From: Escherichia phage AV111
Sequence record: OR352941.1
Length of the DNA stretch: 64,000 bases
Strand: one strand, 5' to 3'
Positions within the stretch are counted from its first letter, which is position 1. Each line of letters opens with the position of its first letter. Positions 1 to 64,000 of the stretch are shown here, piece by piece. Below the pieces are notes generated by a model, which saw only the letters and a list, made by a program, of their open reading frames with translations, made no database searches and was not told the origin of the DNA. The translations under genes were made by a program, and so were the position numbers.

Positions 1-274
1 GATGTGGAACTTCATAAACCTTAGGGTTAGGACATTCAATAAAATGCTCATCTAAATCGGTCGAGAATATTAAAGTAAAACAATTACTGAATTTACCAAC
101 ACCGGCCTGATAAATTTTACCTTCAGAAGTTCTAATTTCACAAACTGAGCCGGCATCAGTAACTTCTAAAACTTCAAAAGGCTCAATAAGGTCATATGAG
201 AACATGTTTTTAAGGCGTGGAGTAATATCCCCATTTTTAAAATTCATTTTATAAAAAGTATTAACTTTAAACAT
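1..274 (-). CDS. hypothetical protein; N-terminus in window (ATG at 274), remainder runs off the window start
   Basis: Open minus-strand frame from ATG 272-274 preceded by GAGGAAATT; translation begins MFKVNTFYKMNFKNGDITPRLK and has no stop before position 1. Confidence 0.4.
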   Translation of the reverse strand, partial: MFKVNTFYKMNFKNGDITPRLKNMFSYDLIEPFEVLEVTDAGSVCEIRTSEGKIYQAGVGKFSNCFTLIFSTDLDEHFIECPNPKVYEVPH

Positions 275-279
275 AATTT

Positions 280-298
280 CCTCAGTGGGGGCCGAAGC
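280..298 (-). terminator. imperfect GC stem-loop with CCGAAG core (UUCG-type loop on minus transcript)
   Basis: gtgggggccgaagctccca; one mismatch in stem; lies between the stop of 310..675 and the start at 274. Confidence 0.25.
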
Positions 299-309
299 TC
301 CCAATTAAT

Positions 310-675
310 TTAGATATCAAATTCGTTAAGAACTACATCAAAGATTGCTTCGAGATGTTCAGGTTTAGCTCGGTTACTCAGGATATGACGAATCCAAGTT
401 TTAACCAGAAGTTTACGATTAACACCATTCCAGCAAGGATGAGTACCTAAATCACGCTGACGGAAATCATCATCTAATGCAATTTTAAAATTTGAACCTT
501 CCATCGTGATTGAAACCGTGATACCATTTTCAAATCGCATATAAACGTAATTAGGAGTCATGCACTGTTCGATTTCACAAACTGTACCGTTTTCGTGTTT
601 CCATAAGCAAATAACTTCAGAAGAACCAGCAATACCGTTAGAAACATATTTACGTTCGAAGTTGGTGTAGTTCAT
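310..675 (-). CDS. hypothetical early protein, 121 aa
   Basis: ORF track; shares a CMTP-containing core with the next ORF (paralogue). Confidence 0.55.
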   Translation of the reverse strand: MNYTNFERKYVSNGIAGSSEVICLWKHENGTVCEIEQCMTPNYVYMRFENGITVSITMEGSNFKIALDDDFRQRDLGTHPCWNGVNRKLLVKTWIRHILSNRAKPEHLEAIFDVVLNEFDI

Positions 676-710
676 TTTATTCTCCAGATGTTTAAGTTGT
701 TTGTTGGTAC

Positions 711-745
711 AGGTCTATAATAACATAACCTGTACCAAAGTAAAC
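711..745 (-). promoter_or_regulatory. T4-type early promoter (GTTTAC -35, about 17 nt spacer, TAnnAT -10 on minus strand)
   Basis: plus-strand gtaaac at 740-745 and tctataataac at 713-723; -10 flanked by inverted repeat ttggtacagg / cctgtaccaa. Confidence 0.45.
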
Positions 746-749
746 TGTT

Positions 750-1118
750 TTATGCAACTTTAATCCAATTGTCTAAATTTAAAACACCTTTGGCTTTCAT
801 TTTTTCTATCAGGTTATCTGCTGTAATGCGTCCATTTTGATACCATGTAACATCTTCAGAGTAACCAGTTTCTTCGTCAACATATGTTTCTGAGCGAATT
901 TTACCGGTAATAATAGTTTTTAATTCGTATGTGTCACCCGTGAAAAAGTTTGCTAACACAATTTTCCAAGAGAAATCATCAGAAGGACCTTCAGGGGTCA
1001 TACAACTTACGATCTCAAATTGCTCTTTGTATAACATCCACTGGAATTCTTTAATTTCGATAGCTTTATAACCATCGTGGTCTTTACATTTGATGTATGA
1101 GTTCAGATTGATTTTCAT
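750..1118 (-). CDS. hypothetical early protein, 122 aa (paralogue of 310..675)
   Basis: ORF track; shared VSCMTP / EQCMTP motif. Confidence 0.55.
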   Translation of the reverse strand: MKINLNSYIKCKDHDGYKAIEIKEFQWMLYKEQFEIVSCMTPEGPSDDFSWKIVLANFFTGDTYELKTIITGKIRSETYVDEETGYSEDVTWYQNGRITADNLIEKMKAKGVLNLDNWIKVA

Positions 1119-1154
1119 TTTGTTCTCCAGGTTGTTTTATTGATTAGATGGTAC

Positions 1155-1189
1155 AAGTCTATAGTAACACATCCTACAGGAGAGTAAAC
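1155..1189 (-). promoter_or_regulatory. T4-type early promoter
   Basis: plus-strand gtaaac 1184-1189, agtctatagtaac 1155-1167. Confidence 0.45.
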
Positions 1190-1221
1190 ATCTTTTTAAA
1201 CTTTTTCTGCCCTAAACGCAC

Positions 1222-1246
1222 AAAAGGGAGACCGAAGTCTCCCTAA
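1222..1246 (-). terminator. intrinsic terminator-like hairpin GGGAGAC-UUCG-GUCUCCC followed by U-rich tract
   Basis: gggagaccgaagtctccc at 1226-1243 immediately 3' of the stop of the 1249..1425 ORF. Confidence 0.5.
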
Positions 1247-1248
1247 AA

Positions 1249-1425
1249 TTATGCAACAACCTTTCCAAAACGAGAAGCATCATCTCGAAGAACTGCACGT
1301 GCTCTGCGCATGATCTTCTCAACAGTTTGATTGATACGAGAGTTCGACCCACGCTTGTAGCCAGCGCGTTTAGAATCACCAACTTTCTTTTCAACTGCTT
1401 TCTTTGCTTTAACTTGTTTTGCCAT
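1249..1425 (-). CDS. small basic protein, 58 aa (MAKQVKAKKAVEKKVGDSKRAGYKRGSNSRINQTVEKIMRRARAVLRDDASRFGKVVA)
   Basis: Hand-translated; ATG at 1423-1425 with AAAGAG upstream; Lys/Arg-rich; followed directly by the terminator hairpin; preferred over the overlapping track ORF 1212..1394 in another frame. Confidence 0.4.
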   Translation of the reverse strand: MAKQVKAKKAVEKKVGDSKRAGYKRGSNSRINQTVEKIMRRARAVLRDDASRFGKVVA

Positions 1426-1722
1426 TATAAATTCTCTTTAAATTAAAATGCAGGACTTATTGACATTGCCTGCGCAAGCCCTCAAGGGGAACATAGGTTT
1501 TTGGATATTTAACGACCAGGATAACCATAAACCCGTCATCATACCAACCACGACTTAGACAGATAACCTTTTTCTGACGCGTGATAGTACAAAATACATT
1601 CAAGAGGTACACCGTAAAACTGCCGTGGTCTTAAAACTATAATGATTCGCAAATCATTAATCAGACAGTTCGACGGCTCCTCGATTTTCTAGCCGCACTT
1701 AAGGTAGCGAATCACCTAAAAC

Positions 1723-1971
1723 TTATTTAAGGGTAATAACAAAATGACGTACTGCTTTACGAGCTGCAGAAGCCAAAGGCTTAGCATATTTCAGTTCATC
1801 TTTTGCTTCCAGTTCAGAGGCCAAAGCTGCCTGTACCGGGTTCAGATGTTTGAAATAATGCAGGATTTCCAGTGCTTCGGCTTCAACATCAATAGATGCG
1901 CCATAGTTTTCATGACCATTATTCCATGCGTTTCGTTGCAGTTCAAGAGCGTGTTGTAATTGTTTAATCAT
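1723..1971 (-). CDS. rIII: rIII lysis-inhibition accessory protein, 82 aa
   Basis: Length and sequence recognised as T4 rIII-like; position next to gene 31. Confidence 0.8.
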   Translation of the reverse strand: MIKQLQHALELQRNAWNNGHENYGASIDVEAEALEILHYFKHLNPVQAALASELEAKDELKYAKPLASAARKAVRHFVITLK

Positions 1972-2087
1972 TTTAAATTCTCAATTCGAGATAATATTTA
2001 GTAGCCACGTTCGTCTGAATTTCACCTTCTTTCGACAAGTCTCTCAGTTGTAGGCTACCGCTTAGAAGAGTGTTCTCTTCATATAGT

Positions 2088-2095
2088 TATTTATA
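2088..2095 (-). promoter_or_regulatory. possible late promoter TATAAATA (minus strand) upstream of rIII
   Basis: plus-strand tatttata at 2088-2095 in the 31-rIII gap. Confidence 0.3.
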
Positions 2096-2428
2096 TCACT
2101 TATAAAGACACGGAATAGCTTTATAGTGGCATGTTACGAATTTCTGTTTAATTTCTTTAGGTTGTTTAAGTCCCAAAGCCACAAATGGATGTGGAACATT
2201 TCGAATTTGTCCAACTGGTAGTGGAGTCAAATCACCGACTTCAACAAAACCTTCAGGAACATCAGGACCTACAGAATGAACTACACATAGTTCAGGAACT
2301 TCACCTTGAACACGTTTACCAATCACAAGTCCTGATTCGGTAACTTCTTCATCACCCGCTTGAGCGGGTTCAGAAACCAGAATGACATATTCACCAACAG
2401 CACGAATTGGGAGTTGTACTTCAGACAT
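2096..2428 (-). CDS. 31: gp31 co-chaperonin (GroES-like), 110 aa
   Basis: [34 protein letters not shown]... recognised as T4 gp31. Confidence 0.9.
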
Positions 2429-2485
2429 CTTATTTCCTTGTTGTTTGACGATAGATTAATAATACCATACTATTCGTAAAGCATA

Positions 2486-2794
2486 TTACATAAGAAGCAA
2501 ACGTTCTACCGGAGTACCATCAACCGAAATTACTTTATCAAGGCGGAAAGAACGCCACTGGCCTAACTTGGTATCGAATGCTCGAACTGATTCACGAGGT
2601 TCATAACGAACTTCTGTTGCCGGATTGTTATTTTCATATTTGACTTCAAGTTCATCGCGGGAGGCAAACATCGTACGAACATCACCGTTAGCCTTTTCAA
2701 ATACAACACAATGAACGCCTACAGACAGAATAGTTTTAATACGTTCACGAAGAACCATAGTTTCTTGTTCAGTTAAAATCATATTATTCACCAC
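2486..2794 (-). CDS. hypothetical protein, 102 aa (31.1 position)
   Basis: ORF track; synteny. Confidence 0.55.
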   Translation of the reverse strand: MVNNMILTEQETMVLRERIKTILSVGVHCVVFEKANGDVRTMFASRDELEVKYENNNPATEVRYEPRESVRAFDTKLGQWRSFRLDKVISVDGTPVERLLLM

Positions 2795-3365
2795 AAAAGT
2801 TTCGGATTTGTTCCCAATTCAGAGAACGAAGATTATTACGAGAGTACTGAATTACTTCAATACCGGCTTGTTTTAGAATGTCTGCCCAATTTTCAGGAGA
2901 TCTGTCATATAATTCTGCGTATACAACCTTTTTAATACCTGACTGTGTAATAGCTTTAGTGCAATCAGGACATGGAGAAAGCGTCGTATACAACGTAGCA
3001 CCTTCAATAGAATTACCTTTACGAGCTGCAAACAAAATTGCATTCAGTTCCGCATGGATTTCATTATTAGCAGACCATGCACTATGAGCGGCCCGATGTT
3101 CTTTAGCCAAAACAAAATTATCTGCCCGTCCAAATGCTGTAGTGCCTTCTTTATGCCCAGCAACGATGACCGGGCTTGGTTTATTCTTCAACCAACCGTT
3201 TTCGGATGCATGTTCACAACAGTTAACACCACCGGCCGGGCTACCGTTATACCCAGTAGAAATAATGCGCCCATCTTTTTCAATGACTGCGCCAACTTTC
3301 CATGAACAACATTTTGATTCTTGAGAAATCAGATATGCAATCTGAAGGTATGTGCTAGCTTTCAT
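2784..3365 (-). CDS. cd: dCMP deaminase, 193 aa
   Basis: Zinc-binding deaminase motifs CEHASE (HAE) and SPCPDC (PCxxC); length matches T4 Cd. Confidence 0.9.
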   Translation of the reverse strand: MKASTYLQIAYLISQESKCCSWKVGAVIEKDGRIISTGYNGSPAGGVNCCEHASENGWLKNKPSPVIVAGHKEGTTAFGRADNFVLAKEHRAAHSAWSANNEIHAELNAILFAARKGNSIEGATLYTTLSPCPDCTKAITQSGIKKVVYAELYDRSPENWADILKQAGIEVIQYSRNNLRSLNWEQIRNFCGE

Positions 3366-4357
3366 TATTGAACCTTATTAATATAAGTTAACAGCTCTTT
3401 AGTTTGTTCCCAACTGATGCACGCATCGGTAACGGAAACGCCATAGGACATATTATCAGAAATTTTTTGATTTCCTTCATGTAGGAATGATTCTATCATA
3501 ATTCCTTTGACCAAATCATTAGCTGCTAAATTTTTACCAATACCAATTTGATTGCTATAATGCCCAGCAGCGTTTGCATGGCTACAGTCAACCATTACAT
3601 AATGATTCAGACCTACTGCACTTGCTTTGTTAGAAGCTTCTTGAATATCAGAAGAATGATAGTTCGGGCCGTTGGTCCCGCCACGCAATACGATATGCGT
3701 ATTCTGATTACCTTCAGCTTCAACAATGCCTACAGTACCATCGACGTCCATACCCATATACCGATGTGGCCAGGCGGCACTATACATCGCGTCTGTAGCT
3801 ACTTTAATAGAACCATTGGTTGCGTTCTTAAAGCCTACGCACATCGGTAGACCTGAAGCAATTTCACGATGTGTCTGACTTTCAGTCGTACGGGCTCCAA
3901 TAGCAACCCATGAGAAAATACCAGAAAGATACTTAATCGTGAATGGGTCTAATACTTCAGTTGCTAATGGAAGTCCCATACGTAGAAGTTTACGACACAA
4001 TGTTCGTGCAACTATAAGACCGTGGTTCATATCAAAACTTCCGTCAAGATATGGATCATTTACAAGACCTTTCCAACCTACGGTAGTTCGAGGCTTTTCA
4101 AAATAAACGCGCATCACTAACAGAACATTAGGAAGACGAGTTTGAAGTTCAGCCAGACGTTTGCCGTATTCAACAGCAGCAATAGGGTCATGAATTGAAC
4201 AAGGACCTACAACAATAAGTTTGCGTGGGTCTTCACCGTTCATAATCGAATTAACTTGTTCGCGATGAGAAGCCACTTGTGATGCGTAAGCTTCCGACAA
4301 AGGAATAATCTCAGCCAGTTCTTTTGGAGAAATAAGTTTTCTGACGACAGGTAACAT
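3365..4357 (-). CDS. 3-deoxy-D-arabino-heptulosonate-7-phosphate (DAHP) synthase, class I (AroG/F/H-like), 330 aa
   Basis: Hallmark motifs LIVVGPCSIHDP and RVYFEKPRTTVGWKGL; not part of the T4 reference gene set as I recall it. Confidence 0.8.
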   Translation of the reverse strand: MLPVVRKLISPKELAEIIPLSEAYASQVASHREQVNSIMNGEDPRKLIVVGPCSIHDPIAAVEYGKRLAELQTRLPNVLLVMRVYFEKPRTTVGWKGLVNDPYLDGSFDMNHGLIVARTLCRKLLRMGLPLATEVLDPFTIKYLSGIFSWVAIGARTTESQTHREIASGLPMCVGFKNATNGSIKVATDAMYSAAWPHRYMGMDVDGTVGIVEAEGNQNTHIVLRGGTNGPNYHSSDIQEASNKASAVGLNHYVMVDCSHANAAGHYSNQIGIGKNLAANDLVKGIMIESFLHEGNQKISDNMSYGVSVTDACISWEQTKELLTYINKVQ

Positions 4358-4477
4358 AACAATCCTTAGGAGATATAAACAGATTCTGATTCAACAATAC
4401 CTTTAACCGGATTAGACAGGCTAAGTTGGTAGTGCTCAGATTTATGACCATTCTCGATAGTAATGAGATAGCTCTCA

Positions 4478-4714
4478 TTATAGTGTTCCATATACTCGAG
4501 TTGCTTCAACAAGACCATCACTGCCTAATTTAAGATTAGTAATTTGGTCACCATCTTTAGGATTAACGATTATGAGAAAAGAACGTGGAGATTCTTGAAT
4601 AACTCGTAATGTTGCATCTTGGAAACGTTCAGACACTTTATTGATGAGTGCTTGAGCAAATTCTTTTACTTTAATCTGAAATTCGTGTACTGTAATTGGG
4701 TTTTCACTTAACAT
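4478..4714 (-). CDS. hypothetical protein, 78 aa
   Basis: ORF track; early promoter upstream. Confidence 0.5.
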   Translation of the reverse strand: MLSENPITVHEFQIKVKEFAQALINKVSERFQDATLRVIQESPRSFLIIVNPKDGDQITNLKLGSDGLVEATRVYGTL

Positions 4715-4737
4715 TCTGTTTTCCTCATTTTGGTAGA

Positions 4738-4770
4738 GTTATAGTATCACAACTCCACCGCGTTGTAAAC
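4738..4770 (-). promoter_or_regulatory. T4-type early promoter
   Basis: plus-strand gtaaac 4765-4770; ttatagtatcac 4739-4750. Confidence 0.45.
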
Positions 4771-4772
4771 CA

Positions 4773-5048
4773 TTAAATTGCTTTGCATTCAATTTTTTGT
4801 GTACCGAAATTGATATCACATTGGATAACTAAATCGCCGTCAAGATCAAATACCACGATGGCGTGTGCAGACCCAGGGAGAAGAGTAATAGCAATAGAAT
4901 CTACTTGGTCTGGGAGCAAAGCATTGAGTACATGAGTTAGTTGAGCATGAACTCTGAGTTCGGCCGCATTATCAAGCACTTCAAACATATTATTAGCAAT
5001 AATCTGACTGAAGACTACCTTTACAATTTCAGAATAAGTTGGGAACAT
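4773..5048 (-). CDS. hypothetical protein, 91 aa
   Basis: ORF track. Confidence 0.5.
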   Translation of the reverse strand: MFPTYSEIVKVVFSQIIANNMFEVLDNAAELRVHAQLTHVLNALLPDQVDSIAITLLPGSAHAIVVFDLDGDLVIQCDINFGTQKIECKAI

Positions 5049-5055
5049 AATTACC

Positions 5056-5280
5056 TCAGTGCACAGTATTTACTTTAACTCGAACAACAAATCGCTCGGT
5101 TGGTTCACCTACAGGAACAAACTCTACATGATATTCACCTTTGTAACGAGTATTCAGATCATTACGAATTCCTGCGAGTTTGTTGATTAATGTAGGACTC
5201 ATATTAAGTCCCACTAGTTCACGAAGCATTTTGTATGCTTCATCTTCGATTTCATGATGTTTATCGTACATAGTTTTCAT
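5056..5280 (-). CDS. hypothetical protein, 74 aa
   Basis: ORF track. Confidence 0.5.
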   Translation of the reverse strand: MKTMYDKHHEIEDEAYKMLRELVGLNMSPTLINKLAGIRNDLNTRYKGEYHVEFVPVGEPTERFVVRVKVNTVH

Positions 5281-5451
5281 TTAACCATTCAATTGCCTGG
5301 TCGACGTTATCAAATATACCGCCGACCAAACGTTCTTCATGCTCATAGTCCAGCACATCAATACCGAACTGTCCATTTACTAAAGGCCAGGCTACAAACA
5401 AATATTCTTTATGCTGTTCGATGGCCTCAATCACTTCATATAATCGTTTCA

Positions 5452-5452
<1 letters not shown>
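5261..5452 (-). CDS. hypothetical protein, 63 aa
   Basis: ORF track; tight packing against pseT. Confidence 0.45.
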
Positions 5453-6538
<1,086 letters not shown>

Positions 6539-6539
<1 letters not shown>

Positions 6540-6838
6540 TATTTGATTCCTAAGAAAGCTTCAAGAATACGAATGTTGAGTTCGCGCCGGTCTTTATTAA
6601 TTTCAGCAACGTTTTTATTAATTGACGTACTTCTAACGTTTGAAGAAATAAATTTAATCATATGACTTTTGAGTTGTTGCAAATCCAACCCTTTTTCTTT
6701 AGCAGCTTTACGAAGAGCTTTACCTGCTTCATCTAGTGCCTTTGCTGCATCTTTGTCATAATTGCCAGGTGACATTCCACGACAGATATCAACATACTCA
6801 TCAGACCGTTTGATGTAATTCTCTAGTAATGTTTTCAT
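6539..6838 (-). CDS. hypothetical protein, 99 aa
   Basis: ORF track; GAGGAA SD; early promoter upstream. Confidence 0.5.
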
Positions 6839-6866
6839 TTAGATTTCCTCAATTATCCATAGGAGC

Positions 6867-6896
6867 ATTATACTCTGCTCCTGAGAGTTTGTAAAC
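6867..6896 (-). promoter_or_regulatory. T4-type early promoter, -10 TATAAT flanked by inverted repeat AGGAGCA / TGCTCCT
   Basis: plus-strand attata 6867-6872, gtaaac 6891-6896; inverted repeat arms 6861-6867 and 6876-6882. Confidence 0.5.
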
Positions 6897-7120
6897 TATT
6901 TTACTAAAGATTCAATATACTCGTGAAGAGTTTTAGTCGCTACTGCCCACTTATTCTGATATTCATTTTTCAGATTAGCACGAGACTGAACTAACAATCG
7001 GTCATTAGTCGGAGGCAAAGATTCTAATCGTTGAATCTGGCGCCCATAAATCATAGCCGCCATTTCAGATTCATAGATAAGCCCTTTAATGTATTCATGC
7101 TGTTCTTTAGTCATTGGCAT
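6896..7120 (-). CDS. hypothetical protein, 74 aa
   Basis: ORF track. Confidence 0.45.
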   Translation of the reverse strand: MPMTKEQHEYIKGLIYESEMAAMIYGRQIQRLESLPPTNDRLLVQSRANLKNEYQNKWAVATKTLHEYIESLVK

Positions 7121-7401
7121 TTTTCCTCTTTTAAACCACTACGATAATAACATAACATAGTCTTCTGGTCATGTATATATCTTTTTACGTCGTTTAACCA
7201 GATACGAAATTCTTGAGAGTCTTCAAATGGCATTCCAACCCACGGATTACCATCAATAACCTTTACTTGCCATTTCTGGTTATATTCGGAAATAGGCGTA
7301 GGCCATGAAGGATGTAAAGTTTCTTTAGGGCTTACTGGCACATCCTGAGTACATCCAACTAGGAGACCAATAGATAATACAGCCACAGTTAATTTAATCA
7401 T
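7111..7401 (-). CDS. putative lipoprotein, 96 aa
   Basis: N-terminal signal peptide with lipobox-like LLVGC. Confidence 0.5.
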   Translation of the reverse strand: MIKLTVAVLSIGLLVGCTQDVPVSPKETLHPSWPTPISEYNQKWQVKVIDGNPWVGMPFEDSQEFRIWLNDVKRYIHDQKTMLCYYRSGLKEEKCQ

Positions 7402-7754
7402 TCTGAGAGCTTCCTGAGGTCTTCTGCAAAGGAATCGAAGGACCTGTTGATTTGTTTTTCGACCAATCCTGGCTTACTTGCCACCACGTTCTTCTTCTTC
7501 GAATCCTTACGGAGCTTTTCATTTTCAGCCTTAAGTTGGTCAACTAAAACACGGTTCTTATAAGTCATTTCTTCGATTGACTGATATTGAATCTTGAAGT
7601 CGTCTAATACTTTAGCATTGTTTTTAGCAGTCTCTTTAACAGAAGCCAATTCAGTATTCAGCGAATCAACTTTGTTGTTTAAGACAACTATTGTTATAGT
7701 AGAAACTAGAGCAAAAGCTGTTACTATAGCATAAATCGGATTTACTTTAAGCAT
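7398..7754 (-). CDS. putative membrane-anchored coiled-coil protein, 118 aa
   Basis: Hydrophobic N-terminal segment AIVTAFALVSTITIVVL followed by a charged helical region. Confidence 0.5.
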   Translation of the reverse strand: MLKVNPIYAIVTAFALVSTITIVVLNNKVDSLNTELASVKETAKNNAKVLDDFKIQYQSIEEMTYKNRVLVDQLKAENEKLRKDSKKKNVVASKPGLVEKQINRSFDSFAEDLRKLSE

Positions 7755-8242
7755 GTTTTAATAATCTCAATGATTTCATCTCGGGATAATCCATTGATAA
7801 GAACGGTTTTCAAACCATCACACTGGATTTTGTATGATTCAAACAATACACACAACTCTTCTGCTGTATGATATGGACTTGAAATTCCGAGGCGGTTGAA
7901 TTTGTCGGTAAGAGGGTCGCAAATAATATAGAATTTGATACCTGCGATATGTACGTTTGGTTGACTAATATTAATGAACACATTAGCGTCATATTTAGTC
8001 AAATTGTTTTGAAGAAATTCTACCATAGCATTAACTGCTTCTGGCATCGCTTCGCGTTTCTCTTCAGCGTATCGGGTTGAATACTCTTTTTGTTTTACTT
8101 TCTTTTTAAGATTTTTGGCCAGTGTAACACGTAGGTCAGTAAGATAACCAACTGGACGTCCTTTCTTAAAGACCCGGATTCCGTCAGTTGTGTCTCCAAA
8201 AGCGTTTACGACCATATCGTTAGTAATCAATTGCATATTCAT
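7742..8242 (-). CDS. alc: probable Alc (host transcription unfolding/termination protein), about 166 aa
   Basis: Position between pseT cluster and rnlA; start moved to ATG 8240-8242 (MNMQLI...) which has GAGGAGA 6 nt upstream; the longer track ORF start lies inside the promoter. Confidence 0.5.
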   Translation of the reverse strand: MNMQLITNDMVVNAFGDTTDGIRVFKKGRPVGYLTDLRVTLAKNLKKKVKQKEYSTRYAEEKREAMPEAVNAMVEFLQNNLTKYDANVFINISQPNVHIAGIKFYIICDPLTDKFNRLGISSPYHTAEELCVLFESYKIQCDGLKTVLINGLSRDEIIEIIKTCLK

Positions 8243-8270
8243 AATTTTCTCCTCGTGTTGTTGATAAACC

Positions 8271-8301
8271 CATAGTATCACCATCCTTGGTGTTTGTAAA
8301 C
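8271..8301 (-). promoter_or_regulatory. T4-type early promoter with CCAAGGATGG spacer motif
   Basis: plus-strand gtaaac 8296-8301; catagtatca 8271-8280; spacer contains ccatccttgg. Confidence 0.45.
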
Positions 8302-8303
8302 CG

Positions 8304-9437
<1,134 letters not shown>

Positions 9438-9451
9438 TCAGTTAGTTTTTT

Positions 9452-9484
9452 TAAATTGTACCACAATCCTTGTGGTATGTAAAC
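9452..9484 (-). promoter_or_regulatory. T4-type early promoter
   Basis: plus-strand gtaaac 9479-9484; spacer inverted repeat taccacaa / ttgtggta. Confidence 0.4.
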
Positions 9485-9894
9485 TACTTTTTCTTATGTT
9501 GGATATTCCAAGGCGGGTTGAACTTTTTGATAAAAAGTGGTTCTTCAAGGTCCATTGTTGCGATGGTCATTGAACCAAGTTCGTTGGTGACTGAAAGGTC
9601 AAAACATTGGCGGGCCCAGAATTCAACCTTTTTGCCTTGCATTAAGGCATCCAAAATCATAAGTGATTTTCTTGAATCTGAAGTCTGGTCTTTTCGATTT
9701 ATGGCTGTTCGATAATAGTTAATGCGTTTCTTTAAATTCTTGGTTTTACCAATATACACGAGTTCGTCATCTATAGCAATAGCATATATGACATTTTTCT
9801 TATTAGGGACATCAACTGTTTTAATTGTTGCATCTTCTAATAGCTCCAATTCTGTATATTTAATAAAGGAATATTCGGCGGCGATATCTTTCAT
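9484..9894 (-). CDS. denA: endonuclease II (GIY-YIG family), 136 aa
   Basis: GIY-YIG-like VYIGKT ... RINYY; length matches T4 DenA; position between rnlA and nrdB. Confidence 0.8.
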   Translation of the reverse strand: MKDIAAEYSFIKYTELELLEDATIKTVDVPNKKNVIYAIAIDDELVYIGKTKNLKKRINYYRTAINRKDQTSDSRKSLMILDALMQGKKVEFWARQCFDLSVTNELGSMTIATMDLEEPLFIKKFNPPWNIQHKKK

Positions 9895-9898
9895 AATA

Positions 9899-9917
9899 AA
9901 GTGGGACCGAAGTCCCG
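9899..9917 (-). other. stem-loop GGGAC-UUCG-GUCCC between nrdB and denA
   Basis: gggaccgaagtccc at 9902-9915. Confidence 0.35.
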
Positions 9918-9920
9918 TCC

Positions 9921-10423
9921 TTAGAAATATTTTTTGTATGAATTGATTACATTTTGGTCTACATCATTATCAATTTGTGCGACAAGATAAGAACTGATTT
10001 CAACTTCTTGTGGGGCTGCTTGAACCAAATCAGAGTTCAAATACTCACGAATCCATGGAATAGGATGACGAGTTGATACGTCTTTAAGAGGACATGGCAG
10101 ACCACAACTACGCATACGAGACACGGTAAGATAATCCACAAATTCACTTAGGATTTTAACATTTAGACCTGGAAGAGCACCATCTTTAAACAAGTGTTCA
10201 GCCCATTCTTTTTCTTGAGCGTTAACTTCCATGAAAATATCAACTGCTTCTTGTTCACACTCTTGAGCAATTTTGACCCATTCATCACCGTCTTCGCCAT
10301 CTTGTAAAGCACGAATAATATATTGAGTGCCCTTGAGGTGAAGCTGTTCATCACGAGCAATGAACTTCATAATCTTGGCATTACCTTCCATGATTTCCAT
10401 GTTCTTATGGAAGTTAAAGGTAC
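9921..10423 (-). CDS. nrdB: ribonucleotide reductase small subunit NrdB, exon 2
   Basis: Frame continues CTFNFHKNMEIMEGNAKIMKFIARDEQLH... when joined to exon 1 at the GCG-T / GT-ACC junction; ends ...SYKKYF. Confidence 0.8.
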
Positions 10424-11514
10424 CGTTATGTTCGATTGAGCTCGCTAATTCTCAACCCGTTCTCTTATGAACTGCTACATATTACTATGCAGACCAGACT
10501 ATATCACAATCCCGGAGGGATTCTCCCCATTTCGAGTCGCTTGACCCTACGTCCGAAGACTAGTCGTTGAACCTTGCTTTGCAATTGTCGCCGTGCCATC
10601 GTTTATATGTTGATGGTGATAAATCTTTCTTATCACAATATGGACAATTCAATTGAATTCTATTTGGATTTAATTTACATCTGTCATTATGTTTTAGATA
10701 AAATCCAGGACCTTTACCAATGTGACCACAGAAATCACATGTGATTTCTTTTTGTGCAGGATGGGTCCCGTTCTTAACCATTTCTAATGTTTTTGCTGAT
10801 GTTCTTTTCTTATGGTCTTCTGATAAGAAATGATGTGAACCGTCATTTACCCGTTTTGATTGAGTTTCTGACTGCATTTTACCACCGCAAAATACATGAG
10901 TACCTTCTTTTATAGCTGCAATATTACGTTCTTTGACTTTTGCAACATGCTCAGCTTGTTGAAAATTATGTATACCTAATGCAACTCTATTTAAATTAGA
11001 TTTACGTTGTATTTCACCACCTAAAAGATGAAATGTACCATTTTCTATCTTAGATTTAATAGAGGCAATATTTTTAGCTCGTACTTCAGGGATATTAAAA
11101 ATCTGGATTTCTCTAGATTTTGCGGCTTTAGAAGCTAATTCAGAAATTTCTTCAGGAGAATATTTCATTCTAAGCTTTATAGCATGACAAGCCTGGTAAT
11201 CTTTTTGAGCTAAATGTATATCATAATGTTCCTGTATAGAAAGGCACATCAAATTATCTAAATCATTATTTTCACGGTTACCGTCTTTATGATGGATTTC
11301 GTATGTTCTTCCATCAGAATCTTTAGGTATAGGTCCGTTAGCATCTATCCAAATTTTTCTATAGTTCAATTGTGCATCCTCTTAAAAGTATAATCATATT
11401 TATATTATACTAATTAAAGGTGCAAGCAAAACCTTGGCTGCTAGTTTTCCTATAAAGGACTTTCCAGCAATTAAAGGAGTTTTCGATAAACGTTACCGTT
11501 TAAAGGCGCATTTT
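10424..11514 (-). mobile_element. group I intron in nrdB (about 1.09 kb) carrying an I-TevIII-like homing endonuclease ORF
   Basis: Exon 1 ends with U (…UUU GCG U), intron ends with G (…CAUAACG); splicing restores codon UGU and the NrdB reading frame. Confidence 0.7.
10560..11369 (-). CDS. intron-encoded HNH homing endonuclease, I-TevIII-like, 269 aa
   Basis: HNH motif region (YEIHHKDGNRENNDLDNLMCLSIQEHYDIH) plus C-terminal Cys-rich zinc finger (CDFCGH ... CPYCDKK); inside the nrdB intron. Confidence 0.8.
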   Translation of the reverse strand: MNYRKIWIDANGPIPKDSDGRTYEIHHKDGNRENNDLDNLMCLSIQEHYDIHLAQKDYQACHAIKLRMKYSPEEISELASKAAKSREIQIFNIPEVRAKNIASIKSKIENGTFHLLGGEIQRKSNLNRVALGIHNFQQAEHVAKVKERNIAAIKEGTHVFCGGKMQSETQSKRVNDGSHHFLSEDHKKRTSAKTLEMVKNGTHPAQKEITCDFCGHIGKGPGFYLKHNDRCKLNPNRIQLNCPYCDKKDLSPSTYKRWHGDNCKARFND

Positions 11515-12190
11515 ACGCAAAAGATACATAAAAACGAATTGCTTCTAAGGCATTAATAACGTGCAAACAGAGGTAAAGAGATTTCATTAGCTCACGCTTC
11601 CAATATGTCTCATGCTCAATAGCATCTTCAATAACGTCTTCGTCTGCATTAATTTCTTTTTGGTATTCGATATCAGCTTTAGCGTTTTCCCAATAACGAG
11701 CTTTAACCAGAACATCATCATAATATCGTCCGATAGATTCGGCACGCTTCATAATAGCTTCATCTAATACAATCTCATCAAACACCTTCGATGGATCTGT
11801 ATAAAGATTTCGCATAATATGAGTATATGAACGAGAGTGAATAGTTTCACTGAAAGTCCATGTAGCAACCCATGTATCTAATGAAGGGTCTGAAAGCAAT
11901 GACATAAGTACCGCAGATGGTGCTCTACCTTGGATAGAATCTAATAATGATTGATACTTAAGGTTGTTGGTAAAGATGTCCTGTTGGAACTGTGGAAGCT
12001 TATTAAACTGGGCCGAATCCAACATCAAGTTTACTTCCTCGGGACGCCAAAAGAACGAGAGCTGCTTTTCGATAAGCTCTTCAAAAACTTTATGACGCTG
12101 AATATCATACCGTGCGAGGCCAAGACCAGAACCAAAGAACATCGGTTCATTCAAAACATCGACTTGTTGTGTGTTAAAAACTGTACTCAT
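11515..12190 (-). CDS. nrdB: ribonucleotide reductase small subunit NrdB, exon 1
   Basis: Class Ia R2 sequence ... ALEAIRFYVSFA; the in-frame stop immediately after is intronic. Confidence 0.8.
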
Positions 12191-12245
12191 TATATTTTCT
12201 CACCTAGTTATTAACTCATCCATGAGTAAATTATAATAAAAAGTC

Positions 12246-13235
12246 TTAAAGCTTACAAGCAGAACAATCTTCTGCTTTAGGTGTTTCTAATTCATAGTCG
12301 TCTGTACCAGACCCATCACGAGTGTTATGATAGTAGAGGTTTTTTCCGCCAAAGTACCAGAAGTAAAGCAGATCGTCAAGCATTACTGACATTGGCACTT
12401 TACCTTTCTCAAATACTGCAGGGTCATAGTAAGTATTAGCAGAAGCAGATTGGCACACCCATTTCAACATGATAGCAACTTGGGTCAAATAAGGTTTATT
12501 ACCTTTCTTAGCAAGTTTCCACGCGTAGTCGTAAAGACTCATGTTATGTTCTATATTAGGAACAACCTGACGGAAGTTGCCTTCTTTAGATTCTTTAATA
12601 CTTACTGGACCACGTGGTGGCTCAATCCCGTTTGTAGAGTTTGATACTTGACTGCTTGACTCACAAGGCATGAGTGCAGACAACGTTGAGTTACGAATTC
12701 CATGTTCTTTGAGTTCAGCTCGAAGTTCTTCCCAGTCACAGACGTAGTTCGGGGCTGCGATTTGGTCAATCTTTTTATTGTACCAGTCGATAGGTAATTC
12801 GCCTCTAGACCATTTAGTGTCTGAATAATACTCGCAACATCCTTTTTCTTTGGCGAGTTTGATTGATGCTTTGATAAGGCCATATTGCAATCTCTCAAAC
12901 AATTCATGAGTCAAATCGTTAGCGTCTTCATATGAAGCAAAGTTAGAAGCTAACCATGCGGCATAGTTCGTCACACCAACACCGAGGTTTCGACGCTTTT
13001 TAGCTTTTAAAGCTTCTGGAACCGGATAATCTTGATAGTCTAACAGGTTATCAAGTGCACGTACTTGTACTTCAGCAAGTTCATTAATTTTATCTTGGTC
13101 TTGCCAATCAAATTTATCTAATACAAAAGCAGATAATGTGCAAAGGCCCACTTCACCTTTGTTTTCAATAACTTGTATTGTTGTATACTCATCATCTTCG
13201 TAAAATTCATCTACAAATTCATAATCAATATTCAT
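12246..13235 (-). CDS. nrdA: ribonucleotide reductase large subunit, C-terminal piece (nrdA-b), 329 aa with about 26 aa novel N-terminal leader
   Basis: From GEVGLCTLSAF onward aligns to the C-terminal third of class Ia NrdA (…NSTLSALMPCESSSQVSNSTNGIEPP…, C-terminal CSACKL). Confidence 0.8.
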   Translation of the reverse strand: MNIDYEFVDEFYEDDEYTTIQVIENKGEVGLCTLSAFVLDKFDWQDQDKINELAEVQVRALDNLLDYQDYPVPEALKAKKRRNLGVGVTNYAAWLASNFASYEDANDLTHELFERLQYGLIKASIKLAKEKGCCEYYSDTKWSRGELPIDWYNKKIDQIAAPNYVCDWEELRAELKEHGIRNSTLSALMPCESSSQVSNSTNGIEPPRGPVSIKESKEGNFRQVVPNIEHNMSLYDYAWKLAKKGNKPYLTQVAIMLKWVCQSASANTYYDPAVFEKGKVPMSVMLDDLLYFWYFGGKNLYYHNTRDGSGTDDYELETPKAEDCSACKL

Positions 13236-13935
13236 TTAATTCTTCTACCTTTTTTCGAGATATTCCTAGAGCTTTAGATGCTCGATGTATTGATTGATAT
13301 TCTATACCGTTTATTTTTACAGCAATTAAGTTATGGGGTTTTAATCCCTTTGGATGAGGTTTACTGACGTATTCTTGATTATCGTTTTCAGAGATATTAT
13401 CAAGCTTTCGACACTTAAAGCCTTTATGTTGAGACCTTTTGCCTTTGCATACGGCCGACATTGCCGAAGCATTGAGTGAATGTAGTTCGCAAAATTCTCT
13501 TAGGCCTTTATGGATTTCTTCATGACCGTCCGGGAAAGTAAATACCCAAGTTGTTTGAAGTTTTTCTCTATGCTCGTCAGTTACCGGAATACCTTTGTTC
13601 CAAGCTGGTTTGCCTTTATTATTTTCAGATACAGAAATAGCCAATTTTCTTCTAAGCCACCCATGGCGTTTATTGGTGTTCTTTCGTTCAATATTATCTT
13701 CAGAATAAACACACATCATATTAGCGGCAAATACCAATTTATGATTATCTGGATATATCTTTACTAATAATTGATGAGCTATGTAATGCTCTTCGGGTGT
13801 CAAATCTACCAGGTTTTCCTTTGTATCAGAACCACCAATACACAGAGGTATAATATGGTGTGATTCGGTATAGCAATCTAATTTTCTGTTCTTAGCTTTA
13901 GAAATAAGGTTATTGTAAATTTTAGAATAATCCAT
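13225..13935 (-). CDS. HNH homing endonuclease (Mob-like), 236 aa, inserted inside nrdA
   Basis: N-terminal Mob-family signature MDYSKIYNNLISKAKNRKL...HHIIPLCIGGSDTKENLVDLTPEEHYIAHQLL; own start, overlaps the nrdA-b start by 11 nt. Confidence 0.8.
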   Translation of the reverse strand: MDYSKIYNNLISKAKNRKLDCYTESHHIIPLCIGGSDTKENLVDLTPEEHYIAHQLLVKIYPDNHKLVFAANMMCVYSEDNIERKNTNKRHGWLRRKLAISVSENNKGKPAWNKGIPVTDEHREKLQTTWVFTFPDGHEEIHKGLREFCELHSLNASAMSAVCKGKRSQHKGFKCRKLDNISENDNQEYVSKPHPKGLKPHNLIAVKINGIEYQSIHRASKALGISRKKVEELNEY

Positions 13936-13980
13936 AACTTTTCCTCTTGTTATGGATTATTTATTAACGGCCTGTGTACT

Positions 13981-15405
13981 TTATTTGCTTTGAATTATAC
14001 CGCCAGGATTAGCTTCATAAAACTTAGCTACATCCGACTTCTTAATTTTGATTAAACGGGTTTGTTGGCTATTCACATCATTAGTTGGAATAGCGATTTC
14101 ACAACATAAGTTACTTTGACGAATTGGAGCTTTTTCACGAATAAATGGAGTGTAGTTATTCGTGTTATCAACAAACTGCGGATAAATTCGAGCAGTGCCA
14201 GAACGTTCAGTCATGAACAATTCAAAGAGTTCTAGTGCTTTGATTCTTTTCTTTCTGATTGTTGGGTCTTTTTCAGCTTTCTCATAAAGCTCATGGAATT
14301 TATCTTGATCTTCAAAGAACGAGTAGTATAGTTCGCCTGACATTTCGTGAGGGCTAAATAAAGTAATATAATCATTTTTACCAAGGCGTTCCATCATAAG
14401 GTCATTAATCTGAATTCCGTAGTCCATATGTCGAATACGGTTTTCATCTACGCCTTTGTTATTTTTCAGAACTAATAGGTTCTCTACTTCTAAGTGCCAC
14501 ATTGGATAATACGCTGTAGCAGCACCACCACGAATACCACCTTGAGAACAAGATTTTACTGCAGTTTGGAAATGTTTCCAGAATGGAATAACACCCGTAT
14601 GTCGAACTTCACCCATACCGATCTTAGAACCTTCTGCACGAAGCATACCAACGTTGATACCGATACCAGCTCGTTTAGAAATATATTCAATAATTGATGC
14701 TGAAGTTTTGTTAATAGATTTTAACGAATCACCGGCTTCAATAACTACACAACTAGAGAACTGGCGAGTCGGAGTACGAGCACCTGCCATAATTGGAGTA
14801 GGCAATGAAACTTGATGAGTAGAAACGGCATCATAAAAACGAATAATATGTTTCAAACGGTTATGAGTTTCGTCTTGGTGTAAGGCCATACCAATAGCCA
14901 TGATAGCAAACTGGGGAGTTTCATAAATCTTCCCAGTTGTTTTATCTTTAACTAGATATTTTTCTTTAAGCTGCATAGCACCAGCATAAGTCAGGTCAAA
15001 GTCTCGGTCATGTTTAATCTGTGAATCGAGATAAATGATTTCTTCTGCTGAATATTGAGACAACAGCTCAGGGTCATATTTGCCTTCATTAACACAGTAA
15101 GAAATATGGTCGATAAAAGCAGGCGGTTCAAACTGCCCGTATACATCTTTACGAAGTGCAAACATTAGCCCTTTGGCGGCGACATACTGATAATCAGGTT
15201 CTTCGACAGAAATCAAGTTAGCTGCAACTTTAATACAAATCTTCTGAATATCTTTGGTGCTCATCCCATCGACAAGATGGGTCTTAATTTCTTCGTACAA
15301 TTCATATGGGTCAATTTGTGTTCCTTCACATTGCCAAGTTAAGACTTTAATAATTTTCTGTGCATCAAAATTTTGGGATACACCACTGCTCTTATTTACT
15401 TGCAT
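13981..15405 (-). CDS. nrdA: ribonucleotide reductase large subunit, N-terminal piece (nrdA-a), 474 aa with about 29 aa novel C-terminal tail
   Basis: ATP-cone/R1 N-terminus through the active-site strand NLCCEIAIPTNDVN, then diverges and stops. Confidence 0.8.
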   Translation of the reverse strand: MQVNKSSGVSQNFDAQKIIKVLTWQCEGTQIDPYELYEEIKTHLVDGMSTKDIQKICIKVAANLISVEEPDYQYVAAKGLMFALRKDVYGQFEPPAFIDHISYCVNEGKYDPELLSQYSAEEIIYLDSQIKHDRDFDLTYAGAMQLKEKYLVKDKTTGKIYETPQFAIMAIGMALHQDETHNRLKHIIRFYDAVSTHQVSLPTPIMAGARTPTRQFSSCVVIEAGDSLKSINKTSASIIEYISKRAGIGINVGMLRAEGSKIGMGEVRHTGVIPFWKHFQTAVKSCSQGGIRGGAATAYYPMWHLEVENLLVLKNNKGVDENRIRHMDYGIQINDLMMERLGKNDYITLFSPHEMSGELYYSFFEDQDKFHELYEKAEKDPTIRKKRIKALELFELFMTERSGTARIYPQFVDNTNNYTPFIREKAPIRQSNLCCEIAIPTNDVNSQQTRLIKIKKSDVAKFYEANPGGIIQSK

Positions 15406-15492
15406 ATATTCCTCAGTATAGGTTGATAGACATTACTCCAAACGGGATAGTATTTATCCCGTTAATTTATTATACACTTTTAAACTGAAGCG

Positions 15493-15747
15493 TTAATTAT
15501 CCTCAGCAATAATTTCTTCGTATTCTTTAGGTGTCAAGACTGTGATATCGAAATAAACCAACGGTTCTTTTTCCATACCGTAACCACCACAGAATTCACG
15601 ATATTCATAAATTCGTTCATGTGAATAACAAATGAATCGTTCACCTTTAACTGTGATTTCACTATTCGGTGAAGGGATATCCAGTTCGGTAGGATTTTTC
15701 ATTTCAAAAATTGTGGTGCCATATGAATTAATAAAACGTAAAATCAT
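15493..15747 (-). CDS. hypothetical protein, 84 aa (nrdA.1 position)
   Basis: ORF track. Confidence 0.5.
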   Translation of the reverse strand: MILRFINSYGTTIFEMKNPTELDIPSPNSEITVKGERFICYSHERIYEYREFCGGYGMEKEPLVYFDITVLTPKEYEEIIAEDN

Positions 15748-15748
15748 T

Positions 15749-16609
15749 TTATACCGCCATTTTAGCTTTGATAGCTGGATGAGATTCGTAATTTTTAAGA
15801 ACGAAATCAGAATGTGTCATCGTTCCAGTAACCCAGTCCATTTGGATTTTTGTAGGCCAATTCTCAAAATTACTAGGCCAATTAATTTCAAGAGAACATA
15901 ACTCTTTAGGTTCACGACGAAGAACTTCTTTGCATTGTTCTACATGATTGCTGTAGATATGCGTGTTGCCGCCTGAGAACACTAAATCACCTGGAATAAG
16001 GTTACACATCTTCGCTACAATATGCGTTAAGGCAGCGTACGAGGCGATGTTGAACGGCAGGCCCAAGAAAACATCTACACTGCGTTGATACCATTGTAAA
16101 TCAAGATGTCCATTACGCACATTAAATTGATAGAACATATGACAAGGAGGAAGAGCCATTTGGTCAATTTCGGCTGGGTTCCATGCAGAAACTATTTGAC
16201 GACGATCATTAGGAAGAGCTTTAATACGGTCGATAGTTTTGACCAATTGGTCTACACCACCAAAATCACGCCATTGCTTACCATAAATAGGACCAAGTTC
16301 GCCGCTATGATATCCAAGGTCTTTTGCCTGATTTTCATAGTTGTCGTCCCAAATAGTTTTACCTTCAATTAGACTGCCATGAGTACGAATACGCAAATCA
16401 TTAACATTGGTAGAACCAGACATGAACCACAGTAACTCGGCAATACAAGCTTTCCATGCTAATTTCTTAGTTGTTACTGCAGGGAATCCTTTAGTCAGAT
16501 CCCATCGTAATTTAGTTCCGAACAGAGCAATAGTGCCGGTACCTGTACGGTCGTCTGTTTCGTAGCCATTTTCTAAGATATCTTTAATCAGGTATTGGTA
16601 TTGTTTCAT
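15749..16609 (-). CDS. td: thymidylate synthase, 286 aa, uninterrupted
   Basis: Canonical TS sequence as one continuous ORF. Confidence 0.9.
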   Translation of the reverse strand: MKQYQYLIKDILENGYETDDRTGTGTIALFGTKLRWDLTKGFPAVTTKKLAWKACIAELLWFMSGSTNVNDLRIRTHGSLIEGKTIWDDNYENQAKDLGYHSGELGPIYGKQWRDFGGVDQLVKTIDRIKALPNDRRQIVSAWNPAEIDQMALPPCHMFYQFNVRNGHLDLQWYQRSVDVFLGLPFNIASYAALTHIVAKMCNLIPGDLVFSGGNTHIYSNHVEQCKEVLRREPKELCSLEINWPSNFENWPTKIQMDWVTGTMTHSDFVLKNYESHPAIKAKMAV

Positions 16610-17193
16610 TTATAAACGCTCTCAGTAATTTCGGTGAGTTCATCGATTCTGTAGTAATGAGATTCTACCATAGAACGTTGAAGCATAATATCTTGGACGA
16701 AATCTTTATCAAGTTGAACATCAGAATTAACACGACATTTCTTAATGATTTTAGTCATCACGATTTCATCGGCATAAGGCAGTGCTTGTTTTAATAGAGC
16801 AGGGCCACCAATAACAGATACATCAACATGTTCAGTAGAAAGTTTAAACGGTACGTCAGTTGCAGGGCTAAACAGGTTAATTTCACCACCCATTACCAAG
16901 GTAATAAATTCAGATTGGGCGATATAGAACCGTGCAAGTTCGTTGGTTTTGGTCCTAGGCAGTTTTCTGGCCATATCAGTGACAACCACATGAGTACGAT
17001 CTGGGAGTAGACGAGGTAATGATGCAAAAGTCTTAGCACCCATAACCATTACAGTGTTTTTAGTGCGAGCAACAAAGTTACTCATATCTTGTTTGATATG
17101 CTTCCATGGAAGTCCATCACCTAATCCAAAAGCATATTCCAGTTTATCATCAACTGTTTTAGTCGGAGCACATGCGAATACTAATTTAAGCAT
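16606..17193 (-). CDS. frd: dihydrofolate reductase, 195 aa
   Basis: DHFR motifs (GLGDGLPW, VIGGPALL, C-terminal ESVYK) matching T4 Frd. Confidence 0.85.
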   Translation of the reverse strand: MLKLVFACAPTKTVDDKLEYAFGLGDGLPWKHIKQDMSNFVARTKNTVMVMGAKTFASLPRLLPDRTHVVVTDMARKLPRTKTNELARFYIAQSEFITLVMGGEINLFSPATDVPFKLSTEHVDVSVIGGPALLKQALPYADEIVMTKIIKKCRVNSDVQLDKDFVQDIMLQRSMVESHYYRIDELTEITESVYK

Positions 17194-17195
17194 TT

Positions 17196-17459
17196 TTATT
17201 TCCTCAGATTTTTCTTAACAACTTTCCAATCAGCTTTAAACGATTCAACATCAGAGTGGTGAATCCAGAATCCTGCACTTTCACCATCTTCGTAGAGTGG
17301 ACATCCATCACATTCTTCGTTCCAACCCATTTCACGTAAAGCTTCTTCAGCTTGTTCAAGGAGTTCAGCGTCTTTACCAACGATGTTGAAGTACCATTTA
17401 CCTCTAACTTCAGAATCTTTGATGCTCTGGCGTTGCAATCTCATTTTATTCTCCTTCAC
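17196..17459 (-). CDS. hypothetical protein, 87 aa (frd.1 position)
   Basis: ORF track. Confidence 0.5.
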   Translation of the reverse strand: MKENKMRLQRQSIKDSEVRGKWYFNIVGKDAELLEQAEEALREMGWNEECDGCPLYEDGESAGFWIHHSDVESFKADWKVVKKNLRK

Positions 17460-17473
17460 TTTTATTTGATAGG

Positions 17474-17505
17474 GCTACTATAACATAACCCTATCTGATT
17501 GTACA
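17474..17505 (-). promoter_or_regulatory. T4-type early promoter (variant -35 TGTACA), -10 flanked by GATAGGG / CCCTATC inverted repeat
   Basis: plus-strand ctactataac 17474-17483, tgtaca 17500-17505. Confidence 0.4.
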
Positions 17506-17898
17506 CTACTTTTTAAAGGTTTTTTGCAAAAGTTCGATGATTTCGTCGACGTTGGTTTCATCTACGATACAATGGATTTTTGTTACACCTAAAGCTATAC
17601 CTTCGTTAGTAGGTTGAGGCTTTACTAAATCTACCTCAGTAAAGTATTTGAACTCGTCAGGATAAATCTCAAAATAAGTTTCAATTCCACCAGAGTCAGA
17701 ACATACAGTACCATCTTCCATAGTTACACTTACTACGTTTGGCGTATCGCTATCATAATCAGGTTCCATTCTGTTTACAACAAAACTAGGCCCGTGGAGT
17801 TCAATCAATTTTAACATCTTAGCATTATTGTGTGGTGCTTCTTGAACAAAGTCGTCTTTAAATAAAGGGTTAATGATATAAGATTTTCCGATTTCCAT
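17506..17898 (-). CDS. hypothetical protein, 130 aa
   Basis: ORF track. Confidence 0.5.
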   Translation of the reverse strand: MEIGKSYIINPLFKDDFVQEAPHNNAKMLKLIELHGPSFVVNRMEPDYDSDTPNVVSVTMEDGTVCSDSGGIETYFEIYPDEFKYFTEVDLVKPQPTNEGIALGVTKIHCIVDETNVDEIIELLQKTFKK

Positions 17899-17928
17899 TT
17901 TGATTTCCTCATGTTGTTGATAGGTCTA

Positions 17929-17966
17929 TACTAACACATCCAGGGAAGAAGTAAACAACCTTTTCA
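17929..17966 (-). promoter_or_regulatory. T4-type early promoter
   Basis: plus-strand gtaaac 17961-17966; taggtctatactaacac 17930-17946. Confidence 0.45.
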
Positions 17967-17985
17967 GTAATTTACAGATACTCAA

Positions 17986-18008
17986 AAGGGAGACCGAAGT
18001 CTCCCGAT
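17986..18008 (-). terminator. intrinsic terminator 3' of gene 32 (GGGAGAC-UUCG-GUCUCCC + U-rich)
   Basis: gggagaccgaagtctccc at 17988-18005, directly after the gene 32 stop. Confidence 0.55.
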
Positions 18009-18011
18009 TTA

Positions 18012-18914
18012 TTATAGACCGGCTAACAGATCATCGAGGTCGCCATCATCAGAGGATGAGGTAGAGCTCATGAAGTCATCTTCAGTTTTTGCAGAACTAA
18101 AGGCTTCCATGTCTTTATCAAAATCGTCGAGGTCAGAAGCAACTTTATCTGCAACAGAAGCTGCGGCAGCTGCTGCACCACCAAGAGCGGCAGTACCAAG
18201 AACCTTAGCGAAAGATTCATTTAATTTTTCAAAGGATTTGAACTGGTCTTTAGCTGTCAAAGTAGTAAGGTCTACCATCTGGTCATATAGTTCTTTCTGG
18301 AATGCTTCGTCATTAATACGAGGAATTTCAGATTGACCCAAGAATTTAGATTCGTCATAGTTGCTAAAACCAGAAACCTGCTTAGCTTTCAGAACGAAGT
18401 TAGCACCTTCAAACGGACAAGTAACATCAACTGGAGTTTCACCCATTTCGGTATCAACTGCAATCATTGCATTGATTTTGTCCCAAATCTTTTTACCGAA
18501 ACGATATTTAAATACTTTACCTTCGTTATCTGGAGCTTGAGGGTCTTTAACAACCAGAATATTAGCCCAATAAGAAGTTTTACGTTTCAGTTGAGAATAT
18601 TCATTTTTGTTGGTATTGTACAGGTCATTTTTACTAATGTACTGACATACAGGACAAGAGTCGTAATCACCGTGTGTAGAAGAGCAATTTTCAATATACC
18701 ATTTACCATTTTTCTTGAAACCGTGGTTAACAAGAATTGCAAATGGAAGTGCGTCATCTGTTTTTGCCGGCAGGAAACGAATTACCGCTTGACCATTACC
18801 GGATGCATCGAGTTTCAGCTTCCATTCACCTTTCTCTTCTGAAGAGAAACCTTTGTTACCATTCAGTTTAGCCATTTGAGCAGCGAGGTCAGCAGTAGAT
18901 TTACGTTTAAACAT
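18012..18914 (-). CDS. 32: single-stranded DNA-binding protein gp32, 300 aa
   Basis: [26 protein letters not shown]... near-identical to T4 gp32 as recalled; acidic C-terminus. Confidence 0.95.
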
Positions 18915-18993
18915 TATATTTACCTTTATTTAGATTATTTAATTTATTTACAGTTGGTTGCTACGACACTTATACCTCGTAGCTGGTATGTTT

Positions 18994-19001
18994 TATTTAT
19001 A
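18994..19001 (-). promoter_or_regulatory. possible late promoter TATAAATA (minus strand) upstream of gene 32
   Basis: plus-strand tatttata at 18994-19001 in the 59-32 intergenic gap. Confidence 0.3.
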
Positions 19002-19030
19002 AAGTAATTTTAACACACAAGAAATAAAGC

Positions 19031-19684
19031 TTAATACTTACATGATTTGATTGTTTCTATGAACAATTTCTTAGCAGCATTTCCATCGATTTGAAGTATT
19101 TTTCGATATGCCTTTAATTTGGTAGAATAATTTTGCCAGACTAAATTGTCGGTAAGTTCGTCATGCTTATCTATAATATTCAAGAATGAATCTAACAACA
19201 AAAAGGTTTCAAATGAAATTATATTGCTTTGTAGCAATTTAAATATGTAGCTCGACTGAACTTTATTATTATAATCAAATATCTCTTGAAGCGCACTAAC
19301 TTCCACTTTCTTACTGAAATAGTAGATGTTACGTACGTCTTCAGCAAACGTCTCCTTGGCTTGTTTGAGACGTCCAATATATTCCCTATAGAAAACTAAT
19401 GCATCAGCGTCTGATATCTCACCAATCCATGCGTCTTGGTTAGCAACTAAGTTGCTTATGAATATCAAGGTGAGTTCCTTCAATTTATATTTCTCTGCTA
19501 GTTTTTCAAAGAAATATTTATCTCGGCGTTTTTGATACGCGTTATCCGAAACACGCATGCACCAGTTATATTTGATTACGTCATACCGACCACCAAAATG
19601 GTTTTTGCACATCAAGTATAGTTTATATACCGATTTTCCATTAATATAACGTTCTCCATCAGGAGGCATGCGTATTTTAATCAT
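19031..19684 (-). CDS. 59: helicase loader gp59, 217 aa
   Basis: Length and position (between 33 and 32) as in T4. Confidence 0.8.
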   Translation of the reverse strand: MIKIRMPPDGERYINGKSVYKLYLMCKNHFGGRYDVIKYNWCMRVSDNAYQKRRDKYFFEKLAEKYKLKELTLIFISNLVANQDAWIGEISDADALVFYREYIGRLKQAKETFAEDVRNIYYFSKKVEVSALQEIFDYNNKVQSSYIFKLLQSNIISFETFLLLDSFLNIIDKHDELTDNLVWQNYSTKLKAYRKILQIDGNAAKKLFIETIKSCKY

Positions 19685-20019
19685 AATAAGAAATCTAACG
19701 TATTAGTTTTTTCGCCACGAGCAACTGATGGGCGAAGCATGTTTTCGTCAATTGCTTCGCTTGTAATTTTTTCAACAATTCCTGTAGGAATAAATTTAGC
19801 AAATTGTGTTTCTGGAATAGAATTTTCTTCCAAGAAAGCAGTTGTTGCTTCTAAATAAGACATACCAAATTGTTCAACCATGGATTCGATAATGAATCCG
19901 TTTTCTTGTCGGTCAAGCAATTTAGCGATATCATCTTTATCGTGTTTTACTGCTAATTCTTGTTCAGATAAACCGGCCTCATCAACCGGTTTAATATCAC
20001 TTAGTGAAAACTGTGTCAT
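19681..20019 (-). CDS. 33: late transcription co-activator gp33, 112 aa
   Basis: Length and position as in T4. Confidence 0.75.
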   Translation of the reverse strand: MTQFSLSDIKPVDEAGLSEQELAVKHDKDDIAKLLDRQENGFIIESMVEQFGMSYLEATTAFLEENSIPETQFAKFIPTGIVEKITSEAIDENMLRPSVARGEKTNTLDFLL

Positions 20020-20266
20020 AAAGCTCGACTACCTCTTCGTTTTCAGCTTCAAATTGGTCACGAGCGTCTTTATGATAAAGAGCTAACAAACGATTAAACA
20101 TTTTTCCATCGACGCCAAGCTCTTCTTTAGCACGAGTACGAATGTCTTTAATCAGTTCATTATAACCAGAAATTTTAAGTTTGTTATCAGAAGCTTCCTT
20201 GACTAGTTTAGCCAGTTCTTCACCATGCACATCTTGATTAAATTCAACTGCTTCTTTCTTAGCCAT
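19997..20266 (-). CDS. dsbA: dsDNA-binding late transcription protein DsbA, about 89 aa
   Basis: Start placed at MAKKEAVEF...; track start 20284 would overlap rnh. Confidence 0.7.
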   Translation of the reverse strand: MAKKEAVEFNQDVHGEELAKLVKEASDNKLKISGYNELIKDIRTRAKEELGVDGKMFNRLLALYHKDARDQFEAENEEVVELYDTVFTK

Positions 20267-20273
20267 GTTTACC

Positions 20274-21191
20274 TCAGAATTCATTAATTACACTTGTTAA
20301 TTTAGAAAGACCAGATTTTACAAAGTATGAATAAATCTTGCCTTTAGGTTGTTGTTTATATGAGTTATAATACTCTATAATGGTTGAAGCAATATTATCA
20401 GGGATATAATCAAAATCAATGAGAACCAAATTTTCTTGATACCGTTTATATTCTTCTGCACTTAATAATACTTCAGCTTGAGAACGGTCATTGGCAATTG
20501 CTTCAATAATCGATGTTTTCATACTCGGAGTTCGTTCACCATCAACTCTGGTAAACCAGAAGTCGCCACGAACTCGAACAGATGCAACACCATCCTTACG
20601 GTCACCTTTAAGAATTTTAGTCATGCAATCAATTTCAGCAGAACCATTCTTAATTTTAACCCATTTTTTCTGTGGTGGCGACCACTGTTTAACGTTAGGA
20701 TATTTGTGTAATTGTGTAAAGTCACCATCTGATGCAACAATACATACTTTATGTCCAGCTAATGACAAATATTTAGTTAATACACCGATATGGTCATCCG
20801 CTTCATACTTGTCAATATCCATTACAACGTATGGCATGTATTTCTTAATCTCATCAACAACTTGATGGAGTGCAGTAAAATATCCTTCCCAATCCCACTT
20901 TGAAGCTTCACGATCGGTTTTACGATTTTTCTTGTAATAGTAAGCAAAATCACGTCGCCAATAACCTGAAGTAGCATTATCCATACACAATACAAATTTT
21001 GTATAGCCTTGCTTACGGAACATCACTACGTTTTTACGAATTGAATTCAAGATTACATGGCGAACCATCGGAACAGTAATTTTATCGCCGTCTTCAAAGT
21101 TGTTTAATGCGGCTGCCAACGCAATGTTACTAAAGTCGGCAAGTGCAATACCTTCTTTGTAATCTTCATCCAACATCATTTCTAAATCCAT
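20274..21191 (-). CDS. rnh: RNase H (5'-3' exonuclease / flap endonuclease), 305 aa
   Basis: MDLEMMLDEDYKEGIALADFSNIALA... matches T4 Rnh; same length. Confidence 0.9.
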   Translation of the reverse strand: MDLEMMLDEDYKEGIALADFSNIALAAALNNFEDGDKITVPMVRHVILNSIRKNVVMFRKQGYTKFVLCMDNATSGYWRRDFAYYYKKNRKTDREASKWDWEGYFTALHQVVDEIKKYMPYVVMDIDKYEADDHIGVLTKYLSLAGHKVCIVASDGDFTQLHKYPNVKQWSPPQKKWVKIKNGSAEIDCMTKILKGDRKDGVASVRVRGDFWFTRVDGERTPSMKTSIIEAIANDRSQAEVLLSAEEYKRYQENLVLIDFDYIPDNIASTIIEYYNSYKQQPKGKIYSYFVKSGLSKLTSVINEF

Positions 21192-21220
21192 ATGAACCTC
21201 TTGTTCAGTTAGTCAACTTG

Positions 21221-21253
21221 TCTATAGTAACACACTCATTTGAAAGCGTAAAC
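21221..21253 (-). promoter_or_regulatory. T4-type early promoter for rnh
   Basis: plus-strand gtaaac 21248-21253; tctatagtaac 21221-21231. Confidence 0.45.
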
Positions 21254-21256
21254 TGG

Positions 21257-21264
21257 TATAAATA
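21257..21264 (+). promoter_or_regulatory. late promoter TATAAATA for gene 34
   Basis: Exact TATAAATA 31 nt upstream of the gene 34 ATG. Confidence 0.65.
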
Positions 21265-21294
21265 AGTATTATTGAAACAATAAAGGAAAAACGA

Positions 21295-24200
21295 ATGGCC
21301 GACATCAAACGTAAGTTCAGAGCCGAAGACGGTCTGGACGCCGGTGGCGACAAGATTGTTAACGTAGCATTAGCCGACCGTACAGTAGGTACTGATGGCG
21401 TAAACGTTGACTTCCTGGTACAAGAAAACACCGTTCAAGTATATGATTCTACGCGTGGATATAACAAAGGATTTGTTGTTCTTTATGACAACCTTTTATA
21501 TCAAGCAATAAATGATATCGTGTCTCCTTCCGGGGCATTTAACCTTTTACAATGGCGTGCAGTTCGTACTGATGCACAATGGATAACTGTCGCTTCTGGG
21601 ACTTATCAACTTTCTTCAGGTGAATCGATTTCGGTTAACACTGGGGCCGGCAATGATATGGTTTTCACGTTGCCGAATACGCCGGTTGATGGCGATACTG
21701 TTGTTTTGGCTGATATTGGCGGAAGAACCGGGACAGTTAAAGTACAGATTAACGCGTCTGTGCAGAGTATTTTAAACTTTAGAGGTGAACAAGTTCGTAC
21801 AGTTTTAATGACGCGCCCACGTTCACAACTATTGTTTGTGTTTAGTAATCGTTTGTGGCAGATGTATATTACCGATTATGGTAAAGAATCAATCACTGTT
21901 ACACCAGCGTCACCATATCAAGCACAAGCAAATGATTTTATCGTTCGTCGTTTTACTAGTGCAGCACCAATCAACATTACACTTCCACGTAATGCTAACA
22001 ATGGTGATATAATCAGCCTAGTCGATTTAGATAAATTAAACCCACTGTATCATACAATTGTTAAAACATTTGATGATACAACGTCTATTGGTGAAGTCGG
22101 GACTCATATTGCCGAAGGCAGAAATGACTCTGACGCGTTTTTTGTTTTTGATGCTGCAAGTAGTTTATGGCGTATATGGGAAGGCGACCAGAAATCGCGT
22201 CTTCGTATTATCCGTGCGGATTCAAATATTCGTCCAAATGAAGAAGTTCTTATTTTTGGCACAAATAACGCTACAGCCGGAACTATTAATCTTACACTGC
22301 CTACCGGAATTTTGAGTGGTGACACTGTTAAAATTTCAATGAACTACATGCGTAAAGGCCAAACAGTAAAAATTAAAGCTGCCGAAGGTGATACAATTGC
22401 TTCTTCTGTTGCATTGCTTCAGTTCCCTAAACGTTCTGAATATCCACCTGATGCTCAATGGGTCTCTGTTACTGAACTAGAATTCAATGGCACTACTTCA
22501 TATGTTCCTGTATTAGAATTAGCGTATATCGAAGACACCGTTGCTGGTACAAGTTATTGGGTTGTTCAACAAAACGTCCCAACTGTAGAACGTGTCGATG
22601 CATCGAGCAATACAACTCGAGCTCGTTTAGGTGTTATTGCTCTTGCTTCTCAAGCGCAAGCAAATGTTGATTTAGAGAATACTCCAGCTAAAGAAGTGGC
22701 TATTACTCCTGAAACGTTGGCAAATCGTACAGCAACTGAATCTCGACGTGGTATCGCTAAAATTGCTACAACAGCACAAGTTAACCAGAATTCCACAGCA
22801 TCATTTGTGGACGATACTATTGTTACGCCTAAAAAACTAAATGAGCGTACAGCAACTGAAACTCGTCGCGGTCTTGCTGAAATTGCTACTCAGGCCGAAA
22901 CCGATGCTGGTCTTGATGACACAACGATTATTACACCTAAGAAATTGCAGGCACGTCAGGGCTCTGAAACACTATCTGGTATAGTTAAATATGTATCAAC
23001 TACTTCTGCTACTCCTGCTGAAACTCGTGGGGCCGCAGGCACTAACGTTTATAATAAAACCGTAAATAATTTAACTATTTCTCCTAAAGCCCTTGACCAA
23101 TATAAAGCAACTTATGCTCAACAAGGTGCAGTAATTTTAGCTGTTGATAGTGAAGTAATTGCTGGTCAATCCCAAGCAGGTTATTCTCACGCTGTAGTAA
23201 CTCCTGAAACACTACATAAGAAAACTTCTACTGATGGACGTATTGGTTTAATTGAAATTGCTACGCAAGCAGAAACTAATGCTGGGACTGATTATACACG
23301 TGCAGTAACGCCTAAGACGTTAAATGATAGGAAAGCTACGGAAGGATTATCCGGCATAGCCGAACTTGCTACGCAAGTTGAATTTGATACTGGAACTGAT
23401 GATACTCGTATCTCGACTCCACTGAAAATTAAAACTCATTTTGATTCTTCTGACCGTACCAGTGTTAATTCTGATTCCGGACTTATTGAAGAAGGAACCT
23501 TGTGGAACCATTATACTCTTGATATTTCTAAAGCAAATGAAACACAACGCGGTACACTTCGCGTAGCGACCCAGGCAGAATCTAATGCAGGAACTTTAGA
23601 TGATGTTCTTATTACTCCTAAAAAGCTTTTAGGGACTAAGTCCACTGAAACGTCTGAAGGTGTAATTAAGGTTGCTACTCAAGATGAAACTGTAACGGGA
23701 ACTTCCACTAATACTGCTGTATCTCCTAAGAATTTAAAATGGATTGTCCAGTCTGAACCAACATGGGCTGCTACTACAGCAATTCGCGGATTCGTTAAAA
23801 CTTCATCCGGTTCTATTACATTTGTTGGTAATGATACAGTTGGTTCAACACAACCTTTAGAATCATATGAAAAAAATAGCTATGCTATATCTCCATATGA
23901 ATTAAACCGTGTACTTGCTAACTATTTGCCATTAAAAGCAAAAGCTGCTGATAGTAATTTGTTAGATGGTCTAGATTCTCTTCAGTTCATCCGTAGAGAC
24001 ATCGACCAGACGGTTAATGGTTCTTTAAGTCTTACTAAACAGACCAACCTGAGTGCTCCTTTAGTATCTACAAGCACTGCTTCTTTTGGTTCCGAAGCAT
24101 CTGTTACTCGTAGATTAACTCTTAATGACTCTAGCGGTTCCGAAATAATTTTCACTAAAGGAACCCAATCTCTTAGTAATAAAGAGAATTTCGTTGTTAG

Positions 24201-25128
24201 AGCATGGGGTAATAGCGCTACAGATGGTGCCCGTGATACAGTATTTGAAGCGGGTGACGAAACCGGATACCATTTCTATTCTCAGCGCGCTGCTGATAAT
24301 AAAGTATCATTTAATATTAATGGAACACTTTATTCAACAGGTATTGTTTCTACAAATGGATTAAATGTTACGGGTGTTTCTACCTTTACCGGGCCTATTA
24401 GTGCTACAGGCGAAATTGTTTCTAGTTCTCCTATTGCATTCAGAGCTATTAACGGTAACTATGGTGTTATGCTTTATAACGCTGGTAACAGTTCTTATAT
24501 TGCATTAACTAACTCAGGTGACCAGACCGGGACGTTTAATAACTTACGCCCGATCACGATTAACAACGCCACAGGCTTAGTTCGTCTTGACAATGGTGTT
24601 CAAATCACAAGTGGTGCAACAATAACTACCGGCGGGTTAACTGTAAATAACAGAATTATTTCTAACGGCGTTAAAACTGCCACGGTTTATACCGATAAAC
24701 CAACAGCTTCTACTGTAGGTTTTTGGTCTATTGACATTAACGATTCTGCTGTATATAGCCAATTCCCTGGATACTGGACGCGTGATAACAAAGGTAACCG
24801 TGACCAAGAAATTAAATATCCTGGTACTTTGACTCAATTCGGCAATAGCTTAGATTCGCTTTATCAGGATTGGATTTGTTATCCTACGGGTGCAAATGGT
24901 GGTAGTATTCGTTATACTCGTACCTGGCAGAAAAATAAAGATGCTTGGACTTCATTTGCAATGGTATTTGATAGTGGCAACCCACCTTCACCTAGCGATG
25001 TCGGTGCTATCCCATCTGATAATGCTGTTATTGGAAACCTTACTATTCGAGACTTCTTACAATTAGGAAATGTGAGAATTGTTCCGGACCCGGTTAACAA
25101 AACAGTTAAATTTATATGGGTTGAATAA
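21295..25128 (+). CDS. 34: long tail fibre proximal subunit gp34, 1277 aa
   Basis: Size, position after rnh, repetitive tail-fibre-type sequence. Confidence 0.9.
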   Translation: MADIKRKFRAEDGLDAGGDKIVNVALADRTVGTDGVNVDFLVQENTVQVYDSTRGYNKGFVVLYDNLLYQAINDIVSPSGAFNLLQWRAVRTDAQWITVASGTYQLSSGESISVNTGAGNDMVFTLPNTPVDGDTVVLADIGGRTGTVKVQINASVQSILNFRGEQVRTVLMTRPRSQLLFVFSNRLWQMYITDYGKESITVTPASPYQAQANDFIVRRFTSAAPINITLPRNANNGDIISLVDLDKLNPLYHTIVKTFDDTTSIGEVGTHIAEGRNDSDAFFVFDAASSLWRIWEGDQKSRLRIIRADSNIRPNEEVLIFGTNNATAGTINLTLPTGILSGDTVKISMNYMRKGQTVKIKAAEGDTIASSVALLQFPKRSEYPPDAQWVSVTELEFNGTTSYVPVLELAYIEDTVAGTSYWVVQQNVPTVERVDASSNTTRARLGVIALASQAQANVDLENTPAKEVAITPETLANRTATESRRGIAKIATTAQVNQNSTASFVDDTIVTPKKLNERTATETRRGLAEIATQAETDAGLDDTTIITPKKLQARQGSETLSGIVKYVSTTSATPAETRGAAGTNVYNKTVNNLTISPKALDQYKATYAQQGAVILAVDSEVIAGQSQAGYSHAVVTPETLHKKTSTDGRIGLIEIATQAETNAGTDYTRAVTPKTLNDRKATEGLSGIAELATQVEFDTGTDDTRISTPLKIKTHFDSSDRTSVNSDSGLIEEGTLWNHYTLDISKANETQRGTLRVATQAESNAGTLDDVLITPKKLLGTKSTETSEGVIKVATQDETVTGTSTNTAVSPKNLKWIVQSEPTWAATTAIRGFVKTSSGSITFVGNDTVGSTQPLESYEKNSYAISPYELNRVLANYLPLKAKAADSNLLDGLDSLQFIRRDIDQTVNGSLSLTKQTNLSAPLVSTSTASFGSEASVTRRLTLNDSSGSEIIFTKGTQSLSNKENFVVRAWGNSATDGARDTVFEAGDETGYHFYSQRAADNKVSFNINGTLYSTGIVSTNGLNVTGVSTFTGPISATGEIVSSSPIAFRAINGNYGVMLYNAGNSSYIALTNSGDQTGTFNNLRPITINNATGLVRLDNGVQITSGATITTGGLTVNNRIISNGVKTATVYTDKPTASTVGFWSIDINDSAVYSQFPGYWTRDNKGNRDQEIKYPGTLTQFGNSLDSLYQDWICYPTGANGGSIRYTRTWQKNKDAWTSFAMVFDSGNPPSPSDVGAIPSDNAVIGNLTIRDFLQLGNVRIVPDPVNKTVKFIWVE

Positions 25129-25136
25129 GAGGTTAT

Positions 25137-26261
25137 ATGGAAAAATTTATGGCAAGGTTTGGACAGGGATACGTCCAAACGCCGTTTTTATCGGAAAGCA
25201 ATTCAGTTAGATTTAAGCTAAGTATAGCGGGTTCATGCCCGCTTTCAACAACTAATCCGTATATTTTGTTCCAAAACGAGCCTTTAGGGTTGCAGTCTTT
25301 TGGTATTGGACTAAATGTTAGGGTGATAAATCCGGAAAATGGAACTATAGTTGATAGTAAATTATACAATTTTGCGCCTACAAATAATGCAACTTCGGCC
25401 GCGTTTATTTCGTTTGTTAATACATACGCGGATAATTTCATTTTCGCATTTATTTCTAATAACAAATTTAATTTGCCGCCAGAAATAATTGAATGGTTTA
25501 AAGCTGCTGGGAGTTCAGTTATACCGTCAATTGAAGTTGCTAGTCTTGTTGATATTTCATATTCAGCGTTTTATGTTTCAGGTAAAAATACTATTGCATT
25601 AGAACACATAAAATACAGTAATAAGAAAACAATTTCTGATTACGCAACTCCATTAGATATTGTATATGACTCTATTGCTGATATAGGTGCTACCGGCTAT
25701 CCTAGACGTACATATGAAGCTCTAGAAACGTTTTTATCTCCTGTTGAAGGAACTAACAATGAAATAAAAAGGATGCCTACATCATCCCTTGTTACTCCTA
25801 TCGCAAACTATGGATTAAAGCCTACAGATTTTCTTTATTTGAAATTTCAATTAATGGCTGATGAAGAATTATTAGAGGAAGGAACCACAAGACTTTCAAT
25901 TCGTTTCTTTAAGTCTCCATCTAGCTCTCCTATATCATCTAAAGATATAAACTTTGATGGAACTGCCGGGGAGTGGAAGCTATATGAAGAATACGTTGAA
26001 ATACCAGCTGAAGCTGATGGCTTTACAGTATATTGTTACCGTACGGCCCCAGTCGGTCAAGGTGGACTAAGAAATGTTATTTTCACTGAAGTATCATGTA
26101 ACGGAAGTATAGCAAAACCAGCCGAGTTTGGTATAAACGGTATTCGTGCTAATTACATCGATGAATCATTAACCGGTAATGATATAATGGACTTGCCTAC
26201 TCAGTTATCTAACGACACAGGTAAGGTATTTGGGCAGGAATTTAAAGAGTACACAGAATAA
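25137..26261 (+). CDS. 35: long tail fibre hinge connector gp35, 374 aa
   Basis: Size and synteny. Confidence 0.8.
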   Translation: MEKFMARFGQGYVQTPFLSESNSVRFKLSIAGSCPLSTTNPYILFQNEPLGLQSFGIGLNVRVINPENGTIVDSKLYNFAPTNNATSAAFISFVNTYADNFIFAFISNNKFNLPPEIIEWFKAAGSSVIPSIEVASLVDISYSAFYVSGKNTIALEHIKYSNKKTISDYATPLDIVYDSIADIGATGYPRRTYEALETFLSPVEGTNNEIKRMPTSSLVTPIANYGLKPTDFLYLKFQLMADEELLEEGTTRLSIRFFKSPSSSPISSKDINFDGTAGEWKLYEEYVEIPAEADGFTVYCYRTAPVGQGGLRNVIFTEVSCNGSIAKPAEFGINGIRANYIDESLTGNDIMDLPTQLSNDTGKVFGQEFKEYTE

Positions 26262-26263
26262 AG

Positions 26264-26286
26264 GAGACTTCGGTCTCCTTTTCGCG
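26264..26286 (+). terminator. hairpin GGAGAC-UUCG-GUCUCC + UUUUCG 3' of gene 35
   Basis: aggagacttcggtctccttttcg immediately after the gene 35 stop. Confidence 0.5.
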
Positions 26287-26294
26287 TATAAATA
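26287..26294 (+). promoter_or_regulatory. late promoter TATAAATA for gene 36
   Basis: Exact TATAAATA 26 nt upstream of the gene 36 ATG. Confidence 0.6.
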
Positions 26295-26320
26295 CTTTAA
26301 TATTAATAAGGAGACACGAA

Positions 26321-26977
26321 ATGGCCGATTTAAAAGCCGGAAGTACAGTTGGTGGTTCCGTCATATGGCATCAAGGCAATTTTCCTTTAATGCCAGCTGG
26401 CGATGACATCCTATATAAAACATTTAAATTATACACCGAATATAACAAGCCAAAAGCGGCTGATAACGATTTCGTATCTAAAGCAAATGGTGGGACATAT
26501 CTCAAAAAGGTAATCTTTAACGAAGGTGTTGCAGTCAAAACAGCAGATGACCAAACGAATGGTATTTTTTCTGGTGGTGGTGACGCCGCGACATTTGACC
26601 AAACAAACATGGATATTGTTTCATGGTATGGTATTGGGTTTAAATCATCTCAAGGTACAGGTGAAAGAACTGTTGTAATTGATACTCGCACCGGTAATAT
26701 AAGTTCTAAAGGCGTTATTGAAGCATCTCAATTCAGAGCCACAACGTTAGCACCTTTAAATAATTACGACCTTACTCGCAAAGATTATGTTGATAGTCAA
26801 ATAAATACAGTTAATGCTAATGCAAACAGTCGTGTACTCCGTTCAGGAGATACGATGACCGGCGCGCTAACCGCCCCAAACTTTTTCTCACAGAATCCTG
26901 CATCTCAACCCTCGCATGTTCCACGATTTGACCAAATTGTTATTAAGGATTCTGTTCAAGATTTCGGCTATTATTAA
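26321..26977 (+). CDS. 36: long tail fibre distal connector gp36, 218 aa
   Basis: Size and synteny. Confidence 0.8.
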   Translation: MADLKAGSTVGGSVIWHQGNFPLMPAGDDILYKTFKLYTEYNKPKAADNDFVSKANGGTYLKKVIFNEGVAVKTADDQTNGIFSGGGDAATFDQTNMDIVSWYGIGFKSSQGTGERTVVIDTRTGNISSKGVIEASQFRATTLAPLNNYDLTRKDYVDSQINTVNANANSRVLRSGDTMTGALTAPNFFSQNPASQPSHVPRFDQIVIKDSVQDFGYY

Positions 26978-26985
26978 GAGGACTT

Positions 26986-29900
26986 ATGGCTACTTTAAAA
27001 CAAATACAATTTAAAAGAAGCAAAACTGCAGGAGCACGTCCTGCCGCTTCAGTATTAGCCGAAGGTGAATTGGCTATAAACTTAAAAGACCGTGTACTTT
27101 TTACTAAAGATGACCAAGGAAATATTATTGATCTGAGTTTTGCTAAAGGCGGTAGTATTGACGGGAATGTTATTCATACAGGTAATTATAACCAAACCGG
27201 CGATTATACTTTAAATGGCACCTTCACTCAGACAGGTAATTTTAATTTAACTGGTATTGCTCGAGTAACTCGTGATATTATTGCCGCTGGGCAGATTATG
27301 ACTGAAGGCGGTGAACTTATTACAAAAAGTTCAGGTACAGCACATGTTCGTTTTCATGATTCAGCTGACCGTGAACGTGGAATCATTTTTTCTCCTGCTA
27401 ATGACGGATTAACTACACAAGTTCTTAATATTAGAGTTCAAGATTACAAAGCCGGTTCAGAAAGCACTTTCGCTTTTAATGGAAATGGTTTGTTTTCTTC
27501 ACCAGAAGTTTTTGGGTGGAAATCTGTATCAACTCCGGTAATTTATACCAATAAAGTTATTACTAATAAAAAGGTTAAAGGTGATTATGACATCTATTCG
27601 TTGGCTGACAACACTCCTTTAACCGAAAGCGAAACAGCAATTAATCATCTTCGTGTCATGCGTAATGCAGTTGGTTCGGGTATTTTCCATGAAGTTAAAG
27701 ATAATGACGGTATCTCATGGTACGCTGGTGATGGGCTTGACGCATATCTTTGGTCGTTTACCTGGTCCGGTGGATTGAAAGCAGGCCATTCTATTTCTGT
27801 TGGTACTCCTGGTGGCAATAAAGGATACTCTGAATTAGGGACTGCTTCAATTTCTCTTGGTGATAATGATACTGGATTTAAATGGCATCAGGATGGATAT
27901 TTCCATACAGTAAACAACGGAACAAGAACTTTCATTTACGGTCCTGCGGAAACACAAAGCCTTAGAAAAATGGTTATGGGTTATTCTCCGGATGGTGTTC
28001 TTATGACAACGCCACCGACAGAAAACTATGCCCTGGCAACTGTAGTTACTTACCACGATAATAACGCGGTTGGAGATGGTCAAACTCTTTTAGGATATTA
28101 TCAAGGTGGAGCATACCACCACTATTTTCGTGGTAAAGGCACTACAAACATTAACACCGCGGGTGGTTTGTTAGTTACTCCAGCCAATATCGACGTGATT
28201 GGCGGTTTAATTAATATCGACGGTCGCAGTAATGCTTCAACCTTACTGTTTAGTAGCTATACGTCCGGTCAAAGCTCTGTCGATAATATGAATATACGCG
28301 TTTGGGGCGATACTTTTACTACTGTAGGTGGTACTCGCAAAAACGTAATGGAAATATCTGATGCCACTAGCTGGATGCAATATATTCAACGAACAACTGC
28401 AGGTAAAGTCGAATCGGTTCTAAACGGCACCCAGATTGTTAATGAAAACTTGACCGTAGTAAAAAATGCTACATTTGATGGTACAATCAGCGCAGCAGGT
28501 GAAATCGCAACAAATGCAGTAAATGGTCTTCGTATTTGGAACAACGATTACGCCGCTATTTTCCGTCGTTCAGAAGGAAGTCTTCATATTATTCCAACTG
28601 CCTTTGGCGAAGGCAAAAATGGTGATATCGGCCCACTTCGTCCATTTAGTTTGGCTTTAGATACTGGTAAAGTTACTATTCCAGATTTACAATCAAGTTA
28701 CAATACGTTCGCAGCAAACGGATATATTAAATTTACCGGTCACGGCGCTGGTGCAGGTGGTTATGCTATTCAGTATTCGCAAGCAGCTCCTATTTTCCAG
28801 GAAATTGATGATGACGCAGTAAGTAAATATTATCCTATTGTTAAACAAAAATTCTTACAAGGAAAGGCTGTTTGGTCTTTAGGTACTGAAATTAATTCTG
28901 GTACTTTTGTTTTGCATCATTTAAAAGAAGATGGAACTCAAGCTCATACCTCAAGATTTAATGCCGATGGTACAGTTAACTTCCCGGATAACGTCCAAGT
29001 TGGTGGTGGTGAAGCTACTATTGCTAAAAATGGCAATATTTTCTCTGATATTTGGAAAACATTTACTTCAGCTGGCGATGTAACTAATATTCGAGACGCT
29101 ATTGCTACCCGTGTTGCCAAAGAAGGTGATACGATGACCGGCCGCTTAACCCTTAAAACCAACTCAGATGCTGTTGTTATCGATTATCCGGCAGATGAAG
29201 CGGGTTATGTTAAGGGTAAAAAAGGTGGTGTTGATAACTGGTATGTAGGTAATGGTGGTGCTGATAACGGTTTAGCTTTCTGGAGCTTCCAATCCCAAGG
29301 TGGTATTAATATCAACCCGAACGGTGAAGTTATTCTGGCGCCGCAAGGTGTTGCAATAGTCAATATAAACCGCGACCGTATTCATATGAATGGTTCCAAC
29401 TGGATTGCACATAAATCTGGTGCATGGGGTGACCAATGGGGCTTAGAAGCACCTTATTTCCTTGATTTTGGTAGCGTTGGTGAAGATAGTTATTATCCTA
29501 TTATTAAAGGCCGTTCTGTAATTACCGGTCAAGGATATACTACTTCTGTTGACCTTGGTATTAGACGTACACCCCAACAATGGGGACAAGCTATAATTCG
29601 AGTAGGTAATGCTGAACGAGCTGACGGCCCTGTAGGTATTTTTGAATTCCATTCGTCTGGACTATTCTATAGCCCTACTATGGTTCAAACTCCGGCAATT
29701 GGTGTTGGTACTGTTAACGGATTAGGTGCTCCGAGTATTGCAATCGGTGATAATGACACTGGCTTATCACATGGCGGTGATGGTCGAGTTAATATGGTTG
29801 CTAACGGGATGCATATTGCATCTTGGTCTAGCTCTTACCATATCCATGAAGGTCTTTGGGATACCACTGGTGCTTTGTGGACCGAAACAGGAAGAGCTAT

Positions 29901-30306
29901 TATTTCTTTTGGTCATTTAGTCCAACAGAGTGATGCCTATTCCACATTTGTTCGAGATGTTTATGTCCGTTCTGATATTCGTGTTAAAAAAGACCTTGTT
30001 AAATTTGAAAATGCTTCTGAGAAGCTTTCTAAAATTAACGGTTACACTTATATGCAGAAACGTGGAACTGACGAAGAAGGTAATCAGAAATGGGAACCTA
30101 ACGCTGGTTTGATAGCTCAAGAAGTTCAAGCTATTTTACCGGAATTAGTTGAAGGCGACCCTGATGGTGAAGCTTTACTTCGTTTGAACTATAACGGTGT
30201 AATTGGTTTAAATACAGCTGCAATCAATGAACATACTGCAGAAATTGCAGAACTTAAGTCAGAGATTGAAGAGCTTAAAAAATTAGTTAAATCATTGTTA
30301 AAATAA
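26986..30306 (+). CDS. 37: long tail fibre distal subunit gp37, 1106 aa, with C-terminal S74-type intramolecular chaperone domain
   Basis: Synteny; C-terminal about 110 aa beginning SDIRVKKDL...[15 protein letters not shown]... resembles auto-cleaving chaperone domains. Confidence 0.85.
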
Positions 30307-30310
30307 TAAG

Positions 30311-30326
30311 AGGGGCTTAGGCCCCT
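30311..30326 (+). other. stem-loop GGGGC-UUAG-GCCCC between genes 37 and 38
   Basis: aggggcttaggcccct followed by the gene 38 SD GGAGG. Confidence 0.4.
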
Positions 30327-30337
30327 TGGAGGTTTAT

Positions 30338-31132
30338 ATGGCAGTTGAAGGACCGTGGGTTGGATGGTCTGCGAGGGTACAAACTGGAGATCCTTGGATG
30401 GGTGGTGCTGCGCAGAGATTGAGAATGGGAATTCCGTTTTGGATGAGTAATATGATAGGTCGATCTGTTGAAATAATTCACACGCTTGGAGCAGACCATA
30501 ACTTCAATGGTCAATGGTTCCGAGATAGATGTTTTGAGGCAGGTAGTGCGCCTATAGTGTTTAATATTACAGGTGATTTAGTGTCTTATAACAGGGACGT
30601 CCCGTTATTCTTTATGAATGGAGATACGCCTAATGAATACGTTACTTTGAATATTCACGGCGGAGTTCACATGTGGGGCCGCGGTGGCCAAGGTGGTTGG
30701 ACACACTCAGGCGGTGACGGTAACGGGCAATGGGGCGGTGATTGTATTGTTAACCATATAGGCACCCGTTTACGTATATGGAACTACGGTGTTATCTGTG
30801 GCGGCGGTGGCGGCGGCGGTGGTATCGCTTATCGTCCTCACTCTGGTGCTAACTGGCAGGATATTGGCGGTGGCGGCGGAAGACCATTTGGCCCAGGAGG
30901 TGGAGGTGGCTATTCTGGTGGTGGAGCTTCTTATGAAGGCCCGGGTGGTGGATATAACTACGGTAACGCTCACTCTGGGCATGGTGGCGATGCAGGCGGC
31001 GCAGGTCAAAACGCCTGGCAAGATGGCGGGAAAGCGCTTAAAGTAGGAGCAGGTGGCGGTTCTGGTGCAGCTGTTGCAGTGTCATCCCCGATGTGGGGAG
31101 CAACAGGTACTATCTATGGCCCATGGCTATAA
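30338..31132 (+). CDS. 38: T2-type tail fibre adhesin gp38 with glycine-rich motifs, about 264 aa
   Basis: Conserved N-terminus (…[39 protein letters not shown]…) and poly-Gly segments (GGGGGGGG, GGGGG); ATG at 30338 with GGAGG 5 nt upstream. Confidence 0.8.
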
Positions 31133-31148
31133 TACGAAAGTATTAAAT

Positions 31149-31156
31149 TATAAATA
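31149..31156 (+). promoter_or_regulatory. late promoter TATAAATA for holin gene t
   Basis: Exact TATAAATA 19 nt upstream of the t ATG. Confidence 0.6.
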
Positions 31157-31174
31157 TCTTTAAAGGAGAAAAGT

Positions 31175-31828
31175 ATGGAACCAAAAGTAGGATTTTCATT
31201 AACAGACCTACTTTTTGGACTTCTTGATAGAATTTTTAAAGATACTACTTCCGGGAAAGTAGTTTTTTCCCGGGTCCTAGTCGTAATATTATTGTTCTTT
31301 ATGACATTGATTTGGTATAAAGGCGAGTATATTCTAAACTTTTATAAAGAGACTACTTATGCCTCTTATACTGAAATGATTAGACAAGACCAGGACAATA
31401 GATTTAAAATTGCGGCTATCGAGCAGCTCCGAATAGTGCATTCTTCTTCAGGCGCAGACTTCACAGCGGTATATTCTTTTAGACCTACCAACATGAATTA
31501 TTTTGTGGATATGGTGGCTTATGAGGGTAAATTACCGGAAACGGTAGACGCAAAAAATACGGGAGGGTTTCCGATTGACAAAACGTCAGTAGAGTATATG
31601 GCAGGTGTTAACGGGAACTATTTTGAATCCACTACAGAAACTGTGTTCCTTCCTACAAAGAAGAAAACACAATTCACGTATATGTTTTCATGCCCGTTTT
31701 TTAATTTGGATAACGTCTACGCCGGCTCGATATCATTATACTGGTATGATATCAAACCGGATTTAGGATTTCCTAGACTTTCGTCTATGTGTGGTCAGGC
31801 CGGGAGGACATTAGGTCGAACTCGTTAA
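31175..31828 (+). CDS. t: holin T, 217 aa
   Basis: N-terminal TM segment then large periplasmic domain; …FVDMVAYEGKLPE… and …SCPFFNLDNVYAGSISLYWY… match T4 T as recalled. Confidence 0.9.
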   Translation: MEPKVGFSLTDLLFGLLDRIFKDTTSGKVVFSRVLVVILLFFMTLIWYKGEYILNFYKETTYASYTEMIRQDQDNRFKIAAIEQLRIVHSSSGADFTAVYSFRPTNMNYFVDMVAYEGKLPETVDAKNTGGFPIDKTSVEYMAGVNGNYFESTTETVFLPTKKKTQFTYMFSCPFFNLDNVYAGSISLYWYDIKPDLGFPRLSSMCGQAGRTLGRTR

Positions 31829-32100
31829 AAATTGGAGGTATACATCATTAAGTAACGGTGTATATCTTCATACCCTTCATTAAATTGCTCAATAAGAGTA
31901 TCACGTTCATCTTCAGTTAAAGACTTAAAGAGTTTATTAAAAGATAGACCATTAAGTTCCTTTCCATGTTCATTACGAATACCTAGCTCGTTCAAAAAGG
32001 CAATAAACTCATCACGACGTTGCATGATGTCTTCACAATCCGTTTTAATTAAAATAGAAACAATAGTGGCAATTTCAGAAACGATTTCAATTTTAGTCAT
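31825..32100 (-). CDS. asiA: anti-sigma-70 factor AsiA, 91 aa
   Basis: …ATIVSILIK…FIAFLNELG… and …LIEQFNEGYEDIHRYLMMYT… match T4 AsiA as recalled. Confidence 0.85.
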   Translation of the reverse strand: MTKIEIVSEIATIVSILIKTDCEDIMQRRDEFIAFLNELGIRNEHGKELNGLSFNKLFKSLTEDERDTLIEQFNEGYEDIHRYLMMYTSNF

Positions 32101-32411
32101 TTTAATTTACTCAAGTATTCAATAGGACGTTCATTATTCAATAAGAATATTGTAACACTATTCTTCTAGGTTGTACATATGATTTTTCATCCGTACAACA
32201 TATTCCTGATATATCTCTTCTACTGGTTCCTGGAACTTAAAATCAGCTCCCAGGAATTCCTCAAAGCACTCCTGCTCACGTGTACGCATACCTGATATAG
32301 TATTCTCTAAGTTATGACTAATAGCCTTTACCCTTATGTTTCTGTTTACGCTTAGACTCTTTAAAGTTTTTCTTCTTGTCCTTATGGACAGACGCCTTAT
32401 TGAAATCGTGC

Positions 32412-32693
32412 TTAGCTACCAGATTGTTCATGCAATCTCCTTAATTGATATTCGAGAGAACTAATAATTTCTTTATTAGTTGCGATATACATATCACGCA
32501 GGAAAGGCTTCAATCCTACCATGCTTTCATAAAATGTCTTAGAACTAATATCCTTTATATATTCATGGTCTAAAGCGTCCCATGCCGGTTGGTTAACATA
32601 AGTACCCCAGTTATCTTCCATCATAGCATTCAGGCGTTTGATATGATTAATGTGGGCTTCGATTGCGTCAATTTGGAGTTGTTTAAGATTCAT
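32412..32693 (-). CDS. hypothetical protein, 93 aa (arn position)
   Basis: ORF track; sits where T4 has arn but sequence identity not confirmed. Confidence 0.45.
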   Translation of the reverse strand: MNLKQLQIDAIEAHINHIKRLNAMMEDNWGTYVNQPAWDALDHEYIKDISSKTFYESMVGLKPFLRDMYIATNKEIISSLEYQLRRLHEQSGS

Positions 32694-33154
32694 TAGTAAA
32701 GGTCCTCAGAGTAAAGTTCTTTTTCACTACCACCACGTTCAATACGAACTTGATTAGCATATGTTGCAATAATCATTGCTTCTTCACGCGTCCAGTAATT
32801 AGAGTATTGGTCAATAAAACCTTGGTCGTCACCACAAACTTGTTGCGAGACTAATTGAGGACCAACTATATCAAGTACTTCAGCCATATCTTTAGAGTAA
32901 TGACGAACTCCAGGAATAATCAGAGTTCCGCCGCTCTTCAATTTAAACCTATTAGCTGCACATACTATAACACGTTGAACTTTTTGGTCATTGTTCCAAT
33001 AGCACGTTTGCCAACAGATTTCAGGAACTTCATTCATTATATCATCAGCAGAATAATTATAACCGTAGGACTGGAATTTTTCTGCTAGACTTTCAGGAGT
33101 CTCACGAGACAAGGCCAAATCTAATAGCTCTAAACGTTCTTTAAATGATTTCAT
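32693..33154 (-). CDS. hypothetical protein, 153 aa
   Basis: ORF track. Confidence 0.5.
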
Positions 33155-33480
33155 TTAAACCATTCCTTAATACGTTGCCAAATAGATTTTTGTGCTTGTT
33201 TATTTACACCAATCGAACGAATAACCGGTTGTGACTGCTGATATTCTTTATAATCTTCTTTATAGATTTCGTAAGCCGCATCAACAAATGAACTGATCGC
33301 TGCCATGTAGTTTTTACGAAGGCCAAATGGCGCATCATTATTTTCACGAATAACCATATATTGGCCTGCTTTAATCTTTACAATTGTCCCTAAATAAGCC
33401 CCGTGGTACCAAATATCCCATCCTTCCTGAGTAGGTTCTGCACATTTACGAAGTTCGTTAATAATATTCAGCTTATTCAT
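33151..33480 (-). CDS. hypothetical protein, 109 aa
   Basis: ORF track. Confidence 0.5.
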
Positions 33481-33490
33481 TATGTATTCC

Positions 33491-34123
33491 TCACAGTACG
33501 TTAGTTACAAGGGTAATGATTTCTTTGGACACATTAGGGAAGTCAATGTAAGTATATTTACCACCGATCTTAATCTTAACATCATTTTCAAGAGAAGTAA
33601 ACAGCTTTGATTCAGTTTCTGACATGTTGTATGCAAAGATTCTAAGAGCACCATCTCGACGAATTTCGATCTGACGAATACCTAGAACTCGTTTTGCAAA
33701 TCGAACTTCTAAGTTACTACGGTTTTCACCAATTTCTTTAACTTCAACTTTATCTTTAATATTTTCAAAAACAAAGTTTGCTAATTCATGCATTTCAGGA
33801 GTAACTCCACGTGCTTTTCTGGTGTTACGTTTCTGAAGAAGTTCTGGAGCATTTTCTTGGGCAAATAGGTCTGCAGCTTTTTGGATAATATCCATTGCTT
33901 CGCCTGTTGCTATAAGTCCATCACCAGATTTTTCGACTAAACCTTTCTTAATCAATACACCAATGTTAGAGTTAACAACTGATGCATTGTATTCTGCTTC
34001 CAGAGCTTCACGGACATTGGCAGCAGTGGTGAAGTTGTTCTTAATGATATAAACCATTATTGCAGCAGTTTTTTCATTCAGAACGTTTTCAGAAGCTTTG
34101 ATGATGTAAGTAACTTTAGACAT
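33491..34123 (-). CDS. motA: middle-promoter transcription activator MotA, 210 aa
   Basis: MSKVTYIIKAS...NSNIGVLIKKGLVEKSGDGLI... matches T4 MotA. Confidence 0.85.
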   Translation of the reverse strand: MSKVTYIIKASENVLNEKTAAIMVYIIKNNFTTAANVREALEAEYNASVVNSNIGVLIKKGLVEKSGDGLIATGEAMDIIQKAADLFAQENAPELLQKRNTRKARGVTPEMHELANFVFENIKDKVEVKEIGENRSNLEVRFAKRVLGIRQIEIRRDGALRIFAYNMSETESKLFTSLENDVKIKIGGKYTYIDFPNVSKEIITLVTNVL

Positions 34124-34153
34124 TTTATTTCTCCAATTTGGTTGTTTTGTTTT

Positions 34154-34191
34154 GATAGGTCTATAATATCATGTTTGAAGCACATGTAAAC
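34154..34191 (-). promoter_or_regulatory. T4-type early promoter for motA
   Basis: plus-strand gtaaac 34186-34191; ataggtctataatatcat 34154-34171. Confidence 0.45.
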
Positions 34192-34214
34192 TGTTTTGTG
34201 AGGAAAAAAATGCA

Positions 34215-34236
34215 CAAAAGGGAGCCGAAGCTCCCT
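34215..34236 (-). terminator. hairpin GGGAGC-UUCG-GCUCCC 3' of gene 52
   Basis: gggagccgaagctccc at 34218-34233. Confidence 0.45.
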
Positions 34237-34311
34237 AATCATGCATGTCCAACCAATACAGCCAAATCACTAGTGCAGCTATTGCACCGAGAAATCCTAA
34301 GGCTAGGGCAC

Positions 34312-35637
34312 TCAAAGTGCCTCCAAGTCTTTAGTGTACTCTGTCACAACATCAGTAGACTTCCAATACTCATTTTCTTCTTTCTTAGCTTTAGCTTCTT
34401 CTGCTAGTTTACGTGCTTCATCGGAAGTGATATGGAAGATGTTAAGACCTACCAGTTTATCGACATGTTCTTTATACATTTCGATTTGTGCTAGCTCTTC
34501 AGTCAAAGCTTTACGAGTCTTGCCCTGAATCACAATTTCGCCGCTGATAACTTTTTTGATGAAGTGTGCCTTAGCAAAAGCAAGTTTAAATGCTTTTTCA
34601 GATTCAATGATTTTGTTATCAATACGTTTCTGAACGTAAGTCTTACGGACTTCAACAAAATCTTTGATTAAGTCCACTACGTTATCATAGACCGCTAATT
34701 TACCCTTTTCATTAATCACTGTGATGTTTTGTGAACGACGTTCTATGAGACTAAAATCTTTCATGATTTTTTCATGACGTAGCTCTTCATCATCAGGAAG
34801 CGAGTACTCTTTACGGAACTTCACCTTAAACCCAAAGCCGTGTTCACCGCAATCATCTTCCCATGAGATTAGACCTTTGTCTTCCAACGGGTCAAGAACC
34901 TTACTCACATACGTTTCACGGTCGAATTTATATGGGATTTCAGTTATCTGCATTTGAGTGCGAGATGTGAACTTATATGTTCCGTGAATCTCATAACGCC
35001 CATCAACTTCATGTACTTCACCACGGAATTCCGGGAATTCAACTTTTGGCTTAGTGACATTTTTACCTTGAAGAGCTTGTAATACAGCCTTTTTTACCGA
35101 TTTAAAACTATGAGGCAGAATATTTGTTGCGTAACCGGTTGCAATACCAGAGACGCCATTCAAAAGAACTGTCGGAATAATAGGAAGATAGAATTTTGGT
35201 GGAATGTGTTCTTTATCTTCATGAGCTGGAGCATATTCAGTATCTTTATATACGTTATAGAAATTTTTACTTACACGAGCAAAAATATAACGAGATGCTG
35301 CAGCTTTTTGGACTGTTCGAGAACCAAAGTTGCCTTGGCCATCTAACAGTGGATAGTTGTTGTTCCATGTGTTAGCCATCAATGCACCTGCATCTTGTGC
35401 AGAAGATTCACCATGGTGATAACCTAAATCTGCAACACCGCCTGCAATTGACGCAAGTTTATGAAATTTTTCTTTATTGCCACGAGCCAAATCTAACGCA
35501 CGATGAACCACAAAACGTTGAACCGGCTTAAATCCATCAATCATGTTTGGGATTGCACGGTTTTCAACGGTGTACATCGCATATGCTAAGGCTTCGTTAT
35601 CAATAATACTTTTTAGATTACGAGAATTCAATTGCAT
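34312..35637 (-). CDS. 52: DNA topoisomerase II medium subunit gp52 (GyrA-like cleavage-religation subunit), 441 aa
   Basis: …AIPNMIDGFKPVQRFV… GyrA-type active-site region; size and position as in T4. Confidence 0.9.
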   Translation of the reverse strand: MQLNSRNLKSIIDNEALAYAMYTVENRAIPNMIDGFKPVQRFVVHRALDLARGNKEKFHKLASIAGGVADLGYHHGESSAQDAGALMANTWNNNYPLLDGQGNFGSRTVQKAAASRYIFARVSKNFYNVYKDTEYAPAHEDKEHIPPKFYLPIIPTVLLNGVSGIATGYATNILPHSFKSVKKAVLQALQGKNVTKPKVEFPEFRGEVHEVDGRYEIHGTYKFTSRTQMQITEIPYKFDRETYVSKVLDPLEDKGLISWEDDCGEHGFGFKVKFRKEYSLPDDEELRHEKIMKDFSLIERRSQNITVINEKGKLAVYDNVVDLIKDFVEVRKTYVQKRIDNKIIESEKAFKLAFAKAHFIKKVISGEIVIQGKTRKALTEELAQIEMYKEHVDKLVGLNIFHITSDEARKLAEEAKAKKEENEYWKSTDVVTEYTKDLEAL

Positions 35638-35641
35638 ATTT

Positions 35642-35782
35642 TCACCATATTAATGAACGAATAACCATTATAACATCCGAAATGAAAAGCACTACTTGGA
35701 TTAGTCCAAACATCACACCGTAGTACAGAACCGTAAGCAACAACAAGAGCCCGAAGGCTCCTGCTAAGATTTTCTTAATCAT
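35642..35782 (-). CDS. small hydrophobic protein, 46 aa
   Basis: Hand-translated MIKKILAGAFGLLLLLTVLYYGVMFGLIQVVLFISDVIMVIRSLIW; ATG overlaps upstream stop (TAATG). Confidence 0.35.
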   Translation of the reverse strand: MIKKILAGAFGLLLLLTVLYYGVMFGLIQVVLFISDVIMVIRSLIW

Positions 35783-35928
35783 TACTCGCCTTTTAACACG
35801 TTAAAAAGAGCTAAGACCGCTAAGGTGCCTTGTGATACGGCCTGTTGAAATACCGTTGTTTCGCCTGTAACTAAAGTGTTAACGAATAAAAACGACCAAC
35901 ACAACAATGCAATAATCCATGATACCAT
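35782..35928 (-). CDS. small hydrophobic protein, 48 aa
   Basis: Hand-translated MVSWIIALLCWSFLFVNTLVTGETTVFQQAVSQGTLAVLALFNVLKGE; GAGGTAATTAAAATG start context. Confidence 0.35.
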   Translation of the reverse strand: MVSWIIALLCWSFLFVNTLVTGETTVFQQAVSQGTLAVLALFNVLKGE

Positions 35929-35980
35929 TTTAATTACCTCAAAAATAAATTAAAGGCCCAACTTAATAGGCCTGTATAAA

Positions 35981-36427
35981 TTAGTAACTCTGCAGAATGA
36001 ATTTGAAATTATCTGCCAGAAGACGGTTCATTTCAGTGAGTGTTTGATATTCTGATGTATGGTTGCGAGTGAATGCCAGAGCCAATTGACCTTTACCATA
36101 ACCAGTGGTCAGTGGTTTCATGTTCTTAGCTGCAACAAAGATTACATCATATTCAATATTGTTAGTGCCCATGGTACGGGCTAGTTGTGAACGGCCTTGA
36201 CGAATGTGAGAAAGAATTGCATCCAACCCTTGTTTAGAACGTTGACGTCCTACAAAGAATCGTGCTGCTACTTGTCGCCAATCAGATGAACCTTTAACAA
36301 AGAAGTAAAAACCTTCACGAGAACGAAACTCTTTAGAAACTTCAGAACCGTATTCGCCATTACGAACTACTGCAACAACTTCACCACCAACTGCCAGAAG
36401 GTCTTTACGAGTTAAATATTTGGACAT
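35981..36427 (-). CDS. ndd: nucleoid disruption protein Ndd, 148 aa
   Basis: …[28 protein letters not shown]… and …[40 protein letters not shown]… match T4 Ndd as recalled. Confidence 0.85.
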
Positions 36428-36472
36428 GCTAATTTCCTCAATTGATTAATGTTTTTGTAATCCATGAGAGCA

Positions 36473-36500
36473 TTATACTCTGCTCTCAAGAGTTTGTACA
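36473..36500 (-). promoter_or_regulatory. T4-type early promoter for ndd; -10 TATAAT flanked by GAGAGCA / TGCTCTC inverted repeat
   Basis: plus-strand attata 36473-36478, tttgtaca 36493-36500; arms covary with the 6867 promoter. Confidence 0.5.
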
Positions 36501-36503
36501 ATT

Positions 36504-36704
36504 TTATTCGGCTATATCAGAACGTTCAAAAAGCTCTTCAACAGTTAAACATTCAGTGTCATCTTCAATAAAGAATCGAGTCCAACACGTTGGGGCGATA
36601 CAGTTATGAGTTTGTCCGGCTATAGAAGCTACACGAATAAGCTGCTGGCCATTATTCAGGACAAATTTTTCACCAATTTCAACATCTTTAAAAAGCTTAG
36701 CCAT
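36504..36704 (-). CDS. hypothetical protein, 66 aa
   Basis: ORF track. Confidence 0.45.
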   Translation of the reverse strand: MAKLFKDVEIGEKFVLNNGQQLIRVASIAGQTHNCIAPTCWTRFFIEDDTECLTVEELFERSDIAE

Positions 36705-36730
36705 TTTGTTTTCCTCTTGATTTGATGTGA

Positions 36731-36762
36731 TTACTATACCATAATCCTATCGTGATGTAAAC
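36731..36762 (-). promoter_or_regulatory. T4-type early promoter
   Basis: plus-strand gtaaac 36757-36762; ttactatacc 36731-36740. Confidence 0.4.
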
Positions 36763-36954
36763 AATTAAATTACATTAAAATATGTTAAAGCCAACCATGT
36801 TCCAGTGAACGAACATGCAATGTAAAAACCAGTATCACAAATTGTTCTTAGTACAATAAGAAGTGCATTTTTCATAAGTACCTCAATGCAATTGAAAATA
36901 TTATACAAATCATAGGGATACTAAGCAACCATATTCCAATCCACATTTTAGAGC

Positions 36955-37218
36955 TCATATCTCAACTTCCGCGAGTTCCATATATCCTTTGTTGATAACC
37001 TCTTTAAGGTCTTTAGAAAGAATGACATTAAAATGGTCGTTCATATGTCCATTAACTAAACGAGTTATTTCGGCTTCAGATGACATATAAGGCACGTCCG
37101 AGTCCCAATGAGATAGACCCAAATGGGTATAAATCATCCCTTCGTCGTCTGCAGTGTTGTACATTGAAACAAATTCGCCTGTTACTTTATGTTTTGCGTA
37201 GAAAAATTTAAATTTCAT
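36955..37218 (-). CDS. hypothetical protein, 87 aa
   Basis: ORF track. Confidence 0.5.
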   Translation of the reverse strand: MKFKFFYAKHKVTGEFVSMYNTADDEGMIYTHLGLSHWDSDVPYMSSEAEITRLVNGHMNDHFNVILSKDLKEVINKGYMELAEVEI

Positions 37219-37242
37219 GATGTTATCCTCTTTTAGATAGGA

Positions 37243-37274
37243 CTACTATATCATAGTCCTACTTAGTTGTAAAC
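37243..37274 (-). promoter_or_regulatory. T4-type early promoter, -10 flanked by TAGGACT / AGTCCTA inverted repeat
   Basis: plus-strand gtaaac 37269-37274; actactatatcat 37243-37255. Confidence 0.4.
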
Positions 37275-37286
37275 ACTTTTATGAAA

Positions 37287-37844
37287 TTAAAGATGAAGAT
37301 ACCACCCGTTGTAGTTGCTCTTGCGGACGATTTTCTTTAGGTCTTCATGGTCTCCCACGAACTTTATAGAATAGGAGAAGACGTCAGGTGAGGTTTCTTT
37401 GACATCTAATATAATAATGCAATCTGCGACTCGATGGTTCAAGAAGGGCCCTATATTGATTCCATTACCACCAGGATAATCACCACTGTATCCTGTGGTA
37501 ACCGAAATCCATTTAGAATCTATCTGGTGCGTCTTGACTTCGACACGCAACCCGCAATATTTAGGATGAGCTAACACGTCCCATGCATACGTGTACGGGT
37601 CTTCTACGTCTTCAATACCTTTATTAACATATCCATCTAGCCAATTTGCTACTACATACTCTGCAAAGACCGCAACCTTACAACGTCGAACAACGTCTTC
37701 TTTTATTTGACCTGGATCTTGTTTCAACGAGTACCGAGCAGTATCAGCGATCTTAACCTTCATTTCGCTAGTCAAAAACTCATTCGACAGGATAAATGTC
37801 GGAAGACTCTTCAGCCTCAACAGCCCCAAGTTCGTCTTTACCAT
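37287..37844 (-). CDS. denB: probable endonuclease IV (DenB), about 185 aa
   Basis: Position immediately downstream of rIIB as in T4; start chosen at MVKTNLG... to give the T4 DenB length; no motif confirmed. Confidence 0.45.
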   Translation of the reverse strand: MVKTNLGLLRLKSLPTFILSNEFLTSEMKVKIADTARYSLKQDPGQIKEDVVRRCKVAVFAEYVVANWLDGYVNKGIEDVEDPYTYAWDVLAHPKYCGLRVEVKTHQIDSKWISVTTGYSGDYPGGNGINIGPFLNHRVADCIIILDVKETSPDVFSYSIKFVGDHEDLKKIVRKSNYNGWYLHL

Positions 37845-38067
37845 AGATACCTCTGATGTGTAGTTCGCCAAAATAAATGCGGTCACCTTCTTCAAGATAT
37901 TCTGCATCTACAGGCGGAATTTCAATAACAACTTCGTCGCATTCTAACCAGCCGTAGTGTGCATCACCAGGATGTTTTACCAATTTAGCGCAATAAACTG
38001 ATTTACACTTATGATGACCACGAAGATTAGCAATTTTGGATTCTGATACGTCAAATGGATGAATCAT
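37780..38067 (-). CDS. hypothetical protein, 95 aa
   Basis: ORF track; overlaps the 5' end of the denB-like ORF. Confidence 0.4.
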   Translation of the reverse strand: MIHPFDVSESKIANLRGHHKCKSVYCAKLVKHPGDAHYGWLECDEVVIEIPPVDAEYLEEGDRIYFGELHIRGIYGKDELGAVEAEESSDIYPVE

Positions 38068-38077
38068 AATTACCCCT

Positions 38078-38103
38078 AAAGAAAAAAGGGGACCGAAGTC
38101 CCC
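38078..38103 (-). terminator. intrinsic terminator 3' of rIIB (GGGGAC-UUCG-GUCCCC + U6)
   Basis: ggggaccgaagtcccc at 38087-38102 preceded on plus strand by aaaaaa. Confidence 0.55.
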
Positions 38104-38108
38104 AATTA

Positions 38109-39044
38109 TTATTCTGCAAATAATTCAGTAACGTCTGAAATTACTTCATAACGACAAGTACGCATCTTAGCATCACCATAGTCAACTGGGATAGATACAA
38201 CATCACGTGGATGAACTTTAACCTTAACAACTTTATCTGAGCTAGAACCAAAGTAACGAATATATGATTTAGCACAAACATGTAGACCACGGGAGCAGGT
38301 TTGAGTATCATCATCGTTAACACGAGTACGAGGCATTGAAACAACTTTACCAGGCGAGTTATCAAATGTGCCGCTATAGCAATCTAAATAGTCTTTACGA
38401 ACTACTTTCCACGCATAGAAATGCCCATCTTCAGTGATTTCAATATCGTTTGCAACCAAGAAGTCGAATAAACGTTGTACAGCTTTTTCGCTTGGGTTTT
38501 CTAACAGGTTTTCAAGGAACGGCAGATAGAATTTAAAGTCTTCGCCTTTTTCCATGGAATCAATAATACGATTAACCAGTCCTGAACGAATCTCTATACC
38601 TTGATAAAATAAACTACCACCTTCAATAGTAACATTACCATCAACAAACTTAGTAATAGCTTTCTTGATGTTAATAAGTTCGACAGCTTTACTAAGGTTT
38701 CCTGCGACCAGATTAGCTTTAATTTCTTCAAAATTTGCATGACTTGATGGGGTCGCATTGTATGCTACGCGTCCTTCAATAATTGAAATAAATTTAGATG
38801 ACGCGTTCCATACGATTTCAGGACGATGTCCGCCGATAATAGGTTCATCATTTTCTGGGACCTGTTCTTCGTCTTCAAATTCAGCTGCTTTCTCTTCAGC
38901 TTTAAAATTCTTAACAATCTTACGAAGAGTATCTGTTGAAATGTCAAAGTAATCGGCAATTTCTTTACGGGTCCATTTGCCTGATTTAACCAGGCCATAA
39001 GCTTCTAACTGTTCTTCTTGGGACAAGCATTTGATATTGTACAT
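38109..39044 (-). CDS. rIIB: rIIB membrane-associated protein, 311 aa
   Basis: MYNIKCL... and long C-terminal identity blocks with T4 rIIB (…EGGSLFYQ…, …RLFDFLVANDIEITEDG…FYAWKVVR…). Confidence 0.9.
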   Translation of the reverse strand: MYNIKCLSQEEQLEAYGLVKSGKWTRKEIADYFDISTDTLRKIVKNFKAEEKAAEFEDEEQVPENDEPIIGGHRPEIVWNASSKFISIIEGRVAYNATPSSHANFEEIKANLVAGNLSKAVELINIKKAITKFVDGNVTIEGGSLFYQGIEIRSGLVNRIIDSMEKGEDFKFYLPFLENLLENPSEKAVQRLFDFLVANDIEITEDGHFYAWKVVRKDYLDCYSGTFDNSPGKVVSMPRTRVNDDDTQTCSRGLHVCAKSYIRYFGSSSDKVVKVKVHPRDVVSIPVDYGDAKMRTCRYEVISDVTELFAE

Positions 39045-39053
39045 AATGTTTCC

Positions 39054-41267
39054 TTATTTGGCCGCTTCCACGGCCTTCATGAATTTAACGATTTGAGCGA
39101 CCTGTTCTTTGGAAAGAGTACCACGTCGTCCCATGTATTCTGACACAATATGATAATTGGTTTCGAATTCAATAACCATTTTATCATCATTATCGTAAGC
39201 ATTATCTTTAAGCTTATCGAAAATTTTAGCACACAATTCTAACTTCCTGTTCAGGTCTCTGTTATCAGCGCCTGCGAATCGATTCCATCCCCAGCGATTA
39301 TTTACTGTTGAGAGTTTTGCAAAGTCTTTACTGATTTCTTTGTTCTTAGAGCTAAAATACTTACTAAGGAAGTTAAGCTCTTCATTACGAGTAATATGAT
39401 TCAAATAAGGCTGTGCTCTACGACTTGGTGATACATACTCATCATAATCTACTTTATCGATTAGCATAATATAGTCATTAATTGATTTTTCAAACAAGCA
39501 TTCTACTTCACCAAGTTTACGAACTTTCTTAGCAATCTGTGGGCGAACTACAGTGAACTCTTTAATACCTGACAAATCGGCAATACGAGTCAAGAAACTA
39601 GAATCATAGTTCAACCAACCTTTATCTGCGTCAAGACATTCGGCGTTAGAACGATTACGAATTACAACATAACCTTGAATCTCATCAGCTTTACCGGCCG
39701 GAATAAAGAGATCTTCTGATACCCAAACATCGTTTTCATTCTTAAAGAACCGATGAGCACTTGGGGATTTAGGACGAGGTTGCGATGAACGTTCTTTAAC
39801 TTCAATCCACGGTTTAACTAATGCAAGAATTTCAGAGGTCTTATAAAATTTAAGGCTATCACCAGCGAAAATAACCTTTAATCGTTCCAGAAGTTTCATT
39901 GCAACTTCATCTTCCGGGTTAATGAATAATACGCTACTACCCCGTCCGGAAGGAACCTTATCAACGAGTGTTGATGCATCTGTGGAAGTCAAAGCATCGT
40001 TCAGAGCACGCATCATGGGTACGCGGCCTTTCACATCGTCAATAACAATATCAATATGCTTACGACTAATACCTAGCAGGCTATTAATTGAAATAGTTGC
40101 AGACGAGCTTCCGCTTTCACGAATACGACGAAGTCGTGGGTCTGAAACGATATCGTATACAACACCAAGGTTGCACCATTCAGGTCCCATTTTAAAACGT
40201 TTGTACAACTCGGAATAAGTTAGTTGTTCTTTAGAGTATTTCAGTGATTCAATATTAGACCCGGCTTTTTCCATGTATTTACGAGCAGAGTAACCAAGAG
40301 AATCGATTTCACGGAATACATGACGTGGATATTCACAATCAATCCATTTCTTAGAATCTTCAGCAAATAATTTTGCATCGATTTCTGCAACGCGTTTATG
40401 GATATTTGCTACTGTACGTTTATCAAATGACAATGCTTCACGAGACGGGGCTACATCTAGTTCACCCATAGGGAATTTAATATAAGCTGTAGTGCATCGC
40501 GTCATCATCCATGTTTGTTCTTTAATAACACTTCCAATTGGATATACAATACCACCGTAAACAGCCATGATATTACCACGTTCACCCCATGGAGCTTCCT
40601 TGGCCAAATATACATCGTCAAATTCAGGGAAGTATTTAATATCTTTAACACCACGAACTTCTGCAATATCACCTAGAGGACGCATAACATATGCAATTTC
40701 GGATGCGAACTTTTCAAAATCTTCTGGGTTAACAGGCACAACTACTTCAACGCCGGTCCGGTCATCAGGACCCATCTTATCTACAAAGGTCGGCTTAATT
40801 TGTGGACCCGTGTCATCTTGGTAGATTACGTAACCACGAACTTCGCCGTTGTGATAAGACGTAAGGTTAAACGTATCGGTATATGCTAGCGGAGCTTTAG
40901 AGCCGAGTCCGAATCCACCAATGAAATCGTTACTCGATGTTTTAGTTGAAGCAAAATATGAGTTATAGATTCCTGGCTCTTCGTCATTACCTCGAATGGT
41001 GAAATCACTCATACCAGGACCAAAGTCTCGAACTACAAAACGTGGGTCTAAACGACCTGGAGCCTGAACAATAAACTTATCAGTGCAACCATTAAGAATT
41101 TGTCCATCAATACAGTTTGTGATTAATTCACGTACACAAGCCAATTCTTTGTTTGTATAAAGGTCGTTAGACAAAATCTTATAAACTTTGCTATTGCCTT
41201 GAATAGTGAATGCTGTGCTCTTACCGCCTGAACCAATAATCGTTTCTTTAGCCGTTTCAATAATCAT
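39054..41267 (-). CDS. rIIA: rIIA protein (GHKL ATPase-like), 737 aa
   Basis: Size, position adjacent to rIIB, N-terminal ATPase-like region. Confidence 0.9.
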   Translation of the reverse strand: MIIETAKETIIGSGGKSTAFTIQGNSKVYKILSNDLYTNKELACVRELITNCIDGQILNGCTDKFIVQAPGRLDPRFVVRDFGPGMSDFTIRGNDEEPGIYNSYFASTKTSSNDFIGGFGLGSKAPLAYTDTFNLTSYHNGEVRGYVIYQDDTGPQIKPTFVDKMGPDDRTGVEVVVPVNPEDFEKFASEIAYVMRPLGDIAEVRGVKDIKYFPEFDDVYLAKEAPWGERGNIMAVYGGIVYPIGSVIKEQTWMMTRCTTAYIKFPMGELDVAPSREALSFDKRTVANIHKRVAEIDAKLFAEDSKKWIDCEYPRHVFREIDSLGYSARKYMEKAGSNIESLKYSKEQLTYSELYKRFKMGPEWCNLGVVYDIVSDPRLRRIRESGSSSATISINSLLGISRKHIDIVIDDVKGRVPMMRALNDALTSTDASTLVDKVPSGRGSSVLFINPEDEVAMKLLERLKVIFAGDSLKFYKTSEILALVKPWIEVKERSSQPRPKSPSAHRFFKNENDVWVSEDLFIPAGKADEIQGYVVIRNRSNAECLDADKGWLNYDSSFLTRIADLSGIKEFTVVRPQIAKKVRKLGEVECLFEKSINDYIMLIDKVDYDEYVSPSRRAQPYLNHITRNEELNFLSKYFSSKNKEISKDFAKLSTVNNRWGWNRFAGADNRDLNRKLELCAKIFDKLKDNAYDNDDKMVIEFETNYHIVSEYMGRRGTLSKEQVAQIVKFMKAVEAAK

Positions 41268-41279
41268 ATTTTTCTCTCA

Positions 41280-41480
41280 TCACAAGTTACGTTTAAAAAT
41301 TTCTGCTACTTCAAGAAGTTCTTCTTTAGTAGCTGTATCGGTTTGTATTTTATATCGAATTTCCTTAAAGCGTTCTTTAAAGGCTTCAGCTGATTCGATA
41401 TCAAAAAATCTTTGGATAAGCCGGAATTCCCGGAGCACTGCTTTATCAAAAAGTTCCAAGTCCACGTTATACGTTCTCAT
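41280..41480 (-). CDS. hypothetical protein, 66 aa (rIIA.1 position)
   Basis: ORF track. Confidence 0.5.
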   Translation of the reverse strand: MRTYNVDLELFDKAVLREFRLIQRFFDIESAEAFKERFKEIRYKIQTDTATKEELLEVAEIFKRNL

Positions 41481-41504
41481 AATATTCTCTTCAGTAGATT
41501 CCTA

Positions 41505-41557
41505 GGGCACTATTACTAAAGACCATATAATTTATCATCTTATGTGTAATAGTGCCT
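41505..41557 (-). other. 12-bp inverted repeat (GGGCACTATTAC / GTAATAGTGCCT) around a 29-nt AT-rich loop containing a TATAAT-like hexamer
   Basis: arms at 41505-41516 and 41546-41557, 11 of 12 complementary. Confidence 0.4.
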
Positions 41558-41572
41558 CAGGCGATTCAGGAT

Positions 41573-42673
41573 TTACGCTGTGAAGATTTTATCCCACATC
41601 GCAACAACTGCATCTCGATTATACTTCTTCCATACTGCTTCAGCACGTTTAACTCGAGCTTCGTATGTGTCAGTGAATTCTAATACAGCTTTTGTGTAAA
41701 GCGCAACTACTTCTTTCTTAGGAGTAGAGGAATCAATTTCTACACGCACAGTATCTGGGTCGTATTCGAATGTCGCATGAGGATAATCCTTAAAAACTAA
41801 CTGGATTACAGGGACACCTTTAGAAATGGCTTCAATAGAACTATTCTCTACCGTACCTGTGTCAGGACACGTATTAATAAGTGCTTTAGCTGTTTTAAGA
41901 CGTTCCATGATTTCACTGTGTGGAGCATCAATAATAACAGGATATTTAGCTGGTGGTGCCCATTTGCTTGGACAATAACCAATACCATTTTCGCCTAGTG
42001 CTTTAATTGCTTCAAGAGCAACATCAGTGCGACGCATCTTAGTGTCATAACGTTGAGCACTAATAATCAAATCAGTTGCCGGGAGAACTTCTGGCTTTTC
42101 AGACAAACAAATAACCGGGTAGTCATCAGGTTCAAATAATGGATTTTCGCGCCAGTAGTCATAATCAATTTTGTCAGTCAGACCTGAAGTCATATAACAA
42201 TATTTGCGTTCAAATTCACGGAAGGCTTTAGTAGGAGCATAGCTCTTCCCGCCGTTCTTGTGAATCTGGATAGTCTGATCCCAAATTTGAACAATACCAC
42301 GAGACACCGGTTCAAACGGCGTAGCCATAAAATTCTTATGAACTTTAGAGAGTCCAGCATCTTTAATTGCCTGAACGGTTAGTTTAGTCGGTTCCATAGT
42401 AACAACAAAATCGTATTCATGGATGCCGGCTAGTTCAACAATCTTACGAGCCATAGTATAACTCATACCTAGACTGAATTTAGTCAGATGACCAACAGGA
42501 TGATGATTAACCTTCCAATCACCAAACGTGTCATTATCAAAGCCGATATAATCAATATCAGCACCGATGGACACAAGATATTTCAACACATTTAAATGTA
42601 CTGCTTCAAGACCACCTTGTACACGGTCAGGATTAAATGGGACTGCACGAGATGGGATAAACATAACTTTCAT
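41573..42673 (-). CDS. putative glycosyltransferase (GT-B fold, GT4-like C-terminal motif), 366 aa
   Basis: C-terminal ETGTVENSSIEAISKGVPVI resembles the E-x7-E / EAxxxGxPVI sugar-donor motif of retaining GT4 enzymes; no counterpart in the T4 rIIA-39 interval as I recall it. Confidence 0.45.
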   Translation of the reverse strand: MKVMFIPSRAVPFNPDRVQGGLEAVHLNVLKYLVSIGADIDYIGFDNDTFGDWKVNHHPVGHLTKFSLGMSYTMARKIVELAGIHEYDFVVTMEPTKLTVQAIKDAGLSKVHKNFMATPFEPVSRGIVQIWDQTIQIHKNGGKSYAPTKAFREFERKYCYMTSGLTDKIDYDYWRENPLFEPDDYPVICLSEKPEVLPATDLIISAQRYDTKMRRTDVALEAIKALGENGIGYCPSKWAPPAKYPVIIDAPHSEIMERLKTAKALINTCPDTGTVENSSIEAISKGVPVIQLVFKDYPHATFEYDPDTVRVEIDSSTPKKEVVALYTKAVLEFTDTYEARVKRAEAVWKKYNRDAVVAMWDKIFTA

Positions 42674-42698
42674 AATTAAGCCTTATTAAAATTAAAAT

Positions 42699-42718
42699 GA
42701 AGCTCCCGAAGGAGCTTA
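42699..42718 (-). terminator. hairpin AAGCUCC-UUCG-GGAGCUU 3' of the HNH gene
   Basis: aagctcccgaaggagctt at 42700-42717. Confidence 0.4.
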
Positions 42719-43528
42719 GGACATCCAACACATTTTATAACCTTTGCAGGTTCTGTTAGGATTATTTAATGCTTTCAATATATTAGAAGACCCTATATCT
42801 AAATACTCTCTTAATTCATAAAGATAGTTAAAATCAATAGTTTCACCTGTTTTTACACTTGTGATTCTTATAGGCCTTCTTTCATATTTAGATTTATACA
42901 ACTCTCTAGTCTTAGCTTTAGTTTCTTCTGACCTAGGAGTGTATGGTTTAAATCCTTTTGTTTTAAATGTTTCCATTCTTGATTTAGTTATTTTATCCCG
43001 GTGTTCTTTTGTTTTTACAGGTGCTTTTCGCCCATTCTCCCGAGATAACTTGTTGGCCTGTATTATTTTATCTATTGCTTCTTGCGTATGAGTTTTACCA
43101 TAAAATGGATTTAATTCGCCTATACGTTGTGAAGCAATATGTGACATTAATTCTCTTGTTGCTTTAGTATGTTTTTTACCTTTAAATGGGTTGCCATTTT
43201 TAGCAATCCATTCTTTCATAAATCTAGAGTGCTCTTTAGAGAATTCTTGTTTAAGCCAATCATAATCTCTAGAATTTCTAGCTCCCATGTAAAAAGCTCT
43301 AATAGCCATAAGCATAGAACGGTTCTTATGAATTTTATAAAGCAATAAATGGGCGATAAAATGCTCTCTAGGGGTCATTTTAACTAGATTTGATTTAGCA
43401 TTACTCCCGCCCATAGATTTAGGCAAAATATGGTGAGTTTCAGTATAATTAGGAATAGTGCTGCGGTTTTTAGCCGCAGCGATAAGTTTATCATAAATTT
43501 TACGATAATTCATTATCCTAGCATCCAA
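42716..43528 (-). CDS. HNH homing endonuclease (MobA-like), 270 aa
   Basis: Mob-family N-terminus MNYRKIYDKLIAAAKNR...HHILPKSMGGSNAKSNLVKMTPREHFIAHLLL plus NUMOD-like repeats (NPFKGKKHT, NPFYGKTHT). Confidence 0.8.
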   Translation of the reverse strand: MDARIMNYRKIYDKLIAAAKNRSTIPNYTETHHILPKSMGGSNAKSNLVKMTPREHFIAHLLLYKIHKNRSMLMAIRAFYMGARNSRDYDWLKQEFSKEHSRFMKEWIAKNGNPFKGKKHTKATRELMSHIASQRIGELNPFYGKTHTQEAIDKIIQANKLSRENGRKAPVKTKEHRDKITKSRMETFKTKGFKPYTPRSEETKAKTRELYKSKYERRPIRITSVKTGETIDFNYLYELREYLDIGSSNILKALNNPNRTCKGYKMCWMS

Positions 43529-45333
43529 TCTTTACGGAGTTCAGGGTCGTTACCCATGAGCATTTCAAATAGTTCTTTCCAATTTTCAGGAAGTTTAACT
43601 ACGTCGTACACAGGGTTTTGAATCATTTCTTTATATTCATCTCGCTGAAGTGAGCCCAATCCCTTGATGTATCGAATACTATGCTTAGGCAGTGTATCTT
43701 TAACTTCTTCATACTCAGCTACAGTATAAAACCATTTTTGAGTTTTGCCAATTTGTGCAATAATTACAGGCGTTTTAACAAAGCGAATACGTCCTTGTTC
43801 AAACAATTCAGGCCAATTACTAAAGAAAGCAAGCAAAGCCGGATAAATGCTTCCAAGACCGTCATGATCGGCATCGGTCATAATTGCAATATTACGATAG
43901 TTCGTATTCTCTGCCTTTTCACCAAGAATAAGACCTGTGATAGCACAGATATCAAAGAGCTCTTTGTTCTTCATCATATCAGCATATGACATACCCCAGC
44001 TATTCATCACCTTACCACGTAATGGGAATCCGCCGTGTAGTTCACGGTCACGAACATCAATGAGATAACCAATTGCCGAATCACCTTCTGTTAAGAACAA
44101 TGTTGTATCTGCATCTTTACCACATTGGTTAGCTTTAATATGCTTATGAACCTTAGCTTTAGTTGCCTTTTTAGCTGCTTTAGTTTCTGCAGCCTTTTCT
44201 GCTGCCAATTTACGAGCTAATGCTGCTTCAACAATAGGCATAATCAAGGCTTCGTTTTTAAGAAGTGCCTGAGCAATTTTCTTAGCATCTAATTGGATAT
44301 GATTACGAATATCACCATACGTTGACGTTAAACGTTCTTTAGTCTGAGAATCAAAACGCATGTTGCTCATGTCTCTAATAAACATCAACATTGTGAGACA
44401 TTCTTTAACACGAGCTTTAGTGACTTCAATACCCTTATATTTCTTTTTAATACCTGGCAAAAGATGTTCGCAGATATCATCCATTACGCATTCAACATGA
44501 TGACCGCCGTTTTTAGTATGGATGTTATTCACATAAGTTAAATGACGGAAGCCATCTGGTGATGTTGTGAATGCTATAGAGACTTTATCATTTTCTTGAA
44601 TGATGTTATCTTCACCAAATTGTTTAGCAAATCGTTTAAAATTACCATCAACCTTTTTACCATTAAATGTGAACTTGATATCAGGATAAACGACTGCCAA
44701 TGTTTGAAGTCGATCTAAAGTAATATCTAAATAAATTTGAGATAAATTATGCTCTTCAAATGAAGAGAAATCAGGAGTGAAGATTACTTTAGTGCCTTTA
44801 CATTTAGATTTCTTAGAAGACCATGATTTGTTTTCCATTCCGTTTGAACAGTTAACAGTGATTTCATTTTCGCCATCTGACGTGATGCCTGTAAACAACG
44901 TAGAGAAGATATTAGTTAAACTACTCCCGACGCCGTTCATACCACCAGTCTTGCGTTCAGAATCATCACCAAAGTTACCACCAGCCTTTGGAATAGTCCA
45001 GGCTGCTACAGGCCCAGGAATTTGTTCACCTGTTTGGTCGGTAACTAAACCTTGAGGAATACCACGTCCGTTATCTTCCACCGAAACTTGATTATTTTTA
45101 ATTTGCACGTCAATTTTATTTGCAAACTTAAATGATGTACGAATAGCTTCATCAACCGAGTTGTCAATAATCTCATCGATTAATTTAACCAGACCAGGAA
45201 CATATTCAACTTGTTGATATTTACCAAACAAAAAACGCTCGTGGGCTTCTTTGGCCGAAGAACCAATATACATGCCACTACGTTTCTTAATATGTTCTAC
45301 ATCTGACAGTACCTTAATTTCATTTTTAATCAT
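43513..45333 (-). CDS. 39: DNA topoisomerase II large subunit gp39 (GyrB-like ATPase), 606 aa, single uninterrupted ORF
   Basis: GHKL ATPase N-terminus and TOPRIM region; corresponds to T4 39 plus 60 combined. Confidence 0.9.
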   Translation of the reverse strand: MIKNEIKVLSDVEHIKKRSGMYIGSSAKEAHERFLFGKYQQVEYVPGLVKLIDEIIDNSVDEAIRTSFKFANKIDVQIKNNQVSVEDNGRGIPQGLVTDQTGEQIPGPVAAWTIPKAGGNFGDDSERKTGGMNGVGSSLTNIFSTLFTGITSDGENEITVNCSNGMENKSWSSKKSKCKGTKVIFTPDFSSFEEHNLSQIYLDITLDRLQTLAVVYPDIKFTFNGKKVDGNFKRFAKQFGEDNIIQENDKVSIAFTTSPDGFRHLTYVNNIHTKNGGHHVECVMDDICEHLLPGIKKKYKGIEVTKARVKECLTMLMFIRDMSNMRFDSQTKERLTSTYGDIRNHIQLDAKKIAQALLKNEALIMPIVEAALARKLAAEKAAETKAAKKATKAKVHKHIKANQCGKDADTTLFLTEGDSAIGYLIDVRDRELHGGFPLRGKVMNSWGMSYADMMKNKELFDICAITGLILGEKAENTNYRNIAIMTDADHDGLGSIYPALLAFFSNWPELFEQGRIRFVKTPVIIAQIGKTQKWFYTVAEYEEVKDTLPKHSIRYIKGLGSLQRDEYKEMIQNPVYDVVKLPENWKELFEMLMGNDPELRKDWMLG

Positions 45334-45396
45334 GTTGTCTCCTCGTTATGAAGGTATTCTATCATCCGAAATCTAAAGCAAAAAGGGCCGAAGCCA

Positions 45397-45822
45397 TTAT
45401 TTAAATTTAATTTTCTGAAGTGCATCAATTGCAGCCAGGCGCCCTTGTTCACTTTTAACTGTAATGACCACATCGCCTGATACGATCACCGAACCATCAA
45501 CAAATTCTATAGAGCCTTTTTTGAAATCGACAGCTGTATCTGGTTCCTGAACTTCTTCAAAGAATTTAAATTCTGCACCATAAAGCATAATATCACCTTG
45601 CATACTATGAATAGTTCGGCCATAATCGCCTACGGCTTCTACAGCAATAACCGAAACACCGTAACCAATCATCTCTTCCACAATAAAATCTTTGGACAAT
45701 AAAGTAGTATGCAGATTAGTATTAAGACGTTTACCAGTTGTATTAAGAATTCTCAAGAAATTATCTTCCTGCCCTTTGATAATACGATATTTCTTACCAA
45801 CTTCAAAACCTTTAAAAGCCAT
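45397..45822 (-). CDS. hypothetical protein, 141 aa
   Basis: ORF track. Confidence 0.5.
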   Translation of the reverse strand: MAFKGFEVGKKYRIIKGQEDNFLRILNTTGKRLNTNLHTTLLSKDFIVEEMIGYGVSVIAVEAVGDYGRTIHSMQGDIMLYGAEFKFFEEVQEPDTAVDFKKGSIEFVDGSVIVSGDVVITVKSEQGRLAAIDALQKIKFK

Positions 45823-45824
45823 AA

Positions 45825-46004
45825 TTAACCCTTCTTAAGTAAGTCGTAAAAACCACCGTTCACATGTTTAGGAGCAGAAACCCGACGAGTAGACAGACGA
45901 TGACATTCAGGGCAAACATCGTTTTCTCGTTCAGAAATCCTTTTAATTTTTTCATATTCATGTCCGCAATCTTCAGATTGGCATTTATAGTCGTATAACG
46001 GCAT
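45825..46004 (-). CDS. FmdB-like zinc-ribbon protein, 59 aa
   Basis: Hand-translated [37 protein letters not shown]...; CxxC...CPEC spacing typical of FmdB-family zinc ribbons; ATG overlaps upstream stop. Confidence 0.45.
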   Translation of the reverse strand: MPLYDYKCQSEDCGHEYEKIKRISERENDVCPECHRLSTRRVSAPKHVNGGFYDLLKKG

Positions 46005-46435
46005 TATTGTTCCTTAAAGTGAGCTTTCAACATTTGATACAAAGACCATGCCTGGTCGCTATTTTCGATAGTAATCGACATCACAGGAAATTCAGACAAT
46101 TCATCAAGTTCTCCAGAGTCTTGCTCTTCAGACGCTTGATATGGATTTCCTACTTCATCGAAGAACTCAGCTTCGCATGTAGAAAGCCAGATAAAGTTTT
46201 CATCAAGGATATCACCACCTGTAGCGTATCCGACCATGCCAGTAGATGTCACAATTTTAGTAGGACGTCCAAGATGGTCAACATCTAATACTTTAAACGG
46301 TTCCATGCCAAGACGTCGTGCATAAATCCCATTATCAGTGTGGTCTTTAATAAACTCTTCTTGGGCACGTTTATCTATAAATTGATACCATGAGTTAACG
46401 CGGAATTTATTAGCCATTAGTAAGTTTCCTTCCAA
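46004..46435 (-). CDS. hypothetical protein, 143 aa
   Basis: ORF track. Confidence 0.5.
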
Positions 46436-46644
46436 TAAGTTGTACCGTTTTCAGTGATTTCACGGAAGATACCATAGATAGGCATTTCATCGCCGAGTTT
46501 TTCGTAAACGTAAACCACTTCTGTGTAGCATAAAAATTCGGTCCAGTTTTTCTGTACAACAACTAAATCAGGATTAAACAGAACATCTTCAAACTCATCG
46601 ATGTTTGAATCAGTAGTTACGTTTTTAATGATTTGACGTTTCAT
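46417..46644 (-). CDS. hypothetical protein, about 75 aa
   Basis: Start moved to ATG 46642-46644 (MKRQII...) with GAGGAG SD; track start lies inside the promoter. Confidence 0.45.
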
Positions 46645-46666
46645 AATATTCTCCTCTTGTTTTGAT

Positions 46667-46700
46667 AGGTCTATAGTATCATAGACCATAGTTGTTGTAC
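46667..46700 (-). promoter_or_regulatory. T4-type early promoter (variant -35), -10 flanked by GGTCTAT / ATAGACC inverted repeat
   Basis: plus-strand ataggtctatagtatcat 46665-46682; tgtaca 46695-46700. Confidence 0.4.
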
Positions 46701-46701
46701 A

Positions 46702-47226
46702 TCATTTTAGCAAAATAAAATCAACTTGTTCTGCCAATGAACGTCTAAACATTAATTGACATCTTCCGAGGATGAAATCAGGTGCTTCATAGACCGCTAT
46801 GTAGTATCCTTTGGCTTTCAGGAGTTCAACATCCACCTGGTCATCAAACCATGCATAAACCGCGACAACACTTTCAAATCCAAAATAGAACTCTTGAGCC
46901 CAATCTTCGTTCAATTCAAATGTGTGCTCAACTCTATAGTATCTTAAGATATTTTGTTCAAGGAGTTTGTCTTCATTTACTGTAGGACGATTAGGGACAT
47001 TATAGTTGTCGCCGTGATGGTAGAAGTTACCTGAGAGTATTCCATGCTTATCAAGGAACTCCCATGTTTCTTCAGAGTTGTCGGTGCCTGACCAACCGTA
47101 CGGCGAGCGAGGTTCTTTATTCCAAGAGGTTTCCCAAATTCTGACGGCTTTACCATCTTCGATAGCAATTCCTGGTAATGATTCACGTTGAGTACAAAAA
47201 CTACGTTCTACGCGGTAAACTAACAT
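46702..47226 (-). CDS. hypothetical protein, 174 aa
   Basis: ORF track; ATG with GAGGAG SD. Confidence 0.5.
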   Translation of the reverse strand: MLVYRVERSFCTQRESLPGIAIEDGKAVRIWETSWNKEPRSPYGWSGTDNSEETWEFLDKHGILSGNFYHHGDNYNVPNRPTVNEDKLLEQNILRYYRVEHTFELNEDWAQEFYFGFESVVAVYAWFDDQVDVELLKAKGYYIAVYEAPDFILGRCQLMFRRSLAEQVDFILLK

Positions 47227-47232
47227 ATTATT

Positions 47233-47281
47233 CTCCTCTGGTTGATGTGGTTATAATATCAAAACCAGAGGAGAAGTAAAC
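47233..47281 (-). promoter_or_regulatory. T4-type early promoter with 11-bp perfect inverted repeat flanking the -10; downstream arm overlaps the SD of the 46702..47226 gene
   Basis: arms ctcctctggtt 47233-47243 and aaccagaggag 47263-47273; ggttataatatc 47249-47260; gtaaac 47276-47281. Confidence 0.5.
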
Positions 47282-47285
47282 AACT

Positions 47286-47705
47286 TTATGCAAAAGATGC
47301 TGGACAATATTTTTTGATTTGGAACTCAGGAACTACCATGAACTGTCCAGCGAAAACGATGTTATAAAGCTTAACACCATCTTCTACCCATTGGTCCGAA
47401 ATAAAACCAGCAACTTGATTCGTTGTCCACGGTGTTCCATCTGTTGCCGCAGCAATGGTGAACTCGTGGTCTTTTACAACTAAAACCGATCTGCACAGTT
47501 TCCATTTGAACGCGCGTTCTTCTGGCTCGATGAATTGGCTTTTAACGTAACCAATGTTACCATCAGCGTCACGAACTTTAACTTCGTTACGTCCAAAAAC
47601 CGGATCACTCACAGAAAGAACTTCGACCAACTTACCAGCAACTTTAGAGCGAGAAGCATCTGATACGTGTACATAATCACCAATAGAGAGATTTGCAATA
47701 TTCAT
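47286..47705 (-). CDS. hypothetical protein, 139 aa; member of a tandem paralogue triplet
   Basis: C-terminal motif GFISDQWVEDGVKLYNIVFAGQF shared with the next two ORFs. Confidence 0.55.
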   Translation of the reverse strand: MNIANLSIGDYVHVSDASRSKVAGKLVEVLSVSDPVFGRNEVKVRDADGNIGYVKSQFIEPEERAFKWKLCRSVLVVKDHEFTIAAATDGTPWTTNQVAGFISDQWVEDGVKLYNIVFAGQFMVVPEFQIKKYCPASFA

Positions 47706-47714
47706 AATAATTCC

Positions 47715-48210
47715 TTAAGCTTTACGAGGAGACACATAGCGAGTGATTTCAGATTCTTCAACAACTCGGAAGTCACCTAAGAATACAATATTGTATAACT
47801 TTTTACCATCTTCAACCCATTGGTCACTAATGAAGCCGCACATAGTATCAGTTTTGCTTGGATAACCGTATTCGTCGATGTAATCAAATTCTTTATCGGT
47901 TATAAATTCAACGCCTTTGCAAAGGGCCCATTTGAACTGTGTAGTAGGCTCAACGATATCGTTTGAAGCAAAGTGTGCAGGTGCAACTTCTTCGCTTGAA
48001 GCAAATTGGACTCGTATATGTTTTTCCAGGAATTTAGGACTTACGTAAGCATACTGGGCATCTTGTCCGCCAAAACTCGGGATGATTCGAACTTTAACTT
48101 CTTTAACACGTCCCATGCCATTAGTACGAAGCCCTGCTACTTCAACCAGACGACCTGCAGCTTTAGAACGAGAAGCAGGAGATACACGAAGGATTTCACC
48201 AATAGTAATC
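47715..48210 (-). CDS. hypothetical protein, about 165 aa; paralogue
   Basis: Start moved to ATG 48208-48210 (MITIGEI...); C-terminal GFISDQWVEDGKKLYNIVFLGDF. Confidence 0.5.
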
Positions 48211-48241
48211 ATAATTTCTCTCTCTTTGTTTAAATTGAATT

Positions 48242-48283
48242 CACTATACTCCATCCATCCTTGGATGTACAACATTAATTAAG
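48242..48283 (-). promoter_or_regulatory. T4-type early promoter (variant -35 GTTGTAC) with CCAAGGATGG spacer motif
   Basis: plus-strand cactatact 48242-48250; ccatccatccttggatg spacer; gtacaac 48277-48283. Confidence 0.4.
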
Positions 48284-48769
48284 GATATTAACCACAGCAC
48301 TACGTGGAACTACACTAAAATCACCTGCATGAACAACGTTCAGAAGTTCAACGCCGTCTTCAATCCATTGGTCAGTTACCCATCCACTCACTGGTCCTGC
48401 GAACGGACGTCGAATTGAAACAGCTTTACACAACAAATCAGTAGGCTCAATAGGCTTAATCAGAGTACCGTACATACAAGCGATATCCATATCAAAGTGG
48501 AGACCATCTTTAACAGGTGCTTCTTCAATCAACAGTTCAAAGTCTGTGCTTGGAAGGGCGGTAGTAGAAATTGTACCGTATGAATTTTTAATTTCTAAGA
48601 ATAACCAAGGGCCTTCCGTTTGTTTGATGAAGTTAACAATAGTGAAACTATTACCTTGAGTGGCACCTAAAATTTCACAAAACTTTTCATAAGCTCGCAC
48701 TGAAGCACCATACCAGTTAATTTGTTTTTCGTCTTTCAGGATGTAAGTAGCCGTAGTATTGATATTCAT
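48275..48769 (-). CDS. hypothetical protein, 164 aa; paralogue
   Basis: C-terminal GWVTDQWIEDGVELLNVVHAGDF. Confidence 0.55.
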   Translation of the reverse strand: MNINTTATYILKDEKQINWYGASVRAYEKFCEILGATQGNSFTIVNFIKQTEGPWLFLEIKNSYGTISTTALPSTDFELLIEEAPVKDGLHFDMDIACMYGTLIKPIEPTDLLCKAVSIRRPFAGPVSGWVTDQWIEDGVELLNVVHAGDFSVVPRSAVVNILN

Positions 48770-48800
48770 AATGTTTTTCCTGTTTAGTTAAGATAAAAAG

Positions 48801-48830
48801 ATTATACTACAACCAAGGATGGTTGTAAAC
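48801..48830 (-). promoter_or_regulatory. T4-type early promoter with CCATCCTTGG spacer motif (opposite orientation to the 8271 copy)
   Basis: plus-strand attatact 48801-48808; caaccaaggatggttg spacer; gtaaac 48825-48830. Confidence 0.45.
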
Positions 48831-48835
48831 TGGTT

Positions 48836-49513
48836 TTATCGCTGTTTTACACTTAACGGGTCAGGATTCTCAGGGACATCTTCAAGGCCAAGCGCATAAC
48901 GCTGAGCATATTTTAACATCAAAATATCTTTAGCACAATCATGAATACTATCATGGGCAACGAATCCTTTTAGCGTACCCATCGGTAATGGACACATACT
49001 TAATCCTCGTGTCAACGAGTAAGCTTCGATTGCCGTACGAATATCACGTTGAGCCCAGAATTTAACCGGTTCTAATTTATCAGTATCAATATCTGGTTCA
49101 AGAACACCTTCATCACGATAGAGGTCACGAATCAAATCGACCAAGATCGGGAAGTCAAAGCTCATACCACGGCACCACATCTGTGATTTCCATTGGTCAA
49201 CTTTATTAGCTCGACAATAATCTAAAAAGATTTTAATGCCTTCAAGCGTAGTGACATCGTCTTCAGACGGGGCCAAGTTTTTACGTGCTTCTGCTGATTG
49301 TTCTTTCCACCATTTCATAGTGGATTTAGCGAAAACTCGCTTCCCTTTCTGAGAAGCTAAATTAAATTTAATTCGCTTACCTCGTTGAACAAGTTCTTCA
49401 AATGATTCAACAACTTCAGGGTCGGAATTATATGCAATAACCGCAAGGTCAATAACAGCCGCTTTTGATGTATTGCCGAATGTTTCAAAATCTATAATAA
49501 CATCAGTGCTCAT
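48836..49513 (-). CDS. dexA: exonuclease A (DEDDh 3'-5' exonuclease), 225 aa
   Basis: DFETFG exo I motif at the N-terminus; HD motif near the C-terminus; position next to dda. Confidence 0.8.
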   Translation of the reverse strand: MSTDVIIDFETFGNTSKAAVIDLAVIAYNSDPEVVESFEELVQRGKRIKFNLASQKGKRVFAKSTMKWWKEQSAEARKNLAPSEDDVTTLEGIKIFLDYCRANKVDQWKSQMWCRGMSFDFPILVDLIRDLYRDEGVLEPDIDTDKLEPVKFWAQRDIRTAIEAYSLTRGLSMCPLPMGTLKGFVAHDSIHDCAKDILMLKYAQRYALGLEDVPENPDPLSVKQR

Positions 49514-49522
49514 AATTTTCTC

Positions 49523-50836
49523 TCAAATAAAATGGACGTCAAAACGACCACGAGTCGTGCCGACATATAGTAATTGTTTGGCTAATTCTGAATCGGCATA
49601 ATGGATACACGGTGTATAAACAAAGGCCGTGTCAACAGATATACCCTGGGCCTTATGGAAGGTTGATACAGGTAGTGCCTTCACCTTAGTGAACATGCGT
49701 TTAGCATCCCAGAATTCGCTCCATGGAGCTTTACCGCCTTTATTCCAGAATTTGTATGTTTCTGCGGTCTTAGCCAAAAACAAATTGAATTTATAAAGCT
49801 CTTCTTCAGAAGAAATAACCTTTATATCCTCTCGGACGTATTCCTCATCATCACCATATGTTTCTACTGTAAGATTCCAGTATCGTATCATATATTCGCC
49901 TGAAACACCACGTGCTTTAACGAATGTAGACGTTTCTACAGCATCTCGAATACGAACGAATTGCCCATTATTGAAAAGCATTTCGGTCATATTTTTACCG
50001 TCTAGCTTATATGTCTTAGTAAATGGCTCTTGTAGAACAATGACTTCGTCTTTAATAAATGGTTTTTCTGTTTCAAGAAGTTTTCGGCGAATAATTGAAT
50101 TTAACTTGTCCACCGACTTATTTGTGAATGCCATCATTCGATTTTCGAAAAGGTCTTCAGGAGTTTTAACGACGTTAAAATAGTTCATCATATACGATTT
50201 AAGGTCTGTATATCCATGAACGCCGTGCCCATCAACTACTTTATCGTAAATCCATTTGCCATTACGAATATCAGTCGCAACATCAATAATTGGTGCATTG
50301 CTACGTTTAACTTCTGTAAGGTTGCATTGCACGAAGTCTTTGTGAGTGAAGAAAGGACTTAGATACGCAGTTGATTCGCCTGGGTCTACCGGACGAATCT
50401 GGCATCGGTCGCCGATTCCAATTACTGTACACCATTTAGGGATACTAGCTAACATTATTTTAAACAGAGAACGGTCGCACATTGACGCTTCATCAAATAA
50501 CAGTACACGACACAAGGCTAAGTCGGGAACCTTTTTCTGTTCAAACAATACGTTTTCTTCGTATGTAGTTGGGTTGATTTTAAGAATGCTATGAATAGTC
50601 GATGCTTCTTGACCCGCAAGTTTGCTTAGAACCTTTTTAGCGGCATGTGTAGGGGCTGCTAAAATAATACCTGATTCTCCTGAAGAAATAAGAGCTTCAA
50701 CAATAAATCTAGTAAGGGTTGTTTTACCTGTACCAGCCGGTCCATTAATAGTTACATGATGTTTCTTTTCTTTAATAGCTTCCATAACAACGTTGAAGGC
50801 GTTTTTCTGGCCTTCAGTCAAATCATCAAATGTCAT
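49523..50836 (-). CDS. dda: Dda DNA helicase (SF1B), 437 aa
   Basis: MTFDDLTEGQKNAFN...INGPAGTGKTTLT... matches T4 Dda; Walker A present. Confidence 0.9.
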   Translation of the reverse strand: MTFDDLTEGQKNAFNVVMEAIKEKKHHVTINGPAGTGKTTLTRFIVEALISSGESGIILAAPTHAAKKVLSKLAGQEASTIHSILKINPTTYEENVLFEQKKVPDLALCRVLLFDEASMCDRSLFKIMLASIPKWCTVIGIGDRCQIRPVDPGESTAYLSPFFTHKDFVQCNLTEVKRSNAPIIDVATDIRNGKWIYDKVVDGHGVHGYTDLKSYMMNYFNVVKTPEDLFENRMMAFTNKSVDKLNSIIRRKLLETEKPFIKDEVIVLQEPFTKTYKLDGKNMTEMLFNNGQFVRIRDAVETSTFVKARGVSGEYMIRYWNLTVETYGDDEEYVREDIKVISSEEELYKFNLFLAKTAETYKFWNKGGKAPWSEFWDAKRMFTKVKALPVSTFHKAQGISVDTAFVYTPCIHYADSELAKQLLYVGTTRGRFDVHFI

Positions 50837-51144
50837 CGTAAAGTCCCTGCAATTGGAATACTAACAATACGGCCAGTGTCCAGGATTCGTTGATACAATC
50901 TTTGCGTCTCCGCATCTAGTTTAATGTGTTTCATTTCAAGCTTATTAAACCAGAACTTACGCGGAGTTTCGACCATTCTTAGAACTCCCATTTTTAAATC
51001 TGTTTTATACTGTGTTTTCAAAGTATCGAAAACTTTATCTGCAATATCCTTTCTAAAAAATACTGCAGGACGATGCTCATCAAGTGGAACCGGGACAGTA
51101 AATCCTTCCATATCTCGATAAACTATTGCATATACATAAACCAT
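50833..51144 (-). CDS. hypothetical protein, 103 aa (dda.1 position)
   Basis: ORF track. Confidence 0.5.
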   Translation of the reverse strand: MVYVYAIVYRDMEGFTVPVPLDEHRPAVFFRKDIADKVFDTLKTQYKTDLKMGVLRMVETPRKFWFNKLEMKHIKLDAETQRLYQRILDTGRIVSIPIAGTLR

Positions 51145-51146
51145 AA

Positions 51147-51893
51147 TTAACCTTTAATCAGTTGGAATAATGATGCGCTAAGTGGTAAGCCACGTTTCAA
51201 TTTTAATTTACCAATGAAACCAATCTTTTCAAAACGTTGCAGACCTTGGATAACTTTATCATATGTATCGAAAAGCGATTCAGCGTCAGTTAATTTAGTT
51301 TTAGTTTTCCAGTCAGAGCCTTTAAGAAGAACGTTGAGTTTAGTAAGTTCATGGCCTTCTGCTTGATGTGAGCCATTAATGCGTGCTTTCAAAGCAACAA
51401 TTCTAAGTTTAGATTCGTTAGATAAAGGTTGATTTTTCATCATGTTCGCCATATGCTTAACACGATTTTCACGTTTTGCTCGGATTTTTAAAATAGTATC
51501 ATAAACCTTTTTAATTTGGGCCCATTTCTTCTCGTCGAGATTAAGTTTCTCTACTTTACGGGCAGAAGGATTAGCAATACGTCTTGCAACAGCGTCACGT
51601 TTCTCAATAAGTTCTTCTAATGTTAAATCAGAACGAGCCGTGTTATATTTTTTCTTAACTGGGATAACATTACCTTTAATGTAGCCGATATCGTTATTAA
51701 AACGTTCTAAGGATAATTTCTCACCTTCAACAGAGTTATTAAAGGATTCGCCTGAGTAAGCGCAGACCTTTTGATCAAGAATGTTTTTAAGGTAATTAAA
51801 GTCTAAGTTAAAATCCTTAGAGCGTCTCTTCGCAGAAGCTCTGGTGTGGTCAAGACGACGATTGATTTTGTTAATTTTATTATTTGATAACAT
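51147..51893 (-). CDS. hypothetical protein, 248 aa (srd position); N-terminal region has an HNH-like ERFNNDIGYIKGNVIPV signature
   Basis: Synteny with T4 srd; motif seen by eye only. Confidence 0.4.
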   Translation of the reverse strand: MLSNNKINKINRRLDHTRASAKRRSKDFNLDFNYLKNILDQKVCAYSGESFNNSVEGEKLSLERFNNDIGYIKGNVIPVKKKYNTARSDLTLEELIEKRDAVARRIANPSARKVEKLNLDEKKWAQIKKVYDTILKIRAKRENRVKHMANMMKNQPLSNESKLRIVALKARINGSHQAEGHELTKLNVLLKGSDWKTKTKLTDAESLFDTYDKVIQGLQRFEKIGFIGKLKLKRGLPLSASLFQLIKG

Positions 51894-51934
51894 AATATTT
51901 TCCTCTGTCTTACGGACGTTAAGGTCATTTAGCT

Positions 51935-51972
51935 GATAAGTCTATAATATCATGCCCTCAGGTAGTGTACAC
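51935..51972 (-). promoter_or_regulatory. T4-type early promoter (variant -35)
   Basis: plus-strand ctgataagtctataatatcat 51931-51951; gtgtacac 51966-51973. Confidence 0.35.
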
Positions 51973-52046
51973 TCTTTTTTCGTAAAATGCTTTAATTTTT
52001 TATGTGTTATAATGGTTCTGAGTTCCATCCGGTTATTCCAATTCAG

Positions 52047-52655
52047 TCAGTAACTGACAATAGACAGATTCCAGATTGTATAACGTCCATCTTGAATAAT
52101 AGAATCTACACGCAGTGTAGTCCCTATAGGGAGCATAAATTCACATTCGTCAGATATAAGTCTAGCATTAGACCGTCTTGTCGCTTCAGGGAAAGCTCCA
52201 TTGAACTCACAAGATGGCGCAGCCAGAATCATGTTAAGCATATGTTCACGGAAGTTGAAAGCAAATGGTGCATCTTTGATGCAGAACATATTAAATGTTC
52301 CGTAAAAATTATACGAAGCAAAGTTACGTGCTACACCGAACACTGGGCTGAAGCTCATTACTCTGTCAAATTTAATAATACTACCAATGCCTTTATCATC
52401 AAGTGTGGCCATAGTTTTCTTAGAGATTCCACGATACATTGTCTCAGGAACAGAAGACGTCCAATTTCTACGAACGATTGAACTTAACTCCTGTTGAATA
52501 CAGTCTGGCTTGTTTTCCATACACTGCCAAAGGATGCTTTGTTCATTATCGTTGAATTGACTATCAATTTCGTACTGCAATACATCTTGATATTCGGGGG
52601 TTTGAGCACGACGAACCATTTCTTCAATTTCACACTCGTTATACGGCATAAACAT
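52047..52655 (-). CDS. modA: ADP-ribosyltransferase (ModA-like), 202 aa
   Basis: ART R-S-E signature: YRGIS, SFSP, ECEFMLP; paralogue of next ORF; modA versus modB assigned by order only. Confidence 0.6.
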   Translation of the reverse strand: MFMPYNECEIEEMVRRAQTPEYQDVLQYEIDSQFNDNEQSILWQCMENKPDCIQQELSSIVRRNWTSSVPETMYRGISKKTMATLDDKGIGSIIKFDRVMSFSPVFGVARNFASYNFYGTFNMFCIKDAPFAFNFREHMLNMILAAPSCEFNGAFPEATRRSNARLISDECEFMLPIGTTLRVDSIIQDGRYTIWNLSIVSY

Positions 52656-52674
52656 TTAGGTTTCTCCTGTGGTT

Positions 52675-52712
52675 GATAGAGGTATAGTATCATCATCGGA
52701 AGAGTTTGTACA
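52675..52712 (-). promoter_or_regulatory. T4-type early promoter (variant -35)
   Basis: plus-strand tgatagaggtatagtatcat 52675-52694; tttgtacac 52707-52715. Confidence 0.35.
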
Positions 52713-53294
52713 CTAAAAATTCAACATTTTCAAATGAATGATTTTGTATAATCGAGATAAAGGGTCATATTCTAAGTCTTCAATTTCCACAATCTCAAAT
52801 CTAGAGATACCTGAGACCATGTACTCTTGTTCAGATTCAATCATATCTAGGACGTCAACACGCTTTTCTTCCATAATATGCTTAGGGTTCTTTCCGGCGA
52901 GTACAATGTTAACCATGTTTTGGTAGTAATCAAAAATGAATGGAGCATTCCTGAGACTAAGAATAGTGTACGTCTGATACTCCCAACTCCCAGAGAATTG
53001 ACGAGCTGTACTGAAATCAGTTGTGAACGATGTTACTCGTCCAGGAGACCAATGACATCCAACAGAAAGAAGTGAAAGACGTTCTACTTCTTCTGGAGTT
53101 ACACCACGGTAGAGTTCTACTGGTACTGTAGAAGTCATATGCTTACGAACAAGATGGTCTAATTCATAGTGGAAATCCGGGTCTTCCTTAGAATCGGTGC
53201 AAGCCCAGAGAATGTTTTGTTCTTGTTTAGTGAATTTGCTATCAATCAGATTTGTTAGGTATTCACGTTCTTGAAGTTCAGATTGACATGTCAT
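52713..53294 (-). CDS. modB: ADP-ribosyltransferase (ModB-like), 193 aa
   Basis: ART signature YRGVT, SFTT, EQEYMVSG. Confidence 0.6.
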   Translation of the reverse strand: MTCQSELQEREYLTNLIDSKFTKQEQNILWACTDSKEDPDFHYELDHLVRKHMTSTVPVELYRGVTPEEVERLSLLSVGCHWSPGRVTSFTTDFSTARQFSGSWEYQTYTILSLRNAPFIFDYYQNMVNIVLAGKNPKHIMEEKRVDVLDMIESEQEYMVSGISRFEIVEIEDLEYDPLSRLYKIIHLKMLNF

Positions 53295-53309
53295 GATAGA
53301 CCTCCATTT

Positions 53310-53349
53310 AAAGATAAGCCTATCATAACACGAGAGGAGGGAATGTAAA
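53310..53349 (-). promoter_or_regulatory. T4-type early promoter
   Basis: plus-strand gtaaac 53344-53349; ataagcctatcataacac 53323-53340. Confidence 0.35.
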
Positions 53350-53510
53350 CTACTTTTTAAGCTTTCCTACTAAAGGTCCATCAGGGCCAGGTTGTTCTAA
53401 CATGAATAACGATGCTTTAAAAAGCAATGTTAACCCTTTCACCATTCGATACCATGTCTCAAAGTCTTTTTCCTTGATTTCTAGTAAAAATTTCTCTTTC
53501 AATTTATCTT

Positions 53511-53699
53511 TCATTTCCAAGGACTCCATGGTGGAGGGTCGTCATAATAAGAGGCAAGGTCTTTCAGGGCTTCAACAGGTAAACTAAAGCCGTGTCGTTG
53601 TATAATACTATCTAGTTCATCAACAAGTTCACTACGATGCACTTTAGGAGCCTCAACTTCAGGCTCGTCAAACATACTCATAAGGTCCATATTATTCAC
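53511..53699 (-). CDS. hypothetical acidic protein, 62 aa
   Basis: ORF track. Confidence 0.4.
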   Translation of the reverse strand: MNNMDLMSMFDEPEVEAPKVHRSELVDELDSIIQRHGFSLPVEALKDLASYYDDPPPWSPWK

Positions 53700-54156
53700 C
53701 TAAATAAAAACTAGGCTGCTCGGAGAATGTTTCTAGCGCTACACCTTTTGTCTTAAAAAATTTCCAAATAGCTCGTTGCAAATGGATTAAATCTGCTAAT
53801 GATGTAATAAAGTATTTTTTGGCAAAATACTTATGGTCTCGATTTTCAAACAAGTCTAAACGCTTTTCAGGATTCACATAAACGGCATTTTCCGTAGATT
53901 CATAACCTAAGTCCTTTATGCCTTCTTCAAGACTAAACGGAGAATTTTTAGAATGAGTAATAGCTCCAACTCGCTCTACACGAATTTTGTAACCTTTAGG
54001 AATCTGCAATTTGCAGAATTCTTCTACGATATATTGCGGATTATTTAGACTTTTGTTAATGAGAATAGCTATTTCTAGTGGAGTCTTATCTTCTACTGGT
54101 ATATGTTTAAATGACTTGGCTTCAAGCAAATACATTTTAAATAACATAGCATCCAT
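53692..54156 (-). CDS. hypothetical protein, 154 aa
   Basis: ORF track; GAGGAAATTATAATG start context. Confidence 0.5.
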   Translation of the reverse strand: MDAMLFKMYLLEAKSFKHIPVEDKTPLEIAILINKSLNNPQYIVEEFCKLQIPKGYKIRVERVGAITHSKNSPFSLEEGIKDLGYESTENAVYVNPEKRLDLFENRDHKYFAKKYFITSLADLIHLQRAIWKFFKTKGVALETFSEQPSFYLGE

Positions 54157-54161
54157 TATAA

Positions 54162-54335
54162 TTTCCTCGATGGTTCACCCATATAAAGTTTTACAATACG
54201 TTCGCCTTCATCTTCGACGAGCTTTTCTTCATGTTTCTGGAATTCTTTAGCCATATTCTCTTCAAGAACATCCAGCCAATCTTCTGGTCCGACACCATCA
54301 TTCCAGCTTTTAAACCATTTTACTATTCTGTTCAT
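54162..54335 (-). CDS. hypothetical protein, 57 aa
   Basis: Hand-translated MNRIVKWFKSWNDGVGPEDWLDVLEENMAKEFQKHEEKLVEDEGERIVKLYMGEPSRKL; GGGAG SD. Confidence 0.35.
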
Positions 54336-54533
54336 TCGCAGCTCCCTGAGTCCGAACTACAATCGGAATAACTTGAACCAGAATCTCCAGACCAGGATGA
54401 TACGTAAGAATGATTATAACTTGAAGAGTTTGAAGCAGACTTAGGACGAATAACTTCTTCCATCATGCCGTCACCAATGTATTCCCAACTTTTTTCATGT
54501 GTATCAGGAATAGGCATCATACCTTCGCCTGGT

Positions 54534-54761
54534 TTAGCAGCAAACAACTTCTTCAGCATCGTAAGCATTAATTGTTCCTCGAACAAAACGAACACCACCA
54601 TCATCCCAACGGATTTCGGCATTAAATTTGACGTCTTCACCATCCATCATGAATGAGTGTACGACTACGTCATCATAATATCCAAGACCGTATTTCAACG
54701 AAACTTCTTGTGCAATCAAAGCGCCTAATGTGTTATTAGGTTTAATCCAACGATTTAACAT
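54534..54761 (-). CDS. hypothetical protein, 75 aa
   Basis: ORF track; early promoter upstream. Confidence 0.45.
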   Translation of the reverse strand: MLNRWIKPNNTLGALIAQEVSLKYGLGYYDDVVVHSFMMDGEDVKFNAEIRWDDGGVRFVRGTINAYDAEEVVCC

Positions 54762-54789
54762 ATTGTTTTCCTCTTGAGTAAGTAAGAAT

Positions 54790-54822
54790 ATCTTAACACA
54801 GTTTTTAGTGGATGTAAACTCT
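54790..54822 (-). promoter_or_regulatory. T4-type early promoter
   Basis: plus-strand gtaaac about 54817-54822; agtaagaatatcttaacac 54781-54799. Confidence 0.35.
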
Positions 54823-54824
54823 AG

Positions 54825-54856
54825 AAACGAAAAAAGGAATCCCGAAGGATTCCTTA
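54825..54856 (-). terminator. terminator 3' of soc (AGGAAUCC-UUCG-GGAUUCCU + U-rich)
   Basis: aggaatcccgaaggattcct at 54835-54854. Confidence 0.5.
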
Positions 54857-54862
54857 AATTAT

Positions 54863-55099
54863 TTAACCACCTACTTCCGTGGGTGTGAACATTGCTTTGT
54901 TCTTAGTACGCCAATCTGCTGCGTCAGTCACCACAGTAGTGTAAGCAGCTTTTTCAGACGGGAAAGTCTGATAATGAGCATCAGCAATTCGGTGCTCATT
55001 TGAGTAAATCTCAAACGGTACAGAAACTTCCATACCTTTAACTTCTTTACCTTCACCAGCAGGATGCGTAAAGGTTTTGATGTTTACATAACCACCCAT
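54863..55099 (-). CDS. soc: small outer capsid protein Soc, 78 aa
   Basis: GYVNIKTF and AHYQTFPSEKAAY match T4 Soc. Confidence 0.85.
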   Translation of the reverse strand: MGGYVNIKTFTHPAGEGKEVKGMEVSVPFEIYSNEHRIADAHYQTFPSEKAAYTTVVTDAADWRTKNKAMFTPTEVGG

Positions 55100-55130
55100 A
55101 ATTAACTCCTTTGTTGTTTAATTACAGGTG

Positions 55131-55138
55131 TATTTATA
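55131..55138 (-). promoter_or_regulatory. late promoter TATAAATA (minus strand) for soc
   Basis: plus-strand tatttata in the 45-nt gap between gene 56 stop and soc start. Confidence 0.6.
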
Positions 55139-55144
55139 ACTTAA

Positions 55145-55666
55145 TTAGTAACCATTATCCTGACGTTCAAAGTTGTGTTGGTTTTTCAAGTAGTAAAGTT
55201 TAAAGATTTCTTCTGCTGTAAGACCAAGACCCTGGAACATATTCAGAACGAAATGAAGAATATCAATCATCTCAAATTTAATTTCAAGCTGGTCTTCAGG
55301 AGACAGTTCATCGATACGACGATTTCGATATTCAGCATGTTGTGCTTTCCATGGCTTCCATACAGAGCTAGCGGCTTTTTCACCATTGCTCATACCGCCA
55401 AGTGAAGTCAGCAGTTCACGGAATTCGTCATCAATATAATCTTTCTGATTACGCAGCCAATCAACAACATCGCCTGCAGTGGCCAATTCATCAGGATGTT
55501 TGTTATGTTCAGGCTTGTCATTTGCCAGACGAACCTGTAAAGATTTCTGCATATCAAGCATTACCTGCAGTGGGTCTTTATCTTCGTGAATCAGAGCATT
55601 AAAATAAGCTTCTTCTGCTTTATCAACGCCTTCGATCAGTTGACTACATTCGTTGAAATGTGGCAT
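55145..55666 (-). CDS. 56: dCTPase / dUTPase gp56 (dCTP pyrophosphatase), about 173 aa
   Basis: MPHFNECSQLIEGVDKAEEAYF...DPLQVMLDMQ...ELATAGDVVDW... near-identical in outline to T4 gp56; own SD AAGGAAA upstream of ATG 55664-55666. Confidence 0.85.
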   Translation of the reverse strand: MPHFNECSQLIEGVDKAEEAYFNALIHEDKDPLQVMLDMQKSLQVRLANDKPEHNKHPDELATAGDVVDWLRNQKDYIDDEFRELLTSLGGMSNGEKAASSVWKPWKAQHAEYRNRRIDELSPEDQLEIKFEMIDILHFVLNMFQGLGLTAEEIFKLYYLKNQHNFERQDNGY

Positions 55667-56317
55667 GTTATTTTCCTTTCTTATGAAGTTTTCTATCATA
55701 TGTCTATAGCAGATATTAGGATAACCTGCCTTGACAGCTATTTTATTAAATTTTGTGCGCTTAGGTCTATTATTATAAACCCATAATTCATAAAGCGCAT
55801 CATAACTATTCCATATTTCTCCTCGCCTAGGATTTGGTAAACCATATCGAGGCGAATTTTTACCGCTAAATCTTCCTTTTCGGGCTTTACTCATATTAGC
55901 CTTGGCTTCATCGGATATAATTTTACCTTTATGAGCTAGACGCATTTTAGCTTTAGTTTCTTCTGGAGTCTTTTTACCTTTAATCCATGACGGCTTGCCA
56001 TATCTAGGATTATTTTCACCCGAGAAAAGAACAGAGTTTTGGATTTTAAGGGTTTCTATTAATCTACTTGTTAATTTAACACCTTTATTATATCGCATTA
56101 AATTTACAGCATAATGCAATCCTCTCACATCTGGATATATTTTAGTTAATAATCTATGAGCTATAAAATGCTCACGCGCAGTTAACTCAACAAGATTGTT
56201 TTTGCCATCTGCTCCTCCCATACATCTAGGAATTATATGATGGCGTTCTTTATATCCGCAAAGCCGCCGGCATTTAGCTTTTGTAATTAAAGCAGAGTAA
56301 ATTTTTTGGTAATTCAC
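55145..56317 (-). CDS. Mob-like HNH endonuclease ORF (N-terminal about 217 aa) reading in frame, with no stop codon, into gene 56
   Basis: ORF track gives one 390-aa frame; N-terminus MNYQKIYSALITKAKCRRL...HHIIPRCMGGADGKNNLVELTAREHFIAHRLL is the same family as the nrdA-internal and 39-adjacent HNH ORFs. Confidence 0.6.
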   Translation of the reverse strand: MNYQKIYSALITKAKCRRLCGYKERHHIIPRCMGGADGKNNLVELTAREHFIAHRLLTKIYPDVRGLHYAVNLMRYNKGVKLTSRLIETLKIQNSVLFSGENNPRYGKPSWIKGKKTPEETKAKMRLAHKGKIISDEAKANMSKARKGRFSGKNSPRYGLPNPRRGEIWNSYDALYELWVYNNRPKRTKFNKIAVKAGYPNICYRHMIENFIRKENNMPHFNECSQLIEGVDKAEEAYFNALIHEDKDPLQVMLDMQKSLQVRLANDKPEHNKHPDELATAGDVVDWLRNQKDYIDDEFRELLTSLGGMSNGEKAASSVWKPWKAQHAEYRNRRIDELSPEDQLEIKFEMIDILHFVLNMFQGLGLTAEEIFKLYYLKNQHNFERQDNGY

Positions 56318-56405
56318 ATATATCCTTTCAATTCAGTATAAAAGAGTTTAATTCTAACATTAATTTTATAAAGCGTAATAAATAATAGGTAACTAAGGAG
56401 ATATT

Positions 56406-56603
56406 ATGTTTAAACTTCCGTCGTTAATCAACGCTATTAAAGGCAATAAAAAGAAAACTGCTATCGCTGCAATAGTTGTAGGTGGCATTATTTCATGGAA
56501 CTTCGGGATTGCACCATTGTTAGTTGCCCATGGTATTATAGTTCCTTCCGTTCCATTGGATACTGTAGTTGATTTGGCCTTTGCTATTATAGGGCTTGTT
56601 TAA
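56406..56603 (+). CDS. small hydrophobic protein, 65 aa, on the strand opposite to the surrounding early genes
   Basis: Strong SD AAGGAGA 7 nt upstream of ATG; two predicted hydrophobic segments; convergent with gene 61. Confidence 0.45.
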   Translation: MFKLPSLINAIKGNKKKTAIAAIVVGGIISWNFGIAPLLVAHGIIVPSVPLDTVVDLAFAIIGLV

Positions 56604-57622
56604 ATCTTCGAATAACGAGATAATCTCATTTTAGCATGCAACCCACTTGAAATATTCTGTTTCATATATTCTAAAATTTCTTGTGGTGTTGCATTTTCTT
56701 TCATTACCATATCATTCACATCCTTTGATCTCCATGGAGCTAGGTCCCAGAACATGACACGTTCGCCTGCATCAACTAATCGCTTCATGCGAGCTATAGT
56801 ATCCGGATGCCTAGGTTCATTATCCATTACCCATACCCGACGTTCTTTAAATGGTACCACATCTAAATCTATTGAGCCGCCTGTAATAGCGATTGCATTG
56901 GGTATGAATAAACTATCAATAGGGCCTTCCATTACCCAGACGTCTCCTTCCTTAACACGTTCAACACCATAAATTTTTGTTGCAGACTCAAACGCTTTAA
57001 TAGTGATATATTTCTGAGGAGCATCTTTGCGAAGTGCACGTCCTTGAAATGACTCGGCCTTCCCATCTTTATTAAAAATAGGAATCACTAAACGTGGTTC
57101 AGGAATCTCTTTCTTATACGTACCCGGTTGAATCTTGTTGACCAATTTGGGCCATTCTAATGTGAACCATAATCTGTTCCATGATTCTTTAGGAATACAC
57201 CGAGACTTAACATATTTCACAATAGGATGCTCTTCAGGCAACTTGTCTAGACGAGAACAAGACGGCAAAGAATTTATAGTCTTTTTCTCTGGCTCCGGTT
57301 TAGCTTCAGGAACCTTTTCAATCTTTGGTTCCATTCTAGCTTTTTCTTTACGAACTTCCATTAGATATTCGCGATAAAGCTCTTCATCATACTCTTTTAA
57401 GTATCCGGAAATTGTATTGTGGTATTGACAGTTATAGCAATGCACATTACCAGGAGTACCGCCATAATACCATCCGCGAGCTTTCATTGCATCTGTCTGG
57501 GAGTCGCCACAAACTGGACATCGAAATGTTAATTTAAATGTGCTTGAATTATTGATTTGTCTAAAACGAGGTAGGTGAGAAAACGCACGATAAGCAAATT
57601 CATTATCTATCCATTCAGCCAT
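56600..57622 (-). CDS. 61: DNA primase gp61, 340 aa
   Basis: N-terminal zinc ribbon (CPVCGDS ... CYNCQYH) and TOPRIM region matching T4 gp61. Confidence 0.9.
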   Translation of the reverse strand: MAEWIDNEFAYRAFSHLPRFRQINNSSTFKLTFRCPVCGDSQTDAMKARGWYYGGTPGNVHCYNCQYHNTISGYLKEYDEELYREYLMEVRKEKARMEPKIEKVPEAKPEPEKKTINSLPSCSRLDKLPEEHPIVKYVKSRCIPKESWNRLWFTLEWPKLVNKIQPGTYKKEIPEPRLVIPIFNKDGKAESFQGRALRKDAPQKYITIKAFESATKIYGVERVKEGDVWVMEGPIDSLFIPNAIAITGGSIDLDVVPFKERRVWVMDNEPRHPDTIARMKRLVDAGERVMFWDLAPWRSKDVNDMVMKENATPQEILEYMKQNISSGLHAKMRLSRYSKI

Positions 57623-57661
57623 AGTATTCTCCAGAGGCCTTAAATTAATAAGGCCATCTTA

Positions 57662-58156
57662 TCACAACTTATTAATATTTACTTTAATTCGCTTTCTTTT
57701 CTTGGAAGGAATTTGTTCGGGACCTTTATTTACGACTGCACCTGTAGTTGTTCCTGATGCAATAGCTTGAGGGCTGCCACCTGAATCGCCAGCAACCATA
57801 TCCTCAAATAAAGGGAGCTCTTTAAATATTTCTTTCTGTTGTTCTTCCGTAATGTTATAGCGTGAAGCTACAGCACTCCAGGCAGACATCATTGAGGCCA
57901 TTCCATTAAGACCTGGAACAGTGCTCATCATTCGCTTCATTGAACGAACTGAAGCATGAAAAGGTGTATACGCCGCTTTTTCTTCGGGAGTAGAAGGACG
58001 TTTAAGAACACTTCCACGTTCATCGATGATTTTGGCTTCGTATGCTTTCCATTCGGTAAAAGGTTTTTGCATTAGTCGAATAAACTTATATGCGTAAACA
58101 GAATCTATTGCAGTGTTAATAATACCCATAGGTACCTCCTGAGTATATTTAATCAA
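57662..58156 (-). CDS. hypothetical protein, 164 aa (61.1 position); basic C-terminal tail
   Basis: ORF track; start codon appears to be TTG or an internal ATG. Confidence 0.45.
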   Translation of the reverse strand: MIKYTQEVPMGIINTAIDSVYAYKFIRLMQKPFTEWKAYEAKIIDERGSVLKRPSTPEEKAAYTPFHASVRSMKRMMSTVPGLNGMASMMSAWSAVASRYNITEEQQKEIFKELPLFEDMVAGDSGGSPQAIASGTTTGAVVNKGPEQIPSKKRKRIKVNINKL

Positions 58157-58346
58157 TTACAAAGATTGCTTTGTCACCATTTATATCTGTGACTTCATAT
58201 GTAGTGCCTTCATACTGTGGAATATTCCAAATTACACCGTCATTAGCTTTTACGCTAATATGGCATTAGTGTTTTGAAACAACTTCATAATCTTCAAAAC
58301 TTGTAAAAACACTAATTTTAGAACCAGTGCAAATTGCAGTAGTCAT
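58149..58346 (-). pseudogene. small ORF interrupted by an in-frame TAA (26 codons, stop, 37 codons)
   Basis: Hand-translated MTTAICTGSKISVFTSFEDYEVVSKH*CHISVKANDGVIWNIPQYEGTTYEVTDINGDKAIFVID*; stop is plus-strand tta at 58266-58268. Confidence 0.3.
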
Positions 58347-58347
58347 T

Positions 58348-59007
58348 TTAACCTCGATTCATAAATGCATTAAATATTTGGTCATCAACAGAAATTTCTA
58401 ATTCAACTTCAATTGCTTCAGCCTTTTCTTCAGGTGGTAATTCGTATCCACACACTACAATTTTTTCATCGATATCAAAATATACAGAAGCAATACGATT
58501 AATGTTACTTTCAGTTAAGTCTAAATCAACATCAACATCTTTTTGACCTACGCTTAAAGGATAACTAATACGAGTTATTTTATTATCTTTAACAAAGAGT
58601 CCACCAACATACTCTGTGCTACGTTTGAAGTTTACACGTTTCCGAATTGAAAGATATGATACATCTTTACCGTGAGCTCGGCTCATAGGACATAATGAAT
58701 AGCTAGAATAAGAGATGTCAAATCCTACACCTTCAATATGAGCCAACGTGTCATGATTAAACCAATTATAATCATATGCCAAATCCATTATATTGTAATA
58801 TGTGAAAGGCACAGGATTAACATCATATGTTGTACCTTTAAAATCTGCCCAGGCAACGATTTCGTTATCTTTAACAATTACAAAAATTACACCAATATGG
58901 TATCCGTTATTATTTTCATTCGGCGTTATATTATAACATTGTGCATTAGGAAATTTACCATATTTAAATGGCGCGTTTTTGTGCATATAATAAATCATAT
59001 TATTCAC
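58348..59007 (-). CDS. hypothetical protein, 219 aa (61.2 position)
   Basis: ORF track. Confidence 0.5.
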   Translation of the reverse strand: MNNMIYYMHKNAPFKYGKFPNAQCYNITPNENNNGYHIGVIFVIVKDNEIVAWADFKGTTYDVNPVPFTYYNIMDLAYDYNWFNHDTLAHIEGVGFDISYSSYSLCPMSRAHGKDVSYLSIRKRVNFKRSTEYVGGLFVKDNKITRISYPLSVGQKDVDVDLDLTESNINRIASVYFDIDEKIVVCGYELPPEEKAEAIEVELEISVDDQIFNAFMNRG

Positions 59008-59293
59008 CTGTGATTTCGGTTACGATATCTTTGTTATCGAAATTAGGGTCACAATACAAAACATAGTTGTACTGCATGATACCGCCAGACTTAAGTTGTT
59101 CAACAACTTTATTAACCATATTAGGACGGTCTCGTTTAGTGATGTTCATGATATCAGAGAAGATTTGTTGTTCAACATCTTCTTGATTTGCAGTCATTGA
59201 CCACTCACAGAGGTCTTTATCATAACCTGCCGTAACTGGAGCCGGTGCACATGATACTGCAAGTAAGATTGCTGCCAATGATAACTTTTTCAT
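59000..59293 (-). CDS. sp: probable Spackle (periplasmic lysozyme inhibitor / superinfection exclusion), 97 aa
   Basis: Cleavable signal peptide MKKLSLAAILLAVSCAPA; length and position match T4 sp (61.3). Confidence 0.55.
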   Translation of the reverse strand: MKKLSLAAILLAVSCAPAPVTAGYDKDLCEWSMTANQEDVEQQIFSDIMNITKRDRPNMVNKVVEQLKSGGIMQYNYVLYCDPNFDNKDIVTEITGE

Positions 59294-59314
59294 TTTAACT
59301 CCTTAGTTGATTTG

Positions 59315-59352
59315 ATAGGACTACTATACCATAGTCCATCTATAATGTAAAC
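59315..59352 (-). promoter_or_regulatory. T4-type early promoter, -10 flanked by GGACTA / TAGTCC inverted repeat
   Basis: plus-strand gtaaac 59347-59352; tgataggactactatacc 59312-59329. Confidence 0.4.
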
Positions 59353-59356
59353 AAGT

Positions 59357-59605
59357 TTATTCTTTTTCGCGAATAATAATTACTTGTTGAGGCTGCTGAG
59401 CAGATTTCTTTTCGGCGACGATAGACCAAATTAAAGTTCCAATCCAACCAATCATCGTCCAGTTAAAGAGTAAAGATACAAAGAAGATTGCTGTTGTGCT
59501 TTTTGTGCCACGAATAAGTGCGATTACCCAAGGCAACATGTAAATGATGATTGAACCAATACCTGCGATTAAAACTGCTACTGAACTAGCTACGAATAAT
59601 TCCAT
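59357..59605 (-). CDS. small two-TM membrane protein, 82 aa; resembles the superinfection-immunity (Imm) family
   Basis: Two hydrophobic helices; FNWTMIGWIGTLIW resembles the N..GW...W signature I associate with Imm-type proteins. Confidence 0.4.
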   Translation of the reverse strand: MELFVASSVAVLIAGIGSIIIYMLPWVIALIRGTKSTTAIFFVSLLFNWTMIGWIGTLIWSIVAEKKSAQQPQQVIIIREKE

Positions 59606-59630
59606 GTTAATTTCCTCTTGATTTGTTATG

Positions 59631-59663
59631 TTTATAGTATCTTGTTTTAACTTTGGTGTAAAC
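59631..59663 (-). promoter_or_regulatory. T4-type early promoter
   Basis: plus-strand gtaaac 59658-59663; tttatagtatc 59631-59641. Confidence 0.4.
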
Positions 59664-59666
59664 CAA

Positions 59667-60035
59667 TTAATTAAATTTGTTTAAACGTTCAATACACTGG
59701 ACGTAGTTATTCGCGATTTGTTTCTGGGTAGGCTCTTTACCAGTTGTTTCAACATAGCGAATGAATGCGATTTCAGTAGCCTGTAGACAATGTTCTTTAA
59801 CGCGTTGTTCTTTTGACAATGCTACGGTATCAGAGTCACGATAACGTTGAGCATGGGCATCAGCTTGAATCATTCGATTACCTACAGTAACCGGGTCTTC
59901 CACTTCAACTTTAGGTTGGTCGTACTGTTTAACATTCGGATTGTAAATCAATTGGCCGACGTTATTAGGGATAAAGCCATGGGCACCACATCCGGTTAAT
60001 CCAAATACCATTGCTAAAGCGATTAATTTTTTCAT
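59667..60035 (-). CDS. putative lipoprotein, 122 aa
   Basis: Signal peptide with lipobox LTGC. Confidence 0.5.
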   Translation of the reverse strand: MKKLIALAMVFGLTGCGAHGFIPNNVGQLIYNPNVKQYDQPKVEVEDPVTVGNRMIQADAHAQRYRDSDTVALSKEQRVKEHCLQATEIAFIRYVETTGKEPTQKQIANNYVQCIERLNKFN

Positions 60036-60062
60036 TTCAATTTCCTCTGTAGTTGATAGAAA

Positions 60063-60093
60063 GATAGTAACACAGTATGTGGTGCTTGTAAAC
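60063..60093 (-). promoter_or_regulatory. T4-type early promoter
   Basis: plus-strand gtaaac 60088-60093; agatagtaacac 60063-60074. Confidence 0.4.
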
Positions 60094-60095
60094 AG

Positions 60096-60347
60096 CTATT
60101 TTAAACTTTTTCGAAATTTGCGTTTTTCTTGACGAATCTGTCGTTTAGTCGGACGTACAGCAAATTTAACGAAGTCTACTTTGCCGTGTGGAAACTTTTC
60201 AGATGCTTCGCAGTCCATCATTAGTTCCCATCCTTCCAGAATAAGAGCTTTCCATTGTGTAGTTGATGCAAATTCGTATGTTGATGGTTTAAACACAGTT
60301 GAATACATATTATCCTCTGAAATCAGCTTCAAAAACTTTCTCGTCAT
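60096..60347 (-). CDS. hypothetical protein, 83 aa (61.4 position)
   Basis: ORF track. Confidence 0.45.
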   Translation of the reverse strand: MTRKFLKLISEDNMYSTVFKPSTYEFASTTQWKALILEGWELMMDCEASEKFPHGKVDFVKFAVRPTKRQIRQEKRKFRKSLK

Positions 60348-60501
60348 TAATAAATGCTTTAACTAATGCATTGTTCACTTCAGCAAGTTGTACCGTAACC
60401 CACTCGATTTCTTCGCGATCACCTGATAACATGATATCTTTAGTGAACATCTCACCGCTTTTAAACCAACCGATAAAAGTAACTTTAGTTAATTTGCTCA
60501 T
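60310..60501 (-). CDS. small protein, about 63 aa; size and position fit the T4 dmd (61.5) antitoxin slot
   Basis: Start at ATG 60499-60501 overlapping the upstream stop (ATGA); identity to Dmd not verified. Confidence 0.4.
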   Translation of the reverse strand: MSKLTKVTFIGWFKSGEMFTKDIMLSGDREEIEWVTVQLAEVNNALVKAFINDEKVFEADFRG

Positions 60502-60815
60502 ATTTCCTCGCAAAAGGCCCATTCAGCGTGATAAACTGTAGCACCTTTAGTATTATTCATTTGAACTACGTCTACCGGAGAAATTACTCGATAGAGACGT
60601 GGTTCACCTCCATAAGAGCGTGCTGCTCGTCCTGCATAAATCTTTGCTAAACCGATATCTTCAGTAAAGAATACACGATCCAAGTTTTTCTTACGTCCAG
60701 TTTCAGACAGAACTCCTGTTTCTTCAGGAGGACAAAGCATGTTTTCGATGTTAGCTGAACTACTTGAACCGTGATAAAAAATCTTAAATTCTGCTTTACA
60801 ATCGATGGTTTTCAT
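60498..60815 (-). CDS. hypothetical protein, 105 aa
   Basis: ORF track. Confidence 0.5.
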   Translation of the reverse strand: MKTIDCKAEFKIFYHGSSSSANIENMLCPPEETGVLSETGRKKNLDRVFFTEDIGLAKIYAGRAARSYGGEPRLYRVISPVDVVQMNNTKGATVYHAEWAFCEEI

Positions 60816-60822
60816 TTTGTTC

Positions 60823-60870
60823 TCCAGTAGTTGATAGGTCTATAATAACACAACTACTGGAGAAGTAAAC
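60823..60870 (-). promoter_or_regulatory. T4-type early promoter with 10-bp perfect inverted repeat (TCTCCAGTAG / CTACTGGAGA) flanking the -10
   Basis: arms 60822-60831 and 60853-60862; ggtctataataac 60838-60850; gtaaac 60865-60870. Confidence 0.5.
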
Positions 60871-61245
60871 TTAAAAACGTAATTTAGATATATCCGCGTT
60901 GATTTCGTTTTGGTTTGCGTCGTATGCAATTAAACGAACCGCTTTAGATGGGTCATTCAATGCATAGAAATGATGGAACATTGCTCGAACGATATCACCA
61001 TTTACGAGTTCTACCTGGATAGGAGAACCTTTTTCGAGTTGGAAATGTTCATAAGCTTTGATGGTTCGTAGATAATCAAGTTTTTGATTTCCAGCTCCAA
61101 CTATTTGTACGATACGTTTGCCTGTGTTTTCCATATGAGATACAATAGTTTTAGGAGCAAGAATAACGTAGGTTGCCAGCGGAGAAACTACTTCAACAGT
61201 TGTGTTTTCGGTGATTGCAGTAAAAATTGCTTGAGACATATTCAT
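60871..61245 (-). CDS. hypothetical protein, 124 aa
   Basis: ORF track. Confidence 0.5.
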   Translation of the reverse strand: MNMSQAIFTAITENTTVEVVSPLATYVILAPKTIVSHMENTGKRIVQIVGAGNQKLDYLRTIKAYEHFQLEKGSPIQVELVNGDIVRAMFHHFYALNDPSKAVRLIAYDANQNEINADISKLRF

Positions 61246-61271
61246 AATGTTTTCCTCTTGGTTTGTGTAAG

Positions 61272-61304
61272 TACATCATATCATGCCTAGAGGAAGATGT
61301 AAAC
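61272..61304 (-). promoter_or_regulatory. T4-type early promoter
   Basis: plus-strand gtaaac 61299-61304; near-inverted repeat cctcttgg / cctagagg flanking the -10. Confidence 0.35.
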
Positions 61305-61305
61305 C

Positions 61306-61330
61306 CCGAAAGGAGACCGAAGTCTCCTTT
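61306..61330 (-). terminator. hairpin GGAGAC-UUCG-GUCUCC 3' of gene 41
   Basis: aggagaccgaagtctcct at 61311-61328 directly after the gene 41 stop. Confidence 0.5.
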
Positions 61331-61333
61331 TTA

Positions 61334-62776
61334 TTAAAATTTTAACTCATTGGCTAAGCTATCTAGGTCAGCACGTGTTGCTTTGGCTTTACCTACGCGT
61401 TCCGTACGATTCACCTCTGCCTGACGCATCTGAGCACCTGCGTTTTCATTTACTGTGTTAGGTGTGTTCATGCCTTCTTGCTCAATCTCAACCCATTTCT
61501 GATTGCCTTTACGTACACCCATCAGGAATTTATTCCACTTATTCTTATCGCCGTATCGTGATTTGATTTGTTTGATAAGTTGTTGTTCAGCTTGTGCAAG
61601 TTCTTCGGTTTCAATTACAGCCAACATGAAATCTGCCGTTGCTGGTAAACCTGCTGATTCTGCGATATCACTCATGTTCATGTCTGAAGCATCCCATGCT
61701 GCACGTCCTACTTGAGCTGCAGTCCATAGAACTGTTTCAGATTCTACTGCTAATGCACGAAGTTCTTCTGCGATAGCTTTAACTAATGTGTAGCTATTTT
61801 CAGTGTAAACTCTGATACGACAAGACCCACAAATACCTAAGTAATCAACCATGATTACAGACGGCACAAAGTTCTTCTTAAGTTTTAACTCATTAAGCAA
61901 TGCACGAAATGTATTAGCATTAGCTCCACCAGTAGGATACTGTTTAACTACTAAACGTCCTAATGTGGATTTTGAACGCCATTTTTCCATCTTGGCTTTA
62001 TATTCAGCATAAGATACGTTACCATCATCGATATCATCGAGTGATACGTCAAGCATGTTTGCATCTATACGCTTAGCACAAACTTCTTCAGCCATTTCCA
62101 TGGAAATATAAAGAACATTATGACCTGTTTGAAGATAATCTGCAGCAAGTGAACAAAGGCCTAAAGATTTACCGACGTTAACACCAGCCATTAAAACGTT
62201 TAGTGTACCTGTTTCAGCACCACCTTTGGTGATTTTATTCAAAATGTTTAATTTGAACGGGACCTTACGTGCTTTATTTAGATAAGAAAGCCAGCGTGCT
62301 TCGTAGTCTTCCATCCAGTCGTGTCCAACATAACTATCGAACGAAATTGAAAGTGCTTGACGCATAATATCAGGAATAGCTCCTACGTCAGGCATTTTCT
62401 TGTTACGTTGTTCTGGAGGTAGTTCAGCATTAGACTGAATCTCAATGATTTTGGATGTAGCATTATACATCGCTTTTTGCTGGACATATTTCTCAGTTTC
62501 TTTAACCAACCATTCGTGGTCTTCAGGAGTATCAGCCAATTTTTCAATTAGGTCTGAAGTTCCTTTATATTCGGCTTCAGTTAAAGAACTGTTATCTAAA
62601 GCCACCTTTAACGCATTGATAGATGGCATTGCATTATATTCGTTAACGTGGCTCTTTATAATTTTAAAGACATTTTTTGCCGGTCCACGCTCAAAATACT
62701 CAGAATCCATATAAGGCCAGACCTTAGAAAAATAAGCCTGGTCATATACGAGATGAGACAAAATAATTTCTACCAC
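61334..62776 (-). CDS. 41: replicative DNA helicase gp41 (DnaB-like), 480 aa
   Basis: Walker A GVNVGKS, DnaB-family C-terminal RecA-like fold; position next to 61. Confidence 0.9.
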   Translation of the reverse strand: MVEIILSHLVYDQAYFSKVWPYMDSEYFERGPAKNVFKIIKSHVNEYNAMPSINALKVALDNSSLTEAEYKGTSDLIEKLADTPEDHEWLVKETEKYVQQKAMYNATSKIIEIQSNAELPPEQRNKKMPDVGAIPDIMRQALSISFDSYVGHDWMEDYEARWLSYLNKARKVPFKLNILNKITKGGAETGTLNVLMAGVNVGKSLGLCSLAADYLQTGHNVLYISMEMAEEVCAKRIDANMLDVSLDDIDDGNVSYAEYKAKMEKWRSKSTLGRLVVKQYPTGGANANTFRALLNELKLKKNFVPSVIMVDYLGICGSCRIRVYTENSYTLVKAIAEELRALAVESETVLWTAAQVGRAAWDASDMNMSDIAESAGLPATADFMLAVIETEELAQAEQQLIKQIKSRYGDKNKWNKFLMGVRKGNQKWVEIEQEGMNTPNTVNENAGAQMRQAEVNRTERVGKAKATRADLDSLANELKF

Positions 62777-62785
62777 GATAACTCC

Positions 62786-63127
62786 TTAAAAGAATTTAAA
62801 TTTTTTCTTGGTTCGTTCATTAAAAGCTTGTTGTACTTGCATTGTAACACATTTTTCAACATGTGGTGCAAGTTCTGCTTTTCTGTCCTGGTCAAGAACT
62901 GCAAAGTCCATTACGATTTTACCACCAACCCAGTCTAGTTTTGTAATATAGACTATATGATGGGAACCGTCTTCAAGTGTAATCAGAATCTCTTGAATGA
63001 CATTTTCCATTGCTGAACGGATAATTTTAAGAGATTCATTAAACACTCGTTCTTTGCGAATGTCCTCCCCTTCCGAAGAAGGGGATTCATCAACGATTTC
63101 TAGATTTAAATCATCGAGATTATTCAT
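62786..63127 (-). CDS. hypothetical protein, about 113 aa (gene 40 position)
   Basis: Start placed at ATG 63125-63127 (MNNLDDL...) just after the uvsX stop; the longer track ORF would overlap uvsX. Confidence 0.45.
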   Translation of the reverse strand: MNNLDDLNLEIVDESPSSEGEDIRKERVFNESLKIIRSAMENVIQEILITLEDGSHHIVYITKLDWVGGKIVMDFAVLDQDRKAELAPHVEKCVTMQVQQAFNERTKKKFKFF

Positions 63128-64000
63128 CGAAATCTTCCATTTCGTCAAGGTCGTTTTCAATATCTGCTGCAGACGGAGCATCAGAAGTTTTAACCGGAAC
63201 TTTAGTTGTTGCTTTGCAATTAATAAGGTCATTAACAGCGTCATCAACTTCTTTAATAGAAGAGATAGCACCTAGTTTATATTTAGTTTCAATTGCATCT
63301 CGGAAAGGCTTATGTTTAAACAACGGCCCCCAGAATTCTACACAATCAGTAGCTTTAGCACGCCATGATTTCTCTTCACGAATCATTTCGCCTGTTTCTT
63401 CGTCAAGGAATTCGCGAGCATACCAACCGGCTTTAGGCTTAACCACAAAACCGATTTCAGTTGCCATTTCTAGCAAGCCGCTGAATGGGTCGATACCACC
63501 ATCAAAATTAACCGTGATCGGGAAAGTAGATTTCTCTTTAACTGTACGAGATTTTTCTGCTTTCAACGTGAAGTCATAACCGGTCAATTCTGTACCTTCT
63601 TTAACCTGACGTTTAGAGATAAAAAATACCGTGTTGGCAGAATAAAGAATACCTGTACCACCACCCATAATCTCTTTAGGATATAGTCCGCCGATTTCCA
63701 TTGCTGTATGGTTGATTGCAACACATGGAATATCTTTAATAGTCAGATAAGGAGTCACAATGCGGAACAGAGATTTAAGTGCCTTAGCACGAGACATATC
63801 ACCTACAACTTTCTCGTTCAACGCATCTTCGGTTTCTTTCTTAGATGCAGTATTACCGATTGAATCGATAAAGATAATAACTTTATCACCGCGTTCAATC
63901 GCGTCAAGCTGATTAGTCATATCAACTTTAAGTTGTTCGACAGATTGAATCGGAGTATGAACTACACGGTCTAAATCAACACCCATTGAACGAAAATAAG
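63120..64000 (-). CDS. uvsX: UvsX recombinase (RecA-like), C-terminal part; N-terminus lies beyond the window end
   Basis: …VVHTPIQSVEQLK… and …VIIFIDSIGN… RecA-core strands, acidic C-terminal tail; frame remains open to position 64000. Confidence 0.85.
   Translation of the reverse strand, partial: YFRSMGVDLDRVVHTPIQSVEQLKVDMTNQLDAIERGDKVIIFIDSIGNTASKKETEDALNEKVVGDMSRAKALKSLFRIVTPYLTIKDIPCVAINHTAMEIGGLYPKEIMGGGTGILYSANTVFFISKRQVKEGTELTGYDFTLKAEKSRTVKEKSTFPITVNFDGGIDPFSGLLEMATEIGFVVKPKAGWYAREFLDEETGEMIREEKSWRAKATDCVEFWGPLFKHKPFRDAIETKYKLGAISSIKEVDDAVNDLINCKATTKVPVKTSDAPSAADIENDLDEMEDFDE

Follow-up and report, generated by a model that had tools for sequence, protein, structure and literature searches.

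In this study, we observed that genes 37 and 38 of Escherichia phage AV111 very probably encode the distal tip module of a long tail fibre of the T2/S16 type, built from a gp37 with a self-removing C-terminal intramolecular chaperone (IMC) and a docked gp38 that would use OmpA as its receptor. AV111, a Mosigvirus (OR352941), was obtained with an ESBL strain of E. coli as isolation host (Vitt et al., PMC10844046), and the analysis covered a stretch of 64,000 nucleotides of its DNA (the window). The two tip proteins encoded here are 100% identical over their full lengths to the AV111 records of gp37 (WPK34197.1, 1106 aa) and gp38 (WPK34198.1, 264 aa). In a nucleotide search, the window DNA from 32565 to 40000 showed 96–97% identity to the Mosigvirus phages ST2, SF and PHB12, and for the g37-g38-t-asiA stretch the best nucleotide identity was about 81–88% in the phage collection searched, a modest value that is explained by the absence of the AV111 record from this collection.

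The ORF map places the tip genes at the end of a long-tail-fibre locus on the plus strand, which comprises g34 (21295–25128, +), g35 (25137–26261, +), g36 (26321–26977, +), g37 (26986–30306, +) and g38 (30338–31132, +, 264 aa counted from the ATG). It is followed by the holin gene t (31175–31828, +) and by asiA on the opposite strand (31825–32100, −). The region of interest begins at 29971, the first base of the gp37 Ser996 codon, and ends at 31132, the final base of the g38 stop codon. Gene 37 closes with the double stop TAATAA (stop codon 30304–30306), and the next gene downstream, g38, opens with the ATG at 30338. This layout, with g38 directly behind a g37 whose C-terminus is an IMC, is repeated in 12 relatives.

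Between the g37 stop codon and the g38 ribosome-binding site, an RNA hairpin with a GC-rich stem of 7 bp (GAGGGGC-UUAG-GCCCCUU, 30310..30327, +) folds with −13.2 kcal/mol. Its position is kept in 12/12 relatives with differing stem sequences, and in most of these 12 the hairpin carries a C(UUCG)G tetraloop, the loop of the classic stable T4 intergenic hairpin. It is directly followed by the g38 Shine-Dalgarno sequence GGAGG (30328..30332, +), which was read from the sequence 5 nt before the ATG and is also kept in the relatives. A TTG at 30326 was rejected as the g38 start, since the ATG at 30338 has this GGAGG 5 nt upstream and yields the MAV... start of all homologues. A motif search detected the late-promoter-like TATAAATA 34 nt upstream of g36 (26287..26294, +). 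This motif, which we take to be a T4 late promoter, precedes g34 by 38 nt, g36 by 34 nt and t by 26 nt, and none was found before g37 or g38; its count across the 64,000-nt window is seven, which is not above chance. The presence of TATAAATA before g36 but not before g37 or g38 is consistent with a common late transcript of g36, g37 and g38, and the motif at 26287 is probably the start of this transcript.

Three further ORFs (30317–30514, −; 30770–31021, −; 30789–31046, +) lie within g38 and were rejected as genes. Their products are rich in Ala, Val and Thr, as expected from out-of-frame or antisense reading of a GGN-rich sequence. The GC content climbs to 52% at 30500–30999; because GGN glycine codons would produce such a rise, it was attributed to these codons and rejected as a sign of foreign DNA.

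The chaperone at the end of gp37

Gene 37 (26986..30306, +), recognised by its ORF and its Peptidase_S74 match in Pfam, encodes the precursor of the long tail fibre distal subunit with 1106 residues. The IMC forms the extreme C-terminus of this protein, as it occupies the final 111 residues (996–1106; 29971..30303, +), and is defined by the Pfam family PF13884 and by the S16 gp37 chain 6F45_A. Its Pfam S74 core (residues 996–1055; 29971–30150, +) matches Peptidase_S74 (PF13884, 'Chaperone of endosialidase') with 48.6 bits at a cut-off of 22 bits (E 9.7e-13, model positions 1–57 of 58), and gp37 additionally has sub-threshold Pfam matches to Gp34_trimer and gp37_trimer. In the PDB search, the final 211 residues of gp37 align with the crystallised S16 gp37 construct 6F45_A (E 2.4e-46), and the 111-residue tail alone aligns with residues 93–204 of the same chain (E 3.6e-32), with SDIRVKKD placed over SDRRIKKD. 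The S74-type chaperone of about 110 residues that had been proposed for this gp37 from the letters of the DNA is thus borne out.

The same proposal had likened the domain to the IMCs of endosialidases and of the T5 L-shaped fibres, which holds at the level of the family. With the single sequence, the PDB yielded weaker matches to 8JOV, a tail fibre of a phage with SDERLK, and to the autoproteolytic domain of MYRF (7DC3). When six T2-type IMCs were combined into a profile, the search retrieved 7DC3 (2.2e-9), 8JOV (4.5e-7) and the GA-1 neck appendage 3GUD (1.4e-3), the last of which was not reached by the single-sequence search of the PDB. At E<=1, neither the single sequence nor the six-sequence profile recovered an endosialidase or T5 pb1 chain from the PDB, so that gp37 is connected with these proteins by way of the Pfam family and 3GUD. 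Peptidase_S74 IMCs such as those of endosialidase K1F, T5 pb1, 3GUD and 7DC3 share with gp37 the PF13884 match and a Ser-x4-Lys dyad at the start of the domain, although the similarity is family-level only (E 1e-3 to 1e-9).

The predicted dyad consists of Ser996 (29971–29973, +), the first residue of the domain, and Lys1001 (29986–29988, +), five residues downstream, within S996-D-I-R-V-K1001. Both residues of the SDxRxK motif are kept in 13/13 T2-type gp37 proteins compared, which supports the Ser-Lys dyad of the sequence-only reading. The longer motif (D/N)(V/L)(Y/N)(V/I)(R/S)|SDxRxK, here DVYVR|SDIRVK, is found in all of the 13 aligned C-termini, and S1, D2, R4 and K6 are invariant in an alignment of six T2-type IMCs. 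The motif is aligned with SDRRIK in S16, SDERLK in 8JOV and (A)DLRAK in MYRF. Towards the end of the IMC, residues ~1081–1106 (30226..30303, +) probably form a helical, coiled-coil-like segment with an approximate boundary; these terminal ~26 residues gave weak matches, and only to coiled-coil chains (NEMO, RevCC), and the alignment with the S16 IMC extends to the end of the domain.

The S16 IMC comprises the last 113 residues of its gp37 and autocleaves after trimerisation between the serines of DLNVS|SDRRIKK, a cut that exposes the docking surface for gp38 (PMC7917993). Cleavage of gp37 followed by capping with gp38 is also stated for T2 and T6 in a passage of PMC3157838 that cites Drexler et al. 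1986. By homology, the AV111 gp37 is predicted to be cut at R995|S996 by the dyad of S996 and K1001, with release of a fragment of 111 residues. The residue ahead of the predicted cut is Arg in AV111 and Ser in S16. The mature distal tip upstream of it (residues ~896–995; 29671..29970, +) aligns to S16 gp37 in 6F45_A and is the predicted docking surface for gp38.

The gp38 adhesin and its predicted docking

Gene 38 (30338..31132, +) encodes a tail-fibre tip adhesin of 264 residues, as indicated by the Pfam families Gp38_N and GP38 and by the structures 9V85 and 6F45_D. Residues 1–40 match Gp38_N (PF21721) with 70.2 bits (E ~1e-19) and residues 45–264 match GP38 (PF05268) with 218.1 bits (E 1.7e-64), at a cut-off of 25 bits for each family. 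Over its full length gp38 aligns with S16 gp38 in the PDB (6F45_D, E 3.2e-48), and the best-scoring solved structure is the receptor-binding domain of PP01 gp38 (9V85, described in PMC12892980), to which residues 37–262 align with E 8.6e-63. The Pfam and PDB scores of gp37 and gp38 lie well outside the range of chance. In relatives, gp38 was described by structure and by swaps of variable segments as a monomer at the fibre tip of virions that determines host range (PMC6851490; PMC3157838).

The N-terminal attachment domain identified with Gp38_N (residues 1–40; 30338..30457, +) contains the tryptophans W7, W20 and W35. These align with W7, W20 and W36 of S16 and are conserved in every sequence covering those columns, in agreement with the conserved N-terminal attachment region that had been claimed for gp38. 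In S16, the gp37 tip has hydrophobic pockets that receive the three tryptophans of gp38 (PMC6851490). Two types of gp38 N-terminus, MAVEGPWVG... and MAVVGIPGWIG..., pair strictly with two types of gp37 tip ahead of the cleavage site in nine comparable relatives, and the 'type A' tip of AV111 goes with the MAVEGPWVG type in 6/6 phages. This co-variation supports docking as a matter of internal consistency.

The attachment domain is followed by a conserved central region with a linker and beta-helix strands (residues 41–115; 30458..30682, +), whose approximate boundaries were taken from the homology to S16 (PMC6851490), by a region of glycine-rich motifs (GRM) and hypervariable segments (HVS) that should form a polyglycine-II sandwich according to the alignment and S16 GRM3 (residues 116–241; 30683..31060, +), and by a C-terminal tail delimited by alignment (residues 242–264; 31061..31129, +). 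Glycine makes up 37.6% of residues 116–264 versus 12–15% in the N-terminal part, with runs that include one G8, two G5 and three G3. The G8 run (155–162) aligns with GRM3 of S16 (151–158), and conserved Gly motifs flank variable blocks in the alignment of 13 gp38 sequences. The poly-Gly motifs separated by variable segments were therefore correctly recognised beforehand; this region also aligns along its whole extent with 6F45_D and 9V85. In T2/S16-type gp38, the glycine-rich motifs form a polyglycine-II lattice and the hypervariable segments are the distal loops that bind the receptor (PMC6851490; PMC3157838). In a tblastn search of the phage collection, gp38 was aligned over residues 1–176 only, with the Gly-rich part masked by the low-complexity filter, and this part was compared by a DNA search with the 3' half of the gene and by our own alignments.

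We infer that cleavage and docking in AV111 would proceed as in its relatives. In the proposed sequence of events, gp37 would be made as a precursor of 1106 residues, whose segment S996–K1106 would act as a Peptidase_S74 intramolecular chaperone that nucleates and registers the trimeric beta-helical tip. The chaperone would then remove itself by autoproteolysis of the R995|S996 bond, catalysed by Ser996 and Lys1001, and the cut would give the fibre a new C-terminal end on which three symmetry-related hydrophobic pockets lie bare. Potentially, a single gp38 monomer docks there with the tryptophans W7, W20 and W35 of its three-helix N-terminal domain and turns its polyglycine-II 'sandwich' outwards, with the Gly-rich motifs as a scaffold and the hypervariable segments between them as distal receptor-binding loops. 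Loops of the 'OmpA type 1' kind known from Ox2, RB32 and AV119 would make OmpA the primary receptor, and the LPS core would also be needed for infection.

A structural precedent with this architecture is the gp37(3)-gp38 tip complex of S16 (6F45; Dunne et al. 2018). Its gp37 has a beta-helical tip and a C-terminal IMC that is cut off ahead of SDxRxK, and its gp38 combines a beta-helix with a polyglycine-II sandwich and docks through three tryptophans. It differs in that S16 gp38 shares only 45% identity with AV111 gp38 over the whole protein and 44.5% over the GRM/HVS region, S16 targets Salmonella OmpC, and the AV111 gp37 tip carries an insertion of 12 residues relative to S16. Alignment with T2 and PP01 gp37 and gp38, which had been suggested as a check, was carried out and showed the same architecture. 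With T2, whose adhesin uses FadL/OmpF, AV111 shares the gene order, an IMC (SDIRLK in T2), the proteolytic processing of gp37, as predicted for AV111, and a gp38 that acts as adhesin. However, gp38 is only 41% identical to that of T2 in every segment, with other variable loops and another receptor. Thus, the earlier designation 'T2-type' is justified for the architecture, which is T2-like and not T4-like, but does not extend to the allele. On the chaperone, the dyad, the build of gp38 and the T2-like architecture, the earlier reading also agrees with what has been published on the fibres of S16, T2 and T6 (PMC7917993; PMC6851490; PMC3157838). PP01 (9V85; OmpC of O157) has a gp37 tip and IMC nearly identical in type and is 85–91% identical in the N-terminal and central parts of gp38, whereas the identity falls to 43% in the GRM/HVS region; its receptor, OmpC, is also a different one.

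Adhesin allele, predicted receptor and mosaic composition

The gp38 of AV111 was aligned with those of 12 relatives, and for nine of these the receptor has been published; identities were calculated over the GRM/HVS region (residues 116–241). The highest values were obtained for VR26 (92.9%, annotated as Ox2-like), UPEC07 (92.1%) and TH15 (91.3%), three phages whose receptors are not typed. They are followed by RB32 (87.3%), which requires OmpA plus LPS (PMC3157838), and by AV119 (86.5%) and FL08 (85.7%), both of OmpA 'type 1' (PMC12032242). Adhesins of other specificities lie much lower, namely AlbertHofmann (OmpF, 49.6%), S16 (OmpC, 44.5%), T6 (Tsx, 43.1%), PP01 (OmpC, 42.6%), T2 (FadL, 40.8%) and FL18 (OmpA 'type 2', 38.1%). 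The variable region of AV111 gp38 thus clusters with the 'OmpA type 1' group of Ox2, RB32, AV119 and FL08 (Lutz et al. 2025) and not with other specificities. With the adhesins of this group (AV119, FL08, RB32/RB33 and the Ox2-like VR26, TH15 and UPEC07; GRM/HVS identity 86–93%), AV111 gp38 has the HVS1 motif, the HVS2 motif and a GGK.LKVG segment in common; it differs from them in its mosaic combination of parts.

From sequence alone, OmpA is therefore predicted as the receptor of AV111 gp38. The prediction agrees with published data, according to which AV111 needs OmpA and LPS on ECOR4 mutants and carries a gp38 of the same group as the gp38 proteins of AV119, AV120 and AV121 (Vitt et al., PMC10844046); for AV111, the finding has thus been reported before. 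The mutant panel suggested earlier for adsorption assays (ompC, ompF, fadL, tsx and LPS) omits ompA, the most likely receptor. Modelling of AV119 gp38 indicated that R165, R181 and R262 contact OmpA (PMC12032242). The equivalents of the first two, R166 and R182, are conserved in AV111, and R262 is replaced by W263.

Segment by segment, the gp38 of AV111 resembles different phages. Residues 1–40 are 100% identical to the Tequatrovirus AV119. For residues 41–115, the identity to VR26 and TH15, both Gapriverviruses, is 96%; in this segment the coliphage relatives other than T2 reach 85–96%, and the identity to T2 and S16 is 39% and 42%, respectively. The C-terminal tail (242–264) is 100% identical to the Gaprivervirus TH15 and 48% identical to AV119. 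In total, 38 positions differ from AV119, among them P167 and the replacement of R262-V263 by W263-L264. On the basis of these comparisons, AV111 gp38 is read as a mosaic, with an N-terminus like that of Tequatrovirus, loops of the Ox2 kind and a C-terminal tail as in Gaprivervirus.

Competing explanations and meaning

A T4-type arrangement, in which gp38 would only be an assembly chaperone outside the virion and the gp37 tip itself would bind the receptor, is extremely improbable. Several records label close gp38 homologues as 'distal long tail fiber assembly catalyst', which would fit such an arrangement; the literature, however, treats these labels as inherited T4 nomenclature (PMC6851490; PMC10844046). 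Moreover, gp38 matches only the adhesin families Gp38_N and GP38 together with 6F45_D and 9V85, and gp37 ends in an S74 IMC and has no Pfam match to the T4-type receptor-binding tip domain. Hardly more probable is that the S74 domain is a degenerate remnant that stays uncleaved on the mature fibre, with gp38 attached elsewhere or nowhere. This explanation draws on the fact that cleavage in AV111 is deduced from homology only. Against a degenerate domain, the IMC has an intact AGLIAQE core along with Ser996 and Lys1001, all of which are conserved in 13 homologues, it is 57% identical to that of S16, which is known to cleave, the Pfam score is twice the gathering threshold, and the docking tryptophans of gp38 are conserved.

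A T2/S16-type tip could also carry gp38 loops that bind a target other than OmpA, either another porin or LPS core sugars directly, so that the similarity to the OmpA type would be misleading. In RB68, the single substitution Q206L in gp38 changed the receptor from OmpF to OmpW, which shows that one substitution can switch the receptor, and the 38 differences from AV119 include the change from R262 to W263. In addition, AV111 failed to plate on the LPS mutants waaC and waaR (PMC10844046), and Ox2 and RB32 are listed with the phages that require two or more host receptors (Trojet et al., PMC3157838). We nevertheless regard a non-OmpA target as improbable, since AV111, with an identical gp38, was reported to depend on OmpA (PMC10844046), RB32, AV119 and FL08 (86–87% in the variable region) all require OmpA, and R166 and R182 match modelled OmpA contacts of AV119. 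It is also conceivable that the short tail fibres (gp12), and not gp38, account for the LPS dependence of AV111. Owing to the single-substitution switches, there may be differences in the use of OmpA loops between alleles, or a direct share of LPS in binding. It is tempting to speculate that the mosaic gp38 of AV111 uses the OmpA loops in a way other than AV119 and FL08 do, or that it binds LPS-core sugars besides OmpA, which we consider rather unlikely. If true, a dual specificity for OmpA and LPS would explain the failure to plate on waaC and waaR mutants as well as the broad host range of AV111.

The preferred reading remains the T2/S16-type tip module with OmpA as the receptor. Each of its elements has been published before, from the general architecture and the self-cleaving chaperone to the polyglycine fold of the adhesin and the receptor used by AV111. 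In summary, the locus matters only as routine annotation, and it is useful for the design of phage cocktails or for adhesin swaps.

Transcriptional organization of the fibre genes

The motif TATAAATA, the T4 late-promoter consensus, was observed on the + strand 38 nt before the start codon of g34 (21257-21264), 34 nt before that of g36 (26287-26294) and 26 nt before that of the holin gene t (31149-31156). Across the whole window it was found 7 times, against 6.8 expected, a count not above chance. No copy was found upstream of g37 (26986-30306), encoding the distal long-tail-fibre subunit, or of g38 (30338-31132), encoding the tip adhesin. Because TATAAATA precedes g34, g36 and t but neither g37 nor g38, its distribution suggests that g36, g37 and g38 form one late operon.

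In the g37-g38 gap a GC-rich RNA hairpin, GAGGGGC-UUAG-GCCCCUU (30310-30327; computed fold -13.2 kcal/mol), is flanked on its 5' side by the g37 double stop TAATAA and on its 3' side by the g38 Shine-Dalgarno sequence. All 12 relatives compared have a hairpin at the equivalent position; the stem sequences differ, and most of these hairpins close a C(UUCG)G tetraloop. The AV111 element is probably a stable intergenic mRNA hairpin of T4 type.

Domain composition of the fibre proteins

Compared with the tip of Salmonella phage S16 gp37, which lacks it, AV111 gp37 carries a 12-residue insertion at approximately residues 940-951 (29803-29838) that contains an H-x-H motif. This insertion is common to the 'type A' tips, which go with a MAVEGPWVG-type gp38 N-terminus, of PP01, AV119, FL08, FL18 and UPEC07. 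Proteins identical to AV111 gp37 and gp38 (30338-31132) are present in the protein collection searched. The 90%-identity gp38 cluster has one more member, likewise of 264 aa, from ENA metagenome contigs (two contigs, the longest 101 kb).

Further upstream, a likeness to Gp34_trimer, a domain of the proximal fibre subunit, sits in the middle of gp37 (residues 451-554, 28336-28647; 26.2 bits, slightly below the cut-off of 27), and residues 738-780 gave a sub-threshold gp37_trimer match. In the hinge connector gp35 (25137-26261), residues 58-131 match Pfam ILEI (PF15711; 30.2 bits vs a cut-off of 27, E 6.7e-7), the interleukin-like EMT inducer/FAM3 fold.

Ancestry of the adhesin region

The holin gene t, which encodes 217 aa, and asiA are convergent and share 4 nt (31825-31828). 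Gaprivervirus VR26 has this overlap too; in T2, PP01 and Mosigvirus AlbertHofmann the two genes are directly adjacent and do not overlap. For the 3' portion of g37 and for g38, t and asiA, DNA identity to any relative compared is at most about 79-82%; over the span from g38 to asiA, the closest of these relatives in DNA are Gapriverviruses. From approximately 32430 on, identity rises sharply to 91% with AlbertHofmann and is 96-97% with ST2 and SF. Judged by these DNA identities, 28500-33600 is of mosaic ancestry, and it appears that Tevenvirinae genera have exchanged the adhesin cassette.

Follow-up and report, generated by a model that had tools for sequence, protein, structure and literature searches.

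An orthologue of the RB69 DNA arabinofuranosyltransferase gp3 in Escherichia phage AV111: a probable chain-extending enzyme of cytosine arabinosylation beside an unrelated homing endonuclease gene

The open reading frame at positions 41573..42673 (minus strand) of the window, by which we mean the whole 64,000-nucleotide stretch of Escherichia phage AV111 (OR352941.1) that was analyzed, can be assigned with good confidence to the DNA arabinofuranosyltransferase of Mosigvirus phages known from RB69 as gp3 or ORF003c, and the enzyme most likely performs the second, chain-extending transfer. Its product shares 98.4% amino acid identity over 366 aa with RB69ORF003c/gp3 (NP_861693.1), and the comparison with RB69-type arabinosyltransferases recommended in the first-pass annotation led to an orthologue of exactly this kind. 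The literature and the PDB already cover this gene, the fold of its product and its probable role, and the window adds one more orthologue to them.

Compared with RB69, the coding sequence contains 60 nucleotide differences, with 50 synonymous and 6 non-synonymous codon changes, and is under purifying selection. This pattern of codon changes, the end-to-end match to PHROG 8302 ('unknown function'; E=5e-222, positions 1-366 of 366) and the occurrence of copies with at least 95% identity in 155 phage records identify the frame as a real gene and not a chance ORF. It starts with an ATG, 8-9 nt downstream of an AAGG ribosome-binding site, and ends with the stop codon at 41573-41575; in the protein alignment, the N-terminus lines up with the starts of all homologues. 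The enzymes of RB69 and HY126 are likewise 366 aa long, are 98% identical to the AV111 protein and share with it the leader hairpin and the place between rIIA.1 and gene 39; the 6 to 11 amino acid substitutions relative to these orthologues are mostly located in the inter-domain stretch 176-191. Unlike in RB69 and HY126, a homing endonuclease gene stands between the transferase gene and gene 39 in AV111. The location in the rIIA-39 interval, which had been recognized from the sequence at first reading, was confirmed and lies more precisely between rIIA.1 and gene 39, an order that is kept in RB69, HY126 and NRG-P0074. By blastn, the window follows RB69 collinearly (rIIB-rIIA-rIIA.1-ORF003c-39-...) up to uvsX. 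The downstream neighbor rIIA.1 (41280..41480, minus strand) was identified by the Pfam family T4_RIIA1 (E=3.7e-30). Upstream, the intergenic leader of the transferase gene (42674..42717, minus strand) comprises a hairpin, a T-rich tract and then the AAGG ribosome-binding site. The stable hairpin AAGCTCC-TTCG-GGAGCTT at 42700-42717 was detected in a scan for terminator-like structures, and a three-way alignment showed that RB69 has the identical leader immediately downstream of gene 39. We make no claim about a promoter, since a consensus scan around the transferase gene yielded 11 sites and thus no more than the 14.2 expected from shuffled sequence.

The transferase family is small, restricted to phages and very diverged. 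Matches by tblastn were found in 211 of 50,697 phage records; nearly all of the 155 records with copies of at least 95% identity are named Escherichia or Shigella phages, and the few of them for which the taxonomy was looked up (RB69, NRG-P0074) belong to Mosigvirus. Another 55 matching records are Acinetobacter phages with two copies each at about 43% identity. No Pfam (E≤1) or NCBIfam (E≤0.01) family was matched by the transferase, so that none of the glycosyltransferase models of these collections (Glycos_transf_1, Glyco_trans_4 and others) recognized it. Only 15 hits, of which about ten are real, came out of an exhaustive search through 1.84 billion representatives with phmmer, and a word-indexed protein search yielded only 5 relatives. 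With so few relatives, no sequence bridge to bacterial glycosyltransferase families could be built. Two distant homologues come from metagenomes: P0011 resides on a 4.5-kb T4-like contig and P0009 within a structural-gene module, and both contexts are uninformative.

Structural comparisons were more productive in placing the protein among known enzymes. An AlphaFold2 model built from a 12-sequence alignment (mean pLDDT 91.1, pTM 0.87) shows alternating beta-alpha elements in two halves and predicts a two-domain GT-B fold of the GT4-like kind. A sequence match in the PDB was found with 9IQZ/9IR0, the glycosyltransferase of phage HY126 (98% identity, E=1e-247), and the same entries were the best Foldseek matches of the model (9ir0_A, 'phage HY126 glycosyltransferase with UDP', TM 0.94; 9iqz_A, TM 0.97). 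Since 9IQZ represents the apo form and 9IR0 the form with UDP, the GT-B fold and UDP binding are experimentally established for a near-identical protein, UDP binding being read from the title of 9IR0. Both entries were released on 2025-07-16; we take the work of He et al. on HY126, which appeared in Nat Chem Biol in 2026, to be the source of these crystal structures. The next matches, with E-values of about 1e-10 and TM scores of 0.6-0.66, were BGluT, LmbT, BshA, PimA, MshA and WaaG, and the Foldseek probability against bacterial GT4 enzymes was 1.00. In total, 250 PDB hits with E≤0.001 were obtained, the best 50 of which were all glycosyltransferases, mostly GT4-type GT-B enzymes; α- and β-gt of T4 were not among these best 50. 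The Foldseek search against GT-B structures, which had been suggested as a check, thus returned the GT-B fold and no non-GT fold, and the early view of the protein as a two-domain GT-B glycosyltransferase is borne out by the model, by Foldseek and by 9IR0.

With the bacterial GT4 enzymes (PimA, 2GEJ; BshA, 3MBO; MshA, 3C4Q; WaaG; BGluT), the transferase shares the GT-B architecture of two Rossmann domains and the E-A-x3-G-x-P-V-I ending of the donor-binding motif, whereas sequence identity is only 10-14%, the spacing of the glutamates is E-x4-E instead of E-x7-E and the proposed acceptor is glycosylated DNA. The motif reads DTGTVENSSIEAISKGVPVI and spans residues 271-290, beginning with D271. 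Invariant columns of the alignment define the conserved donor-binding segment P-DTGTVENSSIEAISKGVPV, codons 270-289, at 41807..41866 (minus strand), in which G273, T274, E276, S279, E281, A282 and G286 are invariant in the family. The invariant glutamates E276 and E281 form the E-x4-E pair, and the position eight residues before E281 is occupied by G273; the canonical GT4 spacing E-x7-E is absent from the transferase. Of the motif originally proposed for this region, the GxPVI part therefore stands, as the conserved G-V-P-V-I, while the initial glutamate is in fact D271 and the E-x7-E-like spacing was not found. Thomas et al. (2018) aligned Glu-281 to the ribose-binding Glu-311 of T4 α-gt (PMC6024577).

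The chemistry of the modification has been determined in RB69 itself. Thomas et al. (2018) detected arabinose in RB69 DNA, found no homologue of α- or β-gt and considered ORF003c the probable arabinosyltransferase, acting in the final step (PMC6024577). MS/MS and NMR analyses by Lee et al. (2026) identified the base in RB69 as 5-hydroxycytosine, not hydroxymethylcytosine (hmC), and the modified nucleoside as β-D-Araf-(1→3)-α-D-Araf-5-O-dC, accompanied by a mono-arabinosyl form (PMC13326640). In the scheme proposed by the same authors, gp46:47 is the first transferase and gp3 is 'β-arabinosyltransferase 2', with the role of gp3 marked as a proposal, and the proposed linkages are α to the base for the gp46:47 type and β-(1→3) between the sugars for gp3 (PMC13326640). 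As an independent result, a 2026 study of the Mosigvirus NP found arabinosylated 5-hydroxycytosine, with mono- and di-arabinosyl-dC in a ratio of 1:4. The phages Bas46 and Bas47 are doubly arabinosylated, and Bas46 without the arabinosyltransferase Aat is sensitized to a defense system. Deletions of Aat were reportedly described by Mahler et al. in Cell Host Microbe in 2025.

Mosigvirus phages replace dC by 5-hydroxy-dC, for which a flavin-dependent thymidylate-synthase homologue produces the mononucleotide; in the pathway that we consider most probable, a first, unrelated transferase of the RB69 gp46:47 type then places α-D-arabinofuranose on the 5-oxygen. The gp3 enzyme, whose C-terminal Rossmann domain binds the UDP-sugar, most likely moves a second D-arabinofuranose from UDP-Araf to the O3 position of the sugar already attached to the DNA. 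In RB69-like virions, the resulting β-D-Araf-(1→3)-α-D-Araf-5-O-dC is the predominant form of cytosine, and the disaccharide protects the DNA against restriction enzymes and other DNA-targeting defenses. Gp3 would probably carry out its transfer with retention, as the enzymes nearest to it in structure are GT4 enzymes of the retaining type. If UDP-β-D-Araf, the 1,2-cis sugar nucleotide, serves as donor, a retaining gp3 would generate the observed β linkage and an inverting first enzyme the α linkage.

Several comparisons bear on the question of which step is catalyzed by gp3. The two types of transferase resemble each other in their pathway, in the predicted donor and in a GT-B-like fold by published structure prediction (PMC13326640), but the gp46:47 type, to which DLP3 gp79 and Lazarus_075 belong, has no detectable sequence similarity to the gp3 type and is much more widely distributed, with 348 phage records (Escherichia, Acinetobacter, Klebsiella, Serratia, Enterobacter, Proteus, Yersinia and others) against 211 for the gp3 type. 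Acinetobacter phage Lazarus encodes two homologues of the transferase in tandem (Lazarus_072 and Lazarus_073, 43% and 41% identical to the AV111 protein), in a block with an A5P isomerase, a sugar kinase/pyrophosphorylase, a phosphatase, a ThyA homologue, the first transferase and a nucleotide kinase. Their counterparts gp76 and gp77 of DLP3 belong to the same full-length family (41-43% identity), contain the invariant motif and extend arabinose chains on DNA from UDP-Araf: together, they add a third arabinose to RB69 DNA, whereas none of the DLP3 transferases showed activity in vitro when used singly (Lee et al., 2026; PMC13326640). The Acinetobacter genes differ from the Mosigvirus gene in being tandem paralogues within the arabinosylation cluster that were duplicated after the split from Mosigvirus and serve tri-arabinoside formation, while Mosigvirus has a single gene, about 20 kb away from the cluster, and a di-arabinoside. 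The mono-arabinosylated phage Thanatos possesses one transferase, which is of the first type (PMC13326640). With no gp3-type gene in mono-arabinosylated, one in di-arabinosylated (Mosigvirus) and two in tri-arabinosylated phages (Acinetobacter), the copy number equals the number of arabinoses minus one, the pattern expected of chain-extending enzymes.

In a neighbor-joining tree, the Acinetobacter paralogues group together (57% mutual identity) and gp3 stands apart. Gp3 is therefore co-orthologous to both paralogues, which points to a later duplication as the origin of the third-sugar enzyme, and it is not specifically orthologous to the paralogue to which step 2 has been assigned. Given the requirement for both members of the DLP3 pair, a need for a partner may be shared by other members of the family, and the assignment of single steps may not be clean.

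The most serious alternative, which we nevertheless regard as quite unlikely, is that gp3 is the first, base-proximal transferase acting on hydroxylated cytosine, and that the protein of the gp46:47 type extends the chain or has another function. The choice of ORF003c as the arabinosyltransferase of the final step by Thomas et al. (2018; PMC6024577) can be quoted for this alternative. However, all 348 arabinosylation-type records that we found contain the gp46:47 type, whereas about 137 of these records, with Serratia, Klebsiella, Enterobacter and Proteus phages among them, lack the gp3 type, and the mono-arabinosylated Thanatos possesses the gp46:47 type only. The increase of the gp3-type copy number with chain length also argues against a base-proximal role, as do the DLP3 homologues of gp3, which extend the sugar chains of DNA that is already arabinosylated; no single DLP3 transferase, including the first-type enzyme gp79, acted on plain 5hoC DNA (PMC13326640).

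A second alternative is that the acceptor is not DNA but a host envelope glycan, a small molecule or a protein, and that the link to DNA modification is coincidental. The nearest structural relatives indeed use small molecules or lipids (BshA, PimA, MshA, WaaG and the tetrahydrobiopterin glucosyltransferase), and the two distant homologues on metagenomic phage contigs have neighborhoods unrelated to modification. We consider this alternative very unlikely, as homologues are embedded in the arabinosylation cluster and DLP3 gp76 and gp77 act on DNA. Furthermore, the family is confined to Mosigvirus and Acinetobacter phages, which, compared at the level of these groups, also contain the first transferase, and di- and tri-arabinose chains require additional transferases for which no other candidates have been proposed.

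The hmC glucosyl- or glycosyltransferase equivalent to T4 α-/β-gt that was envisaged in the first-pass annotation has a nearly negligible probability: the GT-B fold and UDP binding as in both T4 enzymes, a distant HHpred similarity to T4 α-gt (1XV5; Thomas et al., 2018; PMC6024577) and the annotation of some Acinetobacter homologues, by label only, as 'putative DNA α-glucosyltransferase' would fit such an enzyme, but the RB69 base was identified by MS/MS and NMR as 5-hydroxycytosine with arabinofuranose instead of hmC with glucose, in agreement with Mosigvirus NP, and the glucose-contacting residues of T4 α-gt are not conserved (Thomas et al., 2018; PMC6024577). The hydroxymethylcytosine acceptor thus has to be replaced by arabinosylated 5-hydroxycytosine, to which gp3 has been assigned for addition of the second arabinose. 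The broader suggestion of an alternative T-even DNA glycosyltransferase holds insofar as the protein is regarded as a DNA sugar transferase in place of T4 α-/β-gt (PMC6024577, PMC13326640, PMC13390438), although the gene had not gone unrecognized.

As a second-step arabinofuranosyltransferase, gp3 would still have much in common with α- and β-gt of T4 and with the β-α-gt of T2 and T6, which are phage GT-B enzymes as well, use UDP-sugars, modify DNA cytosines after replication and confer protection from restriction. The β-α-gt of T6 resembles gp3 most closely in adding a second sugar onto the first. The T-even enzymes differ from gp3 in transferring glucose instead of arabinofuranose, in modifying hmC instead of 5-hydroxycytosine and in the genomic position of their genes. 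Thomas et al. (2018) reported about 10% identity to the related gp306 of phage G and a similarity to T4 α-gt at the level of HHpred (PMC6024577).

The genes for the remaining parts of the pathway (dCTPase-independent steps, UDP-Araf synthesis, the 5-hydroxy-dCMP synthase and the first transferase) are probably located beyond the end of the window, as judged from near-identical genomes. The sequence of the window stops within uvsX, about 0.4 kb short of the position at which the cluster starts in RB69, and NRG-P0074, which has the same arrangement of transferase, HNH gene and gene 39 (98.8% identity over the HNH junction region), possesses both the transferase and the first transferase. Gene 56 (dCTPase) is found inside the window.

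The gene upstream of the transferase encodes a free-standing, MobA-like homing endonuclease of the HNH/NUMOD3 type (42716..43513, minus strand), identified by Pfam, PHROG 655 and junction alignments. Its ORF extends to a TTG at 43528, in accordance with the MobA-like HNH ORF 42716..43528 described at first reading, and the database-annotated ATG at 43513 gives a protein of 265 aa. Pfam detected NUMOD3 and weak HNH matches, and PHROG 655 is a homing endonuclease family. Gene 39 (43513..45333, minus strand) encodes the large subunit of topoisomerase II in the unsplit 39+60 form with 606 aa, as indicated by Pfam, the RB69 annotation and alignment. Relative to RB69, an insertion of about 0.8 kb is present at 42728..43521, which is also absent from HY126; 27 of the 187 records that match the junction region carry this HNH cassette. 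According to the junction alignments, insertion of the cassette took place within the final codons of gene 39. The original end of this gene, TGGATGTCCTAA (...WMS*), now closes the HNH ORF, the C-terminus of the gene 39 product changed from ...EWMS* in RB69 to ...DWMLG*, and the new stop codon overlaps the HNH start codon as TAATG. In front of the transferase gene, the backbone sequence with the hairpin and the ribosome-binding site has remained unchanged. Scans of the window with Rfam and for tRNAs found nothing, which excluded the possibility that the nrd genes are split by group I introns.

The Tequatrovirus fPS-90, a Yersinia phage, contains the cassette at 99-100% identity between rIIA.1 and gene 39, without a transferase gene apart from a 49-nt fragment. 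The tract shared by fPS-90 and the window is 1.3 kb long and 97-100% identical (42625..about 43924), compared with 62-88% identity outside it. Of the transferase gene it contains the first 49 nt and of gene 39 about 410 nt, with the hairpin and the HNH gene between them. Such a tract has the appearance of a homing co-conversion tract from a Mosigvirus donor. Together with the distribution of the cassette, it characterizes the HNH gene as an independent mobile element that is tied to gene 39. From these alignments, the HNH gene appears to have reached a locus that already held the transferase gene and to move on without taking it along. A mobile pair of transferase and HNH gene is ruled out by RB69 and HY126, which have the transferase without the HNH gene, and by fPS-90, which has the HNH gene without the transferase. 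The earlier suggestion that both genes arrived together is consequently contradicted by RB69 and HY126, by the presence of the cassette in only 27 of the 187 records and by fPS-90. We speculate that the cassette recently carried Mosigvirus DNA into T4-like phages and that in AV111 it could alter read-through transcription into the transferase gene and thereby the ratio of mono- to di-arabinose, but we consider this rather unlikely. If true, homing endonucleases would breach the genetic isolation that is credited to arabinose modification.

Through arabinosylated 5-hydroxycytosine, RB69-like phages resist many restriction enzymes and some CRISPR systems, and the modification also separates them genetically from T4-like phages. 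The locus in AV111 provides a clear example of an adjacent homing endonuclease as an unrelated passenger. The transferase gene itself probably decides whether one or two arabinoses are attached per cytosine and thereby which defenses are evaded or triggered, which is of relevance for phage therapy and for the sequencing or engineering of RB69-like phages.

Only one long stretch of the window, 30687..32428, gave no blastn match to the compared RB69 regions, and its RB69 counterpart at 158.7–160.9 kb contains the genes for the tail-fibre adhesin gp38, holin t and asiA as well as two small ORFs. The tail-fibre genes that precede this stretch form the most diverged block among those that could be aligned to RB69 (88%). 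An ORF of 330 aa at 3365..4357 was identified by NCBIfam matches as a 3-deoxy-7-phosphoheptulonate (DAHP) synthase of the AroF/G/H type (PRK12755, E=8e-137; TIGR00034, E=3e-128). It adjoins the dCMP deaminase gene, the surrounding approximately 1.1 kb are absent from RB69, and it is a predicted auxiliary metabolic gene.

Both ribonucleotide reductase genes are found in pieces. The nrdB region (9921..12190) comprises two ORFs, encoding the N-terminal (11513..12190) and the C-terminal part (9921..10400), whereas nrdB of RB69 is uninterrupted. The insert relative to RB69 is about 1.1 kb, and a 269-aa HNH_3 endonuclease ORF lies between the two parts (10560..11369); an Rfam scan of the window detected no group I intron. 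The nrdA region (12246..15405), which is about 0.9 kb longer than in RB69, is likewise divided into two pieces (13981..15405 and 12246..13235), between which a 236-aa I-HmuI/NUMOD-like endonuclease is encoded (13225..13935). A ribonucleotide reductase with 'genes in pieces' occurs in Aeromonas phage Aeh1, and the split nrdA in the window is similar to this arrangement.

Two features concern the putative DNA arabinofuranosyltransferase gene and its homologues. The 92-nt spacer between its stop codon and the start of rIIA.1 (41481..41572) carries a long inverted repeat, AGGCACTATTA ... TAATAGTGCCT, whose arms enclose an A/T-rich loop roughly 32 nt long. In the deposited genome of phage HY126 (PP658200.1, 3001..4101), the conserved G-V-P-V-I motif of the transferase has L288 and G289, whereas the HY126 protein sequence in the PDB has P-V at positions 288-289 like every other homologue; this mismatch probably stems from the sequencing or from the clone used.

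The free-standing HNH/NUMOD3 MobA-like endonuclease gene between the transferase gene and gene 39 (42716..43513) has a paralogue at 55145..56317, inserted immediately upstream of gene 56 (dCTPase) as part of roughly 0.64 kb that are absent from RB69. This second MobA-like HNH/NUMOD3 endonuclease starts with GTG (N-terminal sequence VNYQKIYSALI...ERHHIIPRCMGG) and continues in the same frame into gene 56 without an intervening stop codon, resulting in an ORF of 390 codons that may be translated as a fusion protein.

The first of these endonuclease genes lies within a 1.3-kb tract (42625..43924) that is 97–100% identical to positions 2508 to about 3810 of the Yersinia phage fPS-90 sequence. On one side of the endonuclease gene the tract takes in the leader hairpin and 49 nt of the transferase gene, and on the other side about 410 nt of gene 39. 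The records of vB_EcoM_F1, FN, FL12, BYEP01 and CJY920 contain an equally near-identical match, in which the first 16–25 nt of the query are missing. Outside the tract, the identity of gene 39 to fPS-90 falls to 62–88%. Judged by its sequence, the tract looks like the product of recent homing between genera with co-conversion, in which a Mosigvirus would have been the donor and the Tequatrovirus fPS-90 the recipient.

Follow-up and report, generated by a model that had tools for sequence, protein, structure and literature searches.

Of the 25 early promoters predicted in the window, a 64,000-nt stretch of the Escherichia phage AV111 genome (OR352941.1), some 13-14 carry an inverted repeat within or beside the promoter, which is the stem-loop feature of the promoter-early stem-loop (PeSL) cassettes. 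This confirms the observation of an initial annotation, made from the letters alone, that many of these promoters have a -10 element bracketed by inverted repeats. The hairpins are of three types, having the ribosome-binding site (RBS) in the 3' arm, closing tightly round the -10 element, or lying within the spacer. The reading we favour, with a probability of about 0.6, is that they belong to composite cassettes whose hairpin would form in read-through RNA alone, and that at a few genes this hairpin would silence the Shine-Dalgarno (SD) sequence or the start codon, restricting the gene to an immediate-early pulse.

The mechanism may be envisaged as follows. In T4-type composite cassettes, a strong sigma-70 early promoter would overlap a hairpin-forming sequence. 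Transcription would start ~7 nt after the -10, and the 5' arm, being located in the -35/-10 spacer, would be copied solely by polymerases arriving from upstream. Because a start past the -10 leaves the spacer 5' arm untranscribed, the hairpin would be confined to read-through RNA. At motB.2 (47231-47275) and at 60820-60864 the 3' arm is the SD itself, and at 53350 and 61304 RNA of the -10 region is predicted to pair with the AUG. The downstream gene would thus be translationally silent on read-through RNA, with its GGAG hidden from RegB; the promoter-proximal transcript would have its SD exposed, would be translated and would later be cleaved by RegB, and the promoter would be shut off. The net effect at motB.2 and a few others would be expression solely as an immediate-early pulse. 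What the analysis shows directly is the sequences, their surplus of complementarity and their covariation, how they are predicted to fold, and their conservation between genera; we infer that read-through RNA crosses the cassettes, just as we infer the start sites and every functional consequence. Candidate MotA-dependent (MotA-box-like) sites lie upstream on the same strand with no terminator between, and no intrinsic terminator was found upstream of the strong repeats in the window.

Judged by identity, the window is from an RB69-like T4-type phage of the genus Mosigvirus: the 3 kb round the 47281 site are 94-96% identical to phages ECCR664, NBG1, HX01, ST0 and RB69, and the genes there are transcribed from the minus strand. 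The initial annotation had counted about 25 promoters of the form GTTTAC-N17-TAnnAT. In its literal form this pattern has only 7 matches in the window (0.22 expected), and every one is a minus-strand match; the figure of about 25 is recovered with a relaxed pattern (N17-18, TAnnnT, one -35 mismatch allowed), which yields 25 predicted intergenic minus-strand early promoters, and a 26th upstream of cef. These 25-26 gene-strand sites have the promoter parts of a PeSL cassette, namely a sigma-70-like -35, 16-18 nt, a -10 and an AT-rich tract upstream, and the window cassettes end, at their 3' side, in an SD and a start codon.

The pairing was assessed by a swap test, in which the promoters were divided into a left half (-35 and spacer) and a right half (from the -10 through the ATG) and all left halves were set against all right halves. 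Across the 25 window promoters, the longest Watson-Crick stem had a mean of 6.2 for own halves versus 4.77 for swapped ones, and the mean duplex energy was -10.9 versus -7.8 kcal/mol; neither observed value was reached by any of 20,000 permutations (p<5e-5). The same test on 24 candidate early promoters in the first 76 kb of T4 gave stems of 6.5 versus 4.78 and energies of -12.1 versus -7.8 kcal/mol, again reached by 0/20,000 permutations. Mirror, direct and parallel-complement matches showed no enrichment in this test, the reverse-complement sense alone being enriched. Composition is therefore not the cause, and a composition artefact is ruled out. About 12 of the 25 window promoters have arm pairing that does not rise above the swapped background, so that the initial annotation was right to say "in many" promoters, where "all" would have been wrong. 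The six arm pairs that it quoted are all present, exact in sequence and position.

The motB.2 cassette is the site that the initial annotation flagged. On the minus strand it reads GTTTAC-TTCTCCTCTGGTT-TTGA-TATTAT-AACCACATC-AACCAGAGGAGAA-TAAT-ATG. The predicted early promoter has its -35 hexamer, GTTTAC, at 47276-47281. The 5' arm, TTCTCCTCTGGTT (47263-47275), takes up nucleotides 1-13 of the 17-nt spacer, TTCTCCTCTGGTTTTGA, and the -10 hexamer, TATTAT (47253-47258, preceded by TGA), sits in the 19-nt loop. From promoter geometry, transcription is predicted to start at 47246, the seventh nucleotide past the -10 and between the arms. The 3' arm, AACCAGAGGAGAA (47231-47243), includes the SD GAGGAG and ends 4 nt before the ATG at 47226, from which the 174-aa motB.2 coding sequence (46702-47226, minus strand; named by RB69 annotation) runs; the gene upstream of the promoter is, by the same annotation, a MotB-like paralogue. 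The stem is a perfect 13 bp, 2 bp longer than initially described, and the hairpin is computed at -23.8 kcal/mol (z = -4.75 versus dinucleotide shuffles). With the start assumed 7 nt after the -10 and the read-through RNA modelled from 60 nt upstream, the predicted probability that the SD is unpaired is 0.03 in read-through RNA versus 0.69 in the primary transcript, and the SD pairs with the spacer at a predicted probability of 0.96. When cassettes were exchanged in silico, none of 24 foreign cassettes occluded this start as well as its own. The promoter, GTTTAC-N17-TATTAT, is of the early class and lacks the T4 late-promoter sequence (TATAAATA).

A paralogous cassette at 60870 (60815-60870, minus strand), upstream of a homologue of RB69ORF040c, behaves in the same way. 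Its arms, TTCTCCAGTAGTTG (60851-60864) and CAACTACTGGAGAA (60820-60833), form a 14-bp stem with the SD in the 3' arm (-25.0 kcal/mol, z = -5.77 versus dinucleotide shuffles). The SD is predicted to be unpaired with a probability of 0.01 in read-through RNA versus 0.61 in the primary transcript and to pair with the spacer at 0.99, and 0/24 foreign cassettes match its own occlusion in the exchange. Thus, in the folding models, 47281 and 60870 are two strong cases in which the 3' arm is the SD, and they bear out the initial claim that the downstream arm overlaps the SD in at least one case.

At two further genes the start codon is what pairs. In the modB-type cassette at 53350 (53287-53350, minus strand), RNA of the -10 region (~53317-53332) is predicted to pair with SD-proximal sequence and the AUG (~53287-53303); the AUG pairs with the cassette at a predicted probability of 0.99, and 1/24 swapped cassettes occludes as well. 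The cassette at 61304 (61245-61304, minus strand) is weaker. It has the arms TTCCTCT (61289-61295) and AGAGGAA (61252-61258), its -10 region pairs with the AUG, and the AUG-cassette pairing has a predicted probability of 0.78. An SD and/or AUG within the hairpin 3' arm was found at 47281, 60870, 53350 and 61304 and at none of ~13 other hairpins; 1189 and 17956 are weak cases of an RBS in the 3' arm. In all, SD/AUG occlusion amounts to 2 strong and 2-4 weaker cases among 25-26 promoters. A UUCG hairpin is present upstream of the 61304 cassette.

The occlusion at motB.2 recurs outside Mosigvirus. In a comparison of annotated phage genomes (an IMG/VR scan gave three near-identical loci only), motB.2 keeps a promoter-embedded hairpin predicted to occlude the SD in five genera and three geometries. 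The Mosigvirus arms are TTCTCCTCTGGTT/AACCAGAGGAGAA, and those of Dhakavirus (VR5, IME281, 04086) are TTCTCCTCATG/CATGAGGAGAA. In Tequatrovirus (T4, NiC89, EL) a 17-bp stem, TCCTCGGT.TAGTTGTGGT/ACCATAGCTACTGAGGA, holds the -10 in its loop (-23.7 kcal/mol). In Kanagawavirus PEi20 and Mosugukvirus PM2 the -10 precedes both arms, GACCTCCT...AGGAGGTC; the left arm spans roughly -6 to +2, and the start therefore still falls in or after it. Across the five genera, the 5' arm would be missing from the proximal transcript of motB.2 and the 3' arm would hold the SD; what varies is the sequence, the geometry and, indeed, which gene lies upstream. Furthermore, the T4 early promoters of regB, denV, nrdC.8, motB.2 and modB contain promoter sequence that is predicted to pair with the SD and/or AUG, and those of ipI, ipII, ipIII, mobD.2 and dmd have self-contained -10 hairpins.

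Having set out these cases, we would note that occlusion is not a property of all promoters. Over the 25 promoters, the mean occlusion was 0.259 with the own cassette and 0.272 with swapped ones (p = 0.68), and a bimodal pattern, in which own cassettes would be unusually good or unusually bad occluders, was not significant on ranks with 25 promoters. Since own cassettes are overall no better than foreign ones, sequestration is confined to a few cassettes. The outer stem UUCUCC/GGAGAA, moreover, is generic in part: spacers rich in pyrimidines can pair with a large number of SDs, and a value of 0.5 was exceeded by 17% of the swapped constructs. Because they fold on themselves, the tight -10 hairpins come out as some of the least occluding cassettes, and in most hairpins the end is separated from the ATG by 17-42 nt. 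On these grounds we rejected SD occlusion as a rule for all the promoters. For four of the six pairs quoted in the initial annotation (6861-6882, 36467-36488, 711-737 and 17469-17489), SD sequestration fails, as they end 22-37 nt before the ATG, off the SD. Its sequestration model therefore stands at 47281 and 60870, where the primary transcript has a predicted SD accessibility of 0.69 and 0.61 and read-through RNA one of 0.03 and 0.01, and does not extend to the promoters in general. On the predicted structures, sequestration is partly supported: strong at 47281 and 60870, plausible at 53350 and 61304, and inapplicable to most others.

The remaining hairpins are of the other two types. The tight -10 type has about nine members (37274, 17506, 4770, 745, 36501, 6896, 32178, 59352 and 36762), with loops of 4-11 nt and a 3' arm whose end falls at -1 to +7, counted from the predicted start, which leaves 17-42 nt to the ATG. 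All of the following lie on the minus strand. At 37274, GTAGGACTAT/GTAGTCCTAT (37237-37262) encloses the -10 tightly and stops near +2, with 18 nt left to the ATG. The 17506 hairpin, GATAGGGTTAT/GTAGCCCTATC (17468-17495; 11 bp including G.U), keeps the same register, with one A-T to G-C exchange between the two. The -10 is likewise enclosed by TTGGTACAGGTT/GACCTGTACCAA at 745 (704-738, ending 28 nt before the ATG), GGTGGAGTTGTG/TATAACTCTACC at 4770 (4732-4759; 12 bp including G.U), TGAGAGCA/TGCTCTCA at 36501 (36465-36488), its paralogue AGGAGCA/TGCTCCT at 6896 (6861-6882), AAGAATA/TATTCTT at 32178 (32143-32165), and GGACTAT/GTAGTCC at 59352 (59318-59337), whose core is that of the T4 dmd promoter hairpin. 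The spacer-internal type has about four members (48830, 9484, 8301 and 34191). At 48830 (48807-48828, minus strand) the spacer holds TTACAACCA-TCCT-TGGTTGTAG, then TATAATCTTTTT, a terminator-like arrangement in which the hairpin is followed by a T-run.

These two types are best filed under the published PeSL stem-loops, which belong to the 3' end of the cistron upstream; they could serve for attenuation, protect that 3' end, or keep promoter RNA off the next RBS. It is quite possible, if short of even odds, that the same holds for every hairpin in the window, all being attenuators, terminators or 3'-end stabilisers for the upstream gene and homology patches for modular shuffling, with the SD overlap incidental. 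Such stem-loops, between the -35 and -10 or over the -10, were described in RB49 and phi1, where one cut lacZ read-through like rrnB T1 (Arbiol 2010, PMC2839356), and were extended to T4/PST and KVP40/nt-1 (Comeau 2014, PMC4122927). About 13 window hairpins stop short of the SD, as this account would have it, and 48830 has its T-run. In addition, homology to other genera breaks precisely at the cassette at 47281, the one locus at which this was looked at: the match to RB3, RB10 and RB51 stops at the -35, and that to ST2 and F2 at the ATG. The account is weakened by the structure of the strong repeats. The G+C-rich hairpin plus U-tract of an intrinsic terminator is absent from 47281 and 60870, which have no T-run and loops of 17-19 nt, and canonical UUCG terminators occur elsewhere in the window. 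Because no T-run follows the repeats, the intrinsic-terminator reading is ruled out for all of them but 48830. The PeSL account also gives no reason for a 3' arm that coincides exactly with the SD or AUG at motB.2, modB and regB across genera and in differing geometries. The PeSL account and the composite-cassette mechanism are compatible, not exclusive.

A rather unlikely alternative is that the hairpins chiefly shield RNA from RegB, hiding intergenic GGAG motifs in long polycistronic RNA so that downstream cistrons survive, with translational silencing a side effect. The targets of RegB are GGAG motifs in early SDs, and secondary structure inhibits the cleavage; 16 resistant T4 GGAG sites lie in stable structures, the T4 motB.2 SD is cut in vivo, and modB RNA behaves as structured (Durand 2006, PMC1702504). 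The 47231-47243 arm has a GGAG followed by AAUAAUA, which fits the target rule and preferred context of RegB (PMC1702504). The in vivo cleavage speaks against a shield at motB.2, since it means that at least part of the T4 motB.2 RNA pool is open, and the modB-type cassette at 53350 hides the AUG besides the GGAG. By sequence alone the shield is inseparable from the composite-cassette mechanism, and the RegB findings fit an open proximal and a closed long transcript.

Selection on the pairing itself is indicated by covariation. Two compensatory double changes separate 6896 from its paralogue 36501, and between 60870 and 47281 three of five inner pairs differ on both sides, with pairing kept in each comparison. 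Among orthologues, O157 typing phage 3 has an A-T to G-C change in the 60870 stem (Mosigvirus orthologue), and the 36762 stem, with 8/10 positions paired in the window, has 10/10 (two G.U) in three relatives, with one double change. We aligned 13 distinct variants of the TTCTCC...GGAGAA cassette family and compared them with 500 shuffles. In this alignment 91.6% of cells pair versus 83.2% when shuffled, a value reached by 0/500 shuffles; four pairs, or 11 cells, are changed on both sides (0/500 shuffles for cells). The covariation score is 0.205 versus 0.051 shuffled (0/500 reach it) and is <=0.052 in a slid register, i.e. at least fourfold lower. The proposal of the initial annotation that pairing rather than a fixed half-site is under selection is upheld by these compensatory changes in paralogues and orthologues and by the 13-variant score. 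Its reliance on complementarity being retained in orthologous promoters of close relatives is borne out in part: pairing is kept with compensation at 60870 and 36762, but the 47281 5' arm has uncompensated changes in two relatives (a mid-stem C.A in JS09 and a change at the stem end in typing phage 3).

Some of this signal may have a mutational origin. Template switching within a quasi-palindrome can produce a perfect palindrome, or restore one, and so mimic covariation; the process (the Ripley model) was reportedly first worked out in T4. The 48830 hairpin is exactly inverted in six relatives, with the loop TCCT versus AGGA, and because this is a template-switch signature, mutation alone can yield some apparent covariation. 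Similarly, part of the apparent conservation reflects common descent of the cassettes, not per-gene selection, because family cassettes move by recombination. One may go further and take all the repeats as by-products, quasi-palindromes made or perfected by intrastrand template switching in AT-rich, highly recombining cassettes, with no selection on RNA pairing needed. The 48830 inversion and the perfect 13-14 bp stems are the products expected of such a process, and the cassette paralogues are scattered through the genome. Template switching is a mutational mechanism and not a function, though, and does not explain the conservation of gene-specific SD occlusion. As a full account it is improbable for four reasons. 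First, the excess pairing occurs in both T4 and Mosigvirus, whose sequences are unlike. Second, there are single-pair compensatory changes in otherwise identical orthologues. Third, the motB.2 SD occlusion is kept through three unrelated geometries. Fourth, pairing decays where an upstream terminator is present. Two orthologues of the 60870 gene, in Yersinia P8 and Dhakavirus MN04, have gained an intrinsic terminator just upstream, and their 5' arm has disappeared or become weaker; at the window paralogue 17956, which has a UUCG terminator upstream, arm pairing has decayed. Because of this decay, the data suggest, on small numbers, that the arms may matter only where read-through occurs.

Translational coupling, whereby translation downstream would need ribosomes finishing the upstream gene to melt the 5' arm, is suggested by upstream stop codons 0-4 nt before the -35 with no terminator between. 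The stop-codon-to-arm distances make it very unlikely: the 5' arm begins 6 nt (60870) or 10 nt (47281) past the stop codon, and a terminating ribosome, judged by its footprint size, would open at most 1-2 bp of the 13-14 bp stem. An element acting on DNA, whether as cruciforms or through a dimeric protein binding the repeats and modulating promoter opening, is the least credible option, for although the register of the tight hairpins round the -10 is nearly fixed in the window, T4 and Aeromonas phage phiAS4, this may be mere common descent of the cassettes, no protein emerged as a candidate, and the arm sequences vary from promoter to promoter, which rules out a fixed protein operator common to them.

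The architecture of a stem-loop in a promoter is already published, as the PeSL. In both the published and the window cassettes, an intergenic sigma-70-type early promoter has an AT-rich tract upstream and an SD and ATG at the 3' end, the stem-loop lies between the -35 and -10, over the -10 or elsewhere in the cassette, and a genome has many copies, placed where small early genes lie. The edges of the published cassettes are homology breakpoints between phages; in the window, homology breaks at the -35 and at the ATG of the one cassette examined for it, 47281. The published examples are from RB49/phi1, T4/PST and KVP40/nt-1, not from RB69-like phages; the window stems differ in not being G/C tracts and, in all but one case, in having no U-tract. 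PeSLs were interpreted as a terminator and recombination site, with translation and ribosomes unmentioned (PMC2839356, PMC4122927).

The closer functional parallel is with T4 e, soc, 49 and I-TevI, at which a late promoter is located inside an RBS-sequestering hairpin (reviewed in PMC3014915). As in the window, the SD and/or AUG is in the 3' arm, with the gene's own transcript, by the predicted start, lacking the 5' arm, and the long RNA is predicted to be silent. Unlike those genes, the window cassettes have a sigma-70 early promoter in place of the gp55 late promoter (TATAAATA), and carry the 5' arm in the -35/-10 spacer; the timing would be inverted, to the first minutes instead of late, and the window case is known from sequence alone. 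Hairpins at Aeh1 mobE and other homing-endonuclease genes (cited in PMC3014915) likewise hide an RBS within a longer transcript, but are not made of promoter elements. The 47281 3' arm, with its GGAG and A-rich 7-mer, matches a RegB/S1 target; recognition by RegB is a property of an open SD, and the hairpin is a separate layer that is not described for motB.2 in that work (PMC1702504). In T4 post-transcriptional reviews and the accessible literature, with older subscription papers on denV, regB and modB outside the search, we found only the late-promoter and homing-endonuclease cases and no RBS sequestration by an early promoter. The translational reading of early promoters is thus a variant of the promoter-inside-RBS-hairpin mechanism that has apparently not been described before.

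T4 is the textbook system of temporal gene control, and the rapid shut-off of early proteins is attributed to early-promoter shut-off and RegB. If the composite-cassette mechanism is true, packed early genes with their own promoters and no terminators could still have distinct expression windows, PeSL stem-loops would gain a second, testable function, and a mobile promoter cassette would carry its own translational insulation. The prediction is directly testable in T4 at motB.2, modB and regB, for which the genetics and RNA methods exist. In its widest and still doubtful form, the idea would be that the spacer and -10 of strong T-even early promoters act as a built-in anti-SD/anti-AUG strand. 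motB.2, modB, regB, denV, nrdC.8 and the ORF040c family would then be translated from their own promoter only, in the first minutes, and would be silent and RegB-protected on long delayed-early or middle RNA, while self-folding hairpins would keep the downstream RBS free; together these would make an unrecognised genome-wide post-transcriptional timing code.

The predicted 26th promoter, upstream of cef (46668-46703, minus strand), has ATGTAC as its -35, TACTAT as its -10 and the arms GGTCTAT/ATAGACC.

Within positions 1-76000 of T4, the early promoters of ipI, ipII, ipIII, mobD.2 and dmd carry hairpins of 10-14 bp surrounding the -10 element, and in the hairpins of the regB, denV, nrdC.8, modB and motB.2 early promoters it is RNA from the spacer or the -10 that pairs with the Shine-Dalgarno sequence and/or the AUG. 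At motB.2 of the present phage (window 47100-47420), homology to the Tequatrovirus phages RB3, RB10 and RB51 ends precisely at the -35 of the promoter, and that to phages ST2 and F2 ends at the ATG. The edges of the motB.2 cassette, which comprises promoter, hairpin, Shine-Dalgarno sequence and start codon, therefore appear to coincide with recombination boundaries. The stop codon of motB.2 is itself overlapped by the -35 (ATGTAC) of an additional early promoter lying 5' of cef (46645-46703), whose -10, TACTAT, is flanked by the arms GGTCTAT/ATAGACC. This promoter was not picked up by the GTTTAC-based searches.

Two further loci concern individual hairpins (promoters are named by the window coordinate at which the -35 starts on the minus strand). 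In the 48830 promoter, the hairpin within the spacer (48807-48828) reads AACCA-TCCT-TGGTT in the window and AACCA-AGGA-TGGTT in six relatives, an exact inversion that is typical of template switching; together with TATAATCTTTTT, this hairpin is flagged as terminator-like. The adjacent cassettes at 675-745 and 1118-1189 are paralogues of each other. The 745 cassette has a hairpin of 12 bp. The 1189 cassette appears to be a chimera or a decayed version, because it retains the right-arm-like CTTGTACCA but differs in its left arm, and has a UUCG terminator upstream. Classic UUCG-tetraloop hairpins, most of them with a T-run, lie immediately 5' of five promoters (61304, 54819, 34191, 17956 and 1189), and none of these five contains a strong promoter-embedded repeat.

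As for RNA that may enter the cassettes from upstream, sites resembling the MotA box (TGCTTNA, 11-13 nt, TANNNT), for example at 54413-54437 and 45356-45380, number 12 in the window versus 3.6 expected, the majority being on the gene strand. Judged by sequence, those on the gene strand are candidate middle promoters and could be a source of read-through transcripts.

Two genes also deserve mention. A 265-aa ORF immediately after the topoisomerase gene (42716-43513), a position at which RB69, JS09, typing phage 3 and moskry have no gene, matches in size and position the annotated 'homing endonuclease' of phiC120. Just upstream of dmd lies a 105-aa homologue of RB69ORF040c (60498-60815); it has no counterpart in T4, is conserved among T4-like Klebsiella, Enterobacter, Acinetobacter and Aeromonas phages (64-77% identity), and is labelled an ADP-ribosyltransferase in some records.

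Follow-up and report, generated by a model that had tools for sequence, protein, structure and literature searches.

Three consecutive small genes in the early region of a T4-like phage, alike at their C-terminal ends, raise the questions of which family they belong to, how widely that family occurs and what its members do during infection. The genes lie in Escherichia phage AV111 (record OR352941.1), within a stretch of 64,000 nucleotides that is referred to here as the window. A sequence-only reading had described three consecutive ORFs of 139, about 165 and 164 amino acids that share the C-terminal block G(F/W)(I/V)(S/T)DQW(I/V)EDG..L.N(I/V)V..G.F.VV, and had held that no function could be read from the sequence. 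The ORFs are present on the minus strand at 47286..47705 (ORF1, 139 aa), 47715..48212 (ORF2, 165 aa from MITIGE) and 48275..48769 (ORF3, 164 aa), and the block is found in all three. The verdict on function was too cautious, for Pfam PF17613 and PHROG 1671 give the family at once.

The motB locus and its transcription

PF17613 ("motB, modifier of transcription") has a gathering threshold of 25 bits for the whole-protein score, and ORF1 (86.4 bits), ORF2 (127.1) and ORF3 (36.8) all exceed it, with the ORF2 match covering profile positions 2-157 of 162. PHROG 1671 ("MotB-like transcriptional regulator") takes in ORF2 (E 9e-63) and ORF1 (E 1e-52), each matching along the whole profile, and ORF3 is assigned to phrog_2333 (E 1.7e-81). 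By BLASTP, T4 MotB is 45% identical to ORF2 (161 aa, E 4.5e-42) and 40% identical to ORF1 (161 aa, E 5e-30), and T4 MotB.1 is 38% identical to ORF3 over 134 aa (residues 3-136, E 4.2e-28). In the survey of 102 homologues by Patterson-West et al. (2021, PMC7827196), the categories have the C-terminal domain in common and differ in their N-terminal domains, and RB69 is reported to carry two motB genes and one motB.1. Full-length MotB homology, the mark of their Category 1, is seen in ORF1 and ORF2; ORF3 aligns with MotB by its C-terminal domain only, and has both the N-terminal homology and the C-terminal motif GWVTDQWIEDGVELLNVVHAG that characterize MotB.1 (Category 2). An N-terminal-domain BLAST groups ORF3 with a class of 143-169 aa that has 27 members, and the RB69 gene at its position is annotated motB.1. 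At the level of sequence homology, these comparisons show the trio to be the motB/motB.1 cluster of a Mosigvirus, with ORF2 the MotB orthologue, ORF1 a lineage-specific second MotB paralogue and ORF3 an intact, full-length MotB.1 orthologue. Because Patterson-West and colleagues had described both the domains and the RB69 trio, this is a known family in a known arrangement.

Over 3 kb, the motB region matches many Mosigvirus genomes (e.g., NBG1, HX01 and ST0) at 95-97% identity. Mosigviruses are RB69-like relatives of T4. All genes around the trio lie on the minus strand, in the transcription order dda helicase (49523-50836), dexA exonuclease (48836-49513), ORF3, ORF2, ORF1 and a 174-aa motB.2-like ORF (46702-47226; 33% identity to T4 MotB.2, E 6e-16), after which come cef-sized and goF-sized ORFs; no plus-strand ORF of more than 75 aa occurs in the trio region. 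The synteny dda-dexA-motB.1-motB-motB-motB.2-cef-goF is the same in the annotated RB69 locus (NC_004928: RB69p010, p011, p012 and p013), with the same order and the same three family members, and the placement of motB in the early region between dexA and cef/goF, on the same strand, agrees with the annotations of both T4 and RB69. T4 differs in having one motB where Mosigviruses have two, and its motB.2 lies between dexA and motB.1 rather than downstream of the motB pair, as in the window. In the RB69 reference, two bases that the window lacks split motB.1 into CDSs of 132 and 29 aa, whereas the window gene is intact at 164 aa; RB69 MotB is annotated at 151 aa, with a shorter linker than that of the 165-aa ORF2. 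The 29-aa RB69 peptide that has been classed as "Category 3" is the C-terminal remnant of this split motB.1. An in-frame upstream ATG at 48275 is an alternative start that would extend ORF2 to 186 aa. T4 motB.2 and the window ORF at 46702-47226 were considered as family members and set aside, matching neither the C-terminal-domain HMM nor PF17613. An Rfam scan of 46000-50000 gave a sub-threshold Y_RNA match alone (24.8 bits against a gathering score of 38), which was taken as noise.

Within the trio, ORF1 aligns with ORF2 at a BLASTP E-value of 3.8e-32 (residues 6-133 against 2-159) and with ORF3 at 1.3e-11, and ORF2 aligns with ORF3 at 3.6e-10; 18 columns of the three-way C-terminal alignment are invariant. 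The similarity is thus far beyond chance, and it is not confined to low-complexity residues, the circumstance under which the proposed paralogy would have fallen. The N-terminal halves were also said to diverge, but only ORF3 stands apart in this way, ORF1 and ORF2 being 41% identical over nearly their full length and having a KOW-like domain in common. At the DNA level, each of the three genes contains members of a 21-nt repeat family, and ORF1 and ORF2 are further linked by a repeat of 67 nt.

Each gene had been proposed to have its own early promoter, and for two of them a candidate exists. A promoter scan identified a strong early-promoter-like site upstream of ORF3 (TTTACA-17-TATAAT, 11/12, within GTTTACA...TATAAT; 48801..48829, minus strand), the spacer of which is a 9-bp hairpin and the hexamers of which are kept in four related Mosigvirus loci. 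The site upstream of ORF2 (TGTACA-17-TATAGT, 9/12; 48243..48271, minus strand) is weaker and overlaps the last ORF3 codons; relatives have kept it, with TATAAT in three of them. The proposal fails for ORF1, which starts 9 nt past the ORF2 stop (TAAGGAATTATTATG); this spacer (47706..47714, minus strand), with the Shine-Dalgarno sequence AAGGA, does not vary across five loci, and on the minus strand the scan picked up nothing promoter-like within the 3' part of ORF2. As a 9-nt spacer leaves no room for a promoter, the gene layout indicates that ORF1 is probably co-transcribed with ORF2. Two features of the region may be recorded in passing. The ORF3 and ORF2 promoters have spacer sequence in common in related phages, and the window version of the ORF3 promoter hairpin has its loop inverted. 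Further downstream, the Shine-Dalgarno of the motB.2-like gene pairs with upstream sequence in a hairpin of about 16 bp (-21.7 kcal/mol, z -4.1), with a promoter-like -10 element in its loop.

Domain architecture, predicted fold and conservation

The C-terminal module, as delimited by alignment, occupies residues 66-139 of ORF1 (47289..47510), 88-165 of ORF2 (47718..47951) and 107-164 of ORF3 (48278..48451), all on the minus strand, with domain HMM E-values of 1.4e-32, 1.6e-38 and 4.9e-22, respectively. In ORF2 a basic KOW-like N-terminal domain (1-65) is followed by a disordered linker (66-90) and the C-terminal barrel (91-165); ORF1 has an acidic KOW-like N-terminal domain, almost no linker and a full C-terminal barrel; and ORF3 has a MotB.1-type N-terminal domain (1-84), a linker with a FDMDIACMYGTLIKP motif and a MotB-family barrel (about 107-164). 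T4 MotB is built as ORF2 and ORF1 are, with a KOW-like domain, linker and C-terminal barrel, and its C-terminal motif TDQWVEDGVKLYN(V/I)VF is found in both; T4 MotB.1 resembles ORF3 in its homologous N-terminal domain, its place directly upstream of motB and the motif GWVTDQWIEDGVELLNVVHAG. Kim et al. (2025, PMC12152347) placed the MotB.1 N-terminal domain in an LSm-like fold family with GoF and Frd.2. In profile-profile comparisons (hhalign), MotB-type and MotB.1-type C-terminal domains match with a probability of 99% (E 3e-18), and their N-terminal domains, at 0.2%, have unrelated profiles. The sequence-only reading had put forward a tandem duplication of a constant C-terminal module on differing N-terminal domains, and this anatomy is borne out; the region that holds the tandem is early and dispensable. 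Derivation of the C-terminal domain as a diverged internal copy of either N-terminal domain was unsupported (hhalign probability at most 3%).

AF2 models of ORF2 and ORF3 (pLDDT 80.9 and 81.3) each contain two confident all-beta domains and a disordered linker, at 66-89 in ORF2 (pLDDT below 50) and 87-101 in ORF3. The C-terminal domain forms, in both models, a meander of five strands, the last two of which are separated by a short 3-10 turn (ORF2: 100-112, 118-134, 137-144, 147-152, turn, 156-160; ORF3: 116-119, 127-137, 140-147, 150-155, turn, 159-163), the first hairpin being shorter in ORF3. Among the best 60 structural neighbours of each model, which rest on predicted models and are given without aligned residue ranges, are the PHF19 Tudor domain, the MRG15 chromodomain, PWWP and BAH domains and the KOW domains of Spt5/NusG; no OB-fold or eIF5A chain is among these 60 for either model. 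The predicted domain likewise departs from the OB-fold pattern of a Greek key with a helix between strands 3 and 4 and eIF5A/cold-shock similarity. From the 3-10 turn between strands 4 and 5, and from the lack of an OB-fold chain in the best 60, the C-terminal module is predicted to be a small SH3/Tudor-like beta-barrel rather than an OB-fold. The resemblance to the SH3-like barrels of Tudor, chromo, PWWP and KOW domains is at the level of fold only (sequence identity 6-19%), and the conserved D-Q-W-x-E-D-G hairpin is only suggestive of an aromatic cage for a methylated ligand, as in Royal-family readers. A sequence search of the PDB gave no match to ORF2 and chance-level matches to ORF3 (E 0.05 and E 1), and in a Foldseek search of BFVD the matches at significant E-values were all family members, so no new link emerged.

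The domains differ in net charge, a crude predictor of DNA binding: in ORF2 the N-terminal domain is at +6 (pI 10.4) and the C-terminal domain at -4, compared with +5 and +1 in T4 MotB, -3 and 0 in ORF1, and -2 and -3 in ORF3, which is acidic throughout (pI 4.65 for the whole protein). Owing to an acidic C-terminal domain and an acidic linker, ORF2 as a whole is near-neutral (pI 6.2, against 9.2 for T4 MotB). ORF1 departs from T4 MotB in being without the basic N-terminal domain (net -3 against +5) and nearly without a linker. The ORF2 linker includes an imperfect tandem duplication, QFASSEEVAPA/HFASNDIVEPT (30 nt at 33-nt spacing; repeat family D5, 47946..48008, minus strand), and this 11-aa duplication fits the length polymorphism among orthologues (151/154/165/172/175 aa).

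The sequence-only reading called the family "diversifying". Orthologues are 92-95% identical to the window proteins in the C-terminal domain, the best-conserved part, and 63-85% identical in the N-terminal domains; high variability is confined to the disordered linker of ORF2 (31%), and no hypervariable target-binding domain was found among close orthologues. Since the domains are conserved and only this linker is highly variable, hypervariable arms-race diversification is argued against, and the pattern, as judged from sequence identities, is one of ordinary purifying selection on modular paralogues.

The C-terminal-domain HMM finds exactly three copies within the 64-kb window and three in each complete Mosigvirus locus, against two in T4 and two in each of eight other T4-like loci. 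When ORF1 was used in a tblastn search, 778 phage records were matched, 207 with an orthologue of at least 80% identity, none at 60-80% and 571 only below 60%; this split argues that the 139-aa copy is a duplicate of the Mosigvirus lineage. An exhaustive search of 1.84 billion representative proteins with the C-terminal-domain profile returned 28 matches, 26 of them real, making about 26 clusters at 50% identity, all of small (43-251 aa) T4-like phage proteins; the other two, P0238 and P0241, were discarded as spurious, being long proteins with Ig-like or MucBP-like repeats. By this census the C-terminal module is a narrow, phage-restricted family. At least three unrelated classes can be told apart in the N-terminal parts of the MotB.1-type matches, and there are double-headed proteins of about 250 aa as well.

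The T4 motB.1 reference sequence

Compared with T4 MotB.1 as given in the reference, which at 119 aa is cut within the C-terminal motif and ends ...TDQWIGRWR, ORF3 is longer, at 164 aa: its barrel is complete, and its linker has an additional FDMDIACMYGTLIKP segment. An extra G in the T4 reference gene shifts the frame (ATTGGAAGATGG against ATTGAAGA(C/T)GG); the single-G form of the sequence is ATTGAAGATGG, and reading on past the shift in the following frame gives LEDGVELLNVVHAGEYSVVPRSAVVAILN, which supplies the half of the C-terminal module that the reference protein lacks. The repaired 143-aa MotB.1 is found in one piece, at 100% identity, in 13 other T4, T4T, RB55 and RB59 records, and only AF158101.6 and NC_000866.4 need two pieces. 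Programmed frameshifting was rejected in favour of a record error or a stock mutation, since the 13 other T4-type records are in frame. On this comparison of records, the 119-aa MotB.1 of the T4 reference (NC_000866.4, UniProt P39415) is probably an artefact of a one-base frameshift.

Such an error may extend beyond annotation. The mass quoted for MotB.1 in the account of Kim and colleagues, 13.8 kDa (PMC12152347), is that of the 119-aa protein; the 143-aa form would be 16.2 kDa. The MotB.1 constructs were obtained by gene synthesis, the sole coordinate set given for constructs being from NC_000866.4, and the frameshift is mentioned in neither MotB.1 paper. With test constructs designed from NC_000866.4, results obtained with the full 143-aa protein may differ.

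Proposed function and competing explanations

In the published accounts cited here, T4 MotB is an early and abundant protein whose binding to host DNA and to glucosyl-hmC phage DNA is tight and lacks sequence specificity; H-NS and StpA co-purify with it only when DNA is present (PMC6070864, PMC7827196). According to the same accounts it overrides the H-NS footprint at proV and up-regulates 75 host genes, about one-third of them in the H-NS regulon; overexpressed MotB is toxic, and the gain in burst size is about two-fold (PMC6070864, PMC7827196). Later summaries have host and phage DNA compacted or wrapped by MotB (review PMC12449154). A toxicity screen, as suggested in the sequence-only reading, is thus already in print for T4 MotB, with a positive outcome (PMC6070864). 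Patterson-West et al. (2021, PMC7827196) left either MotB domain possible as the DNA binder and assigned the C-terminal domain to the OB-fold by HHpred. T4 delta-motB.1 shows no phenotype in the laboratory (PMC12152347), a point against the explanation that follows.

The joint explanation that we consider probable combines the identity of the trio with a MotB-like action of ORF2, the barrel as a protein contact and ORF1 and ORF3 as modulating paralogues. By analogy, ORF2 would act as T4 MotB does, with its basic KOW/SH3-like N-terminal domain (net +6, pI 10.4) as the DNA-contacting head; the KOW-like head is the likelier DNA binder because of the distribution of charge in ORF2 (+6 against -4). 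The C-terminal barrel, neutral to acidic, would more readily serve as a common protein contact than bind DNA electrostatically, and its partner may be itself, by self-association along DNA, or a common host or phage protein. H-NS is not the obvious direct partner, since MotB and H-NS do not interact when DNA is absent (PMC7827196). ORF1 and ORF3 are predicted not to coat DNA because in them the same barrel sits on non-basic heads (acidic KOW-like and MotB.1 LSm-like, respectively); they would have a partner in common with ORF2 and be sub-functionalized or modulating paralogues.

Relief of silencing by H-NS-family proteins is also brought about by other early phage proteins. T7 gp5.5, T4 Arn and LUZ24 gp4/Mip bind H-NS or MvaT directly. 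MotB resembles them in outcome and has no sequence or fold relationship to them, and it associates with H-NS only when DNA is present (PMC7827196).

How the barrel is used is the point on which the nearest alternative turns. In that alternative the C-terminal module is itself the nucleic-acid binder, OB-fold/cold-shock-like as Patterson-West and colleagues proposed, and all three proteins coat DNA as nucleoid-associated proteins with accessory N-terminal domains that differ. The HHpred assignment to b.40.4.5, with eIF5A matches 1BKB and 2EIF (PMC7827196), speaks for it, as do the strong conservation of the module and the binding of DNA or RNA by several of its structural neighbours (PWWP-ssDNA, MTF2-DNA, KOW); we regard it as unlikely. 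A bolder version of the protein-contact reading, which we hold to be rather improbable, takes the barrel as a Tudor/chromo-like docking domain whose acidic-aromatic D-Q-W-x-E-D-G hairpin would bind one common ligand, either the basic tail of a nucleoid protein or the barrel itself on DNA. A set of "one anchor, three heads" would then form mixed DNA coats, and the lack of phenotype or activity of MotB.1 would be partly an artefact of the frameshifted 119-aa sequence, which is without half of the barrel.

The remaining two explanations place the target elsewhere. The sequence-only reading had suggested host-target binding or anti-defence, and a family whose variable N-terminal domains track host defence proteins, with tandem copies left by an arms race, might be expected from the dispensable early location, the lineage-specific duplication and the shuffling of N-terminal domains (KOW-type, MotB.1-type, a third class of about 180 aa and the double-headed form of about 250 aa). 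Its broader half is supported, in that T4 MotB alters H-NS silencing and is broadly host-directed in the published accounts (PMC6070864, PMC7827196), and counter-silencing of H-NS can count as overcoming a host barrier. The analysis turned up no evidence of anti-defence activity in the narrow sense, and the literature searches yielded no published phenotype of that kind; furthermore, orthologous N-terminal domains are 63-85% identical, with only the disordered linker highly variable, and the family is small and conservative, with some 26 clusters at 50% identity among 1.84 billion representatives. An arms-race origin is considered very unlikely. KOW domains are typical of NusG/Spt5 and of ribosomal proteins. 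Together with the LSm-like N-terminal domain of MotB.1 and a gene name that means "modifier of transcription," this might point to action on RNA or on the transcription-translation machinery instead of the nucleoid. Least credence of all is given to that idea: in the accounts cited above, knock-down of T4 motB spares early and middle transcripts and mildly lowers a few late ones, and MotB binds DNA tightly (PMC6070864, PMC7827196), and MotB.1 had little effect in an mRNA reporter assay, though the 119-aa form was used.

The family, its modular architecture and the three-gene arrangement of RB69-type phages were already published, and finding the trio in the window changes nothing by itself. 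The by-products are modest refinements open to test: a probable error in the T4 reference, the predicted fold, the asymmetry of charge and the presence of an acidic second MotB. Mosigviruses carry a basic and an acidic MotB side by side in one genome, which offers a natural comparison. For the study of host takeover by T4, an SH3/Tudor-like barrel as the signature domain and a KOW-like head as the DNA binder would be predictions that can be tested cheaply.

motB.1 in the T4 and RB69 reference records

The motB.1 gene of the T4 reference record (1722-2151 of the NC_000866.4 segment 5500-11500, corresponding to 7221-7650 of the record, minus strand) is annotated as a 119-residue protein, UniProt P39415 ("13.8 kDa"). 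It is cut short by one extra G within the conserved DQW-EDG motif, and the remainder of the C-terminal module is found in the next frame after the break. Because 13 other T4-type records (T4, T4T, RB55, RB59) encode an intact MotB.1 of 143 amino acids, the reference version is probably a record error or a mutation of the sequenced stock. Published MotB.1 constructs, which were obtained by gene synthesis, were apparently designed from this T4 reference record.

The RB69 reference (NC_004928) also carries a broken motB.1, whereas the gene in the window is intact at 164 amino acids. Compared with the window, the RB69 gene (3377-3873 of the NC_004928 segment 5000-11000, minus strand) contains two additional bases, which split it into CDSs of 132 and 29 amino acids. 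What Patterson-West (2021) classed as a 29-residue "Category 3" peptide is a remnant of the C-terminus of RB69 MotB.1.

Divergence and promoters of the tandem genes

The KOW-like domain of ORF1, the second MotB copy (47286-47705, residues 1-63), is acidic (net charge -3, pI 5.0), unlike the basic domains of ORF2 (+6) and T4 MotB (+5), and it is therefore suggested that DNA binding by ORF1 was lost or altered after duplication. Within the disordered linker of ORF2, the segments QFASSEEVAPA and HFASNDIVEPT (residues ~69-91) are the product of an imperfect 33-nt tandem duplication (47946-48008, minus strand). Linker length seems free to drift through gain and loss of repeats, since ORF2 orthologues range from 151 to 175 amino acids and linker conservation is only 31%.

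Among related Mosigviruses, ORF3 and ORF2 are preceded by promoters (48801-48830 and 48243-48271 in the window, minus strand) that have in common the spacer ...ACA(A/T)CCAAGGATGG(T/A)TGGAGTATA..., which suggests that the promoter was copied together with its gene. The window differs in that the hairpin of the ORF3 promoter has its 4-nt loop inverted, with CCATCCTTGG replacing CCAAGGATGG, and an 18-nt inverted repeat therefore links the two promoters. The ORF3 hairpin, together with the T-run that follows it, also has a terminator-like score for dexA.

Gene order and a hairpin before the motB.2-like gene

Gene order differs from that of T4 at two places. The motB.2 homologue (46702-47226) lies downstream of the motB pair rather than between dexA and motB.1, and only 9 nt (49514-49522) separate dda from dexA, without the dexA.1 or dexA.2 genes. 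A conserved hairpin of ~16 bp, TTCTCCTCTGGTT...AACCAGAGGAGAA, precedes the motB.2-like gene (47227-47285, minus strand; -21.7 kcal/mol, z -4.1) and is predicted to sequester its Shine-Dalgarno. The same interval holds a promoter-like TTTACT-16-TATTAT site whose -10 element falls within the hairpin loop. Read-through transcripts would carry the motB.2-like gene in translationally masked form, and those starting at the proximal promoter would leave it open to translation. Hairpins that mask a Shine-Dalgarno and carry a promoter -10 in the loop have the same layout at other T4 genes.

Domain shuffling in the MotB/MotB.1 family

Database proteins P0029 and P0227 (~250 amino acids) are double-headed, their two N-terminal modules being parted by a DxDxxxMYGTLIKP motif, and in P0060 and P0229 a MotB.1-type barrel forms the tail of a KOW-type head. 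The 43-residue ORF P0240, in which the first 17 residues of MotB.2 are fused to the last 26 of MotB.1, is apparently a natural deletion. These forms show domain shuffling within the MotB/MotB.1 family.
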